This document shows, one piece after another, positions 1-53,298 of a stretch of 53,298 bases of DNA. Position 1 is the stretch's first letter. Each line of letters starts with the position of its first letter. Both the position numbers and the translations under genes were made by a program. Below the pieces are notes generated by a model that saw only the letters and a list, made by a program, of their open reading frames with translations, was not told where the DNA came from and did no database searches. The DNA comes from Myxococcota bacterium (lineage in GTDB: Bacteria; Myxococcota; XYA12-FULL-58-9): positions 1-53,298 of the forward strand of contig JAKLEG010000001.1 of NCBI GenBank assembly GCA_022703175.1. Reading direction: 5' to 3'.

Positions 1-18
1 TTCTACCTTCCTACGGAT

Positions 19-840
19 TTATTCAGGCTCATGGGCCAGCGGCGCATCGGGCGACACCACGTACCACTGCCGACCCTTCACCAGCTCTCGCTTCAACACT
101 CCCTGCCGCTCCAACTCGCCTAACAGTTTGATAAATGAAGAAAATCCGAGCTCGCGTTCATCAAAATCGGGCTTACGCCGTACGATGGTTTCTTTGATAA
201 ACGACGGGTTGATGGGGCCGGTGGCGCGCGCCAACAGGCTCGCCACCACCTCGCGCACCATGCGCGGCACCTCGGGTCCATCACTTGCAGGCTCGGGGGC
301 GATAGGGGCTTTCGCGTCCTGCCGGGCTTTGCGCACCGCGCGCTTGGGGCGCAGCTCCTCATGATGACTCTGCCGCTCGCTGGTCGGCATGTAAATGAAC
401 TCGTCGCAAGCTTTCACGAACATCGGCGAGGTGGCCTTTTTCACCGCCAAGCCGATCACTGTCTTATTGTTCTCGCGCAGCTTGTAGGCCAACGGGCAGA
501 AGTCGCTGTCCCCCGACGCGATCACAAACGTGTCGATATGCTCGCGGGCGTAACACAACTCCAACGCGTCGATGACGAGCCGCATATCAGCGCCATTCTT
601 GCCGGCGCGGGTCGAGGGCGGCACGTCAATGAGCTCCACCCCCAGCTCATGCAGGCGGCGCGTGGCATCCCGAAACCGCGACCAATCGCAATAGGCGCGC
701 CGAAACACCACCTTGCCGCGCTCCAGCAAACGTTCAAGCGGTGTGCTCAGGTCAAACGCGCCTGGGCTAATGCCGGTGTTGGTCACCAGGTTTTCAAAGT
801 CGATGAACAGCGCGATGCGCAGGCCCGTGGGATTGTCCAT
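19..840 (-). CDS. NYN/LabA-like PIN-fold domain protein with C-terminal OST-HTH (LOTUS)-like domain
   Basis: ORF 19..906. LRIALFIDFENL ... RRAYCDW ... GADMRLVIDA ... IASGDSDFCPLAYKLRENNKTVIGL matches the NYN/LabA acidic-residue pattern. The C-terminal FIKETIVRRKPDFDERELGFSSFIKLLGELERQGVL looks OST-HTH-like. Start moved to the ATG at 838-840 (MDNPTGLRIAL) because the 22 upstream codons are a Pro/Ala-rich extension. Confidence 0.7.
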   Translation of the reverse strand: MDNPTGLRIALFIDFENLVTNTGISPGAFDLSTPLERLLERGKVVFRRAYCDWSRFRDATRRLHELGVELIDVPPSTRAGKNGADMRLVIDALELCYAREHIDTFVIASGDSDFCPLAYKLRENNKTVIGLAVKKATSPMFVKACDEFIYMPTSERQSHHEELRPKRAVRKARQDAKAPIAPEPASDGPEVPRMVREVVASLLARATGPINPSFIKETIVRRKPDFDERELGFSSFIKLLGELERQGVLKRELVKGRQWYVVSPDAPLAHEPE

Positions 841-930
841 AGGCGTAGGCGCGCACGAGATGGGGGAGGTGTCAACAGGGGGAGTCGCCGCGCCGCCCGT
901 TCTCAAGCGGTGCGACCTTGTGGCCTCGCG

Positions 931-1563
931 CTACGACGCACTCCAGGTACCGCCGCCCTGGGTGCAGCTGGTCTGGTAGGTGGCCAGTTGCTCGGTCGGA
1001 ATGTCGTAGTAGAACGTCACATATTGCGACGGACCCGCGAGGCCCGTGCACTTGCCCGACAGACCTGCCGTGGTGCAACGGCCGCTCGAATAGGTGGCAC
1101 CCGCTTGCGCACAACCCTGTTCGGTGGTGGTAGGCGTGTAGCCCGAGCCGATGTACTCCATGCAGGCCGTTACCTCACCCACCACCAGCTCGCAGCTCCC
1201 CGCAAAACCGGTGCTCGTGGCGGTGCAGCTCAAGCCGAAGGGCTCATAACCATCGTCGCAGTTGCACACGGCATTGCCACCGCTCAACTCGCAGGTGCCG
1301 TGGCCGGAGCAGGTCTGGCCGTCACAGGTGGTGGCGCTTATGAGCGTGCAGGAGGTGCCGTTGGGCAGGTAGCCGCTGTCGCAGCTGCACACAGCCACGC
1401 CACTGACAAGGCTACAAGTGCCGTGCCCCGAGCAGGTCACGCCGCTGCAGCTTGCGGTGTTGTGGTTGCCGCCGGTGGTGTCATCATCCGAATCGTCACT
1501 ACCGCAAGCGTTTACGGCCATCGACAGGGAGGCGCACAAAGCGACCCGAAGCAATGCATTCAT
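931..1563 (-). CDS. secreted lipoprotein with EGF-like cysteine repeats
   Basis: N-terminal signal peptide with lipobox (SMAVNA-C). Repeated units CSGHGTC..(V/A)(V/A)C.C(D)(S/D)GY have EGF-like Cys spacing, and the C-terminal region is also Cys-rich. Confidence 0.6.
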   Translation of the reverse strand: MNALLRVALCASLSMAVNACGSDDSDDDTTGGNHNTASCSGVTCSGHGTCSLVSGVAVCSCDSGYLPNGTSCTLISATTCDGQTCSGHGTCELSGGNAVCNCDDGYEPFGLSCTATSTGFAGSCELVVGEVTACMEYIGSGYTPTTTEQGCAQAGATYSSGRCTTAGLSGKCTGLAGPSQYVTFYYDIPTEQLATYQTSCTQGGGTWSAS

Positions 1564-1871
1564 GGTTCAACATTCCTTGTTTGTGGGGATAAGCGCCCGG
1601 CACGTTAATGGAGACTAACGCATTGGGTCAAGCACCTGGAGCGCCTAGCACCTTCGCCGGGTCACACCAACATCCTGATTCTATTGAACAATGCCCCTGC
1701 AAATCAGCACCCCCCAAGGTGCGTTCGGGGTGGTTCTGCGGTCATGCCTGACACCTCAAGGTAACAGCAACTCCAGAGGCGGTTGCCTTCGTGCCTGTGG
1801 GCCGCGGCTGTGTCACAGTGGCAGGGCGCTTGCATCACGGGGCGCAGGAGGGCCAGTCACCGCTGGCGACC

Positions 1872-4826
1872 ATGCTGAACGCACCTACCCTTTGGCCACG
1901 TTGTTTGCTTGTCGCTGTTGCCGTTAGTGCTTGTGACGACGACCACGCGTCGATCGAGCCAACCCCCAACCCAGCCTGCGTGGTGGCTGCCGATTGCGCG
2001 CCTCCCAACGTATGTGAGGCTGGCAGTTGCGTCACGCCGTGCAAAACTCCTGCAGCCTGCGATGCGCCGCTGTACTGTGTGGCTGGCTATTGTCGCCCGT
2101 ATGAATGCGACAGCGATAGCCAGTGCCCAGAGAGCGCCGCGCAATGCCTGACACCCGACCTATCAACCGACTGCCAGGGCGAGCGCGCGCTCGGGTTATG
2201 CGCTGAAGGTCGCTGCGTGCGCATCCCTGATGACTCCGGGTGTGCGGGTGTATGGCATGGCTGTCCCAACAACTTGCGAGCCATCGCCTGCGGCGCGAGC
2301 GCCGTGCAAACAGCCCCCAGCTGCCCAAGCCAATGCCTCTCGGCCCTCGACTGCTTGGAGGGCTACGAGTGTCTGGAGGGCGCGTGCCAGAGCCCTGTGG
2401 GAACGCCACCTATACTGGGCAACGCCCCGGACCAATGGCTCAAGGTGGGTGTCGCTATGACCCCGCTCGCGCTCGCGAACTACGCCCTCGCCACCGACGG
2501 CGATGCCATCGACGGCTATGCGCTCACGAGCGGCAACCTGCCAGCCGGCCTGACCTTGGATGCCACAAGCGGCATGATCCAAGGCACACCCCAAAACGCC
2601 GGCACCAGCACCGCAAACTGGGTCGCCTGGGACGATGACGGCTATGCCACCCTGCCCGATGCCATTAGCTTCACCATCGCTCCTGCCGAGGTCACAACAA
2701 CCTGGCAAGGACCCGAGGTCCAGGTGGTTTGGGTGAACGGCTTCCCGCGCCTACGTATCAATGGCGTCGATGAGCTGCCGTTTTTCTTCACCGCCAATAC
2801 CCAAGGCGGCCTGCAAGACAACTGGGAGGCATTTGACGCGGAGGTGAGCTTTGCCGAGCAGTTTGGCGTCCCAATCTTATCCTTGTGCTTGGGCAGCTGG
2901 GGCTACTCAGACACCGAACCGCTCACTCCGGAGATGCGTACGCTGTTCGACCGCACCCTGGCCCACCACCCCAATGCCTACCTGCTGCCGCGCGTCTACT
3001 TCCACCACTACGGCGACCCCAGCCAGGTGCTGATGACGCTTACCGATGAGGCGAGCCACCACGTCTTCAACGCGCTCACCGAAACCTGGGTGGCCGACCG
3101 TCAACGCGCCTTAGCGCTGCTCCTAACCGCGCTCGACAAAGCCTACCCAGGGCGCATCCTGGGCGTGCACCTAAGCTACATGCAAACCGGAGAATGGTTT
3201 TTTCCCGAACCGGAAGCGGGTCGCTTTGCAGACTACAGCAGTGGTACCGCGGCCGGCTTTTGTGCCGCGCTGGGCCTGAACCCAGGGGATCCGGATTGCG
3301 CATTGCCTACCCCCAGCGAGCGCAACACCGCCACCGTGGGTAACAGCTTCTTAAGTGCTGAGTCGCCCACGGCGCTGCGCAGCATCCGCATGAACCAATA
3401 CCTGTCCCACCAAACCACCTTCGCCATCCGCGCGTTGGCCCAAACCGCCAAACAGGTGAGTGGCGGCCGGGCTTTGACGCTGGCGTTCTACGGTTACCTG
3501 TACGCCTTGGCCGATGTGCGCTTAACCGGCAGCGGCCACTTGGCGCTGGGCGAGCTGCTACAAGAGCCGGCGCTCGATGGTATCACCGCGCCGTACCAAT
3601 ACACCGCCTCCACCCGCCAAATGGGCGGCAACTTTTTGCCGCATGGGCCAATGGATTCGCCCGCTTTACACGGCAAGCTGTGGATCCACGAAGACGACAC
3701 CGAAACCCACCTGTGCAGCGACTGGCAGTGGCTCAGCTGCGACCAGGCCCAAAGCCTCACCGATAGCTGCTTCTTCCTGCGCCGCAACGCCTATGCCGCA
3801 GCATTGCACAAAAACGGCCTGTACAACTTCGACCTGTTGTTGGGCGGCTGGTATGGCATCCCCTCCGAACCCACGAGCAACGACTTGTGGTTGAACATCA
3901 ACCTTGTGCGAGGCCGCATCGGGGCCATGACCGACCTGCCGGGCCCCCACAGCATGCAGCCTCAAGTAGCTATATTTATTGATGATTTATCTCCAGCCTA
4001 CCTGCCTTTGGCGGGGCCGGCCGGGGGTCACGGTGAGTTCAACTTTGCGACCAACATGCAGCCGGTGGAGGCCTTGGCCGGTATCGGCGCACCGGTGCGA
4101 CACTACCTGTTGTCCGACCTGCTGTTGCCGAGCTTCGACGCCAGCCAAATCCGCTTGGCGGTGTTTCCCAACGCCTTCAGGGTCACAAGTGCGCTCGCCA
4201 ACGCAATTCACACGAAGCTTGAGGGGGCTGGGCGCACACTGGTTTATCTGTACGCTCCCGGGCTCCTAAACGACAGCGAGGTGGCCACCACGGCCGCCAT
4301 GACGAGCCTCACCGGCATCCAACTCGTGCGTGGCACAGGCCCGGCCTCGCTCACCACCGAGTTTGCCGATGCCGGCCCGATTCCCGCCATCCGTGCGCAG
4401 GCCGGCAGCCGCTATGGCGTGACTTACGGTGTCGACCCCTGGTTCTACAGCGACGATGCCAACGTCACGGTACTGGGGCGCTACTTCGGCCGTGGCCAAG
4501 CTGCCTTGGTGCTGCGCGAGTTTGGCGACTATCGCGTACTCTTCTCTGGCTCGCCCGAGCTACCCGCTGCCATCTATCAAGGCCTGGCTGAGTACGCCGG
4601 CGTACATCGGTACGCCACGACCCTGGGCGACACCCTGGAGGCCCAAGGTAACACCTTGTTATTACACGTAAATCAGGGTGGCAGCCGGACCCTGACGCTA
4701 CCGTTTGTAGCCGCTTCGGTGCGCGAAGACACCCTCGACCAAGTACGCGTGGTGTGTAGCAGCTGCAGCCAGTTCACCACCACGACCCTCGATGCTGGCG
4801 GCTCGGCGCTCTACGTGGTTCAGTAA
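1872..4826 (+). CDS. large lipoprotein: Cys-rich N-terminal module, He_PIG/cadherin-like Ig domain, and a big C-terminal domain (possibly glycoside-hydrolase-like TIM barrel, tentative)
   Basis: ORF 1791..4826. The internal ATG at 1872 gives MLNAPTLWPRCLLVAVAVSA-C (lipobox). YALTSGNLPAGLTLDATSGMIQGTPQNAGTS is the He_PIG 'putative Ig' signature. The C-terminal ~700 aa has no motif I can name securely. Confidence 0.6.
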   Translation: MLNAPTLWPRCLLVAVAVSACDDDHASIEPTPNPACVVAADCAPPNVCEAGSCVTPCKTPAACDAPLYCVAGYCRPYECDSDSQCPESAAQCLTPDLSTDCQGERALGLCAEGRCVRIPDDSGCAGVWHGCPNNLRAIACGASAVQTAPSCPSQCLSALDCLEGYECLEGACQSPVGTPPILGNAPDQWLKVGVAMTPLALANYALATDGDAIDGYALTSGNLPAGLTLDATSGMIQGTPQNAGTSTANWVAWDDDGYATLPDAISFTIAPAEVTTTWQGPEVQVVWVNGFPRLRINGVDELPFFFTANTQGGLQDNWEAFDAEVSFAEQFGVPILSLCLGSWGYSDTEPLTPEMRTLFDRTLAHHPNAYLLPRVYFHHYGDPSQVLMTLTDEASHHVFNALTETWVADRQRALALLLTALDKAYPGRILGVHLSYMQTGEWFFPEPEAGRFADYSSGTAAGFCAALGLNPGDPDCALPTPSERNTATVGNSFLSAESPTALRSIRMNQYLSHQTTFAIRALAQTAKQVSGGRALTLAFYGYLYALADVRLTGSGHLALGELLQEPALDGITAPYQYTASTRQMGGNFLPHGPMDSPALHGKLWIHEDDTETHLCSDWQWLSCDQAQSLTDSCFFLRRNAYAAALHKNGLYNFDLLLGGWYGIPSEPTSNDLWLNINLVRGRIGAMTDLPGPHSMQPQVAIFIDDLSPAYLPLAGPAGGHGEFNFATNMQPVEALAGIGAPVRHYLLSDLLLPSFDASQIRLAVFPNAFRVTSALANAIHTKLEGAGRTLVYLYAPGLLNDSEVATTAAMTSLTGIQLVRGTGPASLTTEFADAGPIPAIRAQAGSRYGVTYGVDPWFYSDDANVTVLGRYFGRGQAALVLREFGDYRVLFSGSPELPAAIYQGLAEYAGVHRYATTLGDTLEAQGNTLLLHVNQGGSRTLTLPFVAASVREDTLDQVRVVCSSCSQFTTTTLDAGGSALYVVQ

Positions 4827-4886
4827 CCCTAAATCGACAAGCGGTGTGTAGATCAGCTGGGTAGAACAGGGTTGAGGAGACTCTTT

Positions 4887-6437
4887 ATGATGGTCATCGG
4901 TGCCCGGCGGTTGCGGCGATGGTTGGTGGTGCTGTGTTGTGGCGGCTTACTGCCCCAATGCAACAGCGCCAACCCTGCGGGCGATTGCGTAAACAACAGC
5001 GCGTGCGCTGAGGGCTTTCTCTGTCAGGCTGGCACCTGCATGCAAGCATGTATCGACACGCCCTCGTGCGGCGAGGGTAGCTACTGCCTGGAAGGAGTCT
5101 GCCAAACGTTTGAGTGTTTAAGCGACAGCGACTGTCAGGCCGACACCTTTACCTGTACCGACGTGGAGCTTACCAGCAATTGTCAGGGGCAGCGGAGCGT
5201 CGGCCGTTGTCTGGAGCACACCTGCCTAAAACTCGACGACGACTCGGCGTGCGCCGATGTGCTGCATGCCTGTCCCGACAACTTCAAAGCCGTACCGTGC
5301 ACGAGCAGCGCCAACCAAGCGCCGCCCGTGTGCCCAACCCAGTGCAGTGGCGACGCCGACTGTCTGGCAGGCTACGGTTGCACGTTGGGAGCTTGCAGCT
5401 CGGGCACCGGCCAACCACCCGTGTTGGTGCCCGCCCCCGACCAAGCCTTGCGCGTAGGGGTGGCGATGACGCCACTCAACTTGGCGGGCTACACCATCAC
5501 CACTGACGGCGATGCTATTTTGGGCTACGAGCTGCTAAGCGGCAGCTTGCCCACCGGGCTTACCTTGCTTACGGACACCGGGGTCATCAGCGGCACGCCC
5601 ACCGCCGTCGGCACAAGCGCGATCACCTGGAGCGCGCGCGACAAAGACGGCACCCAAGCCAGCGGTGACAGCTGCCAGTTCACCGTGACGGCGCCCGCCA
5701 CCCCGCCGCAGTTGAGCACGGCTCCCAATCAAAGCCTCACGTTAGGCACCCTCTATGCGAGCTCACTTGCGCCCTACGTCACGGCCACCGATGGCGACTT
5801 TATTACCGGTTACGTGCTGTTGGGCGGCACCCTGCCACCGGGCATCACCTTTAACACCAGCTCGGGGCTGTTGAGCGGCACACCCACAGGCCTGGGCGTG
5901 TTCACCATCACCTGGACAGCCGCCGACAAAGATGGCCAAAACTCCACCGGCAGCGCCCTGCAACTCACCGTAAATACCGGCACGCCGGTGATCATCTATT
6001 CCGACAGCCTAGGCGGTGCCGCGATGACGAGCATCCCGCGCGGCGCCTATCTGTATGGGCGCGTGCTCGCGTTGGGCCCCAACAATGTACAAGCGTGTGT
6101 GGAGGTGATGGGGGTGAGCGACGGCGCCTGTGCGGCGCCGCCAAGCGGCTGGACCAGCCTCCCCAACGCCGATTGGTCCTACGATAGCCTAAGCGGTGAA
6201 TGGCGGGCGCAAATTGCGCCGTGTACCTTCCCAGTCAACAACTATCGGCAGTTTGCCCGCGATGCCAACACCGGTGCGCAGTCCAACCTGGTGTTCGCGT
6301 TGATCGAGACGTGTCGCTGGATGGCGCAATCATTCCCTTGCGGCGCCACCCCCACCAGCAGCTGTGACGTCGCCAATGTCAATGCCACGCTTACCTGGGA
6401 TGGCTCGCCCTGGAAATGCACCTGCCTCTGTTACTGA
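4887..6437 (+). CDS. lipoprotein paralogous to the preceding gene in its N-terminal Cys-rich module; two He_PIG-like Ig repeats; Cys-rich C-terminus
   Basis: ORF 4872 (TTG)..6437, with the first ATG at 4887. Signal peptide plus LLPQ-C lipobox. Cys positions align by eye with the 1872..4826 product. YELLSGSLPTGLTLLTDTGVISGTPT and YVLLGGTLPPGITFNTSSGLLSGTPT are He_PIG-like. Confidence 0.6.
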   Translation: MMVIGARRLRRWLVVLCCGGLLPQCNSANPAGDCVNNSACAEGFLCQAGTCMQACIDTPSCGEGSYCLEGVCQTFECLSDSDCQADTFTCTDVELTSNCQGQRSVGRCLEHTCLKLDDDSACADVLHACPDNFKAVPCTSSANQAPPVCPTQCSGDADCLAGYGCTLGACSSGTGQPPVLVPAPDQALRVGVAMTPLNLAGYTITTDGDAILGYELLSGSLPTGLTLLTDTGVISGTPTAVGTSAITWSARDKDGTQASGDSCQFTVTAPATPPQLSTAPNQSLTLGTLYASSLAPYVTATDGDFITGYVLLGGTLPPGITFNTSSGLLSGTPTGLGVFTITWTAADKDGQNSTGSALQLTVNTGTPVIIYSDSLGGAAMTSIPRGAYLYGRVLALGPNNVQACVEVMGVSDGACAAPPSGWTSLPNADWSYDSLSGEWRAQIAPCTFPVNNYRQFARDANTGAQSNLVFALIETCRWMAQSFPCGATPTSSCDVANVNATLTWDGSPWKCTCLCY

Positions 6438-6440
6438 GCC

Positions 6441-7058
6441 TCAACCGCGCCAGGCGATATCCCAAAACCACGCCACTGGCGCACCGCCGCAGGTCACGTG
6501 AATCTCAGTCGCCCCAGCCACCTCCACGGCCCCGTGAATGAAGCCACAGGTGGCCTCACGAAAGTCAGCAGGCAGGTCGGGATAGCCTTCGACAGTCAGG
6601 CGGCCATGCCCCACCCCAAGCCGCTCAAAGTGTGCAACACCCTGGCCATGATACGTACGCCACAAACGGGGTGAATGTTTGATGAGCGTCTCAACGCTCA
6701 GCACCTTGAGCAACATCCGATAGCCGCCTTGCAAGTTGTCGCGGGCCATCTCGATGCCAAAGCGGCGCAGGCGGTCGTTGGCACCGAGCTCTGGGTAAAA
6801 CAGCGGCCCACCCACCCGGAACAGCCTGGTGACGTACTCGATACTCACGGTGCTAATTGGCAAAACGTCACGGAAGGTGCGCAACTCATCGTGTGACAGT
6901 TGCGCCAAAAACGCCTGGCGAGCCTCGACGCTCTGCGTCGCCAACAGCTCACGCATAAAGACCACGCCTGTGCCCTTGTAGCTCCCCATCACGCTCCCTG
7001 CGGTGCCTTCTACCGACGCGAGGATGTGCTCAACAACCCCTCGGCAGTCAAGAAACAT
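6441..7058 (-). CDS. hypothetical cytoplasmic protein, possibly DUF2378 (TIGR02265 myxobacterial paralogous family) / ligand-binding fold
   Basis: 205-aa ORF with non-repetitive, balanced composition. Size and C-terminal pattern (GYP.LP..F.E..CGFI.GA.E..GA..) recall DUF2378. This is assigned from memory only. Confidence 0.35.
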   Translation of the reverse strand: MFLDCRGVVEHILASVEGTAGSVMGSYKGTGVVFMRELLATQSVEARQAFLAQLSHDELRTFRDVLPISTVSIEYVTRLFRVGGPLFYPELGANDRLRRFGIEMARDNLQGGYRMLLKVLSVETLIKHSPRLWRTYHGQGVAHFERLGVGHGRLTVEGYPDLPADFREATCGFIHGAVEVAGATEIHVTCGGAPVAWFWDIAWRG

Positions 7059-7142
7059 GACGCATGAGGTCGAAGTTCCTTGCCACTTTGGATTCCGCTG
7101 CTATTCTGCCTCGGCACGACGAACCAAGTGGGCCAAGTGCTA

Positions 7143-7877
7143 ATGAATACTGACTATCGTCCGCTGTTGGCAATCATTACGGGACTCTTCGAAGTGGGTG
7201 TGGCCGGCTGGGCCGTGTTAGGGCCTGGGCGCCGCAACATCGTTCGCCCCACGGTGGCGCTCCTGCTGCTGTTGGCCGGTTACCAGTTCGCCGAGGTGTT
7301 CGTCTGCATGAACACCTCCGAGATCCGCTTCGCGCGCGTGGCGTTCATGGACATCATCTTCTTGCCACCCACTGGCCTCTGGCTGTTGGCACAACTGGGG
7401 GCACAGGATTACCCCAAGATCCGGCGCGCCGCTGGCACCACCATCGGCTTGGCCGGCCTGCTTGCCACCTGGGTGTGGGTTGACCCCACCTTCGTCACCC
7501 GCTCGGTGTGTGAAGTGATTCTGGCGCGCTACGTGAACCCGACACCGCTGTACCCTATTTACGCCGCGTTCTACATGCTGGGCTTGGGAGCGATGCTGAT
7601 TGGCGCTTCACTGGGCATGGCGCATCGCGAAGACCCGCTGGATCGCCAGAACATGGCCGACATCCAAATCGGCACCATCTTGTTCGTCGTGCCGGGCATC
7701 TTCTTCCAAATCCTGTTCCCGAAATACATTGGCACCAGCCCCTCGATGATGTGCCACTTCGCGGCGTTCTTAGGCATTGCCTTGTGGCACATGCTGGTGC
7801 GGGAACGCCGCTGGGCTTTGGCTCACAGTCAGGCGAACGCGATGCGCTCCGTTACCAGCCACTTGTTGGCGCGCTAG
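7143..7877 (+). CDS. polytopic inner-membrane protein of unknown function
   Basis: ORF 7080 (TTG)..7877, with an ATG at 7143. Six to seven hydrophobic segments of about 20 aa separated by short charged loops. No catalytic motif recognised. Confidence 0.5.
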   Translation: MNTDYRPLLAIITGLFEVGVAGWAVLGPGRRNIVRPTVALLLLLAGYQFAEVFVCMNTSEIRFARVAFMDIIFLPPTGLWLLAQLGAQDYPKIRRAAGTTIGLAGLLATWVWVDPTFVTRSVCEVILARYVNPTPLYPIYAAFYMLGLGAMLIGASLGMAHREDPLDRQNMADIQIGTILFVVPGIFFQILFPKYIGTSPSMMCHFAAFLGIALWHMLVRERRWALAHSQANAMRSVTSHLLAR

Positions 7878-7907
7878 CCGTCGGCTCACACACAGCATCA
7901 ACATCGT

Positions 7908-9029
7908 TTAGCGAGCCAATTGCAGCGGTGGGCGGGCGTAACCGTTCGGGAACGGCTCGGCCTCTTCACGGCGTTGCACTTCACGATAGGTCAAGCGCTC
8001 TTCCTCGATGCGTGCCTGGTAGGCGCGCAGCCGCGCCGAGTAACCGCGCTCACCAAACGCCGCAACACCAATCACCCCGACGTTGCGGGCGCTACCGGTG
8101 AGGGCCGCGTAGGAATCGCGCACCGCACCAAACCGGAACGCTGCCACCGCCGCTTCGCTCTGGCGAAAGCCTTCGACTTCGAGCACGCCGTAGGCCTCGA
8201 TCAGATAGCCGCGTTTGCCATAACCAGCGTCGCGCCCGTCCAGCACGTCTAAGCCGTCCACGCTCAACACCACTTCAAAGCGCTCGTTGGTGTTATTGCG
8301 CACCATGATGGTGTAGCGCTGATTGTGCTCCCCCACCGCCACCGTGCGGCCGTTGCCACGATAAGCGGGCAACACGTTGCCCGAGTCACCACGCAGCCAC
8401 ACGGACAACGCTGAGCTCAAGTTAGCGCTGGCACTCGTGGCATAAGCACCGCTACCCGCCATGGCGCGTGCGCCACGCGCGTCGTTGTAATTGAGGCTGG
8501 CGCTGTAAGTCGGACGCCCGCCATCGCGCTCAAACGGTACATTGGTCACCGCGGAGTAGCGCGTTTCACCCCAACGAGTGCCAAGCCCCGGTCGACTCTC
8601 TTCGGCAGCTTGAGGCATCGGCTTGTCACTGCGGCTGATGCCACCCATACCCGTGCTGCTACTTGCGCGGCCACGCGCGGGCGACGAGGGAGGGGTGGCG
8701 TCGGCTGAAGTCTTGGCTTTGGCTTCGCCGCGGAAATCACCCTCAGGAGCAGCGGTGGCGGGTGGCACCGGCTGTTCATTGTGGCCGCGTAAATCATCCA
8801 CCGGTGCCGGTTCAGCGACAGCCCCGGTGTCGTGCCACCCTTGCTCCGCCGCAGCGCCCGCAGGCGGACGCGCAAAGCCACCTTCGTCGACGGGCTCTGG
8901 GAGCGGTGGGGTAGGCTCGTTCATGACACCGTTGCCGGTTTCACTTGGCAGCGGCGGTGGCATTTGTTCAGTGGCTTCAACGCAGGCAAACAGCAAGGCA
9001 GCGACAACAACGGTAAGGGTTCGCTTCAT
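7908..9029 (-). CDS. lipoprotein with Pro/Ala-rich linker and conserved-looking C-terminal beta-rich domain, function unknown
   Basis: MKRTLTVVVAALLFA-C lipobox, then about 130 aa of low-complexity Pro/Ala/Glu linker, then a globular C-terminal half (YTIMVRNNTNERFEVVLSVDGLDVLDG...). Confidence 0.55.
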   Translation of the reverse strand: MKRTLTVVVAALLFACVEATEQMPPPLPSETGNGVMNEPTPPLPEPVDEGGFARPPAGAAAEQGWHDTGAVAEPAPVDDLRGHNEQPVPPATAAPEGDFRGEAKAKTSADATPPSSPARGRASSSTGMGGISRSDKPMPQAAEESRPGLGTRWGETRYSAVTNVPFERDGGRPTYSASLNYNDARGARAMAGSGAYATSASANLSSALSVWLRGDSGNVLPAYRGNGRTVAVGEHNQRYTIMVRNNTNERFEVVLSVDGLDVLDGRDAGYGKRGYLIEAYGVLEVEGFRQSEAAVAAFRFGAVRDSYAALTGSARNVGVIGVAAFGERGYSARLRAYQARIEEERLTYREVQRREEAEPFPNGYARPPLQLAR

Positions 9030-9547
9030 GGCTCGTACCTCCAGGTTCTGGGAGGTATGTCGGGCATCCGTAAAAAAGTGGGAAACACAGGAGAGGAGGG
9101 GTGTGGGAGCACCTCTGGCGGCTCATGGGCGGCTCATGTTCCAGATGCCATGATCGCGCGCCCCCCAAAGCCCCGTTGCGGTGACCCATGCCCGCTACCG
9201 GTATGCCAAAAAGCACCCGGTGGCCGCTCAACGACCATTCCGGAGGTCTAAAAAGGCTGTCGGGCTGGCCCCTCAGGATCACCGCTTTGCCAAGCTCATG
9301 ATGCACCGCGCCCAAAGCTCGACACGCGACCCCAAGCGCCCCGTTGTGCGAGGCTCACGTGAACACCGTCATGACAAAGCTCTGGTTGTGCTGATGACAC
9401 AGCGCTTCCGGTGTGGTGGGGCAAGGGTGGGAGCGGCGTTACGAGCGTTCCGGGACGCGGAGGGAAAAAGACCCTCTGCTAACCACGTTGGCATCTGGCA
9501 TGATCGTCCCAAAGGGCCACACCACTATCTGGGTTGTTAGAGGTACA

Positions 9548-10501
9548 ATGATGATCGCACTGCCTTGTCTGATGTTCCTGGTGACCGAGGCACCTACCCC
9601 ACTCACAACGACTGTCGATGAAAGCTGGTTGTTGGCACAGGTGCCACAGGCGCTGGCCAAACTCGGAGACCCTTGGGACGGTGCCACAGACGCTGCGCTA
9701 GAGGGAACTCGGGCATTGACGCCCGATGACCCGATGTGGCGTGAACTCACGCCGCTGTTTGCCACGTTGGCACAACGAGAACCAAAGGGGATCGCGCCAC
9801 GGTCCATCCCATGCCAAAAAACTTGCCCATGGTGGAAACTCGCCTCGGTCGACCTTGATCATGACGGCCAACCAGAGATTGTCATGACCGGCGGCAACGG
9901 TCCGGCGCCATATTTTGCTGTCTTGCAGCGACTGAACGTGAGTCCGAAACCTAACTGGCGCATCTTGTACGACGCGCCTTTTCGTTACCTGGGCGCAACC
10001 ACGCACGACACTGGCCTCTATCTGTTCGCGGGTTTCGACGGCTATGGCGTCGCAAGTCCTACCATCATGATCGCTCGCATCGACGCACCTAACAGCGACA
10101 AGCCCACGCCCTGCCGGTGGCAGTTCAACTTGCTAGAGGCGCTGCCCAATAAACTGCCCACAACCGTTGACGCGATACCCGCAACAACCCTTCGCCAAAC
10201 ACAGTTGCGCACAACCCCCATGGTTGACGATGCACCCAACGACCGAGGCCTTGGTGAAGTTTTCCCTGGCAACCTGTTCCAAACCCTCACACAAGCCTCC
10301 AGCGGCTGGTGTTGGTCGACGCCCGAGGCTGACCCCGAGCGTGATTGGTCGCTTTGCCTGTTTGTCGGCAACTCACCGCTTGGGCGACCAAAGCCACGCG
10401 CGGCGATGCTCAAGGCGCGAAAATTGGTTCGAATGCCCCTCACCTGCGGCAGCGAGTTCTTAGTGGGTTGGCTTCGCGTCAGCGATTGGCACACGCCCTG
10501 A
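9548..10501 (+). CDS. hypothetical secreted protein (FG-GAP-like DLDHDGQPEIV motif; SH3b-like C-terminus, tentative)
   Basis: ORF 9413..10501. The ATG at 9548 gives a hydrophobic N-terminus MMIALPCLMFLV. The upstream 45 codons are basic junk-like sequence. Confidence 0.45.
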   Translation: MMIALPCLMFLVTEAPTPLTTTVDESWLLAQVPQALAKLGDPWDGATDAALEGTRALTPDDPMWRELTPLFATLAQREPKGIAPRSIPCQKTCPWWKLASVDLDHDGQPEIVMTGGNGPAPYFAVLQRLNVSPKPNWRILYDAPFRYLGATTHDTGLYLFAGFDGYGVASPTIMIARIDAPNSDKPTPCRWQFNLLEALPNKLPTTVDAIPATTLRQTQLRTTPMVDDAPNDRGLGEVFPGNLFQTLTQASSGWCWSTPEADPERDWSLCLFVGNSPLGRPKPRAAMLKARKLVRMPLTCGSEFLVGWLRVSDWHTP

Positions 10502-10543
10502 ACAAGGAGAGTCTGCGCGAACACCACTTCGCCAGGTGAGACC

Positions 10544-11665
10544 TCAATCATGCGTCGACGGCACGGGGTTGGCGAACGCTGCTATTCGCAACGACAACTC
10601 ATCACGTACGCGGCGAAATGCATCTATACGAGCCTCGGCGTCGGTGAGGGGGACTGGGTCGGAGAGTTGCCAAACTTGCGCAGGCCGGCTCGGGTCAAAC
10701 GACAACGTCGCCTCCTCCCCCAGCACCACGATGGTATCAATGTCGCCCATCGGCACGTCGCTTAACGCTTTGGGTCGTTGCGCCGAGATATCGAGCCCCA
10801 CCTCACGCATCACCAGCACCGCGTCCGGGTGGATGCTGCCCGTAGGTGCAATCCCTGCGCTCCAGACATGCACACCGGTGGGTAACACTTTGCGGGCCCA
10901 ACCCTCGGCCATTTGGCTGCGCGCCTGGTTGTGGCGACAAATAAACAACACTCCGTGCGGGGCTGCGACGCGACCTTCGGCCTCAACATGCCCCACGTGG
11001 CGCACATCTTTGCCTTGGGTCTTGAAGATCACCAGCTCCGCCACGTTGGTGACATGATCGCCGATTCGCTCCAGGTACTTAGCGATGGATTGCAGGCGCA
11101 TGGCGCGCGGGATCGCGCGTGGGTCGGCCATCATGTAAGTCAACAGCTCGCGAAAGATTTGGCCGTAAAACGAGTCCACGTGCCGATCGGTTTCGATCAC
11201 CTGCTGGGCCCGACCGCTGTCTCCCACCACAAGGGCATCCAACGCGTCGCGCAGCATCTGCTGCACCAGCACCGCCATCGCCGGCAAGTCGATGAGTGGC
11301 TTCAACAGCGGCTCACCGTTGAGCTCAATGGCGCGCTCACAGATGTTCACAGCCAGGTCGGCCATCCGCTCCAGGTCGGTCACGAGCTTGAGCGTGGTGG
11401 TCACCATCCGTAGGTCAGAGGCCACCGGTTGCCGACGAGCCAAGATGCGGTGCGCCAAACCATCAATGAGCACTTCTTGGCGATTGACGCGGTGGTCAAA
11501 CGCAATGGTTTGCCGCGCTAACTCGTTATCTCGCTCGGTCACCGCGCGCATGCTGCGAGCGATCATCGCCTCGACATTGGCACCCATCAGCAGCACCTGG
11601 TCGCGCAGCTCGTGCAACTCGGCCTCAAACTCCCTGTCGGTGTGCTCTCGTACCATGGCGCTCAT
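10544..11665 (-). CDS. phoU: PhoU phosphate-signalling protein fused to a C-terminal LMW-PTP/ArsC-type phosphatase-fold domain
   Basis: Residues 1-225 align by eye with E. coli PhoU (both repeats; [39 protein letters not shown]). Residues ~237-373 read [18 protein letters not shown]...VWSAGI...LSDP...FRRVRDEL, which is the CX5R(S) P-loop family of S. aureus/B. subtilis ArsC. The start overlaps the pstB stop. Confidence 0.85.
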
Positions 11666-12507
11666 CCAAACCGCCCGGTGAGGTAATCCTCGGTGCGCGG
11701 GTCTTTGGGGTTGGTAAAAAGTTGCTCGGTGGCGCCGCTCTCCACGAGCTGCCCCATGTAGAAGAAGGCCGTCACGTGGGCCACGCGCGCGGCCTGCTGC
11801 ATGTTGTGAGTCACGATGACCATCGTGTAGCGACCGGCCAGCTCGTGGATGAGCTCTTCAATGCGCGCGGTGGCGATGGGATCCAAAGCCGAGCAGGGCT
11901 CGTCCATCAGCAACACCTCGGGCGCCACGGCCAACGCCCGAGCAATACAGAGCCGCTGCTGTTGGCCGCCCGAAAGGCTTGTGCCCGGCCGATCCAAGCG
12001 GTCTTTGACTTCATCCCACAAGCCGACTTGCTGCAACGCCTGCTCCACCACCGCGTGTGCGTGCTTGGGACGCTCACGATTCAACGTCAAACCGGCCAAC
12101 ACGTTGTCGCGAATGGATAAGAACGGAAACGGCGTGGGCTTTTGGAACACCATCCCCACCCGGCGCCGCGTCACCACGGGATCGACCGTGTAGATGTCTT
12201 GCTCCCCCAACCACACCCGACCCTGCGCGCGTGCGCCGGGCACGGTTTCGTGCATGCGATTCAAGCAGCGCAAGAATGTCGACTTGCCACACCCAGAGGG
12301 TCCAATGATGGCGGTCACTTGGCGCTCGGCAAGCGCAAGCGTCACACCTTTCAACACCTCTTGGGTGCCAAACCAGGCACGTAGATCATCGGTGCTCATT
12401 TTCGCCGATGACCGAGGTCGCTCGGGCGGAAACGGCAGCGGCGCGGGCGTGCTGCGTGAGCCTATCGGGCGCACGGGCCCTGCGATCGCCGGTTCTAGTT
12501 CCATCAT
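11662..12507 (-). CDS. pstB: phosphate ABC transporter ATP-binding protein PstB
   Basis: Walker [10 protein letters not shown], signature [14 protein letters not shown], Walker [13 protein letters not shown] and the PstB-typical C-terminus [13 protein letters not shown]. Position follows pstA. Confidence 0.95.
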
Positions 12508-13352
12508 AAGGCCATTCCTCCACGAGCGCGGCGGGTGACAAAACGCGCGCCCAGGTTGGCTAGAAGTACCAATGTTACGAGCACCAGCGCCGCAGCCCAG
12601 GCCTGCTGGTGCCAGGCTTCGAAGGGGGACGACGCGAGGGTGAAAATCTGCAACGGCAACGCGGCCATCGGCTCGCTAAGGTTCCATGCCCAGTACTGGC
12701 TGCCGAAAGCCGTGAACAGCAGTGGCGCGGTCTCACCGGCTGCGCGTGCCACTGCCAACATGATGCCTGTGGCCACGCCAGGCAGTGCGCTCTTGAGCGT
12801 CACCGAGAGGGTCACCCGCCACGCAGGTAGACCCAACGCCAACCCAGCTTCGCGCAAGTGTATCGGCACGAGCCGCAACAGCTCCTCGGTGCTGCGCGTG
12901 ATCGTGGGGAGCATCAACACGGCCAACGCCAAAGCGCCAGCAAACGCCGAAAAGCCATGCATCGGCATCACCACGGCGGTGTAGACAAACACGCCCACCG
13001 CAATGCTCGGCGCCCCGGCCAACACGTCGGCCACAAAGCGCACGATCTGGACAAAACGGCTCTTGCCGCCCTCCGCAAGCGCGATGCCAGCCAAGATCCC
13101 CAAGGGCATGGAGAGCAAGAGCGCCACGCCCACCATGATACCGGTTCCAAGCAGCGCTTGGCCGACGCCACCACCCACTTCGCCAAAAGGCTTGGGCAGC
13201 TCAGTGAACAGCGCGAAGGAAAGCCCGCGGGCGCCGTGACTGACGAGCCAAACCAACACGCTGACGAGCGGCACCAAGGCCAACAGCGTTGCCAGGCCAC
13301 ATAGGCCGCGGCCCAAGCGATCGACCAGGCGCCTATGCCGAAAGAGACTCAC
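12504..13352 (-). CDS. pstA: phosphate ABC transporter permease PstA
   Basis: Six-TM permease with the EAA-loop-like [14 protein letters not shown]. Overlaps pstC and pstB by 4 bp. Operon position supports the call. Confidence 0.9.
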
Positions 13353-14308
13353 CGCGCGCCTCCCGGGCTACGAGCAGCGCTTCCGGCCACCCGCCGCACC
13401 AACCCACGAGCGCCCAAGTTCAAAAGCAGTGTCACGGCGAACAGGCTCAAACCGACAAAGGCCAAGGCACCCAAGTGCAACTCTTCGGTGGCTTCGGCGT
13501 ACTCGTTGGCCAACAGGCTGGCCATGGTTTGTGCGGGGGCAAACCATGACAGCGAGATGTCGGCACGGTTGCCAATCACCATCGTGACGGCCATGGTTTC
13601 GCCCAGCGCCCGCCCGAGGCCCAGCATCATCGCGCCCACGATGCCGGGTAGAGCCTGAGGCAACACAGCATCGCGGATCATTTCGAAGCGAGTGGCCCCG
13701 AGCGCCAGTGCCGCCTCACGCTGCGCGCGTGGGATCGCTAAAAGCACGTCCCGACTGATCGCAGCCAAGGTCGGCAGAATCATCACGGCCAACACAAGGC
13801 TTGCGGCCAGCACCCCGAAACCGATGGAGGCGCCTGAAAAGACTGGCAAAAACCCTAGCCAAGTTTGCAGTTGAGGTTGCACTGTGTCGCGTAGCCACGG
13901 CACCAGCACAAACACACCCCAAAGCCCGTAAACGATGCTCGGCACCGCGGCCAACAGCTCCACAGCCACCGTCACCGGTGCTTTGGCGCCCTCAGGAGCC
14001 AACTCCGCCAAATAAACGGCCACACCCAGGGCCACGGGCGCGGCGATGAGCAACGCCAACAGTGATGTCAAAACGGTGCCATAGACAAACGGCAAGATGC
14101 CGAACGTGGCGCCTGCTGGGTCCCAGGTGCGCCCGGTAAGGAGCACCGGACCGAACACCTGCAGCGCGCCCAACGCTGCCCGGCCTAGCTGCAAAAGAAT
14201 TGCCAGCAGCAGCAGCACGAGGAAGGCGGCGGCGGCCACGGTGAGCCCCCGAAACCAACGATCGGCCACCGAGTGGGTGGACGCGGTAGGGTTAAGTGAC
14301 GCTGCCAT
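13349..14308 (-). CDS. pstC: phosphate ABC transporter permease PstC
   Basis: Polytopic permease with REAALALGATRFEMI (EAA loop). Lies between pstS and pstA. Confidence 0.9.
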   Translation of the reverse strand: MAASLNPTASTHSVADRWFRGLTVAAAAFLVLLLLAILLQLGRAALGALQVFGPVLLTGRTWDPAGATFGILPFVYGTVLTSLLALLIAAPVALGVAVYLAELAPEGAKAPVTVAVELLAAVPSIVYGLWGVFVLVPWLRDTVQPQLQTWLGFLPVFSGASIGFGVLAASLVLAVMILPTLAAISRDVLLAIPRAQREAALALGATRFEMIRDAVLPQALPGIVGAMMLGLGRALGETMAVTMVIGNRADISLSWFAPAQTMASLLANEYAEATEELHLGALAFVGLSLFAVTLLLNLGARGLVRRVAGSAARSPGGAR

Positions 14309-14315
14309 GATCGAC

Positions 14316-15338
14316 CTATGGCTTGCCCAGCGTGCTCAACAGCTCTTGCCCCCGCTGCACCACCGCCTGCGGCAGCGGCGCATAGTCGAGCGATGCACCC
14401 AACGGCTGTCCAGTGGTCAACGCCCAGGACACAAAGGCTTTCAGGCTCTGAAGCTTCTCCGGAGCTCGGGGGGTGCGCGGCAAGAGCAGGTAGCTAAACG
14501 CCGCAATCGGGTAGCTGTCGGGGCCCGCGGCATCAAGGATCGACAGACGCAAGTCGGCCGGCAAGGCGCTACTTTTGGCTTGGGCCGCAGCCAAAATCGA
14601 CACGAACGACGGCGCCACAAAGCGGCCGGCGCGATTACCCAGGTCGGCCATCGCCAACTGATTCTGCCGAGCGTAGGCCAACTCGATGTAGCCGATGCTA
14701 CCTTTGACGCTCTTGAGTTGAGCCGTGACCCCTTCGTTGCCTTTGGCGCCCAGCCCCACCGGGAAGCGCACGCTCTTGCCCATACCCACGCTTTGCGCCC
14801 AGCTTGGGTTGGTCGCAGCCAAATACTCGGTGAACAGGGCCGTGGTGCCGCTGCCATCGGCGCGCACCACCACCACCACCGGCAGGTCGGGCAACGTCAG
14901 GGCCGCGTTCAAACCTTTGAGCGCGGGGTCATTCCAGCGACTGATGCGTCCCGAAAACAGCTCGGCTAGGAGTTTCGCATCCAGACGCAGCCCGGCAACG
15001 CCAGGCAGGTTGTAGCTCACCACCACGGCACCTAGCGTGGCTGGGATGTGCACCACGCCGCCTGGGAGCTTGGCGATTTCGGCATCGCTCATCGGCGTGT
15101 CGCTGGCGCCAAAATCTACCGTTTGCGCGAGCAGTTGCCGGATGCCGCCGCCCGAGCCGATGGCTTGGTAGTTAATCCGCAGCTCCGGATGAGCCTTTTG
15201 GTACTCGGCAATCCAGCGGGCATACAGAGGGTAGGGGAACGTGGCACCCGCACCTTGAATCGTCACGTTGTCGGCGCGGGCCGTCGCGGCGCTACCTAGC
15301 ACCAAAACGGCGGCGGCCATGAGAGTACGAAAACGCAT
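14316..15338 (-). CDS. pstS: phosphate-binding protein PstS
   Basis: ITIQGAGATFPYPLY, YQAIGSGGGI and GASD motifs. The ATG at 15336-15338 gives signal peptide MRFRTLMAAAVLVLGSAATARA and is preceded by AGGAGG. The track start at 15392 would swallow the Pho-box-like repeat. Confidence 0.9.
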   Translation of the reverse strand: MRFRTLMAAAVLVLGSAATARADNVTIQGAGATFPYPLYARWIAEYQKAHPELRINYQAIGSGGGIRQLLAQTVDFGASDTPMSDAEIAKLPGGVVHIPATLGAVVVSYNLPGVAGLRLDAKLLAELFSGRISRWNDPALKGLNAALTLPDLPVVVVVRADGSGTTALFTEYLAATNPSWAQSVGMGKSVRFPVGLGAKGNEGVTAQLKSVKGSIGYIELAYARQNQLAMADLGNRAGRFVAPSFVSILAAAQAKSSALPADLRLSILDAAGPDSYPIAAFSYLLLPRTPRAPEKLQSLKAFVSWALTTGQPLGASLDYAPLPQAVVQRGQELLSTLGKP

Positions 15339-15385
15339 CGCTGAACCTCCTGCAGGCTTTGTGGGGTTCAGGATGACGTGGTTGT

Positions 15386-15403
15386 GTGACAACCAGGTGA
15401 CAA
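15386..15403 (-). promoter_or_regulatory. Pho-box-like direct repeat (TTGTCAC-N4-TTGTCAC) upstream of pstS
   Basis: The minus strand reads TTGTCACctggTTGTCAC: two identical 7-mers with an 11-bp period. They lie about 48 nt upstream of the pstS ATG, in the gap between the phoR stop (15417) and pstS. Geometry matches the E. coli PhoB box (CTGTCAT-N4-CTGTCAT). Confidence 0.5.
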
Positions 15404-15416
15404 GTCGGCAACGAGT

Positions 15417-17186
15417 TTAGCCGCGTGGCACCGTGAAGCTGAAGGTCGAGCCTTGGCCGACTTGGCTGTGCACCTGCACCTGGCCGCCCATGGCCAACAC
15501 ATAGTGGCGTACAATGGCGAGCCCGAGGCCGGTGCCACCCAACTCACGCGAGCGCCCCGGGTCAACACGGTAGAAGCGCTCGAACAGTCGGGGAAGATGC
15601 TGCGAGGCGATACCTGGGCCCGTATCGATGACAGAAAACTCAACAAAATCAGCAAGTAACACCGCCCTGACGGTGACACTCCCAGGCCCCGGGCCATACT
15701 TCAAGGCGTTGTCTACGAGGTTGCTCAACACCCGCTCAAAGGCTCGGGCATGCACGCGCATCGGCACGGCCACGGAGGTGGTCTCGTTAAAAAGTTGAAT
15801 GCCTTTGCTGCCGGCGCGCGCTTTAAAAGGTTCCAGGAGCTTTTGCACGGTGGCCTCGACCGGCAGGCTGTCGAGCACCAGCGGGTCGGCGGTGGCCTCG
15901 GCGCGGGAGAGCTCCAACAGATCGGCGACCAGCTGGCCCAAGCGGGTGGCATGCCGCCCGATCATTTCGGCACATTGTCGAGAGGCCTCAGGATCATGTC
16001 CTAAGCTCTGCTGTAGCGTCTCCGCGGCCGCGGCCAGGGTGGCGACCGGGGTACGCAACTCGTGCGAGGCGTTGGCGACAAAGTCCCGACGCACTTGCGT
16101 AGCTCGCAACAGCTCCGAGACATCCACACATACGCACAGCACCTCACCAGGCCTGCGCGTGGTGGGCACAGCACTAACGCGCAGCCACTGCGGCGGCGGC
16201 CCCGGGAGCTCCAACTCGGCACGCCCGGGGCTGCCGCTTTGGCGCACTTGGGCCACGAGCGTCTTGAGGGCCGGCAGGCGAACCACCTCTAGCAAGCTGC
16301 GCCCCACCACCGCGCCGTCTATTTGCAGCATGCCACCAAGGCCGGGATTCAAACGCACCACGGCATCGTATGGATCGAGCAGCAGCACCCCTTCTTGCAT
16401 CGTGTCCAAAATGCCGGCCAAGAGGTCCCGCTCACCGCGCAGCTCCAAGAGCGTCGCCGACAAGTTTGCGGCCAGTTGGTCCAACACCCGTCCCAGCTCG
16501 CCAAACTCATCGGCTTGGGTTACGCCGGTGCGACAGGCGAGGTCGCCCGCGGCCATGCGCTGAGCACTTTGAGTAAGGCGCTCGGCAGAGCGGGAGGCCA
16601 ACACGGCCGCAGCTGCCGTCAACACGACGGCAAACAGCAGTGCCATGGCACCCGCCAAGAGCAGGCTGCGATTTGCCACCCCCACCAGTCGTTCTACTTC
16701 GGTGAGCGGCAACGCCAAGCGCACCACACCGTGCTGATCGTTGTCGTCGTGGAAGGTTTGGGCCACGTAGAGCATCTGCGCGCCCAACGTATGGCTGCTG
16801 CGCAGGCTTTCGCCCACGCCGTTGTTGCGAGCCTGAACGATCTCAGGGCGCAGGGCGTGATTCTCCAGGTGTGCCACCTCTTGGACGGCCACAAGTGAAT
16901 CTCCTAACACGGTGCCGTCAGCGGCCAACAAGGTGACGCGGGCCTCGGCCTCACGCCCGAGCTCAAGGCTCAAGGCTTGCCACTTGGCCGCGTCATCGCG
17001 ACTCAAGCGCGCCTTGTCCACCGCCACCACGGCGAGCTTCGTGCGCCGATGTAAATCTTCGCGCAAACGCTCGGTCAGCAGCTGAGAGAGACGCGGCGTC
17101 AATAGCAGGCTTGCCACAAGCACTGTTGCGGCAATGAGCCCTAACGCCAACGCAAACAGCTTGGTGCGAATCCCCCAGCGGATCAC
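15417..17186 (-). CDS. phoR: phosphate-regulon sensor histidine kinase PhoR-like (two TM segments, ~145-aa extracytoplasmic loop, HAMP, PAS, HisKA, HATPase)
   Basis: H-box FVANASHELRTPV, N-box LSNLVDNALKY and G-boxes DTGPGI / GGTGLGLAIV. Overlaps the phoB stop by 4 bp and lies adjacent to pstSCAB. Confidence 0.85.
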   Translation of the reverse strand: MIRWGIRTKLFALALGLIAATVLVASLLLTPRLSQLLTERLREDLHRRTKLAVVAVDKARLSRDDAAKWQALSLELGREAEARVTLLAADGTVLGDSLVAVQEVAHLENHALRPEIVQARNNGVGESLRSSHTLGAQMLYVAQTFHDDNDQHGVVRLALPLTEVERLVGVANRSLLLAGAMALLFAVVLTAAAAVLASRSAERLTQSAQRMAAGDLACRTGVTQADEFGELGRVLDQLAANLSATLLELRGERDLLAGILDTMQEGVLLLDPYDAVVRLNPGLGGMLQIDGAVVGRSLLEVVRLPALKTLVAQVRQSGSPGRAELELPGPPPQWLRVSAVPTTRRPGEVLCVCVDVSELLRATQVRRDFVANASHELRTPVATLAAAAETLQQSLGHDPEASRQCAEMIGRHATRLGQLVADLLELSRAEATADPLVLDSLPVEATVQKLLEPFKARAGSKGIQLFNETTSVAVPMRVHARAFERVLSNLVDNALKYGPGPGSVTVRAVLLADFVEFSVIDTGPGIASQHLPRLFERFYRVDPGRSRELGGTGLGLAIVRHYVLAMGGQVQVHSQVGQGSTFSFTVPRG

Positions 17187-17878
17187 GAGTCGACCTTTGC
17201 AGGCGCTTGAAAGCGATAGCCAATGCCGCGCACCGTTTCGATGTAACTCCCCGCGACACCTAGTTTTTCGCGCAGACGCTTAATGTGGGTATCCACCGTA
17301 CGAGTGGTGATGTCGGCGTGAATCTCCCAAACGTCAGCCAACAAAACCTCGCGGCTTTGTACCCGCTCGCCGCGCTCATACAACGTAAGCAGGAGCTTGA
17401 ACTCCAGGGCCGTGAGGGGGACCTCGGTGCCCGCGACAATCACTCGGTGCGCGGCGCGCTCAAGGGTGAGCTCCCCCACCCTGATACACTCGGCGTCGGG
17501 GGGAGCTTGGCTTGTGCGCCTGAGCACCGCCTCAATGCGCAGCAGCAACTCGCGCACGCTGAACGGCTTGACCACGTAATCTTCGGCTCCCAGCTCAAAA
17601 CCCAACACCCGATCGATCTCTTCGCCTTTGGCGGTGAGGAACAGCACCGGAATGGCCTGGGTGCGCAGCTCGCGCTTCAATGCTTTGCAGACGTCGAGGC
17701 CCGAGCCATCGGGCAACATCAAGTCGAGCAGCAGCAACTGTGGCGGCGTACGACGGGCCTGGGCCAAACCAGCGGCGGCGGTGCCCGCACATTCTACCAG
17801 GTGGCCGGCCTGCCGCAGGTTGTAGGCAAGCAGCGTTTGTAGATCCGGCTCATCTTCGATCACCAGGATGCGGGCCAT
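17183..17878 (-). CDS. phoB: OmpR-family response regulator PhoB-like
   Basis: Receiver motifs MARILVIEDE, LLLLDLMLPD and KPF, followed by a winged-helix output domain (LTALEFKLL, RTVDTHIKRLREKL, VRGIGYRF). Confidence 0.85.
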   Translation of the reverse strand: MARILVIEDEPDLQTLLAYNLRQAGHLVECAGTAAAGLAQARRTPPQLLLLDLMLPDGSGLDVCKALKRELRTQAIPVLFLTAKGEEIDRVLGFELGAEDYVVKPFSVRELLLRIEAVLRRTSQAPPDAECIRVGELTLERAAHRVIVAGTEVPLTALEFKLLLTLYERGERVQSREVLLADVWEIHADITTRTVDTHIKRLREKLGVAGSYIETVRGIGYRFQAPAKVDS

Positions 17879-17989
17879 AAGGCCTTGCTACTCTTGGCAG
17901 TAAGCCTTCCACAAGGGGCAAAGCGTCAACGTGGTTTCGTGGACGCTGCTTGACTGACTGCCAAACGCTGGCCAAAGGTAAGACCCATT

Positions 17990-18262
17990 ATGACAAACCT
18001 GGATCTGATCCAGCGCGAGAACACTGTACTCCGCGACCAACTCGCCGCGTTGCGTACCCACCTGGCCAACGAACGAACCCTGTTGGCCTATGTACGCACG
18101 GGCCTCGCCTGTTTCGTCACCGGTTTGGGCGGCCTACATCTACTCGAATCGTCGGGGTGGCTCGTGGTGGCCTGGGGTTTGGTCGGCTGCGGCCCTACCC
18201 TTTGGGCATTCGGCGCGTGGCGCTTCGCGCGTTGTCGACGTCTGCTGGCGCAAACACCATGA
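17990..18262 (+). CDS. DUF202 (YidH-like) small membrane protein
   Basis: LANERTLLAYVRTGLA matches the DUF202 signature, followed by two more hydrophobic helices. 90 aa. Ends 61 bp upstream of the A2M operon. Confidence 0.6.
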   Translation: MTNLDLIQRENTVLRDQLAALRTHLANERTLLAYVRTGLACFVTGLGGLHLLESSGWLVVAWGLVGCGPTLWAFGAWRFARCRRLLAQTP

Positions 18263-18323
18263 GGGTTGGTCGTTGCCGCGACCTTACGGATCGTTTAGGG
18301 TTTTGCCACCCGGAGGGGTTCCC

Positions 18324-19220
18324 ATGACCGCGATGATTGCTCCGCTTCTTGCCGTGGTGCTTACGGCAGCGCCCGTCAATGATCGTCAAGTCGGCGTGCC
18401 CATTGGCAAAGGCACCACCAAGCCCAGAGTCACGCTCGCAGCGCCCGCTGGCGGCTGGACCATCGATCGCATGCTGCTCGTCAAAGGCAGTATCTCGGAC
18501 GTCACCGTCGACCCGGTGGTGGTGAGCATCAACGGCGATCGCTATTTGATGCGCACCTACAACGGCGAATTTTCCCGCAAGTTCCCCGCCGCTTCTGGTC
18601 GCAATGTGGTCACGGTGATGGCCACCAACAAAGGCGGCACCGGCAGCGCCCAAGCCACCACCTATGCTGAGATGCCACCCGTCCCTCTCAAGGCCGTGCT
18701 CACCTCTGACACCGACGGCGTCTACACCGACCTGCACATCTGGGAACCCACCGACGACTGCATGACCGCCGACGGTGCGTTAAACGTAAACTCGATGGCA
18801 CATGTCTATTGGGCCAACACCGACAGCCCCTCGGGCGGCACCTTCTTCTTAAATGAGCAGGGTGGCGACTTTGACCAGCCCGCCTACGGCCCCTACCTCT
18901 ACGTGCACCGCGCCCCGCCCAAAGGCATCTACCTCATCGCCACCAACTACTGGCCCTCAGGCGACAAAGCACACACCCTCGGCACGCTGAACCTGGTGCT
19001 CTACGAAGGCACACCGCAAGAAAGCAAACGCACCGTGCGCATCCCGCTCGCCACCCCAGGCACCACCCGCGTGCTCGCCTGGGTGAACGTGGTGGAACCA
19101 GGCAAAACCATGGTCTACGTCCCCGGCCAGGACCCGATGCCCCAGGGTAATGGCTGGCCCAACAACCTAGAAACCGCCACCCAAGCGCTCAATACCGACG
19201 GCGGTGACGGCGGTTACTAA
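18324..19220 (+). CDS. DUF2135/YfaP-like secreted protein (A2M-operon accessory)
   Basis: ORF 18090..19220. The ATG at 18324 is preceded by GGAGGGG and gives signal peptide MTAMIAPLLAVVLTAAP. YTDLHIWEPTDD...HVYWANTDSPSGG...AYGPYLY recalls the DUF2135 pattern. Genomic context with A2M supports the call. Confidence 0.5.
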   Translation: MTAMIAPLLAVVLTAAPVNDRQVGVPIGKGTTKPRVTLAAPAGGWTIDRMLLVKGSISDVTVDPVVVSINGDRYLMRTYNGEFSRKFPAASGRNVVTVMATNKGGTGSAQATTYAEMPPVPLKAVLTSDTDGVYTDLHIWEPTDDCMTADGALNVNSMAHVYWANTDSPSGGTFFLNEQGGDFDQPAYGPYLYVHRAPPKGIYLIATNYWPSGDKAHTLGTLNLVLYEGTPQESKRTVRIPLATPGTTRVLAWVNVVEPGKTMVYVPGQDPMPQGNGWPNNLETATQALNTDGGDGGY

Positions 19221-19324
19221 GTGCGATTGCGGGACAACCCAAGAACCACCATGCCACGAGAACATCGCAGTCGCATGCCGAACGGCGCCAGCGGACTTGA
19301 CGCCAAGCGAATCGACAATCCTCG

Positions 19325-19903
19325 ATGATGGCGGTCGCAACGATAGCGGTGGCACTGGTGGCGGTCCCCAACGAAGCGCTGTTGCGCGATGTCATCGTGC
19401 GCACGGCCCTCGCCCAAGCCCTCACCCCCGACCCCCATTGGGACCTAGCGCAGCGCGACTGCGCTGGCTTGATCCGTTTCAGCTATCGCGAGGCCTTTCG
19501 CACCCTGGCCCCAAAACAGCTGGACCTAGGCCTGTGGCACGACCGCACCGGCAAGCCGACGGCCTTTGCCGATGCTGAGACGCTGTTGGCCTACAACTTT
19601 ACATCCCTAGGTCGCGACGACGTCGCCCTCATGCACGTTCAAGGGGGCGATTTGCTCGCCTTCCGCCAAGTCGCAGGTCCCGACGAGCTTCCGGTTTATC
19701 ACCTGCTGCTGGCCGTGCGCAGCCGCGACAAAGCCAGCCACGAGTTGCAAGTTGTCTACCACCCCGGCCGTGCCGATGCCGTGGTTACCGTTGGCGCTCT
19801 CTCCGACCTCATCACTGAAGCCCCGCTTGAGTGGCATCCTGTTCCAGAAAACCCGGCCTTTCTAGGCTATTTCCGCCTTAACGAATGGATGAACCATGAC
19901 TGA
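19325..19903 (+). CDS. DUF1175/YfaT-like protein with NlpC/P60-type Cys motif (A2M-operon accessory)
   Basis: RDCAGLIRFSYREAF (Cys codon 19460-19462) followed by GDLLAF...VYHLLLAV...VVYHPG resembles the papain-like NlpC/P60 Cys...His...His layout. Size is about 190 aa. The stop overlaps the next start. Confidence 0.6.
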   Translation: MMAVATIAVALVAVPNEALLRDVIVRTALAQALTPDPHWDLAQRDCAGLIRFSYREAFRTLAPKQLDLGLWHDRTGKPTAFADAETLLAYNFTSLGRDDVALMHVQGGDLLAFRQVAGPDELPVYHLLLAVRSRDKASHELQVVYHPGRADAVVTVGALSDLITEAPLEWHPVPENPAFLGYFRLNEWMNHD

Positions 19904-21467
19904 ACCCAGCACTCCCAAACGCCCGACGTGGCTGTACATCATCATTGGGTTTTTGACCTTCGTGGTGGTGGCACTCGCCGTGGCCGCGCTGTTTGTGCAT
20001 TTGCGTCAGGGCGGATCTGGAAATGCTACCACCCCTGGCGACAGTGGCAGCACCACAACGTTGACCTCCGGTAGCGGCACCGCGGTTGAAGGTGTTCCTG
20101 AACCCACGGGCCCGGTGGCCATGGAAGTGCCCGACCTGCCACCGCGCGCCGCGGTAAGCGTGGACATCTACGATGCCGCGGGTTTAAAGGCGCTGTTTTC
20201 ACAAAACGTCTGGATGAAGGAGGTTCTCACCAAGCCGTTGGGCCAAGGCTTTGTCGGCTCGTGGGCCGGCTTCTTGGGCACGAAGGGCGAGGACTTGCGG
20301 GCAAGCTTTACTGGCACCGTCATCGATTTGTTGCTCGACCGCGTGCTCACGCAACCGTTCAGCGTGGTGTGGTTTAATGCGGCACATTCATCAGGCGTCC
20401 CGGCCGTGATCTTAGACGACCCCAACGGCGCCGCCAAAACGGCCTTCGAAGCTCTCGACACGGTGGCCGGCCGCGGCACCTTCACGGTAGAGCGTTGCCT
20501 CGCCGACAAGCCCGAAAATGTCGACGCCCAAAAACAAGTACGTGACCTAAAGGAACTTACGATCAAGCGCTGGTTGCTGGCCGACCACGCCCTCTACGCG
20601 GGCCTCGCGGGCGATCGCCTGGTCCTGGCCCGCAAAGCCTCCACGGTCCAAAATGGTCTGTGCGCGCAACGACCCAAGCTGCAACCTGCGCCAGGCGTGG
20701 CCATCACCGCGCGCCTTGAGCCCTCGGCCTTCAGCCGCGACGCCCAAGTCTTTGCCAGCGCCCTTGGCCTAAACCAGGGGCCCAACTTTGCCTTCGGCAT
20801 CGAAAACAACACATTGGTGCCGCGCGGCATCAGTGGCGACCTCGCCAACGCCGAGCGCTTGGTGAGCGGCAAGCTCTCCGGCGAAAACCTCAAAGCCATT
20901 CCAGAAGATGCACCGGTGGTGCTGGCGCTACAGCTGGCATTGCCCAAACAACTCGACCAAGACAACCTGGGCAGGTACTTCAAAGGCGAGAAATCAACGC
21001 TCACTCCGCGCCAAGTGGTGTTCGTCTGGTATCCCCACGGCGCCGTGCAAACCCCCGACCTGGCCATCTTGTGGTCGGAGAAAGCCGATAAAGCCGCGCT
21101 GGAAAGCCTGTTTGCGAGCAACCTCACCGTCGAAAACAGCCCCATCTGCGGCCAATTAGCGCTCACCTCCAACCCCACAATGACGAGCCGCATGCAAAAG
21201 AGCTGCAGCGGCAAAAGCCCCGCCATCACGCACCTCGCCGGCCCCGTGGTGAGTGGCCTGCAAGAGAACGCCTCGGTGCTATTGGGGGTCAACGTGGGCG
21301 CCCTGCTGACCCGCCTCACGACTGAATCGTTTGCCAGCGAAAATCCCAAGGCCACCTTGCCGCCCGAAATGCTCGAAGCCGAAAAACAACTCAAGGCGTT
21401 GCCGTTTATTGGGCTACGCGGCCTGATCCAAGGCCAAGCGCTGGTGCAAGGAGGGTTCCGCTCATGA
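19896..21467 (+). CDS. DUF2138/YfaA-like single-pass membrane-anchored protein (A2M-operon accessory)
   Basis: One N-terminal TM segment (WLYIIIGFLTFVVVALAVAALFV) and then about 480 aa predicted periplasmic. Assignment rests on size, topology and position immediately upstream of A2M with an ATGA overlap at 21464. No motif was verified. Confidence 0.4.
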   Translation: MTEPSTPKRPTWLYIIIGFLTFVVVALAVAALFVHLRQGGSGNATTPGDSGSTTTLTSGSGTAVEGVPEPTGPVAMEVPDLPPRAAVSVDIYDAAGLKALFSQNVWMKEVLTKPLGQGFVGSWAGFLGTKGEDLRASFTGTVIDLLLDRVLTQPFSVVWFNAAHSSGVPAVILDDPNGAAKTAFEALDTVAGRGTFTVERCLADKPENVDAQKQVRDLKELTIKRWLLADHALYAGLAGDRLVLARKASTVQNGLCAQRPKLQPAPGVAITARLEPSAFSRDAQVFASALGLNQGPNFAFGIENNTLVPRGISGDLANAERLVSGKLSGENLKAIPEDAPVVLALQLALPKQLDQDNLGRYFKGEKSTLTPRQVVFVWYPHGAVQTPDLAILWSEKADKAALESLFASNLTVENSPICGQLALTSNPTMTSRMQKSCSGKSPAITHLAGPVVSGLQENASVLLGVNVGALLTRLTTESFASENPKATLPPEMLEAEKQLKALPFIGLRGLIQGQALVQGGFRS

Positions 21468-24400
21468 TGCATCCAGAGAATCGCGGGTCGCTGCGGCAGA
21501 GCCGATACCCAGTGTTCGCCTTTGCCTTCGCCTCACTGACTCTGCTCACAAGCACCGCGTTCGCCAAACCAATCTACATCACGGTGCCCCGCTCCTATGG
21601 GACCCAAGAGCCCGTGGCCGTAGACGTGGCCTTCGCCGGCAACGAAGCGGTGGAGCTGCGGGTGCTCAAACCCAACAACCTCGACACCTACGTGCGCGAG
21701 CAGGCCAACCTGCGCCGCGCCTACGTTGCGCCCACCACCATCGTGAACCCCGGGCGACACTTGGCCCGCGGCCTGAATGCCGTGTCACATCCCGGTGAGT
21801 TCCTGCTGCGCGCGCTCGACCCGAGCTTCCGCAAAAATCTCTCGGGCACCATGCCGGCCATGCCCAGCCTGTCGGGGCGCGCACTCTCCGACTTGGATGA
21901 AGGCCAAGAGAAGCTCGTCAATATCCCTGTGGGGCTTGTGCTTGTGCGCTCCGAGTGGCTCAACCTGGATTTGGGTGGCACCGATCGCGGCTTTGACGTG
22001 CCCGGCTTTGACATGTGGAGCTCCTCCCGTTCTGGCTTCCAAGAGCGGCGTGTCACGCTCAAGCCGCTGCCCGCAGGCGTCTACGTGCTGCAACTCGTGC
22101 AAGGTCGGGTGGAAGGCCAAGTCACGCTGGTGGTGAGTGACCTTAGCGTGCAGCTCAAACAAACCGATGGCGAGATCTTGGTGCGCACCGCCGGACGTGA
22201 CCAAAAGCCTAGAAAAAACGCTGCCGTTCAAGTGTATCTCGGCGCCCAAGCCGGCCCCGGTGGCAAAACTGACGGCAACGGCGAGCTGCGCTTAAAGGTG
22301 AATGAGCCACGCTTGCTCGCGACCATCACCGACCAAGGGGACACCGCGGTCGTGGACACCGACTTCTACTCGACCTTGGCGGTGCAACCCGACGTGTTCA
22401 TCTACAGCGACCGGCCCATTTACAAGCCCGGAGATGAAATTCGCTTCCGCGGCTTGCTGCGCAAACCGGCGTCGTTCTTGGCGCAGCTATTTGCCCCCAA
22501 GGACCGCGACATGGTGGTGCGGCTTCTCACGAGCACCGGCCGCGAGATCAACACGCGCGCCAAGGTTGACGAGTTCGGTAGCTTTTACGGCAAGCTCGAT
22601 ATCCCCGACGATATCGAAACCGGCGTCGTGCGCCTGGCCGCCGAAATCGATGAGCACGACTACCAAAGCGAAGCGCGCGTGCAGGCATACGTCAAACCCA
22701 CCTTCTTTGTAGAAATGAGCACCGACCAAGATTCCATAAGCCCAGGCGACACCGTCACCGCCACGCTCAAAGCCCGCCGCTATGCGGGCGGTGTGCCGAA
22801 GGGGGCCAAGTACGAGGTGTTCTTGTATCGCACGCTGCTCACCACGCCCACCTGGGTGGACGACGCCGGTATGGGTGGGCAAGGGAGTGCGGTGACCTAC
22901 GGCACCGTGTCTACCAGCGAAGGCAAGTTGTCGGTGCCGCTCAAGCTGTATTCGAGCGTCGAGGCACGCGCAGGGACCAACAGCGAATTCAGCCACTATG
23001 ACCCTTGGGCCACCGCGGCGCTGTTCGATGACAAAGGTGAGGCCCAAATCAGCGTCGTGGTGCCGCCCTTGTCAGACGACGACAAAAAGGCGCGCCTGCC
23101 ATTCAAGTACACCCTCACGGTAAACGCCCAAGATCCCGAAGGCGCCAGCGCTGCCGTCAGCCGACCGTTCTACTACGGCGAATGCGACGTGCGTGCGCAA
23201 CTGGCCACCTCGCAAAGCTTCGTGATGCAAGACACCGAGGCCACGTTGTCCGTGCGCGCCATGACCCTTGCAGGACGCGGCTTCGGCGTGGCCCAAGGCG
23301 AAGTGCGTTACGTGCACCTAGATGCCGACGGCAAGTCGCACGAGCTGGGTAAGAAACCGTTTGCTACCGATGCCGATGGCATCTTCCGCGACCGCATCCC
23401 CACGAACAAGGTGGGCACGGTGCTTATGCAAGTGACGTTGCGCGACAAGAAAAACCGCGACACCGGCGACGAAACACGCCTGTTGGTGCTGGGCAAGGCG
23501 GGCGAAACAGTGGCCAAGGTGCCCGTGCTCACCGTGATGGCGCTGCCAAAACCAGTGGCACCCGGCGCCAAAGCTCAGCTGATTGCGTTGTTCCCAGATG
23601 GCTGGGGGCCCGCTGGCCAAAACCGCGGCTCGGTGTGGGTGACCACGAGTGGCAACGGCATCTACGACACTGAGCTTATGGAGGTCCAAGGCCAAAGCTT
23701 GGTGTACGAGTTTGAGGCCGAGCGCCGCTTTGGCAGCTCCGTGTACGCGGCCATTGCCTATCCCACCGCTAGCGGCCGTTGGGACGAACGCACGTTGGCG
23801 TTCCGTATCTTGGCCGAAGAACGCACCTTGCGCGTGCGCATCGAGCCGCAAAAGCCCGAACTGCCCCCCAACGCCGAGCAAACGCTGCAAATCAGCGTGG
23901 TAAATCACCAGGGCCAAGGTGTTACGGCACAGCTTTCAGTAGGCGTGGTGGACAAGGCGATCTACGCGCTACAGACCGAATTCCGCCCCAAAATCCTCGA
24001 TTTCTTCTACCCGCTCGTGCGCAACAACGTCATGAGCTTCTACTCTGCAGAGTTTCAAGGCTACGGCTACGGCGAAATGCTGGCGCGGCTGCGGGCCCGT
24101 ACCAAAGGGGCCGAGTTCGCCGCGGTAAAGCCGCCCAAGGTAAAACAAAAGGATGAGGACACCGCTTTCTGGCGTCCCAACGTGGTCACCGATGGCTCCG
24201 GCAACGCCCGCGTGACGTTCAAGCTACCCGGCAACAGCACCTTGTGGGTGGTCACGGCCGTGGCCGCCGACGCCGCAGGGCGCTTTGGCGAAGGCACCGC
24301 GGAGTTCCAAAGTCGCGCCGGACTTACGATGGTCGCAAGCATGCCGCAATTCTTGCGCGTGGGAGATACCGCGCAAGGCAGCGTGCGCTTAGCCACCGGC

Positions 24401-26215
24401 CCCAAAGAGAAAATCCGTAGCGTTGCCGTCGAGGTTGGTACCAGCGATGGGCTCAAAGCCGACACGGTTCATCAAAAGGTCGAGCTCAAAGCCAAAGACG
24501 AAGAGCTGGTGAGCTTCGCGCTCACTGCCAGTGCGGTTGGGCCCGGCAACATCGGCATGCGCCTGACCAGCGATGACGACACGCGCGTGGACAAGCGCAG
24601 CTTGCGCGTGCTGCCCGCAGCAGTGCCGGAGCGCGTCATGGTAAGCGCGTTGAATGGTGGCGAGCTGAAGCTACAACTCCCCAAGGGCGCCGAGGTCCAA
24701 GCGGTGGAGTTGACGCTCTTGCCCACCGCCATCGCCGCGGCCGTGGCGAGTGTACGCGATATGCTTACTTACCCTTACGGCTGCTTAGAACAATTGGTCG
24801 CCACCACGGTACCTAACATCGCGGTGGTGCGTACCCTGAAAACCGTGGGGGCCTTTGGCAAGCTCGACCCCGAATCGCAGGCGTTGCTCGAAGAGGCCAA
24901 CTCCAGAGCCGTGCAAGGGGTGCAGCGCATCCTCGCATTGGCCACGAAAGGCGGCGGTTTTACTTGGTTTTCTGGTTACGACGAAGCGAGCCTGCCGCTC
25001 ACGTTGATTGCCGTGGATGGCCTGACTTACGCGACCGAAGCGGGGCTTCTCGATCGCAACGATGCGCGGCTCACCGCTGGCGCTGCGTACCTCGCCAAAG
25101 CTGAAGACTTGCCGTTTGCGCTCGACGCCACGCGCACCTACGTCCTCGCACGTTTGAATGGCAAAGAGGAAGCGGCGCGGGTGCGGGCTCTCCTGGAGAA
25201 TGCGCCTGCGGATGATATCTACAGCACCGCGTTGGCCATTTTGGCCGCCGAGGCTGCCGATGCCCTGGCCGAAAACAGTCTCAAGGCACGGGTGACCACG
25301 CTTCTTCACCAAAACCAACAAAACCTGGCGCGGGTGGCCGACTACCGCTTGGACGATGCCTTTTGGCGCTACCCGATGTCGCGCGTAGGTTTGGGCGCAA
25401 TCGTCGCACATGCAGCCTCTCTGGGCAGCCGCGACCTCCCCACAGCGCGCACCCGTTTCATCAACGCACTGGGCGACTTGGGCAATGTCTCCACGTTCGA
25501 CCAAAGCACGTTGTTGCTGCACAACTTGTGGCTGCTCACCGAAGAAGCCAAAGCACTGGGTGCGCTCACGCCACCTGCGGTGGAAACCAGCCAGGGCAAG
25601 GTGACCCTCAAACCCCGTGGCACCGGCCTATACGCCACGCTCGACAAAGCCGCCCAGAGCGCCAAGGTGGCTAGCTTCGACGGCGTTGCCATGCTCACGG
25701 CTGACGTGCTGTTGCCGCTAAGTGAGGTAGTACCGAAAGCCCAGGGCATGAGCCTCAAGCGTAGCTATTGGCTCGTGCGCCCCGACGGCCGCGAGCCGCT
25801 CAAGGATGGGGATACAGTGACGCAGGGTCAAATGGTCTTCGTAGAATTGGAGCTCGACGCCGACAGCGACGATTGGCGCAGCTCCCGCCGCTCGGCCTAC
25901 TACGTGCTCGAAGACGCGCTCCCGGCCGGCTTTGAGCCGATGATTGAAGACAAAAAGTGGCGCGCCAAACCCTACGATTTGCCGCTCACGCATGAAGCAC
26001 TCAAGCAACGCGCGCTGTCCCCCGACAAGGCGCGTTTCTTTTTTGAGGAGCCCGCAATCTGGAGCCGCTCGCCGCGCAGCATCGGCTACCTGATGCGCGC
26101 GCAGTTCCCAGGCACCTACGCCATCCCGCCGGCCCGCGTGACTGACATGTATGCCCCCAAAATCACAGCACAAACCGGTGCTGCAACCCTGTCTATCCGG
26201 GCATCCAAGAAGTAG
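21464..26215 (+). CDS. bacterial alpha-2-macroglobulin family protein (1583 aa) with CLEQ thioester motif
   Basis: MG-domain signature DRPIYKPGDEIRFRGLLR. Thioester block LTYPYGCLEQLVATT (C-L-E-Q = 24782..24793). C-terminal receptor-domain-like YYVLEDALPAGFEP. The signal peptide ends TSTAFA-KP with no lipobox Cys. Confidence 0.9.
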   Translation: MMHPENRGSLRQSRYPVFAFAFASLTLLTSTAFAKPIYITVPRSYGTQEPVAVDVAFAGNEAVELRVLKPNNLDTYVREQANLRRAYVAPTTIVNPGRHLARGLNAVSHPGEFLLRALDPSFRKNLSGTMPAMPSLSGRALSDLDEGQEKLVNIPVGLVLVRSEWLNLDLGGTDRGFDVPGFDMWSSSRSGFQERRVTLKPLPAGVYVLQLVQGRVEGQVTLVVSDLSVQLKQTDGEILVRTAGRDQKPRKNAAVQVYLGAQAGPGGKTDGNGELRLKVNEPRLLATITDQGDTAVVDTDFYSTLAVQPDVFIYSDRPIYKPGDEIRFRGLLRKPASFLAQLFAPKDRDMVVRLLTSTGREINTRAKVDEFGSFYGKLDIPDDIETGVVRLAAEIDEHDYQSEARVQAYVKPTFFVEMSTDQDSISPGDTVTATLKARRYAGGVPKGAKYEVFLYRTLLTTPTWVDDAGMGGQGSAVTYGTVSTSEGKLSVPLKLYSSVEARAGTNSEFSHYDPWATAALFDDKGEAQISVVVPPLSDDDKKARLPFKYTLTVNAQDPEGASAAVSRPFYYGECDVRAQLATSQSFVMQDTEATLSVRAMTLAGRGFGVAQGEVRYVHLDADGKSHELGKKPFATDADGIFRDRIPTNKVGTVLMQVTLRDKKNRDTGDETRLLVLGKAGETVAKVPVLTVMALPKPVAPGAKAQLIALFPDGWGPAGQNRGSVWVTTSGNGIYDTELMEVQGQSLVYEFEAERRFGSSVYAAIAYPTASGRWDERTLAFRILAEERTLRVRIEPQKPELPPNAEQTLQISVVNHQGQGVTAQLSVGVVDKAIYALQTEFRPKILDFFYPLVRNNVMSFYSAEFQGYGYGEMLARLRARTKGAEFAAVKPPKVKQKDEDTAFWRPNVVTDGSGNARVTFKLPGNSTLWVVTAVAADAAGRFGEGTAEFQSRAGLTMVASMPQFLRVGDTAQGSVRLATGPKEKIRSVAVEVGTSDGLKADTVHQKVELKAKDEELVSFALTASAVGPGNIGMRLTSDDDTRVDKRSLRVLPAAVPERVMVSALNGGELKLQLPKGAEVQAVELTLLPTAIAAAVASVRDMLTYPYGCLEQLVATTVPNIAVVRTLKTVGAFGKLDPESQALLEEANSRAVQGVQRILALATKGGGFTWFSGYDEASLPLTLIAVDGLTYATEAGLLDRNDARLTAGAAYLAKAEDLPFALDATRTYVLARLNGKEEAARVRALLENAPADDIYSTALAILAAEAADALAENSLKARVTTLLHQNQQNLARVADYRLDDAFWRYPMSRVGLGAIVAHAASLGSRDLPTARTRFINALGDLGNVSTFDQSTLLLHNLWLLTEEAKALGALTPPAVETSQGKVTLKPRGTGLYATLDKAAQSAKVASFDGVAMLTADVLLPLSEVVPKAQGMSLKRSYWLVRPDGREPLKDGDTVTQGQMVFVELELDADSDDWRSSRRSAYYVLEDALPAGFEPMIEDKKWRAKPYDLPLTHEALKQRALSPDKARFFFEEPAIWSRSPRSIGYLMRAQFPGTYAIPPARVTDMYAPKITAQTGAATLSIRASKK

Positions 26216-26257
26216 GCGGCCCCCGATCAAACAGTCGCCGCCGGGGTTGTACCTATT

Positions 26258-28465
26258 GTGACTTGGCTTACGCTTTGGCTGCTCCTTAGCGCACCTCCTG
26301 AGTTCATCGCGGGGGAAGGCGTCGCTGTAGAGCCGGAGTTGTTGACCCTGGCCCACGACAGTTGGGCGGAGCTTGCGCGCCTGTTTGTCCAAGCCACTGG
26401 CAGCGATGCGCAGTCGCCTACCCTCGTTCGTTTGGAGACGCTGCCGCCTGGGGCTCGTTTGGGCGGCGCTTCGGAGCTGGGCCGCATCAGGTTGCACCCA
26501 GCCTTGTTGACGCGGCGCGACCCTAACCTCGGGCTGGTGTTAAAACATGAGCTGGCGCACCAACTGTTGTTGGTGAGCTGCCCCGCGGCGACTGATGATC
26601 GCTTATTTCATGAGGCGTTTGCTGTAGCCGCAAGCGGCGAGCTTGGCGCCTGGGTCGATGGACCCTATCTGTCGACCCCGCAGGCGGCACGTTTGTTGAG
26701 CCAAAGCCAGGAGCTCGACACTCCCGATCGCCGCCGGGCATTGAGTCGCCTGTTGAGCGAGAGTGAACCCGATGTGGGTGGCCTGCCCAAGGTGCTGCGT
26801 CGCCGATTGAACGCCTGCGCGAGCCACGCACGCTGGCAACAACCGCTCACCGTGGCGGAGCTAACCGCCGGAAACGCAACAGAGACTGCCGATGCCTGGC
26901 TGGTATTAAATCGCCACTCGGGCGAAGTGTTGGAGAGCCGCGGCGCGGCCAACTTGCCGATGCCGTTTGGTTCAATCCTCAAACCGTTCGTCGCCGCCGC
27001 GGGCGTCGCTGCGCCTAGCCTAGCCACTGAGCCGAGCCGCGACGTTTGGGCCTGCGGCGACGCGCTACCCAAAACCATGGGGCTGAAAGAAGCGCTGAGC
27101 CGCTCCTGCAATGGCTATTTCCTCGACTGGAACGATCCGGTGGCGCGCACGTTTGGCAGCTTTGGCCCGTTATTTCTGGCGTTGGGGCTGAGCCGCTTGC
27201 CACACGAAATGGCCGAAGCCATTGGCGCCAAACCGACGCTCACGTTATCGCCGTGGGCCGTGGCGCAGGCGTACCGCACGTTGGCGCTTTCGCGTCCAGA
27301 TGTCATGACATGGCTGCAGCGCACCGCCCAGGTAGGCACACTCAAAGGGCTGCCCAGCTCAGCTGCACTTATGCGCTTCAGCGTCAAAACAGGTACGGTG
27401 CGCGACGCTAGCTCCAAACCACGCGTCGGTTGGCTCGTGGCGGTGACTCCTGACCTGGTGGCGGTGATGACCCAACACGAACGCGTGCCCCGCGAGTTTG
27501 CCGACGAATTTCTGGTCGCCTTGCAAGGCTTTGTCGAGCGCCGATCAGAACTCGCCGTCACCACTCAGGTTTTTGGACTTGTGCCGAGTGCCCAGGTGCA
27601 AGCTGAGTGCCGCGGGATTGGCGTGGTGGCCACTGCAACGTTGCAGCTGCTTGAAGCACAATCGCAGTCGCTTGTAAGCGCCGTGGAGCGTGGGCCCTTG
27701 TTATGCCTGGGGGCACCCTGGCTGATTCAGTTCCCCAAAAGCATCGCGCTCGCCAGGCAATATGCCGGCAGCTTTTCACTTTTGCCCTTGCCCCCGCCCA
27801 CGGTACAGGCGCCGGGCACGGCCAAACAACAACGGGCTCGGCGGGGCTCGGAGCTGGCCTTCACCACATCGCTTGCGCGTTATGCCGTAGGTGTCGTGAG
27901 GTCCGAGGATGCCTCGGCCAAGGGCGAGGCGCGCACCGCGCTGTTGCAGGTGGCGGCTCACAACGTTTTTCACAGTCGCCACCCCGAGCGCCCCGTGTGT
28001 GACACGACCCATTGTCAGGTGTTTCTGGGCACAGTCGCCCCAGAGCCGCGCGACACCGAAAGCCTCGCCAAGGACTGGCTCGTCGAGTTGGGTTGGCTGC
28101 TGTTCTCGCAAGGGGGCGAGGAAGCATGGCATGCGTCACGGTCACTGGGGAGTGTGACGGCGCTCTTGGGTGAAAACCCTTCGAACCTGCATTTCGATGG
28201 TGAGCGGGTCTATTACCAACGCACCGTAAAACATGGCGACAGCCTGGTGGATGAGGCGGCAAGCCTGTCGTGCGAGTTGCTGCGCAGCCCGTTGCGCTTA
28301 CCTAGCTGCCCAACGCAGGCCACGTTCACACCTGAGCAGGTGGAATTTTCGGGTCGCGGCAAGGGGCACGGCCAAGGGTTGGACGTAGAGTGGGCCAAGC
28401 GAAGCGGGTTGGATGCGAAGGCAATTCTGCACACCGCGTATGGGGCGCTTGCGAAAGAGGACTAA
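26258..28465 (+). CDS. A2M-operon terminal gene (YfaQ/DUF2300 position): HExxH motif + penicillin-binding (SxxK/SxN/KTG) transpeptidase-like domain + SpoIID-like domain
   Basis: GTG start at 26258. KHELAH at 26546-26560. PFGSILKPF (SILK 26972-26983). ALSRSCNGYF (SCN 27104-27112). SVKTGTV (KTG 27386-27394). CDTTHCQVF (27998-28018). GRGKGHGQG...ILHTAYG near the C-terminus (His 28367). Confidence 0.6.
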   Translation: MTWLTLWLLLSAPPEFIAGEGVAVEPELLTLAHDSWAELARLFVQATGSDAQSPTLVRLETLPPGARLGGASELGRIRLHPALLTRRDPNLGLVLKHELAHQLLLVSCPAATDDRLFHEAFAVAASGELGAWVDGPYLSTPQAARLLSQSQELDTPDRRRALSRLLSESEPDVGGLPKVLRRRLNACASHARWQQPLTVAELTAGNATETADAWLVLNRHSGEVLESRGAANLPMPFGSILKPFVAAAGVAAPSLATEPSRDVWACGDALPKTMGLKEALSRSCNGYFLDWNDPVARTFGSFGPLFLALGLSRLPHEMAEAIGAKPTLTLSPWAVAQAYRTLALSRPDVMTWLQRTAQVGTLKGLPSSAALMRFSVKTGTVRDASSKPRVGWLVAVTPDLVAVMTQHERVPREFADEFLVALQGFVERRSELAVTTQVFGLVPSAQVQAECRGIGVVATATLQLLEAQSQSLVSAVERGPLLCLGAPWLIQFPKSIALARQYAGSFSLLPLPPPTVQAPGTAKQQRARRGSELAFTTSLARYAVGVVRSEDASAKGEARTALLQVAAHNVFHSRHPERPVCDTTHCQVFLGTVAPEPRDTESLAKDWLVELGWLLFSQGGEEAWHASRSLGSVTALLGENPSNLHFDGERVYYQRTVKHGDSLVDEAASLSCELLRSPLRLPSCPTQATFTPEQVEFSGRGKGHGQGLDVEWAKRSGLDAKAILHTAYGALAKED

Positions 28466-29331
28466 GCAATACTTGAGGCTTCGAGGTCTGATGCGCCACG
28501 CCGGCCGCGCACGCAGCCGACGTGCATGGGCACAGTGATCGGGTTTTTGACGGTAACATCAAGAAGCTTCAGCGCCGTCTCTTTCAACTCGGTGTTCTTC
28601 CCTAACCACAACGGCAGAAGTTGCTCGGCAAACAGGCGTTGGTTGGAGAGGGGCGGTGACAGCGTCAGCTCGATGGTATCGCGCCGTACCTCGGCCTCGA
28701 CGGCACCGCTCTTGATCATGTCTTCGCGCCAGGAATCGGCGTCTACCAACTCGGGTGGCTGCTCGATAAGGGCATGAAACACGGGATCGTGCTCATGGCC
28801 CTTGAGGCTCGGTCCCAGCGCCGTGGCCAGCTCGGCAAAGGTCGCGCGTAACGGTGCGGCAATGAGCAAAAGCCCGCCCGGGCGCAATACCCGTAGCGCC
28901 GCCCGAATCACCGGCCGCGCAGGTTGCAGCTGTTCGCGCGCCAGTGCCGCCCACACCAGGTCGAAGACGCCCGGAGCAAAGGGCAGGCGCGTGCGCAAAT
29001 GCTTACGGGGAAACACCACCCTGCGCAACTCGCGGCTCAACTGCTCATGGAAGACACGCAACTGTGCCCGGTCTTCGGAGAGCGCCACAATGCGCGAGCC
29101 TTTGGGCAGGCGCCGGTGGATCGTAAGCGTCGAGCCGCCAGTGCCGCAGCTTAAATCGAGGGCATTGATAGGCTGCTCGTAGCGGTCGAGGTTGCGCTCG
29201 ACGATGTGCACAAAATGATGTTGGTAACGCTCGACCGGATCTTCGGAGAGGTCGGCCAACAGGCCGCTACGCACGACCCGCACGGTACCCTCAATGCGAG
29301 GCGGCTCTGGGGCAGCGCTCTCCGGGCTCAT
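28462..29331 (-). CDS. class I SAM-dependent methyltransferase
   Basis: Motif I LDLSCGTGGSTL, motif II-like FDLVWAA, and post-I/III LRPGGLLLIA. Its stop codon overlaps the convergent 26258..28465 stop (CTAA). Confidence 0.75.
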   Translation of the reverse strand: MSPESAAPEPPRIEGTVRVVRSGLLADLSEDPVERYQHHFVHIVERNLDRYEQPINALDLSCGTGGSTLTIHRRLPKGSRIVALSEDRAQLRVFHEQLSRELRRVVFPRKHLRTRLPFAPGVFDLVWAALAREQLQPARPVIRAALRVLRPGGLLLIAAPLRATFAELATALGPSLKGHEHDPVFHALIEQPPELVDADSWREDMIKSGAVEAEVRRDTIELTLSPPLSNQRLFAEQLLPLWLGKNTELKETALKLLDVTVKNPITVPMHVGCVRGRRGASDLEASSIA

Positions 29332-29413
29332 GCGGCGAGACTAGAGAGTTGAGCTGTGCGAGTCAATCTGGGTGTCGCCCATTTGGCGGTTGACACATGC
29401 TCACGGGTGGATA

Positions 29414-29438
29414 TAATGAACAAAGAGTCATTATTCAT
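29414..29438 (+). promoter_or_regulatory. candidate TetR operator / 25-nt repeat copy 1 (TAATGA-N8-TCATTA + TTCAT)
   Basis: TAATGAACAAAGAGTCATTATTCAT abuts the tetR ATG. It has 6-bp inverted arms with an 8-nt spacer, and 19/25 positions are identical to 30066..30090. Confidence 0.35.
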
Positions 29439-30029
29439 ATGCGCTACAAAGAACCAGGTAAAGAGACCGCCATCCTGCACGCCGCCATTAAGGTGTTTGC
29501 CGAACAGGGCTATCACAAAGCCCAAATCTCGCGCATCGCAGAACATGCCGGCGTCGCCACCGGCACGGTGTATCTCTACTTCGGCAACAAGCGCGACATT
29601 TTGCTTAAAATTTTCGGGGAGATGTGGGCCGTCGTCGCCAAGCAGTGGGCAGCCATTGCGAATGATACGGGGCTTACGGCCGAAGGTCGCCTAGATGCAC
29701 TCATCGACGTGGTGTTCGACGTGTGTGCACCACAGCCTGAGTTGGCGATTCTGTTGGCCAACGAACACAGTTTGCTGTTGCACAACCACCGCGAAATATT
29801 CCCCAAAGAATACGACCAAGCCCTTGAAATTGCACAAAAAATAATCATCGATGGGGTCACTAAAGGGGTCTTCGATAAGGACGCCGATCTGACTTTTTTG
29901 CGCCACTTCATCATTGGCGGCATGCGCGAAGCACTGCACCAGTGGAGCATCAATCCTAAAGAAATCCAGCTTGGCGACATTCGCCGCCACGCCAAACGCA
30001 CTCTCAAGCACGGCATCCTGAGCCACTAA
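29439..30029 (+). CDS. TetR/AcrR-family transcriptional regulator
   Basis: The ATG at 29439 gives MRYKEPGKETAILHAAIKVFAEQGYHKAQISRIAEHAGVATGTVYLYFGNKRDIL, a canonical TetR HTH. It is the first gene of the efflux operon, like cecR/ybiH upstream of ybhGFSR. Confidence 0.85.
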   Translation: MRYKEPGKETAILHAAIKVFAEQGYHKAQISRIAEHAGVATGTVYLYFGNKRDILLKIFGEMWAVVAKQWAAIANDTGLTAEGRLDALIDVVFDVCAPQPELAILLANEHSLLLHNHREIFPKEYDQALEIAQKIIIDGVTKGVFDKDADLTFLRHFIIGGMREALHQWSINPKEIQLGDIRRHAKRTLKHGILSH

Positions 30030-30046
30030 CCGAAGGATTTTCCACC

Positions 30047-31525
30047 ATGCCGAGCAGTTTAGTTAAAATGACAAACGCTTCATTATTCATTTCAGTTCTG
30101 ACACTGCCTGGGTTGGCAAGCGCCCAAGAGCTGAGCCTGGCCGATGCGGTGACCCAAGCACTCACCCACAACGAGGCGCTGCGCCAAGCCGACTTGCGGC
30201 TCGAAACCAAAAGCGACGAGGCCGGCGCCGCCCTGGGTAACTTCCTGCCCACGATTTCGATCACGGGCGCCTACTCGCACTTGGATGACCCGCTCATCAT
30301 CAACTTGGACCCAATCCGGGATGGCATGATCCAACTGCAATCCCAAAACATGACCGAGTTCGCCAACAGCTACACCGTCATGCAAGGCGGCGCCCCCTTG
30401 AGCGCCGAACAACGCGCAGGCCTCACGAGCCAAAACGCCGCCAAGCTCGACGCCGTCATGCCACACTTCGAAAAAACCCTGAAAGAACAAGACAGCGTCA
30501 CCATCACCCTCACCGCAGTGCAACCGCTTTTCACCGGCGGCAAACTGTACGCCGGACTTATGGCCGCCAAAGCCGAAGAACGCGCAGCCCAGGCCGACAA
30601 AGAACGCACCCAAAACGAAGTCGTACGCGAAGCCATCAACAACTATCTGGCGGTGGCACTGCTGAACCAAGTGCTGGAAGTGCGCCAAGCCGTGCTCGTA
30701 GGCATGCAAAGCCATCGCGATGACGCCCTCAAACTCAAAGCCACCGGACTCATTGCCGAAGTGCAGGTGCGCCGCGCCGAAGTCGCCGTGGCCGAGGCCG
30801 AGCGCGCGCTCTTAGATGACTCACTCAAACAAGAGCTGGCCATGCTTTCACTCAAGCGCACGTTAGGACTACCCGAAACCGCGCCCCTTGTCGTACGCGA
30901 GCGCCTGAGCTTTCACCCCTACAGCACCGCATTGGCGGATTGCCTGCAAGAAGCGCAGGCCACCCAGCCGCTGTTGAAATTGGTCGACGCCAAAGCCTTG
31001 GCCGTGGCGCAAAAGGTGGTGGCAAGCCGCGCCGAATTCTTGCCACAGGTGGCCGCGTTCGGCCGCTATGAGCTGTACCGCAAAGATCTGTCGGCCCTCG
31101 ACCCGAACTGGGTGGTGGGTGCACAACTTTCCATCAACCTGTTTTCGGGCCTGAAGGATTATCACCGCGTCAGCGCCGCCGAACACCAAGCCGCCGAAGT
31201 GGCAAGCCTGCGCGCCGATACCGAACGCAGCCTGTCGTTGTGGGTCAACCGCGCGCATCGAGATGCCGAAGGGGCCGCTAGCCGTTTCCAAAAACTCGAT
31301 GCCAACCGGACCCTCGCAACCGATGCCCTGCGCTTGTCCGAAGAGCGTTTCCACAGTGGCTTTGGCACGTCACTCGAAGTGGTGGACGCCCGTCTGGCGG
31401 CCCAGCGCATCGACGTCGACCGCCTGTTGGCGCTGTTTGATTACTATCGGGCACTCAGCGACCTAACCGTCGCGATGGGTCACCCGGAACGCCTCGTGTC
31501 CCTCTTTGCGGCTTTGGAGAACTAA
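30047..31525 (+). CDS. TolC-family outer-membrane efflux protein
   Basis: Signal peptide ...LPGLASA-QE. Two OEP repeats with typical coiled-coil heptads and Y/L-rich turns (YYRALSDL at the end). Operon context. An alternative start at 30068 is possible. Confidence 0.85.
   Translation: MPSSLVKMTNASLFISVLTLPGLASAQELSLADAVTQALTHNEALRQADLRLETKSDEAGAALGNFLPTISITGAYSHLDDPLIINLDPIRDGMIQLQSQNMTEFANSYTVMQGGAPLSAEQRAGLTSQNAAKLDAVMPHFEKTLKEQDSVTITLTAVQPLFTGGKLYAGLMAAKAEERAAQADKERTQNEVVREAINNYLAVALLNQVLEVRQAVLVGMQSHRDDALKLKATGLIAEVQVRRAEVAVAEAERALLDDSLKQELAMLSLKRTLGLPETAPLVVRERLSFHPYSTALADCLQEAQATQPLLKLVDAKALAVAQKVVASRAEFLPQVAAFGRYELYRKDLSALDPNWVVGAQLSINLFSGLKDYHRVSAAEHQAAEVASLRADTERSLSLWVNRAHRDAEGAASRFQKLDANRTLATDALRLSEERFHSGFGTSLEVVDARLAAQRIDVDRLLALFDYYRALSDLTVAMGHPERLVSLFAALEN
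30066..30090 (+). promoter_or_regulatory. 25-nt repeat copy 2 (AATGA-N8-TCATT + ATTCAT) at the 5' end of the TolC-like gene
   Basis: AAATGACAAACGCTTCATTATTCAT shares 19/25 positions with copy 1, including an identical 11-mer TCATTATTCAT. It overlaps the alternative start ATG at 30068. Confidence 0.3.
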
Positions 31526-31529
31526 AACC

Positions 31530-32522
31530 ATGAACAAAAAGACCATTATTTTCCTGTTGTTACCGATTAGTGCCGCGCTCACCGCCGGAGCCGTATTGGC
31601 GCGCCAAGCGGCGGCCACAGGCCCCGAGGTGATCACCGGCACCGTCGAGACCACCGAAATCGACTTGGGCTCCAAGGTGCCCGGTCGCGTGGCAGAGGTC
31701 CGGGTGCACGAAGGCGACCCAGTGAAACGCGGGGAGGTGCTGGCGGTGATTGCGAGCCCAGAGCTCGAAGCCAAAGTTGCCCAAGCGAAAAGCGTGGTCG
31801 AAACCGCGCAGGCCAAAGCCCGGTTGGTTACAAAGGGCGCACGCAGCGAAGAGCGCGAGGCAGCGCTGCGCTTGTATCTGCAAGCCAAGCATGGCGCCGA
31901 CCTAGCGCAAAAGACGTTTGTGCGCGTGGAGTCGATGTTCAAGGCGGGTGTGCTCTCCGAGCAAGAACGCGATCAGGCATTCACGCAGGCCGAAGCCGCC
32001 CGCGAACAGATGGATGCTGCCAAGGCCAAAGCCGATATGGCCGAACATGGTGCCCGCGCCGATGAGATCTTGGCCGCCCAGGCCGCCTTGCGCCAAGCCG
32101 AAGGCGCCTTGGCCGAGGTGGAGTCGTATCAGCGCGAGCTGAACCTCGTAAGCCCGTTGGATGCCGTGGTGCGCGAGCGCATTGTCGACCCCGGTGAGCT
32201 GGTGGCCACTGGTTACCCCGTGTTGACGCTGTTGGATTTGAACGACGCCTGGGTGGTGTTGCAACTACGCGAAGATCGCTTGGCGGGTATCAAGCAAGGT
32301 GACGCGCTCACGGGCGTGGTGCCAGCGTTGGGCAACAAGGCGGTGCATTTCACGGTGAGCCAAATCGCGGCGATGGCCGATTTTGCCACCTGGCGGCCGA
32401 CTCACCAAAAAGGTGAGTTCGACCTGCGTACCTTTGAAGTTCATCTCCGCCCCGATGCACCGGTTCCCGGTTTGTTGGGTGGCATGACCGTCAATGTCGA
32501 GTTGGCTGCACGCGCGGAGTAG
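31530..32522 (+). CDS. HlyD/YbhG-type membrane fusion (periplasmic adaptor) protein
   Basis: ATG at 31530 after GGAGA. TM anchor, lipoyl-like GRVAEVRVHEGDPVKRGEVLAVI, a long coiled-coil hairpin, and beta-barrel VSPLDAVV...VDPGELV. Confidence 0.85.
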   Translation: MNKKTIIFLLLPISAALTAGAVLARQAAATGPEVITGTVETTEIDLGSKVPGRVAEVRVHEGDPVKRGEVLAVIASPELEAKVAQAKSVVETAQAKARLVTKGARSEEREAALRLYLQAKHGADLAQKTFVRVESMFKAGVLSEQERDQAFTQAEAAREQMDAAKAKADMAEHGARADEILAAQAALRQAEGALAEVESYQRELNLVSPLDAVVRERIVDPGELVATGYPVLTLLDLNDAWVVLQLREDRLAGIKQGDALTGVVPALGNKAVHFTVSQIAAMADFATWRPTHQKGEFDLRTFEVHLRPDAPVPGLLGGMTVNVELAARAE

Positions 32523-32526
32523 TGTC

Positions 32527-33678
32527 ATGAAAGCCCTACTCACCACCGCGCGCCGCGAACTGTCGCGCATCAGCCGGGAGCCGTTGTTGTGGCTGGTCGA
32601 TCTCGCCCTGCCACTGGGCATCGGCCTGTGGCTTTTGGTGACCTACCAACCGGGCTCCGTTCGCGAATTGCCGATTGTGGTGGTGGATCAAGATCAAACG
32701 TCGTTCTCACGCATGCTCACCCGCGCCCTCGATGCCACCTCGGGGATCAAGGTACAGGCGAGCGCCACACGCCCCGAGGCCATTATCGCTGCGCTGCAAG
32801 CAGGTCGCGCCCAAGGCGGGGTCGTGCTCCCCGACGGCCTGATGCGCCAAATCAAGCGTGGCGAAAACGCCGAGTTGGTGCTTTACGCCAACGCCGCCAA
32901 TATCGTGGTCGGCAACACCTTGGTCAAAGAGGTGAGCACCGTCAGTCGGACCCTTAGCGGCGGCATCACGCTGCGCCGCGCCCGTGCCCAAGGCCTAGAT
33001 GCCGTGCACGCCCTCGCAGTGGCCGAGCCCATTCACATCAACAGCCAAGTGCTGTTCAACCCGACCTATAGTTACCTGTCGTATATGGTGCCTGGACTCA
33101 TCGCCGCGCTGTTGCAGCTGTTCGCGATGCTCGCCGGTGTCATGGCCTTTGACCCAGAACACCACACCCTGGCCGATAAGCACACCGCCGCGCTGCCGTG
33201 GGTCTTGGGCAAAATGCTGCCGCATCTGTTGTTGCTGTGGAGCACCGCCTGCGTCGCTTTGGCACTGTTCGTTGCGGTATTTCACGGCGAGCCTGCCACG
33301 CATGCCTTGCGGCTCGTGCCGTTGTACGGCGTCTACCTCGCAGGCTCGTTCGGTCTCGGCATGACACTGGCAACGCTGTTGCCCCGCACCTCGTTGGCGA
33401 TCGAGGTGGCGCTGTTCTTGAGTACGCCAGCGTTCATTTTGAGCGGCATGAGCTTCCCCTTTGAGGCCATGCCCAAGCTGCTCGTGGCATTCGCCAAGTT
33501 GCTGCCCTTCACCCACTACCTCACCGGAGCGCTGCAAGTGCACGCCATGAATCAGCCGCTTGTCGCAGCGCTGCCGGCCTTGGTGTGGTTGGGGGCATTG
33601 GGCATAGGCGCGGTGGGCATCACCGCAACCAAACATGCCTGGCAGGCTCGTGCGGGCCTACAAGAGGGGGTGTCATGA
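32527..33678 (+). CDS. ABC-2 type transporter permease (YbhS/YhhJ-like)
   Basis: ATG at 32527. N-terminal TM, then a ~150-aa periplasmic loop, then five C-terminal TM segments. This is the typical ABC-2 membrane-domain layout. Confidence 0.8.
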   Translation: MKALLTTARRELSRISREPLLWLVDLALPLGIGLWLLVTYQPGSVRELPIVVVDQDQTSFSRMLTRALDATSGIKVQASATRPEAIIAALQAGRAQGGVVLPDGLMRQIKRGENAELVLYANAANIVVGNTLVKEVSTVSRTLSGGITLRRARAQGLDAVHALAVAEPIHINSQVLFNPTYSYLSYMVPGLIAALLQLFAMLAGVMAFDPEHHTLADKHTAALPWVLGKMLPHLLLLWSTACVALALFVAVFHGEPATHALRLVPLYGVYLAGSFGLGMTLATLLPRTSLAIEVALFLSTPAFILSGMSFPFEAMPKLLVAFAKLLPFTHYLTGALQVHAMNQPLVAALPALVWLGALGIGAVGITATKHAWQARAGLQEGVS

Positions 33679-34856
33679 AGCCGCTATTGAACGTGTTTCG
33701 GCGCGAAGCGTACCTGGTCAGCCATGACTTCGATTTGGTGGTGATGCTGGGAGTGGTGCCGCTTGTGTACGGCTTCTTCTACGGCTCGGTGTACGTGCAC
33801 AAAGGCGAGCGCAACATCGCCCTCGCCGTCGTAGACAACTCAGGCAGCGCTCGCTCACGCGCCCTAAGCCGCGCCCTAGACGCCCACCCGATGCTCGCCG
33901 TGGTCGACCTCCCCGACGAGGCCGCCGCCGAAGTTGCGCTCGTTGCGGGTGACATCCAGGCGACCTTGGTCATCCCTAAAGACTACGCCGCGAAGCTTGC
34001 CTCCGGTCAGCGCGCACAGCTGGGGTTGCTGCTCAACAACAACCGTTTTCTCACGAGCAACGATACCCTGCGCGCCGTAAGCGATGTGGTGGGCACACTC
34101 GGCGCCGAGCTACGCACTCGCCGCCTCGAAGCGCGCGGCCTGCCCACCGCGCAAGCCGCTAAACGCACCGAACCGTTGACGGCCGTTCTCAAACCCCTCT
34201 TCAATGCGACTGAAACTTATGGGGATTTTATCATTTTTGGGGTCTTAGCACTGATCCTCCAGCAGACGCTGCTCGTGGGCGTGGCCGAGGCGATGGCCCG
34301 GGAGCGCGAAACCAAAAGCCTAGGTGCCCTGATGCAGGCCGCCAATACCAGCCCACTCACCGCGGTGGTCGGCAAGAGCCTGTTTTATTTGGCATTGTTT
34401 GCAGCTTACACCTTGTTTGTGATGGTGGTGCCGTTTGCCGTATTTCACTTACCAATGCGCGGGGCTTGGTCGGCCTTGGTACCATTGTTCGGGCTGCACT
34501 TTGTGGCAATCATTGGCCTGAGCCTGTTTCTGTCGTCGTTTTTCAGCCGCAAGCTCAGCGCCCTGGTGCTCTTTATCGCGACGTCGTACCCGTTGTTCTT
34601 GGCATCAGGCTACAGCTGGCCACTTTCGGCTATGCCGGCGCCGATGCGGGCGTTGGTTTTGTTGCTCCCCACCACCCATTTCTTTGCAGCTTACACGCGC
34701 ATTGCCAACATGGGCGCGAGTCTTGACCAAGTGGTCCCGGAGATGCTCGCACTTCTCGGCATGGCGGTGGTTGGCATTGGCCTAGCCGTTTGGCGGTTGC
34801 ACACTCTCACCCGAGGGTCACGGGTTGCCGACGCGCTTGCGGTGGTAAGCGTTTAA
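33675..34856 (+). CDS. ABC-2 type transporter permease (YbhR-like), second copy
   Basis: The ATG at 33675 overlaps the preceding stop (ATGA). Topology is the same as the previous gene, and the two are paralogous by eye. Confidence 0.8.
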   Translation: MKPLLNVFRREAYLVSHDFDLVVMLGVVPLVYGFFYGSVYVHKGERNIALAVVDNSGSARSRALSRALDAHPMLAVVDLPDEAAAEVALVAGDIQATLVIPKDYAAKLASGQRAQLGLLLNNNRFLTSNDTLRAVSDVVGTLGAELRTRRLEARGLPTAQAAKRTEPLTAVLKPLFNATETYGDFIIFGVLALILQQTLLVGVAEAMARERETKSLGALMQAANTSPLTAVVGKSLFYLALFAAYTLFVMVVPFAVFHLPMRGAWSALVPLFGLHFVAIIGLSLFLSSFFSRKLSALVLFIATSYPLFLASGYSWPLSAMPAPMRALVLLLPTTHFFAAYTRIANMGASLDQVVPEMLALLGMAVVGIGLAVWRLHTLTRGSRVADALAVVSV

Positions 34857-35321
34857 GAGGTCGTCAATCTCGTCTTTTGGCAATCCAAGGTCGCGGCCGA
34901 TGTCGCGCACGGCGGCACTCTCGTCGTCGGTGAGTTGGTGGTCGGCAGTGGCCACGGCTAGCACGCCGTGCATCAGCTTGTGCACGTCGTCGGGGGCGAC
35001 CATTTTGCGAAACTGCTTGGTGATGCGACTGGCATCTTGGTCGGCGAATAAACGGTGTTGGCCTTTGGCGATTTCCACCACCAACGCCGCCTGCTCTGCG
35101 GTGAGGCTGCCGCTCACCTGCACCAGGTCGGTCATCGCGCGGGTTTCGGCGTCGGAGAAATGCCGGTCGGCATGTGCCACCCGGCCAAGCACAAAGGCAA
35201 ACGTTGCGAGGTAGCGCGACACACCGGCCGGCAATTGCTCCAACGAGCTTGAGACGCTGCGCACCAATGTCTGGGCGACATTCTCGGAGTCACTCTTGCC
35301 AATGAATTTGAACAGCCCCAT
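34818..35321 (-). CDS. TerB-like (tellurite-resistance TerB family) domain protein
   Basis: YLATFAFVLGRVAHADRHFSDAETRAM ... GVLAVATADHQLTDDESAAVRDI shows two TerB-type helix pairs with acidic metal-binding-like D/E positions. Called from memory. Confidence 0.5.
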   Translation of the reverse strand: MGLFKFIGKSDSENVAQTLVRSVSSSLEQLPAGVSRYLATFAFVLGRVAHADRHFSDAETRAMTDLVQVSGSLTAEQAALVVEIAKGQHRLFADQDASRITKQFRKMVAPDDVHKLMHGVLAVATADHQLTDDESAAVRDIGRDLGLPKDEIDDLLNAYHRKRVGNP

Positions 35322-35326
35322 CGGCC

Positions 35327-36901
35327 CTATTGATAATCCGGCGGCGCATGCCCCGAAAGCGTGAGTGTCAGCGTCACTGCGGTGCCGGCTTCAAGGGTGG
35401 GCAAGGTACAGCGTTCCAGTGGCCAGATACCCAGCCCGACAGCTTCGCTGGTGCGCGCGGTTAGCATTTGCTCGGCCGTACCCCAGCGCAGGTACTGACG
35501 AACCATCCCTTGGGTATCCACGAGCTCCGACACCACCACCTCGCCGACGTCTGCCAGTGCTGGCGCAAGCAGCGTGCGCGTAGCGCCTGGTGCAAGTAGG
35601 TTGGGAGCGTCGGCAGCCACACCGTCGCCGCGAGGAATTTCCAGGTTCAGGCCATTTTGTTCAATTGCGATCGTGGCCAGGTCGACGTCGACGTCGCCGC
35701 GATTGCTCAGCAATAACTCACTTGCGATGTCACCGCTCTCGGTCGCGAGCTGCACCTGGGTCACCACCACACCGAACGCTGGCGTCTCGCGCCACGGACG
35801 CACTGCCGAGCAAGAATCCCACGTGTCCAAGACCTCCGAGATCTCTAGGTTTGTCACCCCGGGGGTCGCTTGAGCCGGAAACCACGCGAGACTTGAATTT
35901 GCGAGATTCGGGTTGGCACTAAGAGATTCCCCCAGCAACCGCACCGGCAAAACCGTCTCGGCAGCGCTCTCCCATAGGCCTGCGCCAACGGCCGCGTCGG
36001 CCCAGATGACATCGGCTTCTCCCCAGCGCACGTAGCTTTGTGCGCCTACGAAGTCTGTTGGCGACGCGCTTCCGGGAGCCAACACCAACAACTCGCCCGC
36101 GTCTGGAACGCTCGTGAGAACCAGCGACACCTGTGCCAAAGCGCCGGCCTCCACGGTTTTTGCGACCTGTACCACTTCGCAGCCGCCGGTGTGGCAGAGC
36201 CGGATGCCGAACAGATCAAGCGTCGCACCAGACAGATTCTGCAGCTCCACCCAACCCAGACCCGCAGCATCGAACCGCGACGGTTGCACTTCAGTGAGCT
36301 GCAACACCCGGGTGGCGGCAGGGCATGGCGCTACACTCGTTGAGAGCGCAGTACTCGTGATGCAGCCATCCCCGTCGCCCTGGTGCACCACGGCAAGGCT
36401 TTCGGGCATTGGGTAGGGCAGCGCCACGAAGGTCGCGGCTTCGGGGAGCGCCATCATTTGGGCTGAAGCAACATAGGCCAACCCGACCGGCCGCGGATCG
36501 CCGCCCCAGGCCAGGTAGCTCTGCGCAAAGCCCTGCGGATCGATGAGGGCCACCTCCCCGAAGTTGCGCTGCGCCATCAAGAAGTCCGCAACGTTGATTC
36601 GCATCGGCGTACCATTCGCAGCCAGCGTCACCCCTTCGAGGCTATCGGAAACCGCACGGCAATTTCCGAGGGTCGAGCTACACAAGAAGTAGCCGGAAAG
36701 CGCAACGTCACTGCCGGTGGTGCTGACAAGCTCCACATAGCCTTCAGCATCAGCCCGGCCCGCGTATACAGCCTGGATAGCGGCGCCCACGAGCGTCGGG
36801 CGGACCACCGGCGTAATCACCGGACGCCCAAGCCCTTCACCATAGGTTTTGTCGCTGCACCCGGCCACCAAGCAAACGAATACGACCAAGAAACGCTTCA
36901 T
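35327..36901 (-). CDS. lipoprotein with three lamin-tail-domain (LTD)-like repeats
   Basis: The ATG at 36899-36901 gives MKRFLVVFVCLVAG-C (lipobox). Three units carry LTD-like cores: YVELVSTTGSDVALSGYFLC, WVELQNLSGATLDLFGIRLC and ELLLSNRGDVDVDLATIAI. Confidence 0.55.
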   Translation of the reverse strand: MKRFLVVFVCLVAGCSDKTYGEGLGRPVITPVVRPTLVGAAIQAVYAGRADAEGYVELVSTTGSDVALSGYFLCSSTLGNCRAVSDSLEGVTLAANGTPMRINVADFLMAQRNFGEVALIDPQGFAQSYLAWGGDPRPVGLAYVASAQMMALPEAATFVALPYPMPESLAVVHQGDGDGCITSTALSTSVAPCPAATRVLQLTEVQPSRFDAAGLGWVELQNLSGATLDLFGIRLCHTGGCEVVQVAKTVEAGALAQVSLVLTSVPDAGELLVLAPGSASPTDFVGAQSYVRWGEADVIWADAAVGAGLWESAAETVLPVRLLGESLSANPNLANSSLAWFPAQATPGVTNLEISEVLDTWDSCSAVRPWRETPAFGVVVTQVQLATESGDIASELLLSNRGDVDVDLATIAIEQNGLNLEIPRGDGVAADAPNLLAPGATRTLLAPALADVGEVVVSELVDTQGMVRQYLRWGTAEQMLTARTSEAVGLGIWPLERCTLPTLEAGTAVTLTLTLSGHAPPDYQ

Positions 36902-36958
36902 AGCGGCGTCATGTATCACGGCAACGGCGGCTAGCGGAACCGGGCTTGCTCAAAAAGG

Positions 36959-36987
36959 TTGAGAAGAACGCGCACTTTGAGCATGAT
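36959..36987 (+). promoter_or_regulatory. sigma70-like promoter TTGAGA-17-CATGAT ending 6 nt before the ATG (leaderless-type)
   Basis: TTGAGA at 36959-36964, a 17-nt spacer, CATGAT at 36982-36987, and the ATG at 36994. No Shine-Dalgarno fits in the gap. The same architecture is duplicated at 37979..38007. Confidence 0.45.
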
Positions 36988-36993
36988 GCCGCT

Positions 36994-37848
36994 ATGGGCA
37001 ACGAAATAAACACTAAGCAGTTCTCTGGACATCAGGGTTTCGTCGTCAAAGATACCAATACCAACGGAGTGCTGGACGCCGGCGATGAGGTACGCAAGTT
37101 GGTGGTGGACGAAGGCGTCAAAGGCCGCGTCGACACCAAGAACGACAAGCTATCCGATACACCTGTTGCGTTCGACGATCCGGAGTTTGCGGCAGCTCGA
37201 CGTGACTTTGTCGACAAGCGCGCGGCCGTGGACGGCCTGTGGTCCAAGCTACAATCGGCAAGCAAACCAGGAGCAAAGCCACCCGAGGCGACGTTTAGGT
37301 CATTGGCTGAAAACGCCCGGCAACTCTCCAATAGCAACGCCGCGCCGCGACTGCGTGGTGAAGCAGAGCAAGTATGGTCGGCTGCAATGGGCATCATTGC
37401 GCGCGACTACTGCAGTTGGTTCTTGAGCAAGGCCGACGCTGGCGCCGAGGGCTATCGCGCCATCAAGAGCGCTGCCCTCACCGATCCTACAAACGAAAGA
37501 GCCTGGGCTGGCCTTGCCATCGCTTGGTTGCTCACCAACGAAGGCGTAAAATCCTGGGGCGATATGGGCCTGTCGAGCGCAAAAAAGAAGGGCGTCGACA
37601 TTGTCACCGATGGCCCATTGCTCGTGGCCGGCCTCAATCGCTTCCCTGAGGATGCCACGTTGCAGTTGTACCTCAAGGCCGTCCTGGATGCTCAGCAGCA
37701 AGCCGGCCGCGCAGTGGACCCCGGCGTTCGCGATGGCATCGATGCCCGCTTGCAGAGCCTAACCGCCCGCGACCCCGCCGCCGTTGCCAGTGCCCGCGCC
37801 CGCCTAGATGAATACGGCAAATCCGCTGCGGCCGCTGCCGGAAAGTAG
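36994..37848 (+). CDS. orphan cytoplasmic protein, paralogue A (EF-hand-like loop; helical C-terminal half)
   Basis: MGNEINTKQFSGHQGFVVKDTNTNGVLDAGDEV... has no signal peptide. DTNTNGVLDAGD fits a 12-residue DxNxNGxxDxxD calcium-loop pattern. Paralogous to 38014..38892. Confidence 0.6.
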   Translation: MGNEINTKQFSGHQGFVVKDTNTNGVLDAGDEVRKLVVDEGVKGRVDTKNDKLSDTPVAFDDPEFAAARRDFVDKRAAVDGLWSKLQSASKPGAKPPEATFRSLAENARQLSNSNAAPRLRGEAEQVWSAAMGIIARDYCSWFLSKADAGAEGYRAIKSAALTDPTNERAWAGLAIAWLLTNEGVKSWGDMGLSSAKKKGVDIVTDGPLLVAGLNRFPEDATLQLYLKAVLDAQQQAGRAVDPGVRDGIDARLQSLTARDPAAVASARARLDEYGKSAAAAAGK

Positions 37849-37978
37849 TTCCAAACGATCCGATCCTTGATCCTCCGAATGCCGCCGAGGCGCTATGCTA
37901 TAGCCGATCCGCAAGAGTTGGCTGGGGACCAAAGCTGACTCGAATGGCTGCAGGCTAAGCGCACACGCTTAAAAAAGA

Positions 37979-38007
37979 TTGAGAAGCGCACGGAGTTTGC
38001 GCATGAT
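37979..38007 (+). promoter_or_regulatory. duplicate of the TTGAGA-17-CATGAT leaderless-type promoter
   Basis: TTGAGA at 37979-37984, a 17-nt spacer, CATGAT at 38002-38007, and the ATG at 38014. Offset from copy 1 is exactly 1020 bp. Confidence 0.45.
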
Positions 38008-38013
38008 GCAACG

Positions 38014-38892
38014 ATGGGCAATGAGATAGATGCTAAGCGATTCTCTGGACACCTAGGCTTCGTCGTCAAAGACACCAACAACAACGGGCTGTTGGATGAT
38101 AGCGACGAGGTACGCAAGTTGGTGGTAGATGAAGGCGTCAAGGGCCGCGTCGACACCAAGAACGACAAGCTATCCGATACACCTGTTGCCGCCAACGACC
38201 CGGAGTTGCTCGCGGCTGTAAGTGACTTTGTCGACAAAAGCAAAGCCGCAAATGGGTTGCTGCGCGAAGTCTCAGAGCTCAACAAGGATCTTGAGACAGC
38301 CCGTGCCGGCAAAGGTCCCAAACCGCCCGAAGCGCGTGTGTCGAGCTTGGCAGACAACGCCCGACGCCTCCGTGAAAGCAACGCGGCACCAAGCTTACGT
38401 GCCGAGGCAGAGCTGGTATTGTCCTCGGCACTGGGACTTACGGCCGACAGCTACCGGGATTCGCAACTCGCCAAGATGGGCCCAGGCAAAGAGGCTTACC
38501 GTACCCTTAAAGACGCTGTTGCCACCGACCCCGAGAATCGAAATGCGTGGATCTTCTGCGCACACGCCTGGCTAGGCCTCAACGCCGCCATGGAATCGAA
38601 GCCCGGCTTGGTTAAATGGCTGGCTAAGCTGGCCGGTGTTAACCCCGAAGCCGATGCACGCATGCTAGCCAGCGGCATGCAGAAGTTTTCGGGCGACCCA
38701 GTTCTCCAGGTGTACCTGCTCGAAGTTCTGCGCGCCCAACAACGCGCTGGAGTAACGGTCGACGCTAAGTTGCTAACCAACATAGAATCCGGCGTGAGTG
38801 AACTGGCTATTAGCTATCCCAAGGACGTCGAGGTTACTCAGCGCGCCATCGACAAGGTACGCAGCGATGTTCTGGCCCGCGTGAGTGGCTAG
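38014..38892 (+). CDS. orphan cytoplasmic protein, paralogue B (EF-hand-like loop; helical C-terminal half)
   Basis: MGNEIDAKRFSGHLGFVVKDTNNNGLLDDSDEV... Colinear with paralogue A along its whole length. Confidence 0.6.
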   Translation: MGNEIDAKRFSGHLGFVVKDTNNNGLLDDSDEVRKLVVDEGVKGRVDTKNDKLSDTPVAANDPELLAAVSDFVDKSKAANGLLREVSELNKDLETARAGKGPKPPEARVSSLADNARRLRESNAAPSLRAEAELVLSSALGLTADSYRDSQLAKMGPGKEAYRTLKDAVATDPENRNAWIFCAHAWLGLNAAMESKPGLVKWLAKLAGVNPEADARMLASGMQKFSGDPVLQVYLLEVLRAQQRAGVTVDAKLLTNIESGVSELAISYPKDVEVTQRAIDKVRSDVLARVSG

Positions 38893-39986
38893 CTTTTCAC
38901 CGCCCGTATCACCACGCCGCTCATGCCAGCGCGCTGCAAGTCACACACCCTAAACCCCACCAACGCCGACGTTAGATCCAACGCCGCGGTAAAACGCGTC
39001 AGCAACACGCCGTTGGTGTAGTAGGCTAAATACTTGCCACTGCGAATTTCCAGCTTGTGGGTGTTGGTGACCTTGCCCGCATCGCCACGCAAAGCGGTGT
39101 CCATGCGCCAAGGCATCGGCTCAGGTTCGTTGGCCTCCTTCAATGACAACCACACCACCGTCTGACCGTTTCCCGAAACGCCAAACGTGTAGTAATCCGC
39201 GCGGGTGGTGCCCAACACCAGGCCGTAGCCGGAGTTCTGTACGCCTTTGTGCCACGTGGTGCGCCACTCGACATCCACATCGGCCGGCAGCAAACTCGGG
39301 ACAGGCACCATCTCCATCGAACACTTGTCGTTCTTAGTTTCGATGAGGTACTGGCCGTCCTTCATGTCTGCGTTGTAGTAGGTGCCATCAGGCCAAACCG
39401 GCCATTTGCGGCCATTGTCCCGAAAATCCTCAAGAAACAGCACGGGCCCAGCCGTACCTGGGCTCGAAGCGGGCGGCGATGCAGGCGGCGTCAAGGGGCG
39501 TACGGCGGGTGCCAACGACAGCAGCTCGGCCACCGCCTGATCGATCGCGCGGGCGTATAAAGATTCGTCGTCCTCTACCTCGCCCGAGCCGCGCCGGACG
39601 TTTTGCTCTTGGGTATCAATGAGGCTCAGGTTGATAAACAGGCGTTTGCCGAGCTTACGCACCGAACCAGTAAGCAGGTAGCGCGTGCCCAAGGCCCCGC
39701 CGATATCGGCCGCGCATTTCACCGCATCGCAGCCCACCAGTTCTCGCATTTTGCTCTGCTCGAACTGCGCCGAAACATCTTCGGGCGTGATCACCTGAAA
39801 CTTGCCGGCGCGCGTCACCGCGACCACCATCAGCTCCGAGAGCGTCTCGGCTTTATCGTTGCTAAGCACCTTGTTCTTGAGCGGCAGCACCAAAACGCTC
39901 GGTGGGCTTTCCGCCTGCGCGGGCGCACACATTAACACCACCAACAGGGCCCACGCCCATGAGCATCGCATCGTCATCGTCAGCAT
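38889..39986 (-). CDS. secreted two-domain protein: LpoB/CsgG-like N-terminal domain + LamG/DUF1080-like C-terminal domain (tentative)
   Basis: ORF 38889..40052. Internal Met codons at 39986/39977/39971 precede signal peptide RCSWAWALLVVLMCAPAQA. VLVLPLKN...GKFQVI...YLLTGSV..LG..LFINLSLID is an LpoB/CsgG-like pattern. The C-terminus YLIETKND...GYGLVLG...YYTFGVSGNG looks like a concanavalin-type fold. Confidence 0.45.
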   Translation of the reverse strand: MLTMTMRCSWAWALLVVLMCAPAQAESPPSVLVLPLKNKVLSNDKAETLSELMVVAVTRAGKFQVITPEDVSAQFEQSKMRELVGCDAVKCAADIGGALGTRYLLTGSVRKLGKRLFINLSLIDTQEQNVRRGSGEVEDDESLYARAIDQAVAELLSLAPAVRPLTPPASPPASSPGTAGPVLFLEDFRDNGRKWPVWPDGTYYNADMKDGQYLIETKNDKCSMEMVPVPSLLPADVDVEWRTTWHKGVQNSGYGLVLGTTRADYYTFGVSGNGQTVVWLSLKEANEPEPMPWRMDTALRGDAGKVTNTHKLEIRSGKYLAYYTNGVLLTRFTAALDLTSALVGFRVCDLQRAGMSGVVIRAVKS

Positions 39987-40081
39987 CCCCGGCGCCGGAA
40001 TTTCACACGTCTGCCGCAGTTGCGCAATGGGGGTGACGGCGATAGAGGTCATGGGCCGTGTGAATCCAAGGAGCTCAACCC

Positions 40082-41287
40082 ATGCGCACGTGGCGCGTTA
40101 GCTTTATCGCTTTGGTCTTGCCTTGCCTCGTCGCCGTGCCCAACACGGCCCTGCCCTGCACCACGTTCCTTTTGAACCAAGACGGCCCGGTGGTTGGCAA
40201 GAGCTACGACTGGAGCCTGCACGACGGGCTCGTGCTCATCAACAAGCGCAACGTCAAGAAGGTCGCGATTACCTTCGAAACCGCGCAAGTGCCGGCGGAG
40301 TGGATCTCCAAGTACCAGAGCGTGACGTTTAACCAGTATGGCCGCGAATTGCCGAATAGCGGCATGAATGAAAAGGGCCTGGTGGTGGAGGTGATGTGGC
40401 TGGACAGCAGCATCGACGAGCCAACCGACAGTCGCCCCACGGTGAACGAGTTGCAGTGGCTACAACGGTCGCTCGATTTGTATGCCTCCGTGGCGGAGCT
40501 GGTGGCGGAGTTACCCAGCGTGCGAATTGTCACGGCGTTCGGCCGACTTCATTACCTTGCTTGTGATGCCACCCTAGCCTGCGCGGCCATCGAACTGGTG
40601 TCAGGTGAGCTCGTGGTAAGCACCGGCGCAAGCTTACCCGTGGCCACCCTCACCAACAACACGTATGCAGATTCCCTCGATTATTTAAGCCAGTTCGAGG
40701 GTTTTGGGGGCACCCATCCGCTCCCATCGGGAAGTGGCTCCCTGCCCCGTTTTGCCCGCGCCGCAAGCTTGAGCCAAAACCCCACCGAGGCGACCGGCCT
40801 GGATTCAGCGGTGGCCGTCCTAGACAGCGTCTCACAAGGCAGCTTCTCCAAGTGGAACCTGATCTATTTTCCAAGCACTCGGCGCGTTTACTTCCGCACC
40901 TACAACCAACCCACGCTCAAGTGGCTAGGGTTGTCCAAGTTCGACCCGAGCTGTGACACCCCGGTGATGGCGCTGGATATTGATAGCCCGCTGGAAGGCA
41001 GCGTCACCACCGCGTTTGTGCCCTACACCTCCGAGCTAAACGATGCGCTGCTAGACAAGACGGTGGGCCCCAACCAAGCCTACCTGCCAAATGGCACCCT
41101 CGCTGTGGTGCAGCGCTATCCCGAAACCACGGTCTGCCAAAACAACGTGGTTCAAGAGCCCACGGACACGACCCACGCGGCCACCACCGACAACGACGCG
41201 GGCGGCTGCAAAAGCCAACCGGGGTCTATGATGGGAGCCCTGTTGGTCGTGAGCTTGCTTGTGGGCCGTCGGCGCACGCAGGTGTGA
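40082..41287 (+). CDS. choloylglycine-hydrolase-family Ntn hydrolase (linear amide C-N hydrolase) with MYXO-CTERM-like C-terminal sorting tail
   Basis: The signal peptide ends ...NTALP, followed by CTTFLLNQDGPVVGKSYDW. This is the nucleophile-Cys-first pattern (Cys26 codon 40157-40159). The last 28 aa, GGCKSQPGSMMGALLVVSLLVGRRRTQV, comprise Gly-Cys, a hydrophobic helix and an Arg cluster. Confidence 0.7.
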   Translation: MRTWRVSFIALVLPCLVAVPNTALPCTTFLLNQDGPVVGKSYDWSLHDGLVLINKRNVKKVAITFETAQVPAEWISKYQSVTFNQYGRELPNSGMNEKGLVVEVMWLDSSIDEPTDSRPTVNELQWLQRSLDLYASVAELVAELPSVRIVTAFGRLHYLACDATLACAAIELVSGELVVSTGASLPVATLTNNTYADSLDYLSQFEGFGGTHPLPSGSGSLPRFARAASLSQNPTEATGLDSAVAVLDSVSQGSFSKWNLIYFPSTRRVYFRTYNQPTLKWLGLSKFDPSCDTPVMALDIDSPLEGSVTTAFVPYTSELNDALLDKTVGPNQAYLPNGTLAVVQRYPETTVCQNNVVQEPTDTTHAATTDNDAGGCKSQPGSMMGALLVVSLLVGRRRTQV

Positions 41288-41295
41288 TAGCGCTG

Positions 41296-42000
41296 CTAGG
41301 TGGTGGAGGGATCGGCAAAGACCTTGGCGCAATGAATCCGCTCGGCCATGGCCTGACGCATGCTCTCTTCTTGGGCGGCCGTCGGATGACGCGCCTGACA
41401 ATACAGGTCGAACGCCTCGCGGGCCTGAATCTCCGTGTTCAACACGTCACCGCGAAACGCGAAACTCCGGGAACGTGACCAGGCCGCCTCGGCCCGTGCT
41501 TCGCAGTCAGCATTCTGCACCCAGGCCCGAATCGTCAACACCGATTGCCGATCAAAGTCGGCGCTGGCGGGCACTCCCAACGACCGCGCATGCGCCACGT
41601 TCCCGCGCACGCCCGCCCGGTTCCATCCTAGGTAATAAACCTCGCCACGGTTGGCGCTGGCCTCTAATTTATCCCAGGCAGCAGCCACCTCAATGGCAGC
41701 CACCTGTCGCTGCAGGTGAGCCAGGCTCCGGCGATGCGCACGGACGAACGGCTTAGCCACGGGTCGGCCAGCGGCTTCGATCTGTTGTTCCAGTGCTTGA
41801 TAAGCGCGTTGGGTTTTGGCGCGCGCCGAGCTCGGAGTGCGCTCACCCTCGCCCCGCTTCGCAATGCGCGTCTGCGTCACCGCCTGCTGCACCTTGGCCA
41901 ATGAGTCGCCAAGATCTTGAGCGGTGCAACCCGACGTAGAAACATCAGCAACAGCAAAGCCCATGCGAGCAGTGATCGACGACATCTGTGCCTCCGACAT
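41296..42000 (-). CDS. hypothetical protein (no signal peptide, no recognised domain)
   Basis: 234-aa ORF with balanced composition and a predicted helical N-terminal half. The start is uncertain (Met1/Met6/Met13) and there is no clear SD. Confidence 0.4.
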   Translation of the reverse strand: MSEAQMSSITARMGFAVADVSTSGCTAQDLGDSLAKVQQAVTQTRIAKRGEGERTPSSARAKTQRAYQALEQQIEAAGRPVAKPFVRAHRRSLAHLQRQVAAIEVAAAWDKLEASANRGEVYYLGWNRAGVRGNVAHARSLGVPASADFDRQSVLTIRAWVQNADCEARAEAAWSRSRSFAFRGDVLNTEIQAREAFDLYCQARHPTAAQEESMRQAMAERIHCAKVFADPSTT

Positions 42001-42125
42001 CGGCCGTGCCTAAAGACGACCTACTGTGGCGAGTATCGGCCAACACGTAGGCCCGGTTGCTTAAAATTTATCTAATTATTGCGGGGAGTTATGAAGAAAC
42101 AGGCAGAACGACGCAGACGTGGCGG

Positions 42126-42452
42126 CTAGCGCGCGGCGCGGATCGCGTTCATGGCGAGCGCCCACTCGCGGTCTTCCTTGTCGGGGGTGTTTGTGCAACC
42201 TCCCAACTTCTCGTGAATGGCGGCGGGTGTGTTGGCAAGGGTCGCTCCGGCCTTGGGAGTCGATTGCGAACCCGGAATAACGCGGTCGCGGGTCGCGAGC
42301 ATCCACTGGTAGTCTTCGTGGTCGGGGTGGTTTACGCAGCCGCCGTGAAACCCTGGGCGCACTGCGGCTTGCTCTTGGACAACCGGAGCCTCCGCAACGG
42401 TCGTGCGAGTATTCATTGCCGGCTTGCTTTGGATTGACAGGTTCAGACTCAT
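42126..42452 (-). CDS. small orphan protein with an internal tandem repeat GGCxNxPDxEDxxWxLA
   Basis: ATG at 42450-42452, with GGAG six nt upstream. Two ~25-aa repeats: GFHGGCVNHPDHEDYQWMLATRD and HEKLGGCTNTPDKEDREWALAMNA. Confidence 0.5.
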   Translation of the reverse strand: MSLNLSIQSKPAMNTRTTVAEAPVVQEQAAVRPGFHGGCVNHPDHEDYQWMLATRDRVIPGSQSTPKAGATLANTPAAIHEKLGGCTNTPDKEDREWALAMNAIRAAR

Positions 42453-42645
42453 TGTAGTCTCCACGGCGGCAACAATCCGGCCGGTTTTACGTTTGCTCTG
42501 TTGTTGGTATCGTCGCCATCGAAGAGGTGTTGCGAAAATCGCCGCACGTCGACTCTAATTATCGCCTCATGATTGCAAAAATACCTGTAAATACATGTGG
42601 TTAATACATGTTTCTGGGAGGCAGCTGAAATGTGTTGGGGAGTGT

Positions 42646-43515
42646 CTAGCGAGCGATTTTTTCGATGATGCCATTCAACTCTTCGAAGGAGCCGAATGAG
42701 ATTTCGAGTTTGCCTACGCCCTTGCGGTGATGCAGCCGGACCTTGGTGCCCAAGGCGCGTTGCAGCTTTTCTTCCACCGCCGTTTCGGCGGGGGTTTTGC
42801 CATCCTTGGGCGCTTTCTTCTTGTTGGCATCGACGATGGCACGCGCTTGGTGCTCAGCCTCGCGCACCGACCAACCGCGTTCCACAATGCTATGGGCCAA
42901 CTTTTCGATGGCGGCGTTTTCGCCCAGCGTCATCAGGGCACGGGCATGGCCGGGGGTGAGCTTGCCTTCGGCCATCAGTTTCAGCACGCCGTCGGGCAGG
43001 TTGAGCATGCGCAGGCTGTTGGCCACAGTTGCGCGGTTTTTGCCCACCGCTTGAGCCACCTGCTCTTGGGTCATGCCGTGATCACGAATGAGCCGGGAGA
43101 GTGCCTCGGCCTCTTCGAGCGGGTCGAGGTCTTGGCGTTGCACGTTTTCGACCAACGCCACCTGTAGCGCTTCAGTATCGGAGAGCTCCTTAACCACCGC
43201 TGGGATTTCGTGCAGCCCGGCTTTTTGGGCCGCGCGCCAGCGCCGTTCGCCCGCGACGATTTCGTAGGCCTCGCCTTTGCGCCGCACCACGATCGGTTGC
43301 AACACGCCTTGCTCGGCAAGCGAGTTGGCCAACTCTTCGAGCGCTGCATCGTCGAAATGCTTGCGCGGCTGCGATTTGTTGGCGTGGATTTTTTCGATCG
43401 CCAGCGACCGCAAACCTTGTTGGGACGTGCTGACGTTGGCTGCGGTGGGGATAAGCGCCGCCAGGCCTCGCCCCAAGGCCTTGCGCTGCGGATTGTCTTT
43501 GTTGGGCATTTCCAT
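42646..43515 (-). CDS. parB: chromosome partitioning protein ParB
   Basis: KALGRGLAALIP, the ParB box LQPIVVR ... IVAGERRWRAA, the HTH GMTQEQVAQAVGKNRATVANSLRML, and a C-terminal dimerisation block GKLEISFGSFEELNGI. Confidence 0.95.
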   Translation of the reverse strand: MEMPNKDNPQRKALGRGLAALIPTAANVSTSQQGLRSLAIEKIHANKSQPRKHFDDAALEELANSLAEQGVLQPIVVRRKGEAYEIVAGERRWRAAQKAGLHEIPAVVKELSDTEALQVALVENVQRQDLDPLEEAEALSRLIRDHGMTQEQVAQAVGKNRATVANSLRMLNLPDGVLKLMAEGKLTPGHARALMTLGENAAIEKLAHSIVERGWSVREAEHQARAIVDANKKKAPKDGKTPAETAVEEKLQRALGTKVRLHHRKGVGKLEISFGSFEELNGIIEKIAR

Positions 43516-43526
43516 CGTAAAACTCC

Positions 43527-44306
43527 TTACGCGGCGCTGGCCGAGGCCGGGCTATCCAAAAACTCTCGGGCCAGCTCGATGTAGCTCTGACAGCCGCGCG
43601 AGGCGATGTCGTATAGCAGAATCGGTTTGCCAAAACTGGGGGCCTCGGAGAGCCGCACGTTGCGCGGGATCACCGAGTTGAACACTTTGTTGCCGAAGTT
43701 CTGGCGCACGTCGTCGGCCACCTGCCGGGCCAAGTTGTTACGCGCATCGAACATCGTAAGCAATACGCCTTCGATCTCCAGGTCGGGGTTCGGGCCGCTC
43801 TTCACCATTTCGACGGTGCGCACCAACTGGCTCAAACCTTCGAGAGCGTAGTACTCGCACTGCATCGGGATAAGCACCGAGCGCGCAGCGCACAAGGCGT
43901 TGAGCGTGAGGATGCCTAACGACGGCGGACAATCAATAAGCACGGTGTCGTACTCATCGCCAATCGCGGCGAGGGCGTTTTTGAGCATGAAAAAGCGATC
44001 TTCGCGGGCCGACAATTCTACCTCGGCACCGTACAAGTCGGGACCACTCGGCACCACCTGCAACGTGGCCAACTCGGTATTACGACGCAGTGCGGCAATG
44101 GAGGCTTCCCCGAGCATCGCGGCGTACACCGATTGTTCCAACGGCTGCGGGGAGACCCCCAAGCCGCTGGTAGCGTTGGCCTGAGGATCGATGTCCACCA
44201 AGAGCACCTTGCGCTCGGCGGCAGCGATGGAAGCGGCGAGATTTACAGCGGTTGTAGTCTTACCGACGCCACCTTTTTGGTTGGCGATTGCAACGATCCG
44301 GGCCAT
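43527..44306 (-). CDS. parA: chromosome partitioning ATPase ParA/Soj
   Basis: The ATG at 44304-44306 gives [19 protein letters not shown] (deviant Walker A). DIDPQANAT and [10 protein letters not shown] are also present. Directly upstream of parB. Confidence 0.95.
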
Positions 44307-44382
44307 TGCCACGCTCCTTTGCGACCGTGGCACCATAGCCGATCTCCCTGACAGGTTGCCAAGTTTTTCACCGATCTAATGC

Positions 44383-44398
44383 TGTTTCACGTGAAACA
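44383..44398. promoter_or_regulatory. parS centromere-like site, perfect 16-bp palindrome TGTTTCACGTGAAACA
   Basis: Exact match to the canonical chromosomal parS consensus, 77 bp upstream of the parA start. Confidence 0.9.
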
Positions 44399-44661
44399 GA
44401 GATCACGGCCGCGGCTGCTCATCAAGGCATGAGCGACGACACGAGCGTGGCGATTGTGGATGAGGTGTCACATCGGCCAAAGATCGTTTTGAGGTTTTCT
44501 TGGGTCGCCCCAACCCGTTGCTATCTGCGCGTAACAGGAGTAGAAGTGACGGGTATCGGTAGTTTGCACTTGTTGATATCGCACTGCCTGTTGCTGTTCC
44601 GTTATCACTGTTGCGACGCCATCCATGAACGCGCCCTGTCGGGCCGTCTAGGAGTGTTCCC

Positions 44662-46344
44662 TTGCGTTTCGATGAACTAAATTTGCACCCCACCCTCCTC
44701 AAGGCTGTCCAAGAAGAGGCGTACGAGACCTCGACCCCCATTCAGACTCAGGCGATTCCGCACATCTTGGCCGGTCGCGACCTATTGGGTTGCGCCCAAA
44801 CCGGCACTGGCAAGACTGCCGCCTTTGCGCTGCCGATTTTGAATCGTTTGCTTTCGAACCCGCGTAACGCTCGCCACCCCCGCGTGTTGGTGTTGGTTCC
44901 CACCCGTGAATTGGCCACCCAAGTGGGTGAGAGTTTCCGCACCTACGGTCGCCATACCGGCCTCAAGTGCACCACGGTGTTTGGGGGTGTCAGTCAAAAA
45001 GCCCAGGAGAACGCTTTGCGGGCTGGCGTGGATATTCTGGTTGCTGCCCCGGGTCGCTTGTTAGACTTGATGGGTCAGCGGGTGGTGAATCTGACCGACG
45101 TAGAAGTGTTGGTGCTAGACGAAGCCGATCGCATGTTGGATATGGGTTTCATCAAGCCGATTAGGGACATCGTGGCGTGCCTGCCTACCGAGCGCCAGAA
45201 TCTCATGTTCTCCGCCACAATGCCCGACAACATTCGCAACTTAGCGGGCCGGATCTTGCGCAACCCCACCAACGTGGCGGTGGCCCCGGTGGCCGCCACA
45301 GTTGATACCGTGGAACAGCAAGTCTATTTTATCCCGCAATCGCGCAAAGTGGATTTGCTCATCCCCCTGCTTCAGGCGCCGCAGGCTTTCCGCGTGGTGG
45401 TTTTTACCCGCACCAAGCATGGTGCCAACCGCCTTGCCCAGAAGCTGGCCAAGTCTGACATCGAGGCCACCGTCATTCACGGGAACAAATCCCAAAATGC
45501 TCGGCAACGAGCGCTGGAGGATTTCAAGAAGGGTTCCGCGCACGTGCTGGTAGCCACCGACGTGGCCGCTCGCGGCCTAGACGTAGACGGCGTCACCCAC
45601 GTGGTGAACTATGACATCCCCAACGAGCCCGAAAGCTATGTGCATCGCATTGGTCGTACCGCCCGTGCGGGAGCCAGTGGCGTCGCGATTTCGCTGTGTG
45701 ACCCGAGCGAGCGCGCCTGGTTAAAAGATATCGAGCGACTGACCCGTAACAAGATCACGGTGATAGATACCCCGGCGCTACCCGACAAACCGGCGGCCAC
45801 CGAACGGCATCACCGTCACACCGAGTTTCGCGACCCCAGCCATGAGCATCGTCAACCACGTCGCAAAAACGAAGAACGAGACGTGCGCCCGCGCGAAGAT
45901 TTCCACGGCCGCAACCCGCATGACCATCCTGCCCATGCCCCTCGCCAAATGTCACGCCAACCTGGGGAAATGCGCCAGCAAAGACAGCACCAGGAACCAC
46001 CGCGCCAGAGTGACCGCCCACGATTTAGTCCACCGCAAGAGCAGCGCCGTGAACGGCCCAACTACAACCACGCACCGCCCCGCCAAGGTGACCGCCGCGA
46101 GCGACCACAACGAGACTTTGCGCCACCGAGCCGCGGCCCACGCAATGACAGACCGCAACGTGACTACTCGCAGCCCAACCATGGCCCTCGGAATGACCGA
46201 CCCCAACAAGGACAACGGCCTGGCCGCCCCCAAGAAGGGGGCCCCCGAAGTGAGCGTCCGCAAAGCCAATCGCGTCCCCAAGGGCACCACGCTCGTCCTA
46301 GCGGCATGAAGGCCAAACTACCTCACCAGCGCCGCAGCCACTAG
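44662..46344 (+). CDS. rhlE: DEAD-box ATP-dependent RNA helicase (RhlE-like) with ~190-aa Arg/Pro/Gln/His-rich C-terminal tail
   Basis: TTG start at 44662, eight nt after GGAG. Q-motif TPIQ, motif I AQTGTGKT, PTRELA, DEAD (VLDEADRMLDMGF), SAT, and HRIGRTARAG. Confidence 0.9.
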   Translation: MRFDELNLHPTLLKAVQEEAYETSTPIQTQAIPHILAGRDLLGCAQTGTGKTAAFALPILNRLLSNPRNARHPRVLVLVPTRELATQVGESFRTYGRHTGLKCTTVFGGVSQKAQENALRAGVDILVAAPGRLLDLMGQRVVNLTDVEVLVLDEADRMLDMGFIKPIRDIVACLPTERQNLMFSATMPDNIRNLAGRILRNPTNVAVAPVAATVDTVEQQVYFIPQSRKVDLLIPLLQAPQAFRVVVFTRTKHGANRLAQKLAKSDIEATVIHGNKSQNARQRALEDFKKGSAHVLVATDVAARGLDVDGVTHVVNYDIPNEPESYVHRIGRTARAGASGVAISLCDPSERAWLKDIERLTRNKITVIDTPALPDKPAATERHHRHTEFRDPSHEHRQPRRKNEERDVRPREDFHGRNPHDHPAHAPRQMSRQPGEMRQQRQHQEPPRQSDRPRFSPPQEQRRERPNYNHAPPRQGDRRERPQRDFAPPSRGPRNDRPQRDYSQPNHGPRNDRPQQGQRPGRPQEGGPRSERPQSQSRPQGHHARPSGMKAKLPHQRRSH

Positions 46345-46371
46345 CGCGCTCCCAAAGCTTCTTCCCCTGCC

Positions 46372-46387
46372 CGTTTCACGTGAAACA
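46372..46387. promoter_or_regulatory. second parS site, CGTTTCACGTGAAACA (15/16; perfect 14-bp palindromic core)
   Basis: Lies 28 bp downstream of the helicase stop, between the helicase and rsmG. Confidence 0.8.
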
Positions 46388-46469
46388 ATCCAAAACGCGC
46401 TCTGACGACCTGCTACGAGAAGAGCATTGAGCGACAACATCGGCTCGCTTGTTTATTGAAAGATAGCCC

Positions 46470-47060
46470 CTAGCCTTCGAGCTCGCGCAGAAACACCTCC
46501 AGCAGGCGTGTCTCCTCCCTTACTTTATAGGGGGTCAACATGCTGCCGGTAAGCGGCACCCCTTCGCTCCGGTAGGCGACAACCTTACCACCAGGCTTTA
46601 TCCAGCCCAGGCACTTGTCTAAGTCGAGCAACGAAGAAAAGGTTGCGCGAGTCACCGCGGCAGCGAACAACTCGGGGGGAGCGTCTTCGATGGCGCCATT
46701 CAGCACCCGCACGTTGTTGAGCCCTAACCGGGCCGCAGCGTTCTCCAGAAATGACGCTCGCTTGCGGCGCGGCTCAAGCAGCGAGAATTGCAACTCAGGC
46801 AACGCGATGGCCAAGGGGATGCCCGGATAACCAGCACCTGAGCCGACGTCCAACACCGGGCCTTGCGTCAACAGCGGCAGCGCCGCCAACGAGTCTCGGT
46901 AGTGCAACCACGCGGCCTCCACGTTGTCGCTGATCGCCGTGAGGTTCACACGCTCGTTCCAAGCCAGCACCAATTCCCAGTGTCGGGCGCACAGATCGAC
47001 CACCCGTTCAGGGGTCCGCAACTCCAAGCCCGTCAACGCGATTTGCAATGCCGCGCGCAT
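46470..47060 (-). CDS. rsmG: 16S rRNA (guanine527-N7)-methyltransferase RsmG (GidB)
   Basis: WNERVNLTAI and LDVGSGAGYPGIPLAI (SAM motif). Position immediately follows mnmG. Start moved to the ATG at 47058-47060 to remove a 41-bp overlap with mnmG. Confidence 0.9.
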   Translation of the reverse strand: MRAALQIALTGLELRTPERVVDLCARHWELVLAWNERVNLTAISDNVEAAWLHYRDSLAALPLLTQGPVLDVGSGAGYPGIPLAIALPELQFSLLEPRRKRASFLENAAARLGLNNVRVLNGAIEDAPPELFAAAVTRATFSSLLDLDKCLGWIKPGGKVVAYRSEGVPLTGSMLTPYKVREETRLLEVFLRELEG

Positions 47061-47064
47061 CACC

Positions 47065-49293
47065 TCACCCCTCTTTGGCGCCCACGCTTGGGGACCTTTT
47101 TGCATGCACCCGCAACAACGCCAACGCCGCTGGTGTCATGCCCCGGATCCGGCTCGCCTGCCCTAACGTGAGTGGGCGAACCTGCGTCAGCTTTTCGCGT
47201 AACTCGCGCGATAGGCCGGGCAACACCCGGTAATCGAAAACGCTGGGCAAACTTACGCCTTCCAGATCCTGCAAACGCACGATCTCACGCGCCTCGCGCG
47301 CGATATAGCCCTCGTACTTGACCTCTTCCTCTACAAAAGTACAAGTGACGAGGTCCCAGCCCCATGCGTTGGCCACAACCACGCCGTCCCCACCAAGCGG
47401 CCGCTCCCTAACGGTCGCGGTACGGTCCGGCTCACCCAAATTGGTCGACTCAACCCACAAGGCTCGGTCGCTCGCCCCTGGGGTCAGTGAGGTCGCATCT
47501 AGAGCCACCCCGTAGCCCGGCACCGCAGCGGTCCGAGGGCCCCGCGCAGCGGGAGGCGGACCGTGAGGAGCGGAAGGCGCGGAGGGCGCGACGACCGACT
47601 CAACCCACAAGGCTCGGTCACTCGCCCCTGGGGTCAGTGAGGTCGCATCTCCAGCCAACACGGCAAGCACTTGTTGGATATCCAACTCGGGGCGTTTAAG
47701 CGCTTGCGCAGCGGTGAGTCCAGCCGACACCGCAGGATCGAGCCCAAGCGCCGCCGCCCCGTGCACGCCCAGAGGCGTCTTCATCAGCAACTGCTGCAAC
47801 CCAACCCGCTCGGCCTCCCGAGCCTCGGCCCGCGCCCGTCGCTCAGGTGACAGCAAACCCAGCTCCGCAGCCACGCGCCACAAGCGTGCCTCGGCGTTGG
47901 TCTCCCTAAGCGTCAACCGATGCTCAGCCCGCGAGGTGAACAACCGGTACGGCTCATCGACGCCGAGCGTCACCAAGTCATCAATCAACACGCCCAGGTA
48001 GGCCTGATCTCGACGCCATACCACCGGCGCGTTATGGGCCAAATAGCGCACCGCATTCACGCCCGCCATCAAACCCTGAGCCGCGGCCTCCTCATAACCA
48101 CTCGTGCCATTGATCTGCCCCGCCAAAAACAAGCCGGGCAACGCTTTGGTCATTAGGCTGGGCAAAAGCTGCGTCGGTTGCGCGAAATCGTACTCCACTG
48201 CGTAGCCATATTGAGCCACGCGACAGTTCTCCAAACCGACGATGCTGTGCAAAAATGCATCCTGCACGTCCCGCGGCAAGCTGGTTGACAAGCCGTTGGG
48301 ATAAATCCAATCGGAGCTAAGTCCCTCCGGCTCCAAAAACAACTGGTGCCGTTCTTTGTCCGCAAAACGCACCACTTTGTCTTCGATGGAAGGGCAGTAG
48401 CGCGGCCCCAAACCCTTGATGACCCCTTGGAAAAGTGGCGACCGATGCAGATTCGCTCGGATAACCTCATGAGTTGCAGCGGTGGTGTGGGTGATCGCAC
48501 AGGTCACTTGGCATAACGTATTGGGAACCGGGTCGAACGAAAACCGGGGTGCCGGTAGGTCTCCCGCCTGTTTCTCCAACGAATCCCAAGCAATACTGTC
48601 GGCATACAGGCGCGGCGTTGTGCCGGTTTTAAACCGCCCCAATTCAATGCCACATTCCTTAAGAGAATTAGATAGATACGTCGCTGGCGCGTCGCCTTCT
48701 CGACCCGCCGCAAACTGCTCCTCGCCGCGATGACACAAGCCGTTCAAGAACGTGCCCGCCGTGACAACTGCGACATCACAGGAGATTTTCCCGGACTTCA
48801 GGCCCATAACAGCCACGACACGATGCTTGCGCTCCCTTACGGTCGCGCTATGGTTTTCTGCCTCGGCGGATAAAACCGATAGGGTACCAGGAACCTTATC
48901 CACCGCCCCCACGCCCCGCAGAATTTCCACAATCTCATCTTCAATAAGCGTGATGTTGGGCACAGCTGCGATAAGCTCAGTCATCACCTCGCGGTACTTT
49001 TTAGAGTCCGACTGGCAGCGAGTCGACTGCACAGCCGGCCCACGGCTGGCGTTCAACCTCCGGAATTGAATGCCGGTGGCGTCGGCAACAAACCCCATTG
49101 CCCCACCTAACGCATCGATTTCTCTAACTAAATGCCCTTTTCCCACACCGCCTATGGCCGGGTTGCAGCTCATCTGCGCAATGCGGTCGAGTCGCAGCGT
49201 CACAAGCGCCACCTTGGCTCCAAGGCGTGCGGCGGCCAGTGCGGCTTCACAGCCGGCATGCCCCGCCCCGATCACCACCACGTCAAAGTGCAT
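47065..49293 (-). CDS. mnmG: tRNA uridine 5-carboxymethylaminomethyl modification enzyme MnmG (GidA), about 110 aa longer than the E. coli protein because of two in-frame insertions
   Basis: FDVVVIGAGHAGCEAA, MSCNPAIGGVGKGHLVREIDALGG, GPRYCPSIEDKV, GQINGTSGYEEAAAQG, FTSRAEHRL, KYEGYI and GQASRIRGMTPAA are all colinear with E. coli MnmG. The exceptions are extra segments near 48815-48905 and 47335-47662. Confidence 0.95.
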   Translation of the reverse strand: MHFDVVVIGAGHAGCEAALAAARLGAKVALVTLRLDRIAQMSCNPAIGGVGKGHLVREIDALGGAMGFVADATGIQFRRLNASRGPAVQSTRCQSDSKKYREVMTELIAAVPNITLIEDEIVEILRGVGAVDKVPGTLSVLSAEAENHSATVRERKHRVVAVMGLKSGKISCDVAVVTAGTFLNGLCHRGEEQFAAGREGDAPATYLSNSLKECGIELGRFKTGTTPRLYADSIAWDSLEKQAGDLPAPRFSFDPVPNTLCQVTCAITHTTAATHEVIRANLHRSPLFQGVIKGLGPRYCPSIEDKVVRFADKERHQLFLEPEGLSSDWIYPNGLSTSLPRDVQDAFLHSIVGLENCRVAQYGYAVEYDFAQPTQLLPSLMTKALPGLFLAGQINGTSGYEEAAAQGLMAGVNAVRYLAHNAPVVWRRDQAYLGVLIDDLVTLGVDEPYRLFTSRAEHRLTLRETNAEARLWRVAAELGLLSPERRARAEAREAERVGLQQLLMKTPLGVHGAAALGLDPAVSAGLTAAQALKRPELDIQQVLAVLAGDATSLTPGASDRALWVESVVAPSAPSAPHGPPPAARGPRTAAVPGYGVALDATSLTPGASDRALWVESTNLGEPDRTATVRERPLGGDGVVVANAWGWDLVTCTFVEEEVKYEGYIAREAREIVRLQDLEGVSLPSVFDYRVLPGLSRELREKLTQVRPLTLGQASRIRGMTPAALALLRVHAKRSPSVGAKEG
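47446..47500. repeat. 55-bp direct repeat, copy 1 (inside mnmG insertion)
   Basis: CGACTCAACCCACAAGGCTCGGTCGCTCGCCCCTGGGGTCAGTGAGGTCGCATCT. Matches 47596..47650 at 54/55 positions, exactly 150 bp (50 codons) away. Confidence 0.9.
47596..47650. repeat. 55-bp direct repeat, copy 2 (inside mnmG insertion)
   Basis: Same 55-mer with one substitution (A at 47620 vs G at 47470). Both copies encode DATSLTPGASDRALWVES on the minus strand. Confidence 0.9.
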
Positions 49294-50658
49294 TTACTTC
49301 CCGAGACAAAAATCAGAGAAAATACGGTCGAGTACTGCGCCATCCACGTCGCGGCCCAAGATCCGTCCCAAGGACCGGGTGCTGGCTTCAAGAGCCAAAG
49401 TGCACAAGTCCAGGGTGCCACCTTGTTGTAATAACTGTTGGGTCTCTTGCAACTGCGCCGCTGCCTCTTTGAGAGCCTGCAAATGGCGCTCACGTACCAC
49501 GACGATTGCACCCTCGGGAACCTTGGGAGCCAACCGCTGAACAATGGCGGCCCTTGATTCGGCAATGCCCAGCCCGGCGCGCACCGACACCCACCCCAAG
49601 AATGCTAGCCCCCGCTTTGCAGCCTCTAGCGCCAAGGCCGTGCGCGTGGGCGGATCGGCCAAATCGGCGCGACTCCCTAACACCCAAAGATTGGGCCCCA
49701 CAACCTCGGCATCCGGCCAAACGGGCCGTTTAGGCTCAATCAACCAGATTGCCACGTCAGCGCTGCGAATGCGGGCTCGGGACATTTCCACGCCACGAGC
49801 CTCAACCCCCGTGGCAGCGCCATGAATACCGGCGGTGTCCCAAAGCGACCAGCGCACAGCGCCATCGTACAACTCCACTTCGATCGGATCGCGCGTGGTG
49901 CCAGGGCTTTCATCCACCAACACCCGCTCCTGCCCCACCCAGGCATTCAACAGCGTCGACTTGCCTACATTGGGTGCCCCACACAGCACCACCCGGGCGC
50001 CGCGCTTCACCTCCAAGTGCGCCTGCGCCACCAACTCCGCCACCGCCAAAGCCGCATGTTCCAGCGCCACCTCGTGTTGTGGCTCCACCCCCGCGTCGGG
50101 CAGCTGCTCAGGAAAATCAGTCGCAGCCCGCCACGCTGCCAACACCCCTTCGAGCCACGTACAGATGTCACCAATCTTGCGCGATAGCTCGCCATCTAGT
50201 TGCCGCTTGGCCAGGTGACGCTCAAACTCGGAACGGGCATGAATCAGGTCGGCCACCGCTTCGGCTTGTGCCAAATCCATCCGGCCATTCAAGAACGCCC
50301 GCTCGGTGAACTCGCCTGGGCGAGCCAACCGCGCTCCATGTGCAAGACAGCTCGTAAGCGTCGCATCAACAATGGTGGGCGAGCCATGCAGGTACAATTC
50401 CACCACCATCTCACCGGTGTAGGAATGCGGGGCCACCATCAACGCCACCATCGCATCGTCCAACGGCTTGCCGTAGGCATCTACAAGCGTGGCCCGCCGC
50501 AGGTGGTGGGAAACCGGCAAGCTCAGCTTAGGAGCCAAGCACTGCAGAATACGCGGTGCCTCGGATCCCGATAGCCTAACAATAGCAATCGCCGCTTCCC
50601 CGCGCGCCGTGGCCGGGGCAACGATGGTGTCGGCAAGAGAGGGTACGCCTTCTAGCAT
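49294..50658 (-). CDS. mnmE: tRNA modification GTPase MnmE (TrmE)
   Basis: DTIVAPATA...AIAIVRLSG, G1 GAPNVGKSTLLN, DTAG, and the C-terminal FCLGK (CxGK) motif. Abuts the mnmG start. Confidence 0.95.
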   Translation of the reverse strand: MLEGVPSLADTIVAPATARGEAAIAIVRLSGSEAPRILQCLAPKLSLPVSHHLRRATLVDAYGKPLDDAMVALMVAPHSYTGEMVVELYLHGSPTIVDATLTSCLAHGARLARPGEFTERAFLNGRMDLAQAEAVADLIHARSEFERHLAKRQLDGELSRKIGDICTWLEGVLAAWRAATDFPEQLPDAGVEPQHEVALEHAALAVAELVAQAHLEVKRGARVVLCGAPNVGKSTLLNAWVGQERVLVDESPGTTRDPIEVELYDGAVRWSLWDTAGIHGAATGVEARGVEMSRARIRSADVAIWLIEPKRPVWPDAEVVGPNLWVLGSRADLADPPTRTALALEAAKRGLAFLGWVSVRAGLGIAESRAAIVQRLAPKVPEGAIVVVRERHLQALKEAAAQLQETQQLLQQGGTLDLCTLALEASTRSLGRILGRDVDGAVLDRIFSDFCLGK

Positions 50659-50810
50659 CGCGCCGCTTGTAACATGGGGACGCGCCGTTCGTCATCCATC
50701 CAAACCGCCAGCGTGAGCATACCTTTTTCTAATGGATTATTACCTCAATTCCTGCCATTGCTGCATCCTTGCGCCAAGTGACGTAGAGAGCGGGCGGGGG
50801 GAGGGGGCTG

Positions 50811-52403
50811 ATGGCACACGAAGCGTCAGCGGTAGGAACGAATCAACCAGGCGCGGCAGATGCGGTCGATGCGCGTAGCCTGAATTTGTTCAAGCACATC
50901 GTCGAAAACAGCGATGAAGAGGTGCTGCTAATTCACACGGATGGGCGCATCGCTTACGCCAACCCTGCAGCACGACGAAACCTGGGTTACACAGCTGAAG
51001 AGTTTGAGCATCTCAGCCTCGCACAGATCGATCCTGAACGTGGCTCCAACTTTACCCACCGACTAGCGAATCTCCGCCTGCAGCCGCAACCGACGATCGA
51101 AACCCAACACACAACGCATGATGGTCGCCTGATCCCAAAAGAGGTCCACGCCTTCATTATAAAGGCTGGCGATGAAGAGTACGTCTGCGCCTTTGCTCGG
51201 GACATCTCTGCACGCAAACGCCTGGAGGCCGAACATTGCCGCTTGCAAGAGGCGAATCAGCATGCGCACACGATCGAAGCTATCAGCCGCTTGGCGGGCG
51301 GCATCGCCCACGACTTTAACAACCTGCTAACCTCGATTCGCGGCTACGCCGAGCTGGTGCTCATGTTGCCCGACCCGCCCGCCGGGCTCACCGCAGACGT
51401 CACCGAAATAAAATCCGCCGCCGACAAAGCGGCTGAGCTCACCGAACAACTGCTGGCTTTTGGCCGACGTCAACTGCTCACCCCCGAGCTGCTCGACCTG
51501 AACGCCGTGCTCAACAATGCCGCGCCGATGCTAAAAAAGCTACTCGGCAACGAGATTCAACTAACGGTGGAGACCGGTACCGAGCTCGGCAACCTCCGGG
51601 CAGACCCGCATCGCATCGAGCAGATCTTGGTGGCCCTCTTGAACAACTCCCGCGAGGCGATGCCCAACGGCGGCCGCGTCTTGCTCAAAACCCACCGCAA
51701 GACACTGCGCGACGTGAGCACTGCCCCGAGTGGTTGCCGCCCTGGCGACTACGTGGTGCTCAGCGTCACCGACACCGGTTGCGGCATGGATGCCGAAACC
51801 CTCGCACATATTTTCGAACCGTTCTTCACCACCAAAGAGCGCGACCGCGCCACCGGCCTAAGCCTCCCCGCCGTGTATGGCATCGTGCAACAACATGGAG
51901 CCGTGATTGAGGTGACGTCAGAGCGGGCTCAGGGCACCACGTTCACCCTCTACTTTCCGGCGGTCAGCGACGTCACCCCGAAGCCGGTAGTCTCACCAAT
52001 GTCGGCGTCTACTCACCGCCAGGGAAATATTCTGCTGGTGGAGGATGAGGAGAGCGTGCAGCGGCTGGCGGCCCGCGTGCTGCGCGATGCCGGCTACCAG
52101 GTGCTCACCGCCAATGACGCCGAAGCGGCCATGCAGGTGGCCGCGGGCTTTGATGACCGCATCGACCTGTTGGTCACCGACGTGATCATGCCCGGCATCA
52201 ACGGCCGCGACTTGGCCGAAACCCTGCAACGCCGCCGACCGAGCATGCGCGTCCTTTATATGTCGGGCTACACCGAAGATATCTTGGCTGACCGGGGCAT
52301 CGCCGGCACCGACCTCAACTTCATCATGAAGCCGTTTGGCCTGCACGAGTTCCGCGCCAAGATCGAGTCCTTGCTTGAGGAAAACAGTCGTTGTAACGCC
52401 TAG
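50811..52403 (+). CDS. hybrid sensor histidine kinase (PAS - HisKA - HATPase_c - receiver)
   Basis: PAS FKHIVENSDEEVLLIHTDGRIAYANPAARRNLGY. H-box GGIAHDFNNLLTSIRGYAELV. N-box LLNNSREAM. DTGCGM. Receiver ILLVEDEE...LLVTDVIMPGINGRDL...KPF. GGAGGGGG precedes the ATG. Confidence 0.85.
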   Translation: MAHEASAVGTNQPGAADAVDARSLNLFKHIVENSDEEVLLIHTDGRIAYANPAARRNLGYTAEEFEHLSLAQIDPERGSNFTHRLANLRLQPQPTIETQHTTHDGRLIPKEVHAFIIKAGDEEYVCAFARDISARKRLEAEHCRLQEANQHAHTIEAISRLAGGIAHDFNNLLTSIRGYAELVLMLPDPPAGLTADVTEIKSAADKAAELTEQLLAFGRRQLLTPELLDLNAVLNNAAPMLKKLLGNEIQLTVETGTELGNLRADPHRIEQILVALLNNSREAMPNGGRVLLKTHRKTLRDVSTAPSGCRPGDYVVLSVTDTGCGMDAETLAHIFEPFFTTKERDRATGLSLPAVYGIVQQHGAVIEVTSERAQGTTFTLYFPAVSDVTPKPVVSPMSASTHRQGNILLVEDEESVQRLAARVLRDAGYQVLTANDAEAAMQVAAGFDDRIDLLVTDVIMPGINGRDLAETLQRRRPSMRVLYMSGYTEDILADRGIAGTDLNFIMKPFGLHEFRAKIESLLEENSRCNA

Positions 52404-52519
52404 ATCCGAGTGCTACAGAACGCTGGGGCCAAATCACGGTGGCGCCTGTCGTAGATATCGCGTGAAGCTGATTCCCAGTCTTTGCGCCTGAACCGACCAA
52501 GCAGCAAACGGAGAGTGCC

Positions 52520-53298
52520 ATGACTCGAAGCTTTGCCGTCGTTTTCTGTTTTACTGCCATCTTGAGCGGCGCCGCCGCGCATTGGGCGCTCAACGCCAAT
52601 GCCGGACCGGAGCGCGGCAAGAGCAAAGCCAGCTATGCGCTGACACCCGACAACTTGGGTGGTGCGGCGCGCTTTGTTGGCCACGTCAGCACCGACAAAC
52701 CGATTTATCGCGAAGGCGAGACCGTCTACGTGCGGGCGGTCTTGTTACACCAAGCCAGTCACGAACCGACCAGCGCCGGGCCAAGCACCACCTTTGAAAT
52801 CAAAGGTCCCAAAGGCGACACCGTCGGTTCCGGCTCGGCCTGGGGCCAAGACGGCAACGTCGGCTTCGGCTGGCAGGTCCCAGAGGGCATAGCCGGCGGT
52901 GAATATAAGGTGGTGTTGAACTTCCACGACGGTTATCCGTCGGCCGAACGCACCTTTGACATTCGCGCCTACCGGCCGCCGCGCCTGAAGTCGCAAATTG
53001 ATTTTGCCCGCGATGGCTATGGCCCTGGCGACAACGCCGTGGCCACGTTGAGCGTTGAGCGCGCCGAAGGTGGCATTCCAAAAAGCGCCCAGGTGAGCGT
53101 CGAGGCCCGCGTGGATGACCAGGTGGTGTTTACCGGCACCACCAAGGTCGAACCCTCCGGCAAAGCCACCATCGGCTTCAACCTGCCTAAGAGCATGAGC
53201 CGCGGCGAAGGTACGCTCTCGATGACCATCGAAGACGGCGGTGTCGTGGAGACGGCCACCAAGACCATTCCTATTTTGCTGCAAACGCTCGACCTGAG
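52520..53298 (+). CDS. second alpha-2-macroglobulin/MG-domain family protein, 5' part only (ORF runs off the window end; not in the supplied ORF track)
   Basis: My own translation from the ATG at 52520 (GGAGAG upstream) gives MTRSFAVVFCFTAILSGAAA (signal peptide). It continues ...STDKPIYREGETVYVRAVLL...GEYKVVLNF...FDIRAYRPPRLKSQIDFARDGYGPGD..., typical tandem MG-domain signatures. There is no stop in 259 codons. Confidence 0.7.
   Translation, partial: MTRSFAVVFCFTAILSGAAAHWALNANAGPERGKSKASYALTPDNLGGAARFVGHVSTDKPIYREGETVYVRAVLLHQASHEPTSAGPSTTFEIKGPKGDTVGSGSAWGQDGNVGFGWQVPEGIAGGEYKVVLNFHDGYPSAERTFDIRAYRPPRLKSQIDFARDGYGPGDNAVATLSVERAEGGIPKSAQVSVEARVDDQVVFTGTTKVEPSGKATIGFNLPKSMSRGEGTLSMTIEDGGVVETATKTIPILLQTLDL

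Follow-up and report, generated by a model that had tools for sequence, protein, structure and literature searches.

Two classes of bacterial alpha-2-macroglobulin (A2M) system have been described. The type I systems, for which E. coli ECAM/YfhM and Salmonella Sa-A2M served as our references, have a lipoprotein A2M defined by its thioester, with pbpC (PBP1c) adjacent. The type II systems, represented by P. aeruginosa magABCDEF (PA4492–PA4487) and E. coli yfaA-yfaT-yfaS-yfaQ-yfaP, are multi-gene envelope operons whose central A2M, about 1550 aa long, is not a lipoprotein (PMC3735191, Table 2), and have loss of the thioester cysteine as their defining trait. In P. aeruginosa, MagB anchors and stabilises MagD, while MagA and MagF each bind MagD 1:1 (PMC5764988; PMC3735191), and the mag operon is protective against the peptidoglycan-targeting effectors VgrG3 and Tae1 (PMC12663445).

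Here we describe a locus within a 53,298-nt stretch of Myxococcota DNA (contig JAKLEG010000001.1; 'the window') in which a genuine and conserved set of five envelope genes, probably an operon, surrounds an A2M and fits neither class. It combines a type I thioester 'warhead' with type II-like helper genes and a predicted three-domain cell-wall enzyme.

Organization of the locus

The ORF listing and a direct reading of the junctions define five cassette genes, all on the + strand. Gene 1 (18324–19220) encodes a YfaP/MagA/MagF-like secreted protein of 298 aa, gene 2 (19325–19903) a DUF1175/MagC/YfaT-like protein of the NlpC/P60 type (192 aa), gene 3 (19896–21467) a bitopic membrane protein of 523 aa, gene 4 (21464–26215) an A2M of 1583 aa, and gene 5 (26258–28465, with a GTG start) a protein of 735 aa. 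The ATG of gene 1 at 18324 has a GGAGGGG ribosome-binding site upstream, and GGAGGG lies about 10 nt upstream of the A2M start. Genes 2 and 3 overlap by 8 bp (ATGACTGA), genes 3 and 4 overlap by 4 bp (ATGA), and a 42-bp gap separates the A2M gene from gene 5. A consensus scan found no internal terminator-like signals exceeding shuffle expectation, and the two longer intergenic spacers folded no better than shuffled sequence. The five genes probably form a translationally coupled envelope operon.

A sixth + strand gene (17990–18262), encoding a small membrane protein of 90 aa, precedes gene 1 with a spacing of 61 bp. The earlier note on this DNA had identified it as DUF202, with which Pfam agrees (7e-13), and this spacing, the two overlaps, the 42-bp gap and the general layout were all as that note had given them. 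The 104-bp gap between genes 1 and 2 (19221–19324) is a detail that it lacked. The DUF202 gene may be co-transcribed with the cassette in the window; none of the five other Myxococcota loci considered below carries it ahead of the cassette, of which it is a neighbour rather than a conserved part.

Conservation of the cassette

All five genes recur, with their order unchanged and with junctions that overlap or abut in the same way, at five further Myxococcota loci (L002 of Myxococcus hansupus, L084, L085 of Archangium minus, L086 and one JGI contig) as well as on three types of more distant contig (L087, L088/L089 and L090). Because this order and these junctions recur while the flanking genes differ in every locus, the arrangement is not due to chance. 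The cassettes span GC contents of 42–74%, with A2M identities of 29–33% across lineages. Named members of the cassette families come mostly from Myxococcota and Bdellovibrionota, which are predatory lineages; for the distant group, the members of the gene 3 family carry names from MAGs of Bdellovibrionota and Acidobacteriota.

The A2M retains the thioester motif

The assignment of gene 4 as an A2M was upheld by its translation, by Pfam and by PDB sequence matches to E. coli YfhM and insect TEP1. The MG2 (aa 310–398), bait-region (A2M_BRD, 697–836), A2M (900–975), TED (1083–1195) and bMG10 (1428–1565) domains are all present, and this MG/BRD/TED/bMG10 set is shared with type I. In contrast to type I A2Ms, the protein has no lipoprotein anchor: it begins with a Sec signal peptide (aa 1–34, cleavage between AFA and K) without a lipobox, and signal peptides without a lipobox are likewise found at the N-termini of the cassette A2Ms. 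The thioester motif C-L-E-Q (Cys1107–Gln1110; 24782–24793, + strand) lies in the context YPYGCLEQ, as in YfhM. A thioester of the form GC[LVIA]EQ is kept in all eight A2Ms from cassettes of this kind, whereas glycine replaces the cysteine in all seven type II proteins examined.

The window A2M scored 620–720 bits against the A2Ms of the distant cassettes, about 160–230 summed bits against type II A2Ms, and about 160 summed bits (best HSP, 44 bits) against YfhM. By this measure it appears about equally distant from type I and type II, its distance from type II being at least as great as that between the two types, and the cassette A2Ms form a sequence group of their own.

The accessory proteins

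All four accessory proteins had been assigned to Yfa/Mag-associated families in the earlier note; profile searches placed the products of genes 1 and 2 there, and failed to place the 523-aa and 735-aa proteins. The gene 1 product has an N-terminal Ig-like (Glucodextran_B-like) domain (Pfam Glucodextran_B, 1.8e-5) and a C-terminal DUF2135/YfaP_C domain (Pfam, 4.3e-7), and matches E. coli YfaP in BLASTP (6e-11). The gene 2 product matches Pfam DUF1175 (2.1e-26) and E. coli YfaT (BLASTP, 2e-18), and keeps the cysteine of the DCAGL motif (Cys46; 19460–19462) together with conserved histidines; the D-C-A-G-L and His columns are invariant in the alignment.

A TM-anchored protein of about 520 aa does precede the A2M, as had been noted, although the DUF2138 position proposed for it was not supported: the 523-aa protein matched no Pfam or NCBIfam model, and DUF2138 not even at E ≤ 10. 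A profile search for relatives gave 150 cluster representatives of an unmodelled family; none of the representatives tested against Pfam matched a model, and no member matches DUF2138. In the four loci looked up, the family was confined to such cassettes. The AF2 model (pLDDT 91.1) has a single N-terminal TM helix (about aa 11–37), a disordered Gly/Ser/Thr linker (about aa 38–80) and a periplasmic alpha/beta domain (aa 85–523). Distant members have a cleavable-looking signal peptide in place of the TM helix, and membrane anchoring is therefore not general across the family. The gene sits near the MagB/YfaA position, and the hhalign probability against YfaA/MagB (DUF2138) depended on the alignment, being 41% with the full family alignment and 1% or 0.1% otherwise, the distant half of the family giving 0.1%. 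Homology to MagB/YfaA cannot be shown from these sequences. The best and sole probable structural match of the periplasmic domain was Treponema pallidum TP0453 (PDB 3k8j; Foldseek E 1.4e-3 at a probability of 0.99; TM-score on the target, 0.40). It extends over about half of the domain, with 12% identity, and we draw no functional inference from it.

The multi-domain protein expected after the A2M is also present. It had been assigned to the DUF2300 position, a model which neither the 735-aa protein nor its family members matched even at E ≤ 10. The AF2 model (pLDDT 91.5, pTM 0.86) and the invariant motifs divide it into three parts: an orphan zincin-like domain (aa 1–205; 26258–26872), a domain with a PBP transpeptidase fold (about aa 206–430; 26873–27547), and, after a beta-rich linker (about aa 431–515), a SpoIID-like domain (about aa 516–735; linker and domain, 27548–28465). 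HExxH, E119, SxxK, SxN, KTG, E550 and CDTTHCQ are invariant across 111 sequences of the family.

In the zincin-like domain, H97-E98-x-x-H101 and E119 give HExxH-x17-E, a gluzincin-like spacing; the domain is weakly similar to SprT-like, M78 and DUF6782 metallopeptidase models and has no PDB sequence relative. The second domain has intact S239-x-x-K242, S283-C-N285 and K377-T-G379 motifs, and Foldseek matched it to PBP1b, PBP3, PBP1a and PBP5/6 with a probability of 1.0 and E-values down to 2e-8. In an hhalign comparison of the family with E. coli PbpC, all three PBP motifs were aligned (GSILKPFV, SCN and KTGT against GSVLKPFV, SLN and KTGT). The SpoIID-like domain has as invariants E550, C581-D-T-T-H-C-Q587 and G699-x-G-x-G-H-G-x-G707, and the only PDB sequence matches of the C-terminal family profile were SpoIID structures (E 0.011). 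Pfam SpoIID matched weakly in 24 of 30 orthologues and passed its cut-off in two homologues, the last genes of L090 (1e-8) and L088 (6e-5), and NCBI names many orthologues 'SpoIID/LytB domain-containing protein'; the scores of the window protein itself were below the curated cut-offs (Transpeptidase, 15.3 bits; SpoIID, 15–17 bits). Two signature blocks, Y-x-x-G-V-V-x-x-E with its conserved Glu and G-x-G-H-G-x-G, align with the SpoIID/LytB lytic transglycosylases (C. difficile and B. anthracis SpoIID; PDB 5i1t, 5txu, 4rwr). Unlike these, it shares its polypeptide with two further domains that look catalytic, and its gene lies in an A2M operon and not in the setting of sporulation or of SpoIIP/SpoIIM.

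The 735-aa family also showed a weak, reciprocal and collinear similarity to YfaQ/MagE (hhalign probability 28–37%; HMMER E-values between 7e-4 and 0.5 in small databases). YfaQ/MagE in turn matches Pfam SpoIID and has conserved GSLWK, SCGLYF, VKTW and THEYLH. Judged from these alignments, the 735-aa protein seems to be a very distant relative of YfaQ/MagE, and a better preserved one.

Discussion

The locus was originally described as matching the type II gene set, and it could be a divergent Yfa/Mag operon that works like MagABCDEF, the 523-aa and 735-aa proteins being fast-evolving DUF2138 and DUF2300 orthologues. Much is indeed shared: the operon around a non-lipoprotein A2M, the YfaP/MagA/MagF-like (COG4676, DUF2135) and YfaT/MagC-like (COG3234, DUF1175, NlpC/P60-type) genes, a single-TM protein of about 520–590 aa upstream of the A2M, and a SpoIID-containing secreted protein directly downstream, as in E. 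coli and Pseudomonas. Within Mag/Yfa loci, the top matches of the two family HMMs after self are the MagB and MagE orthologues, and hhalign probabilities reach 41% and 37% respectively. We nevertheless consider this explanation unlikely. The A2M retains the cysteine, neither DUF model is matched by any member, and the link to YfaA vanishes when the 523-aa family is represented by its distant half. The downstream protein, with its intact SxxK/SxN/KTG motifs and N-terminal HExxH domain, is about 190 aa longer than YfaQ/MagE. The gene order also differs, being YfaP-MagC-TM-A2M-X in the window and (YfaP)-TM-MagC-A2M-YfaQ-YfaP in type II: the DUF2138 gene precedes DUF1175 in E. coli and Pseudomonas, whereas here DUF1175 precedes the 523-aa gene, and the single YfaP-like gene has no second paralogue at the operon end.

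A different role for the same genes is conceivable, in which the cassette serves mainly for peptidoglycan remodelling or self-protection rather than for defence against proteases from outside. In that case the A2M would be a scaffold or inhibitor restraining the cell's own lytic enzymes, its targets being the MagC-like and three-domain enzymes, or proteases that the predator secretes and that leak back into its periplasm. Of the five proteins, two resemble cell-wall enzymes with intact catalytic motifs, the named members come largely from predators, and in M. hansupus three trypsin-like protease genes follow the cassette. Such adjacency is seen in only one of nine loci, however, and the conserved bait-region domain and thioester favour classical protease trapping, so that we hold this role to be improbable.

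The suggestion that the locus is a mosaic of the two A2M classes is apt for its traits but not for its origin, since recurrence of the cassette with its thioester across Myxococcota and distant contigs indicates an old, separate lineage. A type I (ECAM/YfhM–PBP1c-like) system that acquired its three further accessory genes, or a recent type I/type II recombinant, is very improbable in spite of the YfhM-like YPYGCLEQ context and of a downstream product with a class-A-like PBP transpeptidase fold whose motifs align to PbpC, because the A2M lacks a lipobox cysteine and has low similarity to YfhM, no part of it shows the closeness to one or other class that a recent recombinant would, the 735-aa protein has zincin-like and SpoIID-like domains flanking the transpeptidase fold and, unlike PBP1c, no GT51 glycosyltransferase domain, and the cassette is old and widespread, across the identities and GC contents given above.

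We therefore favour, as the likely explanation, a distinct third architecture of bacterial A2M systems, with a mechanism of periplasmic protease trapping and peptidoglycan repair that we infer from motifs and predicted folds. The A2M would be exported to the periplasm. There the 523-aa bitopic protein would hold it at the inner membrane in the manner of P. aeruginosa MagB, and the YfaP-like protein would decorate it in the manner of MagA/MagF. A protease that had come in or was mislocalised would cut the bait region, exposing the GCLEQ thioester and becoming cross-linked, as for type I ECAM/Sa-A2M. At the same site, the MagC-like amidase/endopeptidase-type protein and the three-domain enzyme may work on peptidoglycan, so that damaged wall would be trimmed and re-crosslinked by peptide cleavage, DD-transpeptidase or carboxypeptidase chemistry, and glycan-strand cleavage. 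Such wall repair would be the task attributed to PBP1c in type I systems, and would correspond to the way in which the mag operon protects against T6SS effectors that target peptidoglycan.

Organization of the A2M gene cluster

The earlier note described five tightly packed plus-strand genes around a large A2M gene, and the ORF map and junction sequences bear this layout out. Gene 1 (18324–19220), encoding a DUF2135/YfaP-like protein, has GGAGGGG before its ATG and begins 61 bp after a DUF202 gene (17990–18262, plus strand; Pfam, 7e-13). It is followed by gene 2 (19325–19903), for a DUF1175/MagC-like protein; gene 3 (19896–21467), for a 523-aa protein, which overlaps gene 2 by 8 bp (ATGACTGA); gene 4 (21464–26215), for the A2M, which overlaps gene 3 by 4 bp (ATGA) and has GGAGGG upstream; and gene 5 (26258–28465), for a 735-aa protein, which starts with GTG after a 42-bp gap. 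Genes 1 and 2 are separated by 104 bp (19221–19324), a spacer that the note did not mention; at the same junction relatives have an overlap or 0 bp, 10, 15, 29 and 77 bp. A scan for terminator and promoter consensus sequences inside the cluster gave nothing beyond shuffle expectation, the 42-bp and 104-bp spacers folded no better than shuffles (z −1.1 and −0.9 respectively), and no Rfam families or tRNAs were found anywhere in the window.

Upstream of the cluster, and transcribed away from it on the minus strand, lies a Pho-type block (10544–17878). It holds pstB, two pst permease genes and a gene for a PstS-like binding protein, together with genes for a 589-aa histidine kinase (15417–17186), an OmpR-type response regulator (17183–17878) and an unusual fusion of a PhoU domain to a low-molecular-weight phosphotyrosine phosphatase domain (10544–11665). 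Only 111 bp lie between the start of the response regulator gene and that of DUF202. Downstream of the cassette are a convergent methyltransferase gene and then a TetR/efflux operon, in which a TetR-family ORF precedes the OEP/HlyD/ABC-2 efflux genes (30047–33678). A perfect 12/12 sigma-70 consensus (TTGACA, 16 nt, TATAAT) at 29390–29417 on the plus strand overlaps the first ATG (29397) of the TetR-family ORF; TetR therefore probably starts downstream of 29397, or its transcript is leaderless.

The YfaP-like and MagC-like proteins

Bacterial A2Ms have been described as two types, defined by thioester and operon: type I A2Ms are thioester-bearing lipoproteins paired with PBP1c, and type II A2Ms are thioester-free and encoded in the Mag/Yfa operon (PMC5764988). 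The latter operon encodes MagA (COG4676, YfaP-like), MagB (COG4685, a DUF2138 TM protein), MagC (COG3234, DUF1175), MagD, which is the A2M, MagE (COG5445, YfaQ-like) and MagF (COG4676, YfaP-like) (PMC3735191, Table 2). BLAST of the recovered loci agrees with the order MagA-B-C-D-E-F in Pseudomonas; the order in the E. coli locus is yfaA-yfaT-yfaS-yfaQ-yfaP. MagB anchors and stabilizes MagD, and MagA and MagF each bind MagD 1:1 (PMC5764988; PMC3735191). The mag operon shields P. aeruginosa from the PG-targeting T6SS effectors VgrG3 and Tae1 (PMC12663445).

The four accessory proteins of the window had been related in the earlier note to the DUF2135, DUF1175, DUF2138 and DUF2300 families. Pfam and BLASTP confirmed the first two placements, while the DUF2138 and DUF2300 models went unmatched. 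The gene 1 product matched DUF2135/YfaP_C (4.3e-7, 30.4 bits, above the cut-off of 22) and E. coli YfaP (BLASTP, 6e-11), and its N-terminus is a Glucodextran_B-like Ig domain (Pfam). The gene 2 product matched DUF1175/MagC (2.1e-26) and E. coli YfaT (BLASTP, 2e-18), and the catalytic-type residues, the Cys of DCAGL and the His columns, are conserved in the alignment. A COG4676/DUF2135 gene and a COG3234/DUF1175 gene are thus both present, as a type II operon requires. The N-terminus of the window MagC-like protein is a short uncharged hydrophobic stretch (MMAVATIAVALVAVP), non-canonical as a signal peptide, and the protein may be different in where it starts or how it is exported. An NCBIfam scan of all six proteins gave no match.

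An exported A2M with a thioester motif

Pfam recognized MG2, bait-region, A2M, TED and bMG10 domains in the gene 4 product. Its N-terminus carries a Sec-type signal peptide (…LTSTAFA↓KPIY) with no lipobox Cys in that region, where E. coli YfhM has LALAGC. Export by signal peptide, and not as a lipoprotein, is the type II mode, and the orthologues are alike in this respect. Residues 1106–1110 read GCLEQ, inside YPYGCLEQ (about 1102–1110), a context identical to that of YfhM and, from its sequence, indicative of a type I thioester; the lack of a CXEQ thioester that characterizes type II does not apply to the window A2M. The motif is kept in all eight cassettes of the window's kind.

Seven type II A2Ms were examined among the 80 Yfa/Mag loci that we collected from Escherichia, Pseudomonas and related bacteria, and in each of the seven Gly replaces the thioester Cys (GG[VI]). 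Pseudomonas-type MagD reads YPYGGVEQ (L008, L026, L028 and L056), the thioester context being whole save for the Cys, whereas enterobacterial-type YfaS, including that of Escherichia, has diverged further to EPWGGVIN (L003, L006 and L052). This contrast suggests that one Cys-to-Gly substitution removed the thioester and that decay set in afterwards.

Single best HSPs had placed the window A2M closer to type II, a reading ruled out by summed scores, which put it roughly equidistant from the two types (∼160–230 bits against type II, ∼160 bits against YfhM). Type I and type II A2Ms score ∼100–160 bits against each other, which is of the same order. Given these scores, the GCLEQ motif and a signal peptide without a lipobox, we conclude that by sequence the window A2M is in neither group, combining the chemistry motif of type I with the export mode of type II.

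Conservation of the cassette

The earlier note had proposed comparing gene neighbourhoods of A2M homologues in Myxococcota, and the same five-gene order recurs there: a YfaP-like protein, MagC, a protein of ∼510–560 aa, an A2M of ∼1560–1580 aa and a protein of ∼730–750 aa, with junctions that overlap or abut. Such cassettes were found in Myxococcus hansupus, Archangium minus, two Myxococcota MAGs and a JGI contig. The flanks differ at each of these five loci, and DUF202 is absent from all of them. The A2Ms read at four of the loci (the JGI contig excluded) all have GC[LVI]EQ and an AxA↓KPLY cleavage context. The M. hansupus cassette is followed immediately by three genes for trypsin-like serine proteases (12344–19189 of L002, from CP012109); genes of this kind were not seen beside the cassette in the other eight loci. 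They may hint at self-protection against the cell's own proteases.

The same gene order was found around three more distant relatives of the 523-aa protein (L087–L090), on contigs of 74%, 42% and 55% GC. Their A2Ms are 29–33% identical to the window A2M over the full length (620–720 bits) and carry GC[AV]EQ, and the products of their last genes share 27–32% identity with the 735-aa protein. In the two last genes that are complete, HELAH, SCN, KTG and CD[ST]THCQVF are retained; the incomplete one (L087), represented by its C-terminal part only, has SCN and KTG.

The 523-aa protein

The gene 3 product had no Pfam or NCBIfam match even at E ≤ 10. DUF2138, which scores 968 bits on E. coli YfaA, was unmatched by the window protein, its M. 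hansupus orthologue and ten distant members, BLASTP against YfaA gave nothing significant, and none of the tested family members had a Pfam match. A word-indexed search returned six relatives, and only these six close matches again when the 69-sequence family alignment was used; a profile search run exhaustively over 1.84 billion representatives returned 150. About 50 of the 150 are full-length orthologues. A second tier, of 440–570 aa and 17–23% identity, is clearly homologous (hhalign, 100%); its named members come from Bdellovibrionaceae, Pseudobdellovibrionaceae and Bdellovibrionales MAGs and one Thermoanaerobaculia MAG. The second-tier proteins P0203–P0273 have cleavable-looking signal peptides, with no TM helix or Gly/Ser/Thr linker.

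In the AlphaFold2 model of the window protein (pLDDT 91.1), a TM helix (11–37) and a disordered linker are followed by a periplasmic alpha/beta domain (85–523), for which Treponema pallidum TP0453 was the sole probable PDB fold match (E 1.4e-3). The protein resembles MagB/YfaA in size and topology and is likewise encoded upstream of the A2M; its gene directly adjoins that of the A2M, the order with the DUF1175 gene being swapped relative to MagB/YfaA. Comparison with DUF2138 by hhalign gave 1% with seven family sequences and 41% with 69. An attempted bridge through the distant half of the family failed, the distant tier alone giving 0.1%. MagB orthologues were the top non-self matches of the family HMM in the Yfa/Mag loci, at only E 0.007–0.4, and the reverse search of cassette loci with a YfaA HMM found nothing. 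Because these links to DUF2138 are inconsistent, we class the 523-aa protein with MagB/YfaA by position and topology, as an analogue that may or may not be homologous.

The 735-aa protein

The gene 5 product was likewise unassigned by Pfam and NCBIfam models. DUF2300, which scores 303 bits on E. coli YfaQ, was matched by neither the window protein, even at E ≤ 10, nor 30 orthologues, and BLASTP against YfaQ gave nothing significant. There are at least 176 relatives at 90% clustering. Among the 120 best listed, nearly all are full-length, of similar size and 42–52% identical, with one close relative at 87%; the named ones are all from Myxococcota and are often called 'SpoIID/LytB domain-containing protein' by NCBI. 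Invariant in a 111-sequence alignment are H97-E98-x-x-H101, E119, S239-x-x-K242, S283-C-N285, K377 and G379 (KTG), E550, C581-D-T, H585-C586 and G699-x-G-x-G-H-G-x-G707; within the CDTTHCQ block, T584 and Q587 are nearly so.

The AlphaFold2 model (pLDDT 91.5, pTM 0.86) was matched by Foldseek to the transpeptidase domains of PBP1b, PBP3, PBP1a and PBP5/6 in the PDB, with probability 1.0 and E down to 2e-8. In an hhalign comparison with E. coli PbpC, GSILKPFV, SCN and KTGT pair with GSVLKPFV, SLN and KTGT, and the Pfam Transpeptidase model gave 15.3 bits, below its cut-off of 22.1. As judged from the predicted fold and the SxxK, SxN and KTG motifs, the protein has a putative transpeptidase domain of the PBP/serine β-lactamase fold. 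SpoIID structures were the sole PDB matches of the C-terminal domain profile (E 0.011), aligned over both signature blocks. The Pfam SpoIID model (PF08486) gave 15–17 bits on the window protein, below the cut-off of 23, and a weak match in 24 of 30 orthologues, and rose above the cut-off in the homologous last genes of two distant cassettes (L090, 1e-8, 36 bits; L088, 6e-5, 24 bits). The first 200 residues make up an orphan domain in which HExxH-x17-E has a gluzincin-like spacing; it faintly resembles the SprT, M78 and DUF6782 metallopeptidase models, and a sequence profile search of the PDB gave no relative. No Transgly/GT51 match was obtained at E ≤ 10; zincin-like and SpoIID-like domains are present instead.

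Relationship of the 735-aa protein to YfaQ/MagE

The possibility that the gene after the A2M is MagF, a second YfaP copy, was ruled out, since by BLAST and COG MagE is the YfaQ homologue and MagF the YfaP paralogue (PMC3735191). E. coli YfaQ (3149–4798 of the K-12 locus, L001) matched Pfam SpoIID (7e-6) and has two DUF2300 stretches. GS[LV]WK, SCGLYF, VKTW, GWL, EEYVARVLxREA and THEYLH are invariant in YfaQ/MagE of this locus and the recovered ones (L003–L082). When the HMM of the 735-aa family was run against 3265 ORFs of Yfa/Mag loci, the M. hansupus orthologue was followed only by YfaQ/MagE orthologues, the best of them (E 7e-4) matching over the SxxK…SC[NG]YF region. In the reverse search from YfaQ, the last genes of the cassettes ranked top (E 0.04–0.5), and the C-terminal THEYLH of YfaQ was paired with the N-terminal HELAH domain of these proteins. 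Comparison of the two families by hhalign gave 28%, and under relaxed settings 37% (E 3.6e-4), with a collinear alignment of 447 columns that joins SxxK, SCN/SCG, KTG/KTW, GWL, the SpoIID Glu block and the C-terminal block. Remote homology between the two families is therefore probable, on these profile comparisons, but unproven. On this reading, YfaQ/MagE looks like a decayed PBP fold plus SpoIID, with the HExxH module at the opposite end. We found no description of YfaQ/MagE as a degenerate PBP fold with SpoIID and HExxH in the literature searched.

Comparison with type I and type II systems

Type II Mag/Yfa operons and the cassette have in common a YfaP-like gene, a MagC-like gene and an overall logic. 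The cassette departs from them in the swapped order of the TM protein and MagC, in having one YfaP-like gene where Pseudomonas has MagA and MagF, and in its two unmodelled proteins and its thioester motif. With type I it shares the CXEQ motif and a downstream protein with a predicted transpeptidase fold, but the A2M has no lipobox and there is no adjacent bifunctional (GT51 plus transpeptidase) PBP1c. The Yfa/Mag reading of the earlier note was thus right about the A2M accessory-gene setting, and failed on the defining feature of type II, since GCLEQ is present, and on two of its four family placements. No third bacterial A2M class is described in PMC5764988, PMC3735191 or PMC12663445; literature searches on macroglobulin and thioester in Myxococcus, or on the DUF families together, found nothing relevant. 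The locus is best filed as a third, thioester-bearing, Mag-like type of A2M operon, widespread in Myxococcota and beyond, and it points to YfaQ/MagE being a family of degenerate cell-wall enzymes.

Possible function and significance

The most economical reading, we infer, is a periplasmic trap-and-repair module. The A2M would be exported and, in Myxococcota, held at the inner membrane by the 523-aa protein, with the YfaP-like protein alongside; cleavage of the bait would expose the thioester, so that the protease is captured covalently, and the wall at that site would be worked on by the MagC-like enzyme and the zincin/PBP/SpoIID enzyme. As the chief functional alternative, the A2M may instead keep in check the cell's own lytic enzymes, or predatory proteases that have leaked. 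Enrichment of the cassette in predatory lineages agrees with such a role, as do the trypsin-like genes of M. hansupus, although that neighbourhood is not general.

Beyond trap-and-repair, the cassette might be an ancestral-like, fully armed A2M 'periplasmic immune' machine, a proposal that we make tentatively and think rather unlikely to be correct in all its parts together. A covalent, thioester-dependent trap would be physically coupled to an NlpC/P60 enzyme and to a trifunctional PG repair enzyme (zincin, DD-transpeptidase and lytic transglycosylase), of which type II YfaQ/MagE would be decayed versions, and predators among the Myxococcota and Bdellovibrionota would use the system for self-immunity, against the lytic arsenals of competitors as well as their own. 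If true, this would explain mechanistically, for all three operon types, how A2Ms are linked to the repair of the cell wall.

The cassette breaks the type I/type II dichotomy, in that a thioester-motif A2M is found with Mag-like partners and a downstream enzyme with every catalytic motif intact and readable. From those intact motifs, specific biochemical roles can be suggested for the little-understood YfaQ/MagE proteins, as a degenerate PBP fold plus SpoIID. The 523-aa and 735-aa proteins represent two families that Pfam and NCBIfam do not currently model. Trapping and wall repair could be studied together in cassette-bearing hosts that are genetically tractable, Myxococcus among them.

Follow-up and report, generated by a model that had tools for sequence, protein, structure and literature searches.

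A protein with metallopeptidase-like, PBP-like and SpoIID-like domains encoded in a Yfa/Mag-type alpha-2-macroglobulin operon of a Myxococcota bacterium

Class-1 bacterial alpha-2-macroglobulins (A2Ms) are defined as lipoproteins with a CxEQ motif whose partner is PBP1C, a bifunctional enzyme consisting of glycosyltransferase and transpeptidase domains. In a contig from a Myxococcota bacterium (JAKLEG010000001.1; the whole stretch of 53,298 nucleotides analyzed is referred to here as the window), an A2M gene is followed by a gene for a 735-amino-acid protein in which motifs of three enzyme families can be read. The original prediction, made from the sequence alone, took this protein for a novel peptidoglycan-enzyme fusion in the position of PBP1C. 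The locus raises the questions of whether these motifs belong to genuine enzyme folds, which type of A2M system the operon represents, and what the protein might do.

Gene, protein and domain architecture

The gene (26258 to 28465, plus strand) starts with GTG and closes the A2M operon; a methyltransferase gene on the minus strand (28462 to 29331) converges on it, and the two genes overlap by 4 nt at their stops. The open reading frame call is supported by its homologs: 176 of ~740 amino acids were found, which places the number of full-length family members at 176 or more. Orthologs are annotated by NCBI as "SpoIID/LytB domain-containing protein," and "Penicillin-binding protein" is the name of one UniRef entry. 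Read from the sequence, the short hydrophobic N terminus (MTWLTLWLLLSAP, 26258 to 26296) is a presumed export signal. In addition to being short, this leader contains no basic residue; homologs carry classical signal peptides or a lipobox (for example, STLGGC in P0161), and ten cysteines are invariant among 39 orthologs. We infer that the protein is exported to the periplasm. The AF2 model of the full-length protein was confident (pLDDT 88.8, pTM 0.80), as was a deletion model composed of residues 1 to 203 and 430 to 735 (pLDDT 89). No Pfam or NCBIfam model reached its curated threshold on the 735-amino-acid protein; when each domain was searched in isolation, its own family was the top or only match. 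The original prediction had proposed to compare two of the domains with transpeptidase and SpoIID profiles; both domains stay below the Pfam thresholds but have folds that are backed by Foldseek.

The central region (residues ~206 to 429; 26873 to 27544, plus strand) is a compact domain of the PBP transpeptidase (acyl-serine transferase) type. It contains an SxxK motif (S239-I-L-K242 in GSILKPF; 26972 to 26983) with a putative nucleophilic serine and general-base lysine, an SxN motif (S283-C-N285; 27104 to 27112), and a KTG motif (K377-T-G379; 27386 to 27394), at spacings of 44 and 94 residues, as had been claimed. In the AF2 model, S239 lies at the N terminus of a helix (residues 238 to 248), S283-N285 lies in the loop between helices 276 to 281 and 285 to 290, and K377-T-G lies on a beta strand (residues 375 to 382); as modeled, these are the canonical PBP positions. 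Foldseek searches against the PDB returned PBP1b, PBP3, PBP5/6, and PBP1a at E values of 1e-8 to 1e-6 with a probability of 1.0 and TM scores (target) of up to 0.52, and the matches included both transpeptidase and DD-carboxypeptidase domains. A PDB profile search aligned PenA/PBP2 at the SxxK motif (GSILKPF with GSAIKPF). The PBP-like fold proposed from the motifs is supported by the Foldseek matches. The Pfam Transpeptidase model (PF00905) remained subthreshold on the isolated domain (E = 0.006; 16.2 bits against a cut-off of 22.1) and matched 7 of 39 orthologs at E ≤ 1 (best, 8.5e-4). The domain shares with the high-molecular-weight (HMW) PBP transpeptidases the fold and the GSxxKP/SxN/KTGT triad in structurally canonical positions but differs from them in being compact (~220 amino acids) and in lacking a glycosyltransferase domain, a pedestal domain, and a PBP-type membrane anchor. 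This size is unusually small, and elements needed for catalysis may be absent.

Residues ~516 to 735 (27803 to 28462, plus strand) form a SpoIID/LytB-like domain, which would begin at residue ~430 if the preceding beta-rich region is counted as part of it. That region (residues ~430 to 515 by AF2 secondary structure; 27545 to 27802, plus strand) may be a beta-sandwich linker or a SpoIID-like "arm": the SpoIID structural alignment spans 274 columns, and Foldseek also gave weak matches to HSP20-like beta sandwiches. With the deletion model, the SpoIID structures 5i1t (E = 2.6e-4 over the 274 columns) and 4rwr (E = 1.1e-3) ranked first with a probability of 1.0, and the top three matches in the PDB profile search were all SpoIID (E = 0.011 to 0.068), with both motif blocks aligned. 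E550 in GVVRSED (G545-V-V-R-S-E550; 27905 to 27907) was aligned to the catalytic glutamate of 5i1t and 4rwr, and the C-terminal block G699-R-G-K-G-H704-G-Q-G-L708 (28352 to 28381), of the form GxGHGxGM/L, was aligned to GYGHGVGM of 5i1t and GFGHGVGM of 4rwr. In Clostridium difficile SpoIID, the catalytic residue is E101 within GVVxxEMP/S, and a zinc site that is specific to the clostridial subtype is formed by H134, C140, H145, and C146 (motif yCxdxxHCQ plus an upstream histidine). The E550 motif and the segment H575-x5-C581-D-T-T-H585-C586-Q587 (27980 to 28018) match these published motifs. The two blocks first read as SpoIID-like, C581-DTTHCQ587 and G701-K-G-H-G-Q-G707, are present in a domain whose fold has structural support. 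Pfam SpoIID (PF08486) scored 15.2 to 17.7 bits against a cut-off of 23 and matched 29 of the 39 orthologs at E ≤ 1 (best, 2.9e-4). Compared with known SpoIID/LytB proteins (PF08486; 5I1T, 5TXU, and 4RWR), the domain has the same fold, GVVxxE motif, H-x5-C-x3-HCQ zinc site, and GxGHGxG block, but here it scores below the Pfam threshold, is fused to two other enzyme-like domains, has no involvement in sporulation, and is encoded in an A2M operon. SpoIID homologs also cleave glycan strands outside sporulation.

The N-terminal region (residues ~14 to 205; 26297 to 26872, plus strand) resembles the gluzincin metallopeptidases (M1/M61). Its HExxH motif, H97-E-L-A-H101 in LVLKHELAHQL (26546 to 26560), provides putative zinc ligands and a catalytic glutamate, E98, and E119 in LFHEAFA (26612 to 26614) is a putative third ligand, which gives the zinc signature HExxH-x17-E. 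The consensus of the M1 family is HExxH-x18-E, with HELAHQW and NEGFA as the two blocks; the HELAHQ and HEAFA segments resemble these, but the spacing is 17 rather than 18 residues and the protein holds the catalytic core alone (~190 amino acids). Foldseek searches with the deletion model matched the M61 structure 7xyo (E = 0.019; probability, 0.96) and also returned EryP as well as M1 (including APN1), M60, and abylysin structures, these last three at E values of 0.06 to 1. The sole PDB profile match was the M1 tricorn factor F3 at a nonsignificant E value of 2.4, in an alignment that placed the HExxH motif on HEIAHQW and E119 on NESFA; a Pfam SprT-like match to this domain was subthreshold (E = 0.003). 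A search for the GxMEN exopeptidase motif of M1 aminopeptidases gave G-A-S-E-L (residues 70 to 74) as the sole candidate, and it is not conserved in the orthologs. The Foldseek results and the alignment to factor F3 suggest that the HExxH motif belongs to a genuine gluzincin-like domain, with a fold assignment, based on models, that is statistically weak and less well backed than those of the PBP-like and SpoIID-like domains.

Operon context and relation to YfaQ/MagE

Four genes precede the 735-amino-acid gene on the plus strand. The first (18090 to 19220) encodes a YfaP/MagA/MagF-like protein with Pfam DUF2135 and Glucodextran_B domains; this open reading frame is probably overextended at its 5' end, judging from homologs of 296 to 300 amino acids. 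The second (19325 to 19903) encodes a DUF1175/MagC-like (NlpC/P60-like) protein recognized by Pfam (E = 2e-26) and by alignment with YfaT. The third (19896 to 21467), conserved in loci L002, L003, and L007 to L044, occupies the MagB/YfaA position and encodes a protein of 523 amino acids whose N-terminal part contains a transmembrane helix; no similarity to DUF2138 was detectable. The fourth (21464 to 26215) encodes the A2M itself (1,583 amino acids; Pfam MG2, A2M, A2M_BRD, TED, and bMG10), which has a signal peptide and an intact thioester motif, YPYGC1107LEQ (24782 to 24793). The five-gene order is identical in loci L002, L003, and L006, and Myxococcota, Bdellovibrionota, and other lineages share this conserved arrangement; of the 64 loci for which 5 kb or more of upstream sequence was available, 45 have an A2M gene directly upstream on the same strand. 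The metallopeptidase-like domain is restricted to lineages whose A2M retains the thioester, and the pairing of the gene with thioester-bearing A2Ms is strict. Because DUF2135, DUF1175/MagC, and membrane proteins, an A2M, and the 735-amino-acid protein are encoded together, the operon is of the Yfa/Mag type, with the last gene in the YfaQ/MagE slot.

Escherichia coli yfaQ (b2226) directly follows yfaS in the same type of operon, and the corresponding Pseudomonas aeruginosa protein is MagE (PA4488, COG5445) and not MagF, which the original prediction had named for comparison. YfaQ and MagE belong to COG5445 and consist of Pfam SpoIID plus two copies of DUF2300, which in YfaQ span residues 84 to 205 and 412 to 532; YfaQ exceeds the Pfam SpoIID threshold. 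DUF2300 (PF10062) did not match the 735-amino-acid protein or its isolated domains even at E ≤ 10. In hhalign comparisons, the whole protein aligned with YfaQ over 292 collinear columns, which is statistically weak (probability, 21%; E = 1e-3), and the PBP-like domain aligned with YfaQ residues 20 to 250 with a probability of 72% (E = 3.4e-5). The SxxK motif was paired with GSxWK of YfaQ, and the full-length comparison paired SCN with SCG and KTG with KTW.

The likeness to YfaQ/MagE extends from the position of the gene after the A2M, in an operon with DUF2135 (YfaP/MagA/MagF) and DUF1175 (YfaT/MagC) genes, to a presumably exported protein with transpeptidase-like N-terminal and SpoIID-like parts in which the SxxK motif and the SpoIID glutamate are conserved; in P. 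aeruginosa, MagE was detected in the cytoplasmic fraction. The differences are that the 735-amino-acid protein is ~190 amino acids longer, with a gluzincin-like HExxH domain that is absent from YfaQ, that its SxN and KTG motifs are canonical, and that its clostridial-type zinc site and GxGHGxG block are not evident in YfaQ. YfaS and MagD, in turn, have no thioester. The original prediction had not seen this domain combination described, but the combination is not undescribed: a 2025 preprint predicted transpeptidase-like (N-terminal) and SpoIID-like (C-terminal) parts for YfaQ, YfaQ exceeds the Pfam SpoIID threshold, and orthologs already carry SpoIID/LytB and penicillin-binding names. Novel here are a third domain, of metallopeptidase-like type, catalytic motifs that are intact, and a strict association with thioester A2Ms.

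Conservation of catalytic residues and possible functions

Conservation was assessed in 39 orthologs (43 to 52% identity) and in a wider set of 69 relatives with identities down to 23%. Among the orthologs, all motif residues, H575 included, are invariant except T378, which is nearly so. All 69 relatives retain H97, E98, H101, and E119 of the metallopeptidase-like domain; S239, K242, S283, K377, and G379 of the PBP-like domain; and E550, C581, C586, and H704 of the SpoIID-like domain together with the GxGxGHGxG glycines G699, G701, G703, and G707. Position 378 is T or S in every relative, G705 is conserved in 63, H585 is retained in 60, and N285 is retained in 42, being replaced in an S-D-T subgroup. 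The motifs found by the original prediction are where it placed them, and they are family-wide. Invariance of catalytic residues at ~23% identity is the pattern that would be expected from selection on catalysis.

The analysis demonstrated the domain folds, the conservation of their motifs, and the conserved linkage within the operon; catalytic activity, its substrate, and joint action with the A2M, like export, are inferred. It is probable that the protein is a fuller, apparently catalytically competent member of the YfaQ/MagE class of accessory proteins, an exported enzyme that remodels or repairs peptidoglycan together with the A2M. After export to the periplasm, a single polypeptide would present three hydrolase- or transferase-like modules. 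In the gluzincin-like module, zinc would be held by H97, H101, and E119, with E98 serving as the base. The PBP-like module, a stripped-down version of the HMW-PBP transpeptidase type (GS239xxKP, S283xN, and K377TGT), would form an acyl-serine intermediate with stem peptides ending in D-Ala-D-Ala and could function as a DD-transpeptidase, carboxypeptidase, or endopeptidase. The SpoIID-like module would be a lytic transglycosylase in which E550 is the catalytic residue and H575, C581, H585, and C586 form a structural zinc site; it would cut glycan strands, preferring those stripped of peptides. With peptidoglycan as a shared substrate, the three modules might trim and reknit damaged wall while the neighboring thioester A2M traps attacking proteases or wall-degrading enzymes.

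It is also conceivable, if rather unlikely, that the enzyme folds act as a pseudoenzyme scaffold that only binds peptidoglycan (stem peptide and glycan) and anchors or positions the A2M complex on the wall without catalysis. Other parts of the Mag/Yfa systems look noncatalytic, among them DUF1175/MagC, a peptidoglycan binder described as inactive; the YfaQ motifs are degenerate (SCG and KTW), SpoIID/LytB domains can be amidase enhancers rather than enzymes, and the PBP-like domain is truncated in comparison with genuine PBPs. Binding alone, however, rarely keeps every catalytic residue across three separate domains, and selection on catalysis is favored because the nucleophilic serine, the lysine, the KTG motif, the SpoIID glutamate, and the HExxH motif with its glutamate are invariant over the 69 sequences.

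A role in A2M maturation or activation, in which the HExxH domain, alone or with targeting modules, processes the neighboring A2M or trapped prey and peptidoglycan is only a docking surface, appears improbable. Such a role would be in keeping with the strict coupling of the gene to the A2M gene, with the occurrence of the metallopeptidase-like domain only where the A2M keeps its thioester, and with the effect of magE deletion in P. aeruginosa, which strongly lowers the level of MagD and prevents its processing to a 100-kDa form. However, MagE and YfaQ have no gluzincin-like N-terminal domain and MagE still affects MagD, a stable MagD-MagE complex was not found, and such a role would not account for the conserved catalytic residues of the PBP and SpoIID parts.

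The framing of the original prediction, in which a novel fusion took the place of PBP1C beside a class-1 thioester A2M, is highly improbable. The A2M does carry the class-1 hallmark CLEQ, and its partner resembles PBP1C in being genetically coupled to a thioester A2M and in holding a transpeptidase-type domain. This reading is largely refuted by the class-2 accessory genes of the operon (DUF2135, DUF1175, and the membrane protein), and it also does not agree with an A2M signal peptide that has no lipobox cysteine, a partner that has no glycosyltransferase domain, or a gene that appears weakly homologous to YfaQ and sits in its slot.

That the motifs arose by chance in an unrelated protein, or that the open reading frame was miscalled, might be suspected from the shortness of the motifs and the subthreshold curated HMMs, but this can be rejected with near certainty given the at least 176 full-length homologs, the confident AF2 model, the independent fold match of each domain, and 20,000 protein shuffles, of which 0.17% contained the ordered SxxK/SxN/K[TS]G triad at generous spacing, 2.7% contained HExxH, and none contained both. 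The conservation of the motifs is stronger evidence for them than this shuffle test.

A possible trap-and-repair system

Yfa/Mag operons were noticed in 2004, and recent work has provided only two functional clues: the mag operon shields P. aeruginosa from type VI secretion system (T6SS) effectors that target peptidoglycan, and deletion of yfaQ makes cells wider and produces a phenotype profile connected with mepK, mepS, and nlpI. The general connection between A2M systems and cell wall maintenance that was drawn for this locus agrees with this literature. The degenerate motifs in E. coli and Pseudomonas make biochemical hypotheses hard to test, whereas the family described here keeps the expected catalytic residues of three recognizable enzyme folds intact and is coupled to a thioester A2M.

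We tentatively raise the possibility, which we regard as rather unlikely, that Myxococcota, Bdellovibrionota, and some other lineages encode a third, probably ancestral, type of bacterial A2M system. In this type, a thioester-competent A2M would be firmly tied to a single active peptidoglycan enzyme that unites a metallopeptidase, a DD-peptidase or transpeptidase, and a SpoIID-type glycan cleaver, and the pair would provide trap-and-repair immunity of the envelope. The well-known Yfa/Mag operons of E. coli and Pseudomonas, which lack the thioester, would then have derived from it by degeneration, with joint loss of the thioester, the metallopeptidase domain, and both the SxN and the KTG motif. 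The idea that trapping of proteases or toxins is combined with wall repair could be tested directly with standard tools in a tractable organism, Myxococcus xanthus, in which the ortholog is MXAN_0586; the literature search found no paper that mentions MXAN_0583 to MXAN_0586. Predatory bacteria, which are bathed in lytic enzymes of their own, account for most of the family, and this distribution suggests a role in self-protection.

Motifs and predicted folds of the window protein

The gene at positions 26258 to 28465 (plus strand) is the largest open reading frame of its region, has a GTG start, and encodes 735 amino acids; 42 nt separate it from the gene for the 1,583-residue alpha-2-macroglobulin (A2M). 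Translation of this frame recovered every motif named in the original prediction: the HExxH sequence H97ELAH101 (nt 26546 to 26560, plus strand); a penicillin-binding protein (PBP) triad composed of GS239ILK242PF (SxxK), S283CN285 (SxN), and K377TG379 (KTG), spaced by 44 and 94 residues; and two SpoIID-like blocks, C581DTTHCQ587 and G701KGHGQG707. The forms GSxxKP and KTGT are typical of high-molecular-weight PBPs. In 20,000 shuffles of the protein, an ordered SxxK/SxN/K[TS]G triad arose by chance in 0.17% with generous spacing allowed and an HExxH in 2.7%, and the two never occurred jointly. Minus-strand reading frames overlapping the gene were without support and were taken as GC-rich noise.

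None of the curated thresholds of Pfam and NCBIfam models was passed by the window protein, and phmmer with its single sequence against the PDB gave only a spurious repeat-protein match. When the domains were searched in isolation against Pfam, the expected family was the top or sole weak match, always below threshold (Transpeptidase, E 0.006; SpoIID, E 0.006; SprT-like zinc motif, E 0.003). The anticipated resemblance to transpeptidase and SpoIID (PF08486) profiles held in that both families ranked first, but not at the level of curated cutoffs. Among 39 orthologues, Pfam matched SpoIID in 29 and Transpeptidase in 7. A family profile compared with PDB sequences ranked SpoIID first (E 0.011), with an alignment covering the GVVxxE/CxxxHCQ and GxGHGxG blocks, and aligned the family GStlKPF with the active-site GSAIKPF of gonococcal PBP2.

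An AlphaFold2 model built from a 39-sequence alignment (pLDDT 88.8, pTM 0.80) placed the PBP motifs at their canonical positions, namely, a helix N terminus, an inter-helix loop, and a beta strand. Foldseek searches of this model against the PDB returned transpeptidase or DD-peptidase domains (PBP1b, PBP3, PBP5/6, PBP1a, and PonA1; E 1e-8 to 1e-6, probability 1.0). Because matches of this type took up the whole list, residues 204 to 429 were deleted and the protein was remodelled, with the shortened sequence placed on top of an alignment of full-length homologues (pLDDT 89). The best match was then Clostridioides difficile SpoIID (E 2.6e-4, 274 aligned columns), followed by Bacillus anthracis SpoIID (E 1.1e-3), an M61 aminopeptidase (E 0.019, probability 0.96), and, at lower ranks, M1 aminopeptidases, M60 peptidases, and abylysin. 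The structure searches thus favor both the PBP-like and the SpoIID-like folds that had been proposed. For the N-terminal domain, the sole PDB profile match was the M1 peptidase tricorn factor F3, at a nonsignificant E of 2.4, in which HEIAHQW...NESFA aligned with HELAHQ...HEAFA of the window protein. In published SpoIID, the catalytic Glu lies in GVVxxEMP/S and the zinc site consists of H134, C140, H145, and C146 in yCxdxxHCQ; these features map exactly to G545VVRSE550 and to H575-x5-C581DTTH585C586Q.

Taken together, the fold, profile, and motif evidence supports a predicted layout of a leader, a gluzincin-like domain (~14 to 205), a compact transpeptidase-type domain (~206 to 429), a beta-rich region (~430 to 515), and a SpoIID-like domain (~516 to 735). 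A beta-lactamase or BlaR-type sensor role was considered for the PBP-like domain but is not favored, as a membrane or signalling partner domain is lacking and the best fold matches are instead to high-molecular-weight PBP and DD-carboxypeptidase domains.

Operon context, distribution, and conservation

Four genes precede that of the window protein on the same strand, encoding a DUF2135/YfaP-like protein, a DUF1175/MagC-like protein, a 523-residue protein (19896 to 21467), and the A2M (21464 to 26215). NCBIfam searches of the operon genes gave no match. The 523-residue protein has an N-terminal membrane helix, matched nothing in Pfam, and is retained at the same position across the Myxococcota; since BLASTP found no similarity to E. 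coli YfaA (DUF2138), its equivalence to MagB/YfaA is one of position and transmembrane helix only. The YfaP-like reading frame (18090 to 19220) encodes 376 amino acids, versus 296 to 300 in orthologues, with ~80 extra codons at the 5' end; its first residues are unlike a signal peptide, and the true start probably lies further downstream.

The stop of the window protein gene shares 4 nt (28462 to 28465) with the 3' end of a class-I SAM methyltransferase gene that runs toward it on the minus strand (28462 to 29331), an overlap that leaves no space for an intergenic terminator. Upstream and divergent lie genes of PhoR/PhoB/Pst type, encoding a response regulator of OmpR type, a sensor kinase, and a permease together with its PstS-like binding protein (13349 to 17878, minus strand). 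The downstream side holds genes for a TetR regulator and for efflux components of the OEP and HlyD types, which form a pair (29397 to 32522, plus strand). Neither set appears to be related to the operon.

The same five-gene order was present in a Deltaproteobacteria metagenome-assembled genome, in Myxococcus hansupus, and at the locus of a distant 762-residue relative. With each GTDB species represented by a single genome, a scan yielded 80 loci of the family, from Myxococcota, Bdellovibrionota, Syntrophobacteraceae and other Desulfobacterota, and Methylococcales. Where at least 5 kb of upstream sequence was available, an A2M gene lay directly upstream on the same strand at 45 of 64 loci. Five loci (L045, L052, L053, L054, and L056) matched only query residues ~424 to 729, the beta-rich and SpoIID-like part, and three others (L013, L028, and L034) held apparently full-length copies with no A2M gene within 6 to 7 kb upstream; the family therefore also occurs outside the A2M context.

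A search among 5.8 billion proteins gave 176 relatives of ~740 amino acids, all from Myxococcota, one with 87% identity to the window protein and the others with at most 52%, and 971 proteins at E <= 1e-3 came up when 1.84 billion cluster representatives were searched with a profile. Poor conservation, which would have spoken against the motifs, was not seen; they are family-wide. The motif residues were invariant in the 39 orthologues, with T378 nearly so. In an alignment of 69 full-length members, with identities down to 23%, H97, E98, H101, and E119 of the HExxH region, S239, K242, S283, K377, and G379 of the triad, E550, C581, C586, and H704 of the SpoIID-like part, and glycines 699, 701, 703, and 707 were invariant (69/69). 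Position 378 was T or S, and G705 was conserved in 63, H585 in 60, and N285 in 42 members. A subgroup of 24 members (e.g., P0215, P0222, and P0255; loci L004 and L006) carries S-D-[T/S] in place of S-C-N and retains SxxK and KTG; its A2M partners have GCTEQ. At L006, the YfaP-like and MagC-like proteins are fused in one gene.

Relationship to YfaQ/MagE and the partner A2M

The original observation of the three motif sets stands and the assigned folds have support, but the operon framing, which set the protein in the place of the PBP1C partner of class 1 A2Ms, needs correction. The window protein is best regarded as a form of YfaQ/MagE, encoded in an operon of class 2 type, and not as part of a separate kind of system. 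The E. coli operon runs yfaA (DUF2138), yfaT (DUF1175), yfaS (A2M), yfaQ, and yfaP (DUF2135); that of P. aeruginosa is magABCDEF, in which the gene for MagE (PA4488, COG5445, 61.7 kDa) follows that for the A2M MagD. YfaQ/MagE is accordingly the proper comparator rather than the suggested MagF, which belongs, like MagA, to COG4676.

YfaQ scores above the Pfam threshold for SpoIID and contains DUF2300 twice; the first of these repeats (residues 84 to 205) is the SCG-to-KTW stretch, and the YfaQ family retains GS59xWK62, S107CG, K194TW, and the SpoIID Glu. In a profile-profile comparison with the window protein family, SxxK, SCN/SCG, KTG/KTW, and the SpoIID Glu were collinear over 292 columns; hhalign gave weak statistics over the full length (probability 21%, E 1e-3) and moderate ones when the PBP-like domain was compared by itself (probability 72%, E 3.4e-5). 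The YfaQ family also has an invariant C-terminal D-x-x-HEYLH-LAF...DE, an HExxH (residues 516 to 539 of E. coli YfaQ, locus L001, 3149 to 4798), which Pfam assigns to the second DUF2300 repeat. As a candidate relocated remnant of the metallopeptidase-like domain, it was compared with the window protein, and its match to the HExxH region near the N terminus was weak (E 0.04 over 35 columns).

The domain combination, which the original observation treated as not previously seen, had in its two-domain form already been predicted: a 2025 preprint assigns YfaQ an N-terminal domain resembling transpeptidases and a C-terminal one resembling SpoIID, and many orthologues of the window protein bear the NCBI name "SpoIID/LytB domain-containing protein," with one UniRef entry named "Penicillin-binding protein." Literature searches found no paper mentioning MXAN_0583 to MXAN_0586 and none joining "YfaQ" with "alpha-2-macroglobulin." What is new here is the predicted N-terminal gluzincin-like domain, the canonical rather than degenerate PBP motifs together with a complete SpoIID zinc site, and the partner A2M.

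Bacterial A2Ms are divided in the literature, as given in a 2013 mBio paper, into class 1, with a lipobox and a CLEQ thioester and adjoining pbpC, and class 2, without the Cys and in a six-gene operon. The A2M of the window fits neither, since it has an intact thioester motif (YPYGC1107LEQ, 24782 to 24793) and no lipobox and lies in a Yfa/Mag-type operon. YP[YHFW]GCxEQ was present in all 45 A2Ms encoded directly upstream of family members at loci with 5 kb or more of upstream sequence, whereas the thioester motif is absent from both YfaS and MagD. Thioester, intact PBP motifs, and an extra peptidase-like domain therefore co-occur in the window protein family, and none of the three occurs in the systems examined for comparison, Yfa of E. 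coli and Mag of P. aeruginosa. Judged by its motifs, the family appears to supply a testable form of this long puzzling A2M system in which catalysis is intact.

Proposed function

The most economical reading is that the window protein is an exported peptidoglycan-editing enzyme, with an activity, a substrate, and a cooperation with A2M that we infer from the known facts on its relatives and the invariance of every catalytic residue. Export is suggested by a hydrophobic N terminus, by signal peptides or a lipobox in homologues, and by ten Cys residues invariant in the 39 orthologues. The mag operon protects P. aeruginosa against the peptidoglycan-targeting type VI secretion effectors VgrG3 and Tae1, MagC (DUF1175) binds peptidoglycan, and, according to the 2025 preprint, cells that lack yfaQ are wider and show a phenotype profile connected with mepK, mepS, and nlpI. 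SpoIID enzymes cut glycan strands, preferably denuded ones, and act downstream of peptide-removing enzymes.

There are two main rivals. The protein may be a noncatalytic wall-binding scaffold, as the degenerate motifs of YfaQ and the description of MagC as inactive would suggest, or it may be a factor for processing A2M, consistent with the magE phenotype, in which MagD levels fall and MagD is no longer processed once the gene is lost. The invariance of every catalytic residue argues for the peptidoglycan-editing enzyme. In such an enzyme, the metallopeptidase-like and DD-peptidase/transpeptidase-like domains would be peptide-directed modules and the SpoIID-like domain a glycan-directed one, and together they could trim and re-link damaged wall beside the A2M trap.

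Genes for trypsin-family proteases are absent beside the operon in the window. In Myxococcus hansupus (L003, 12344 to 19189), three genes for secreted proteases of this family lie immediately downstream of the orthologous operon, a hint that the operon may shield the organism from its own proteases.
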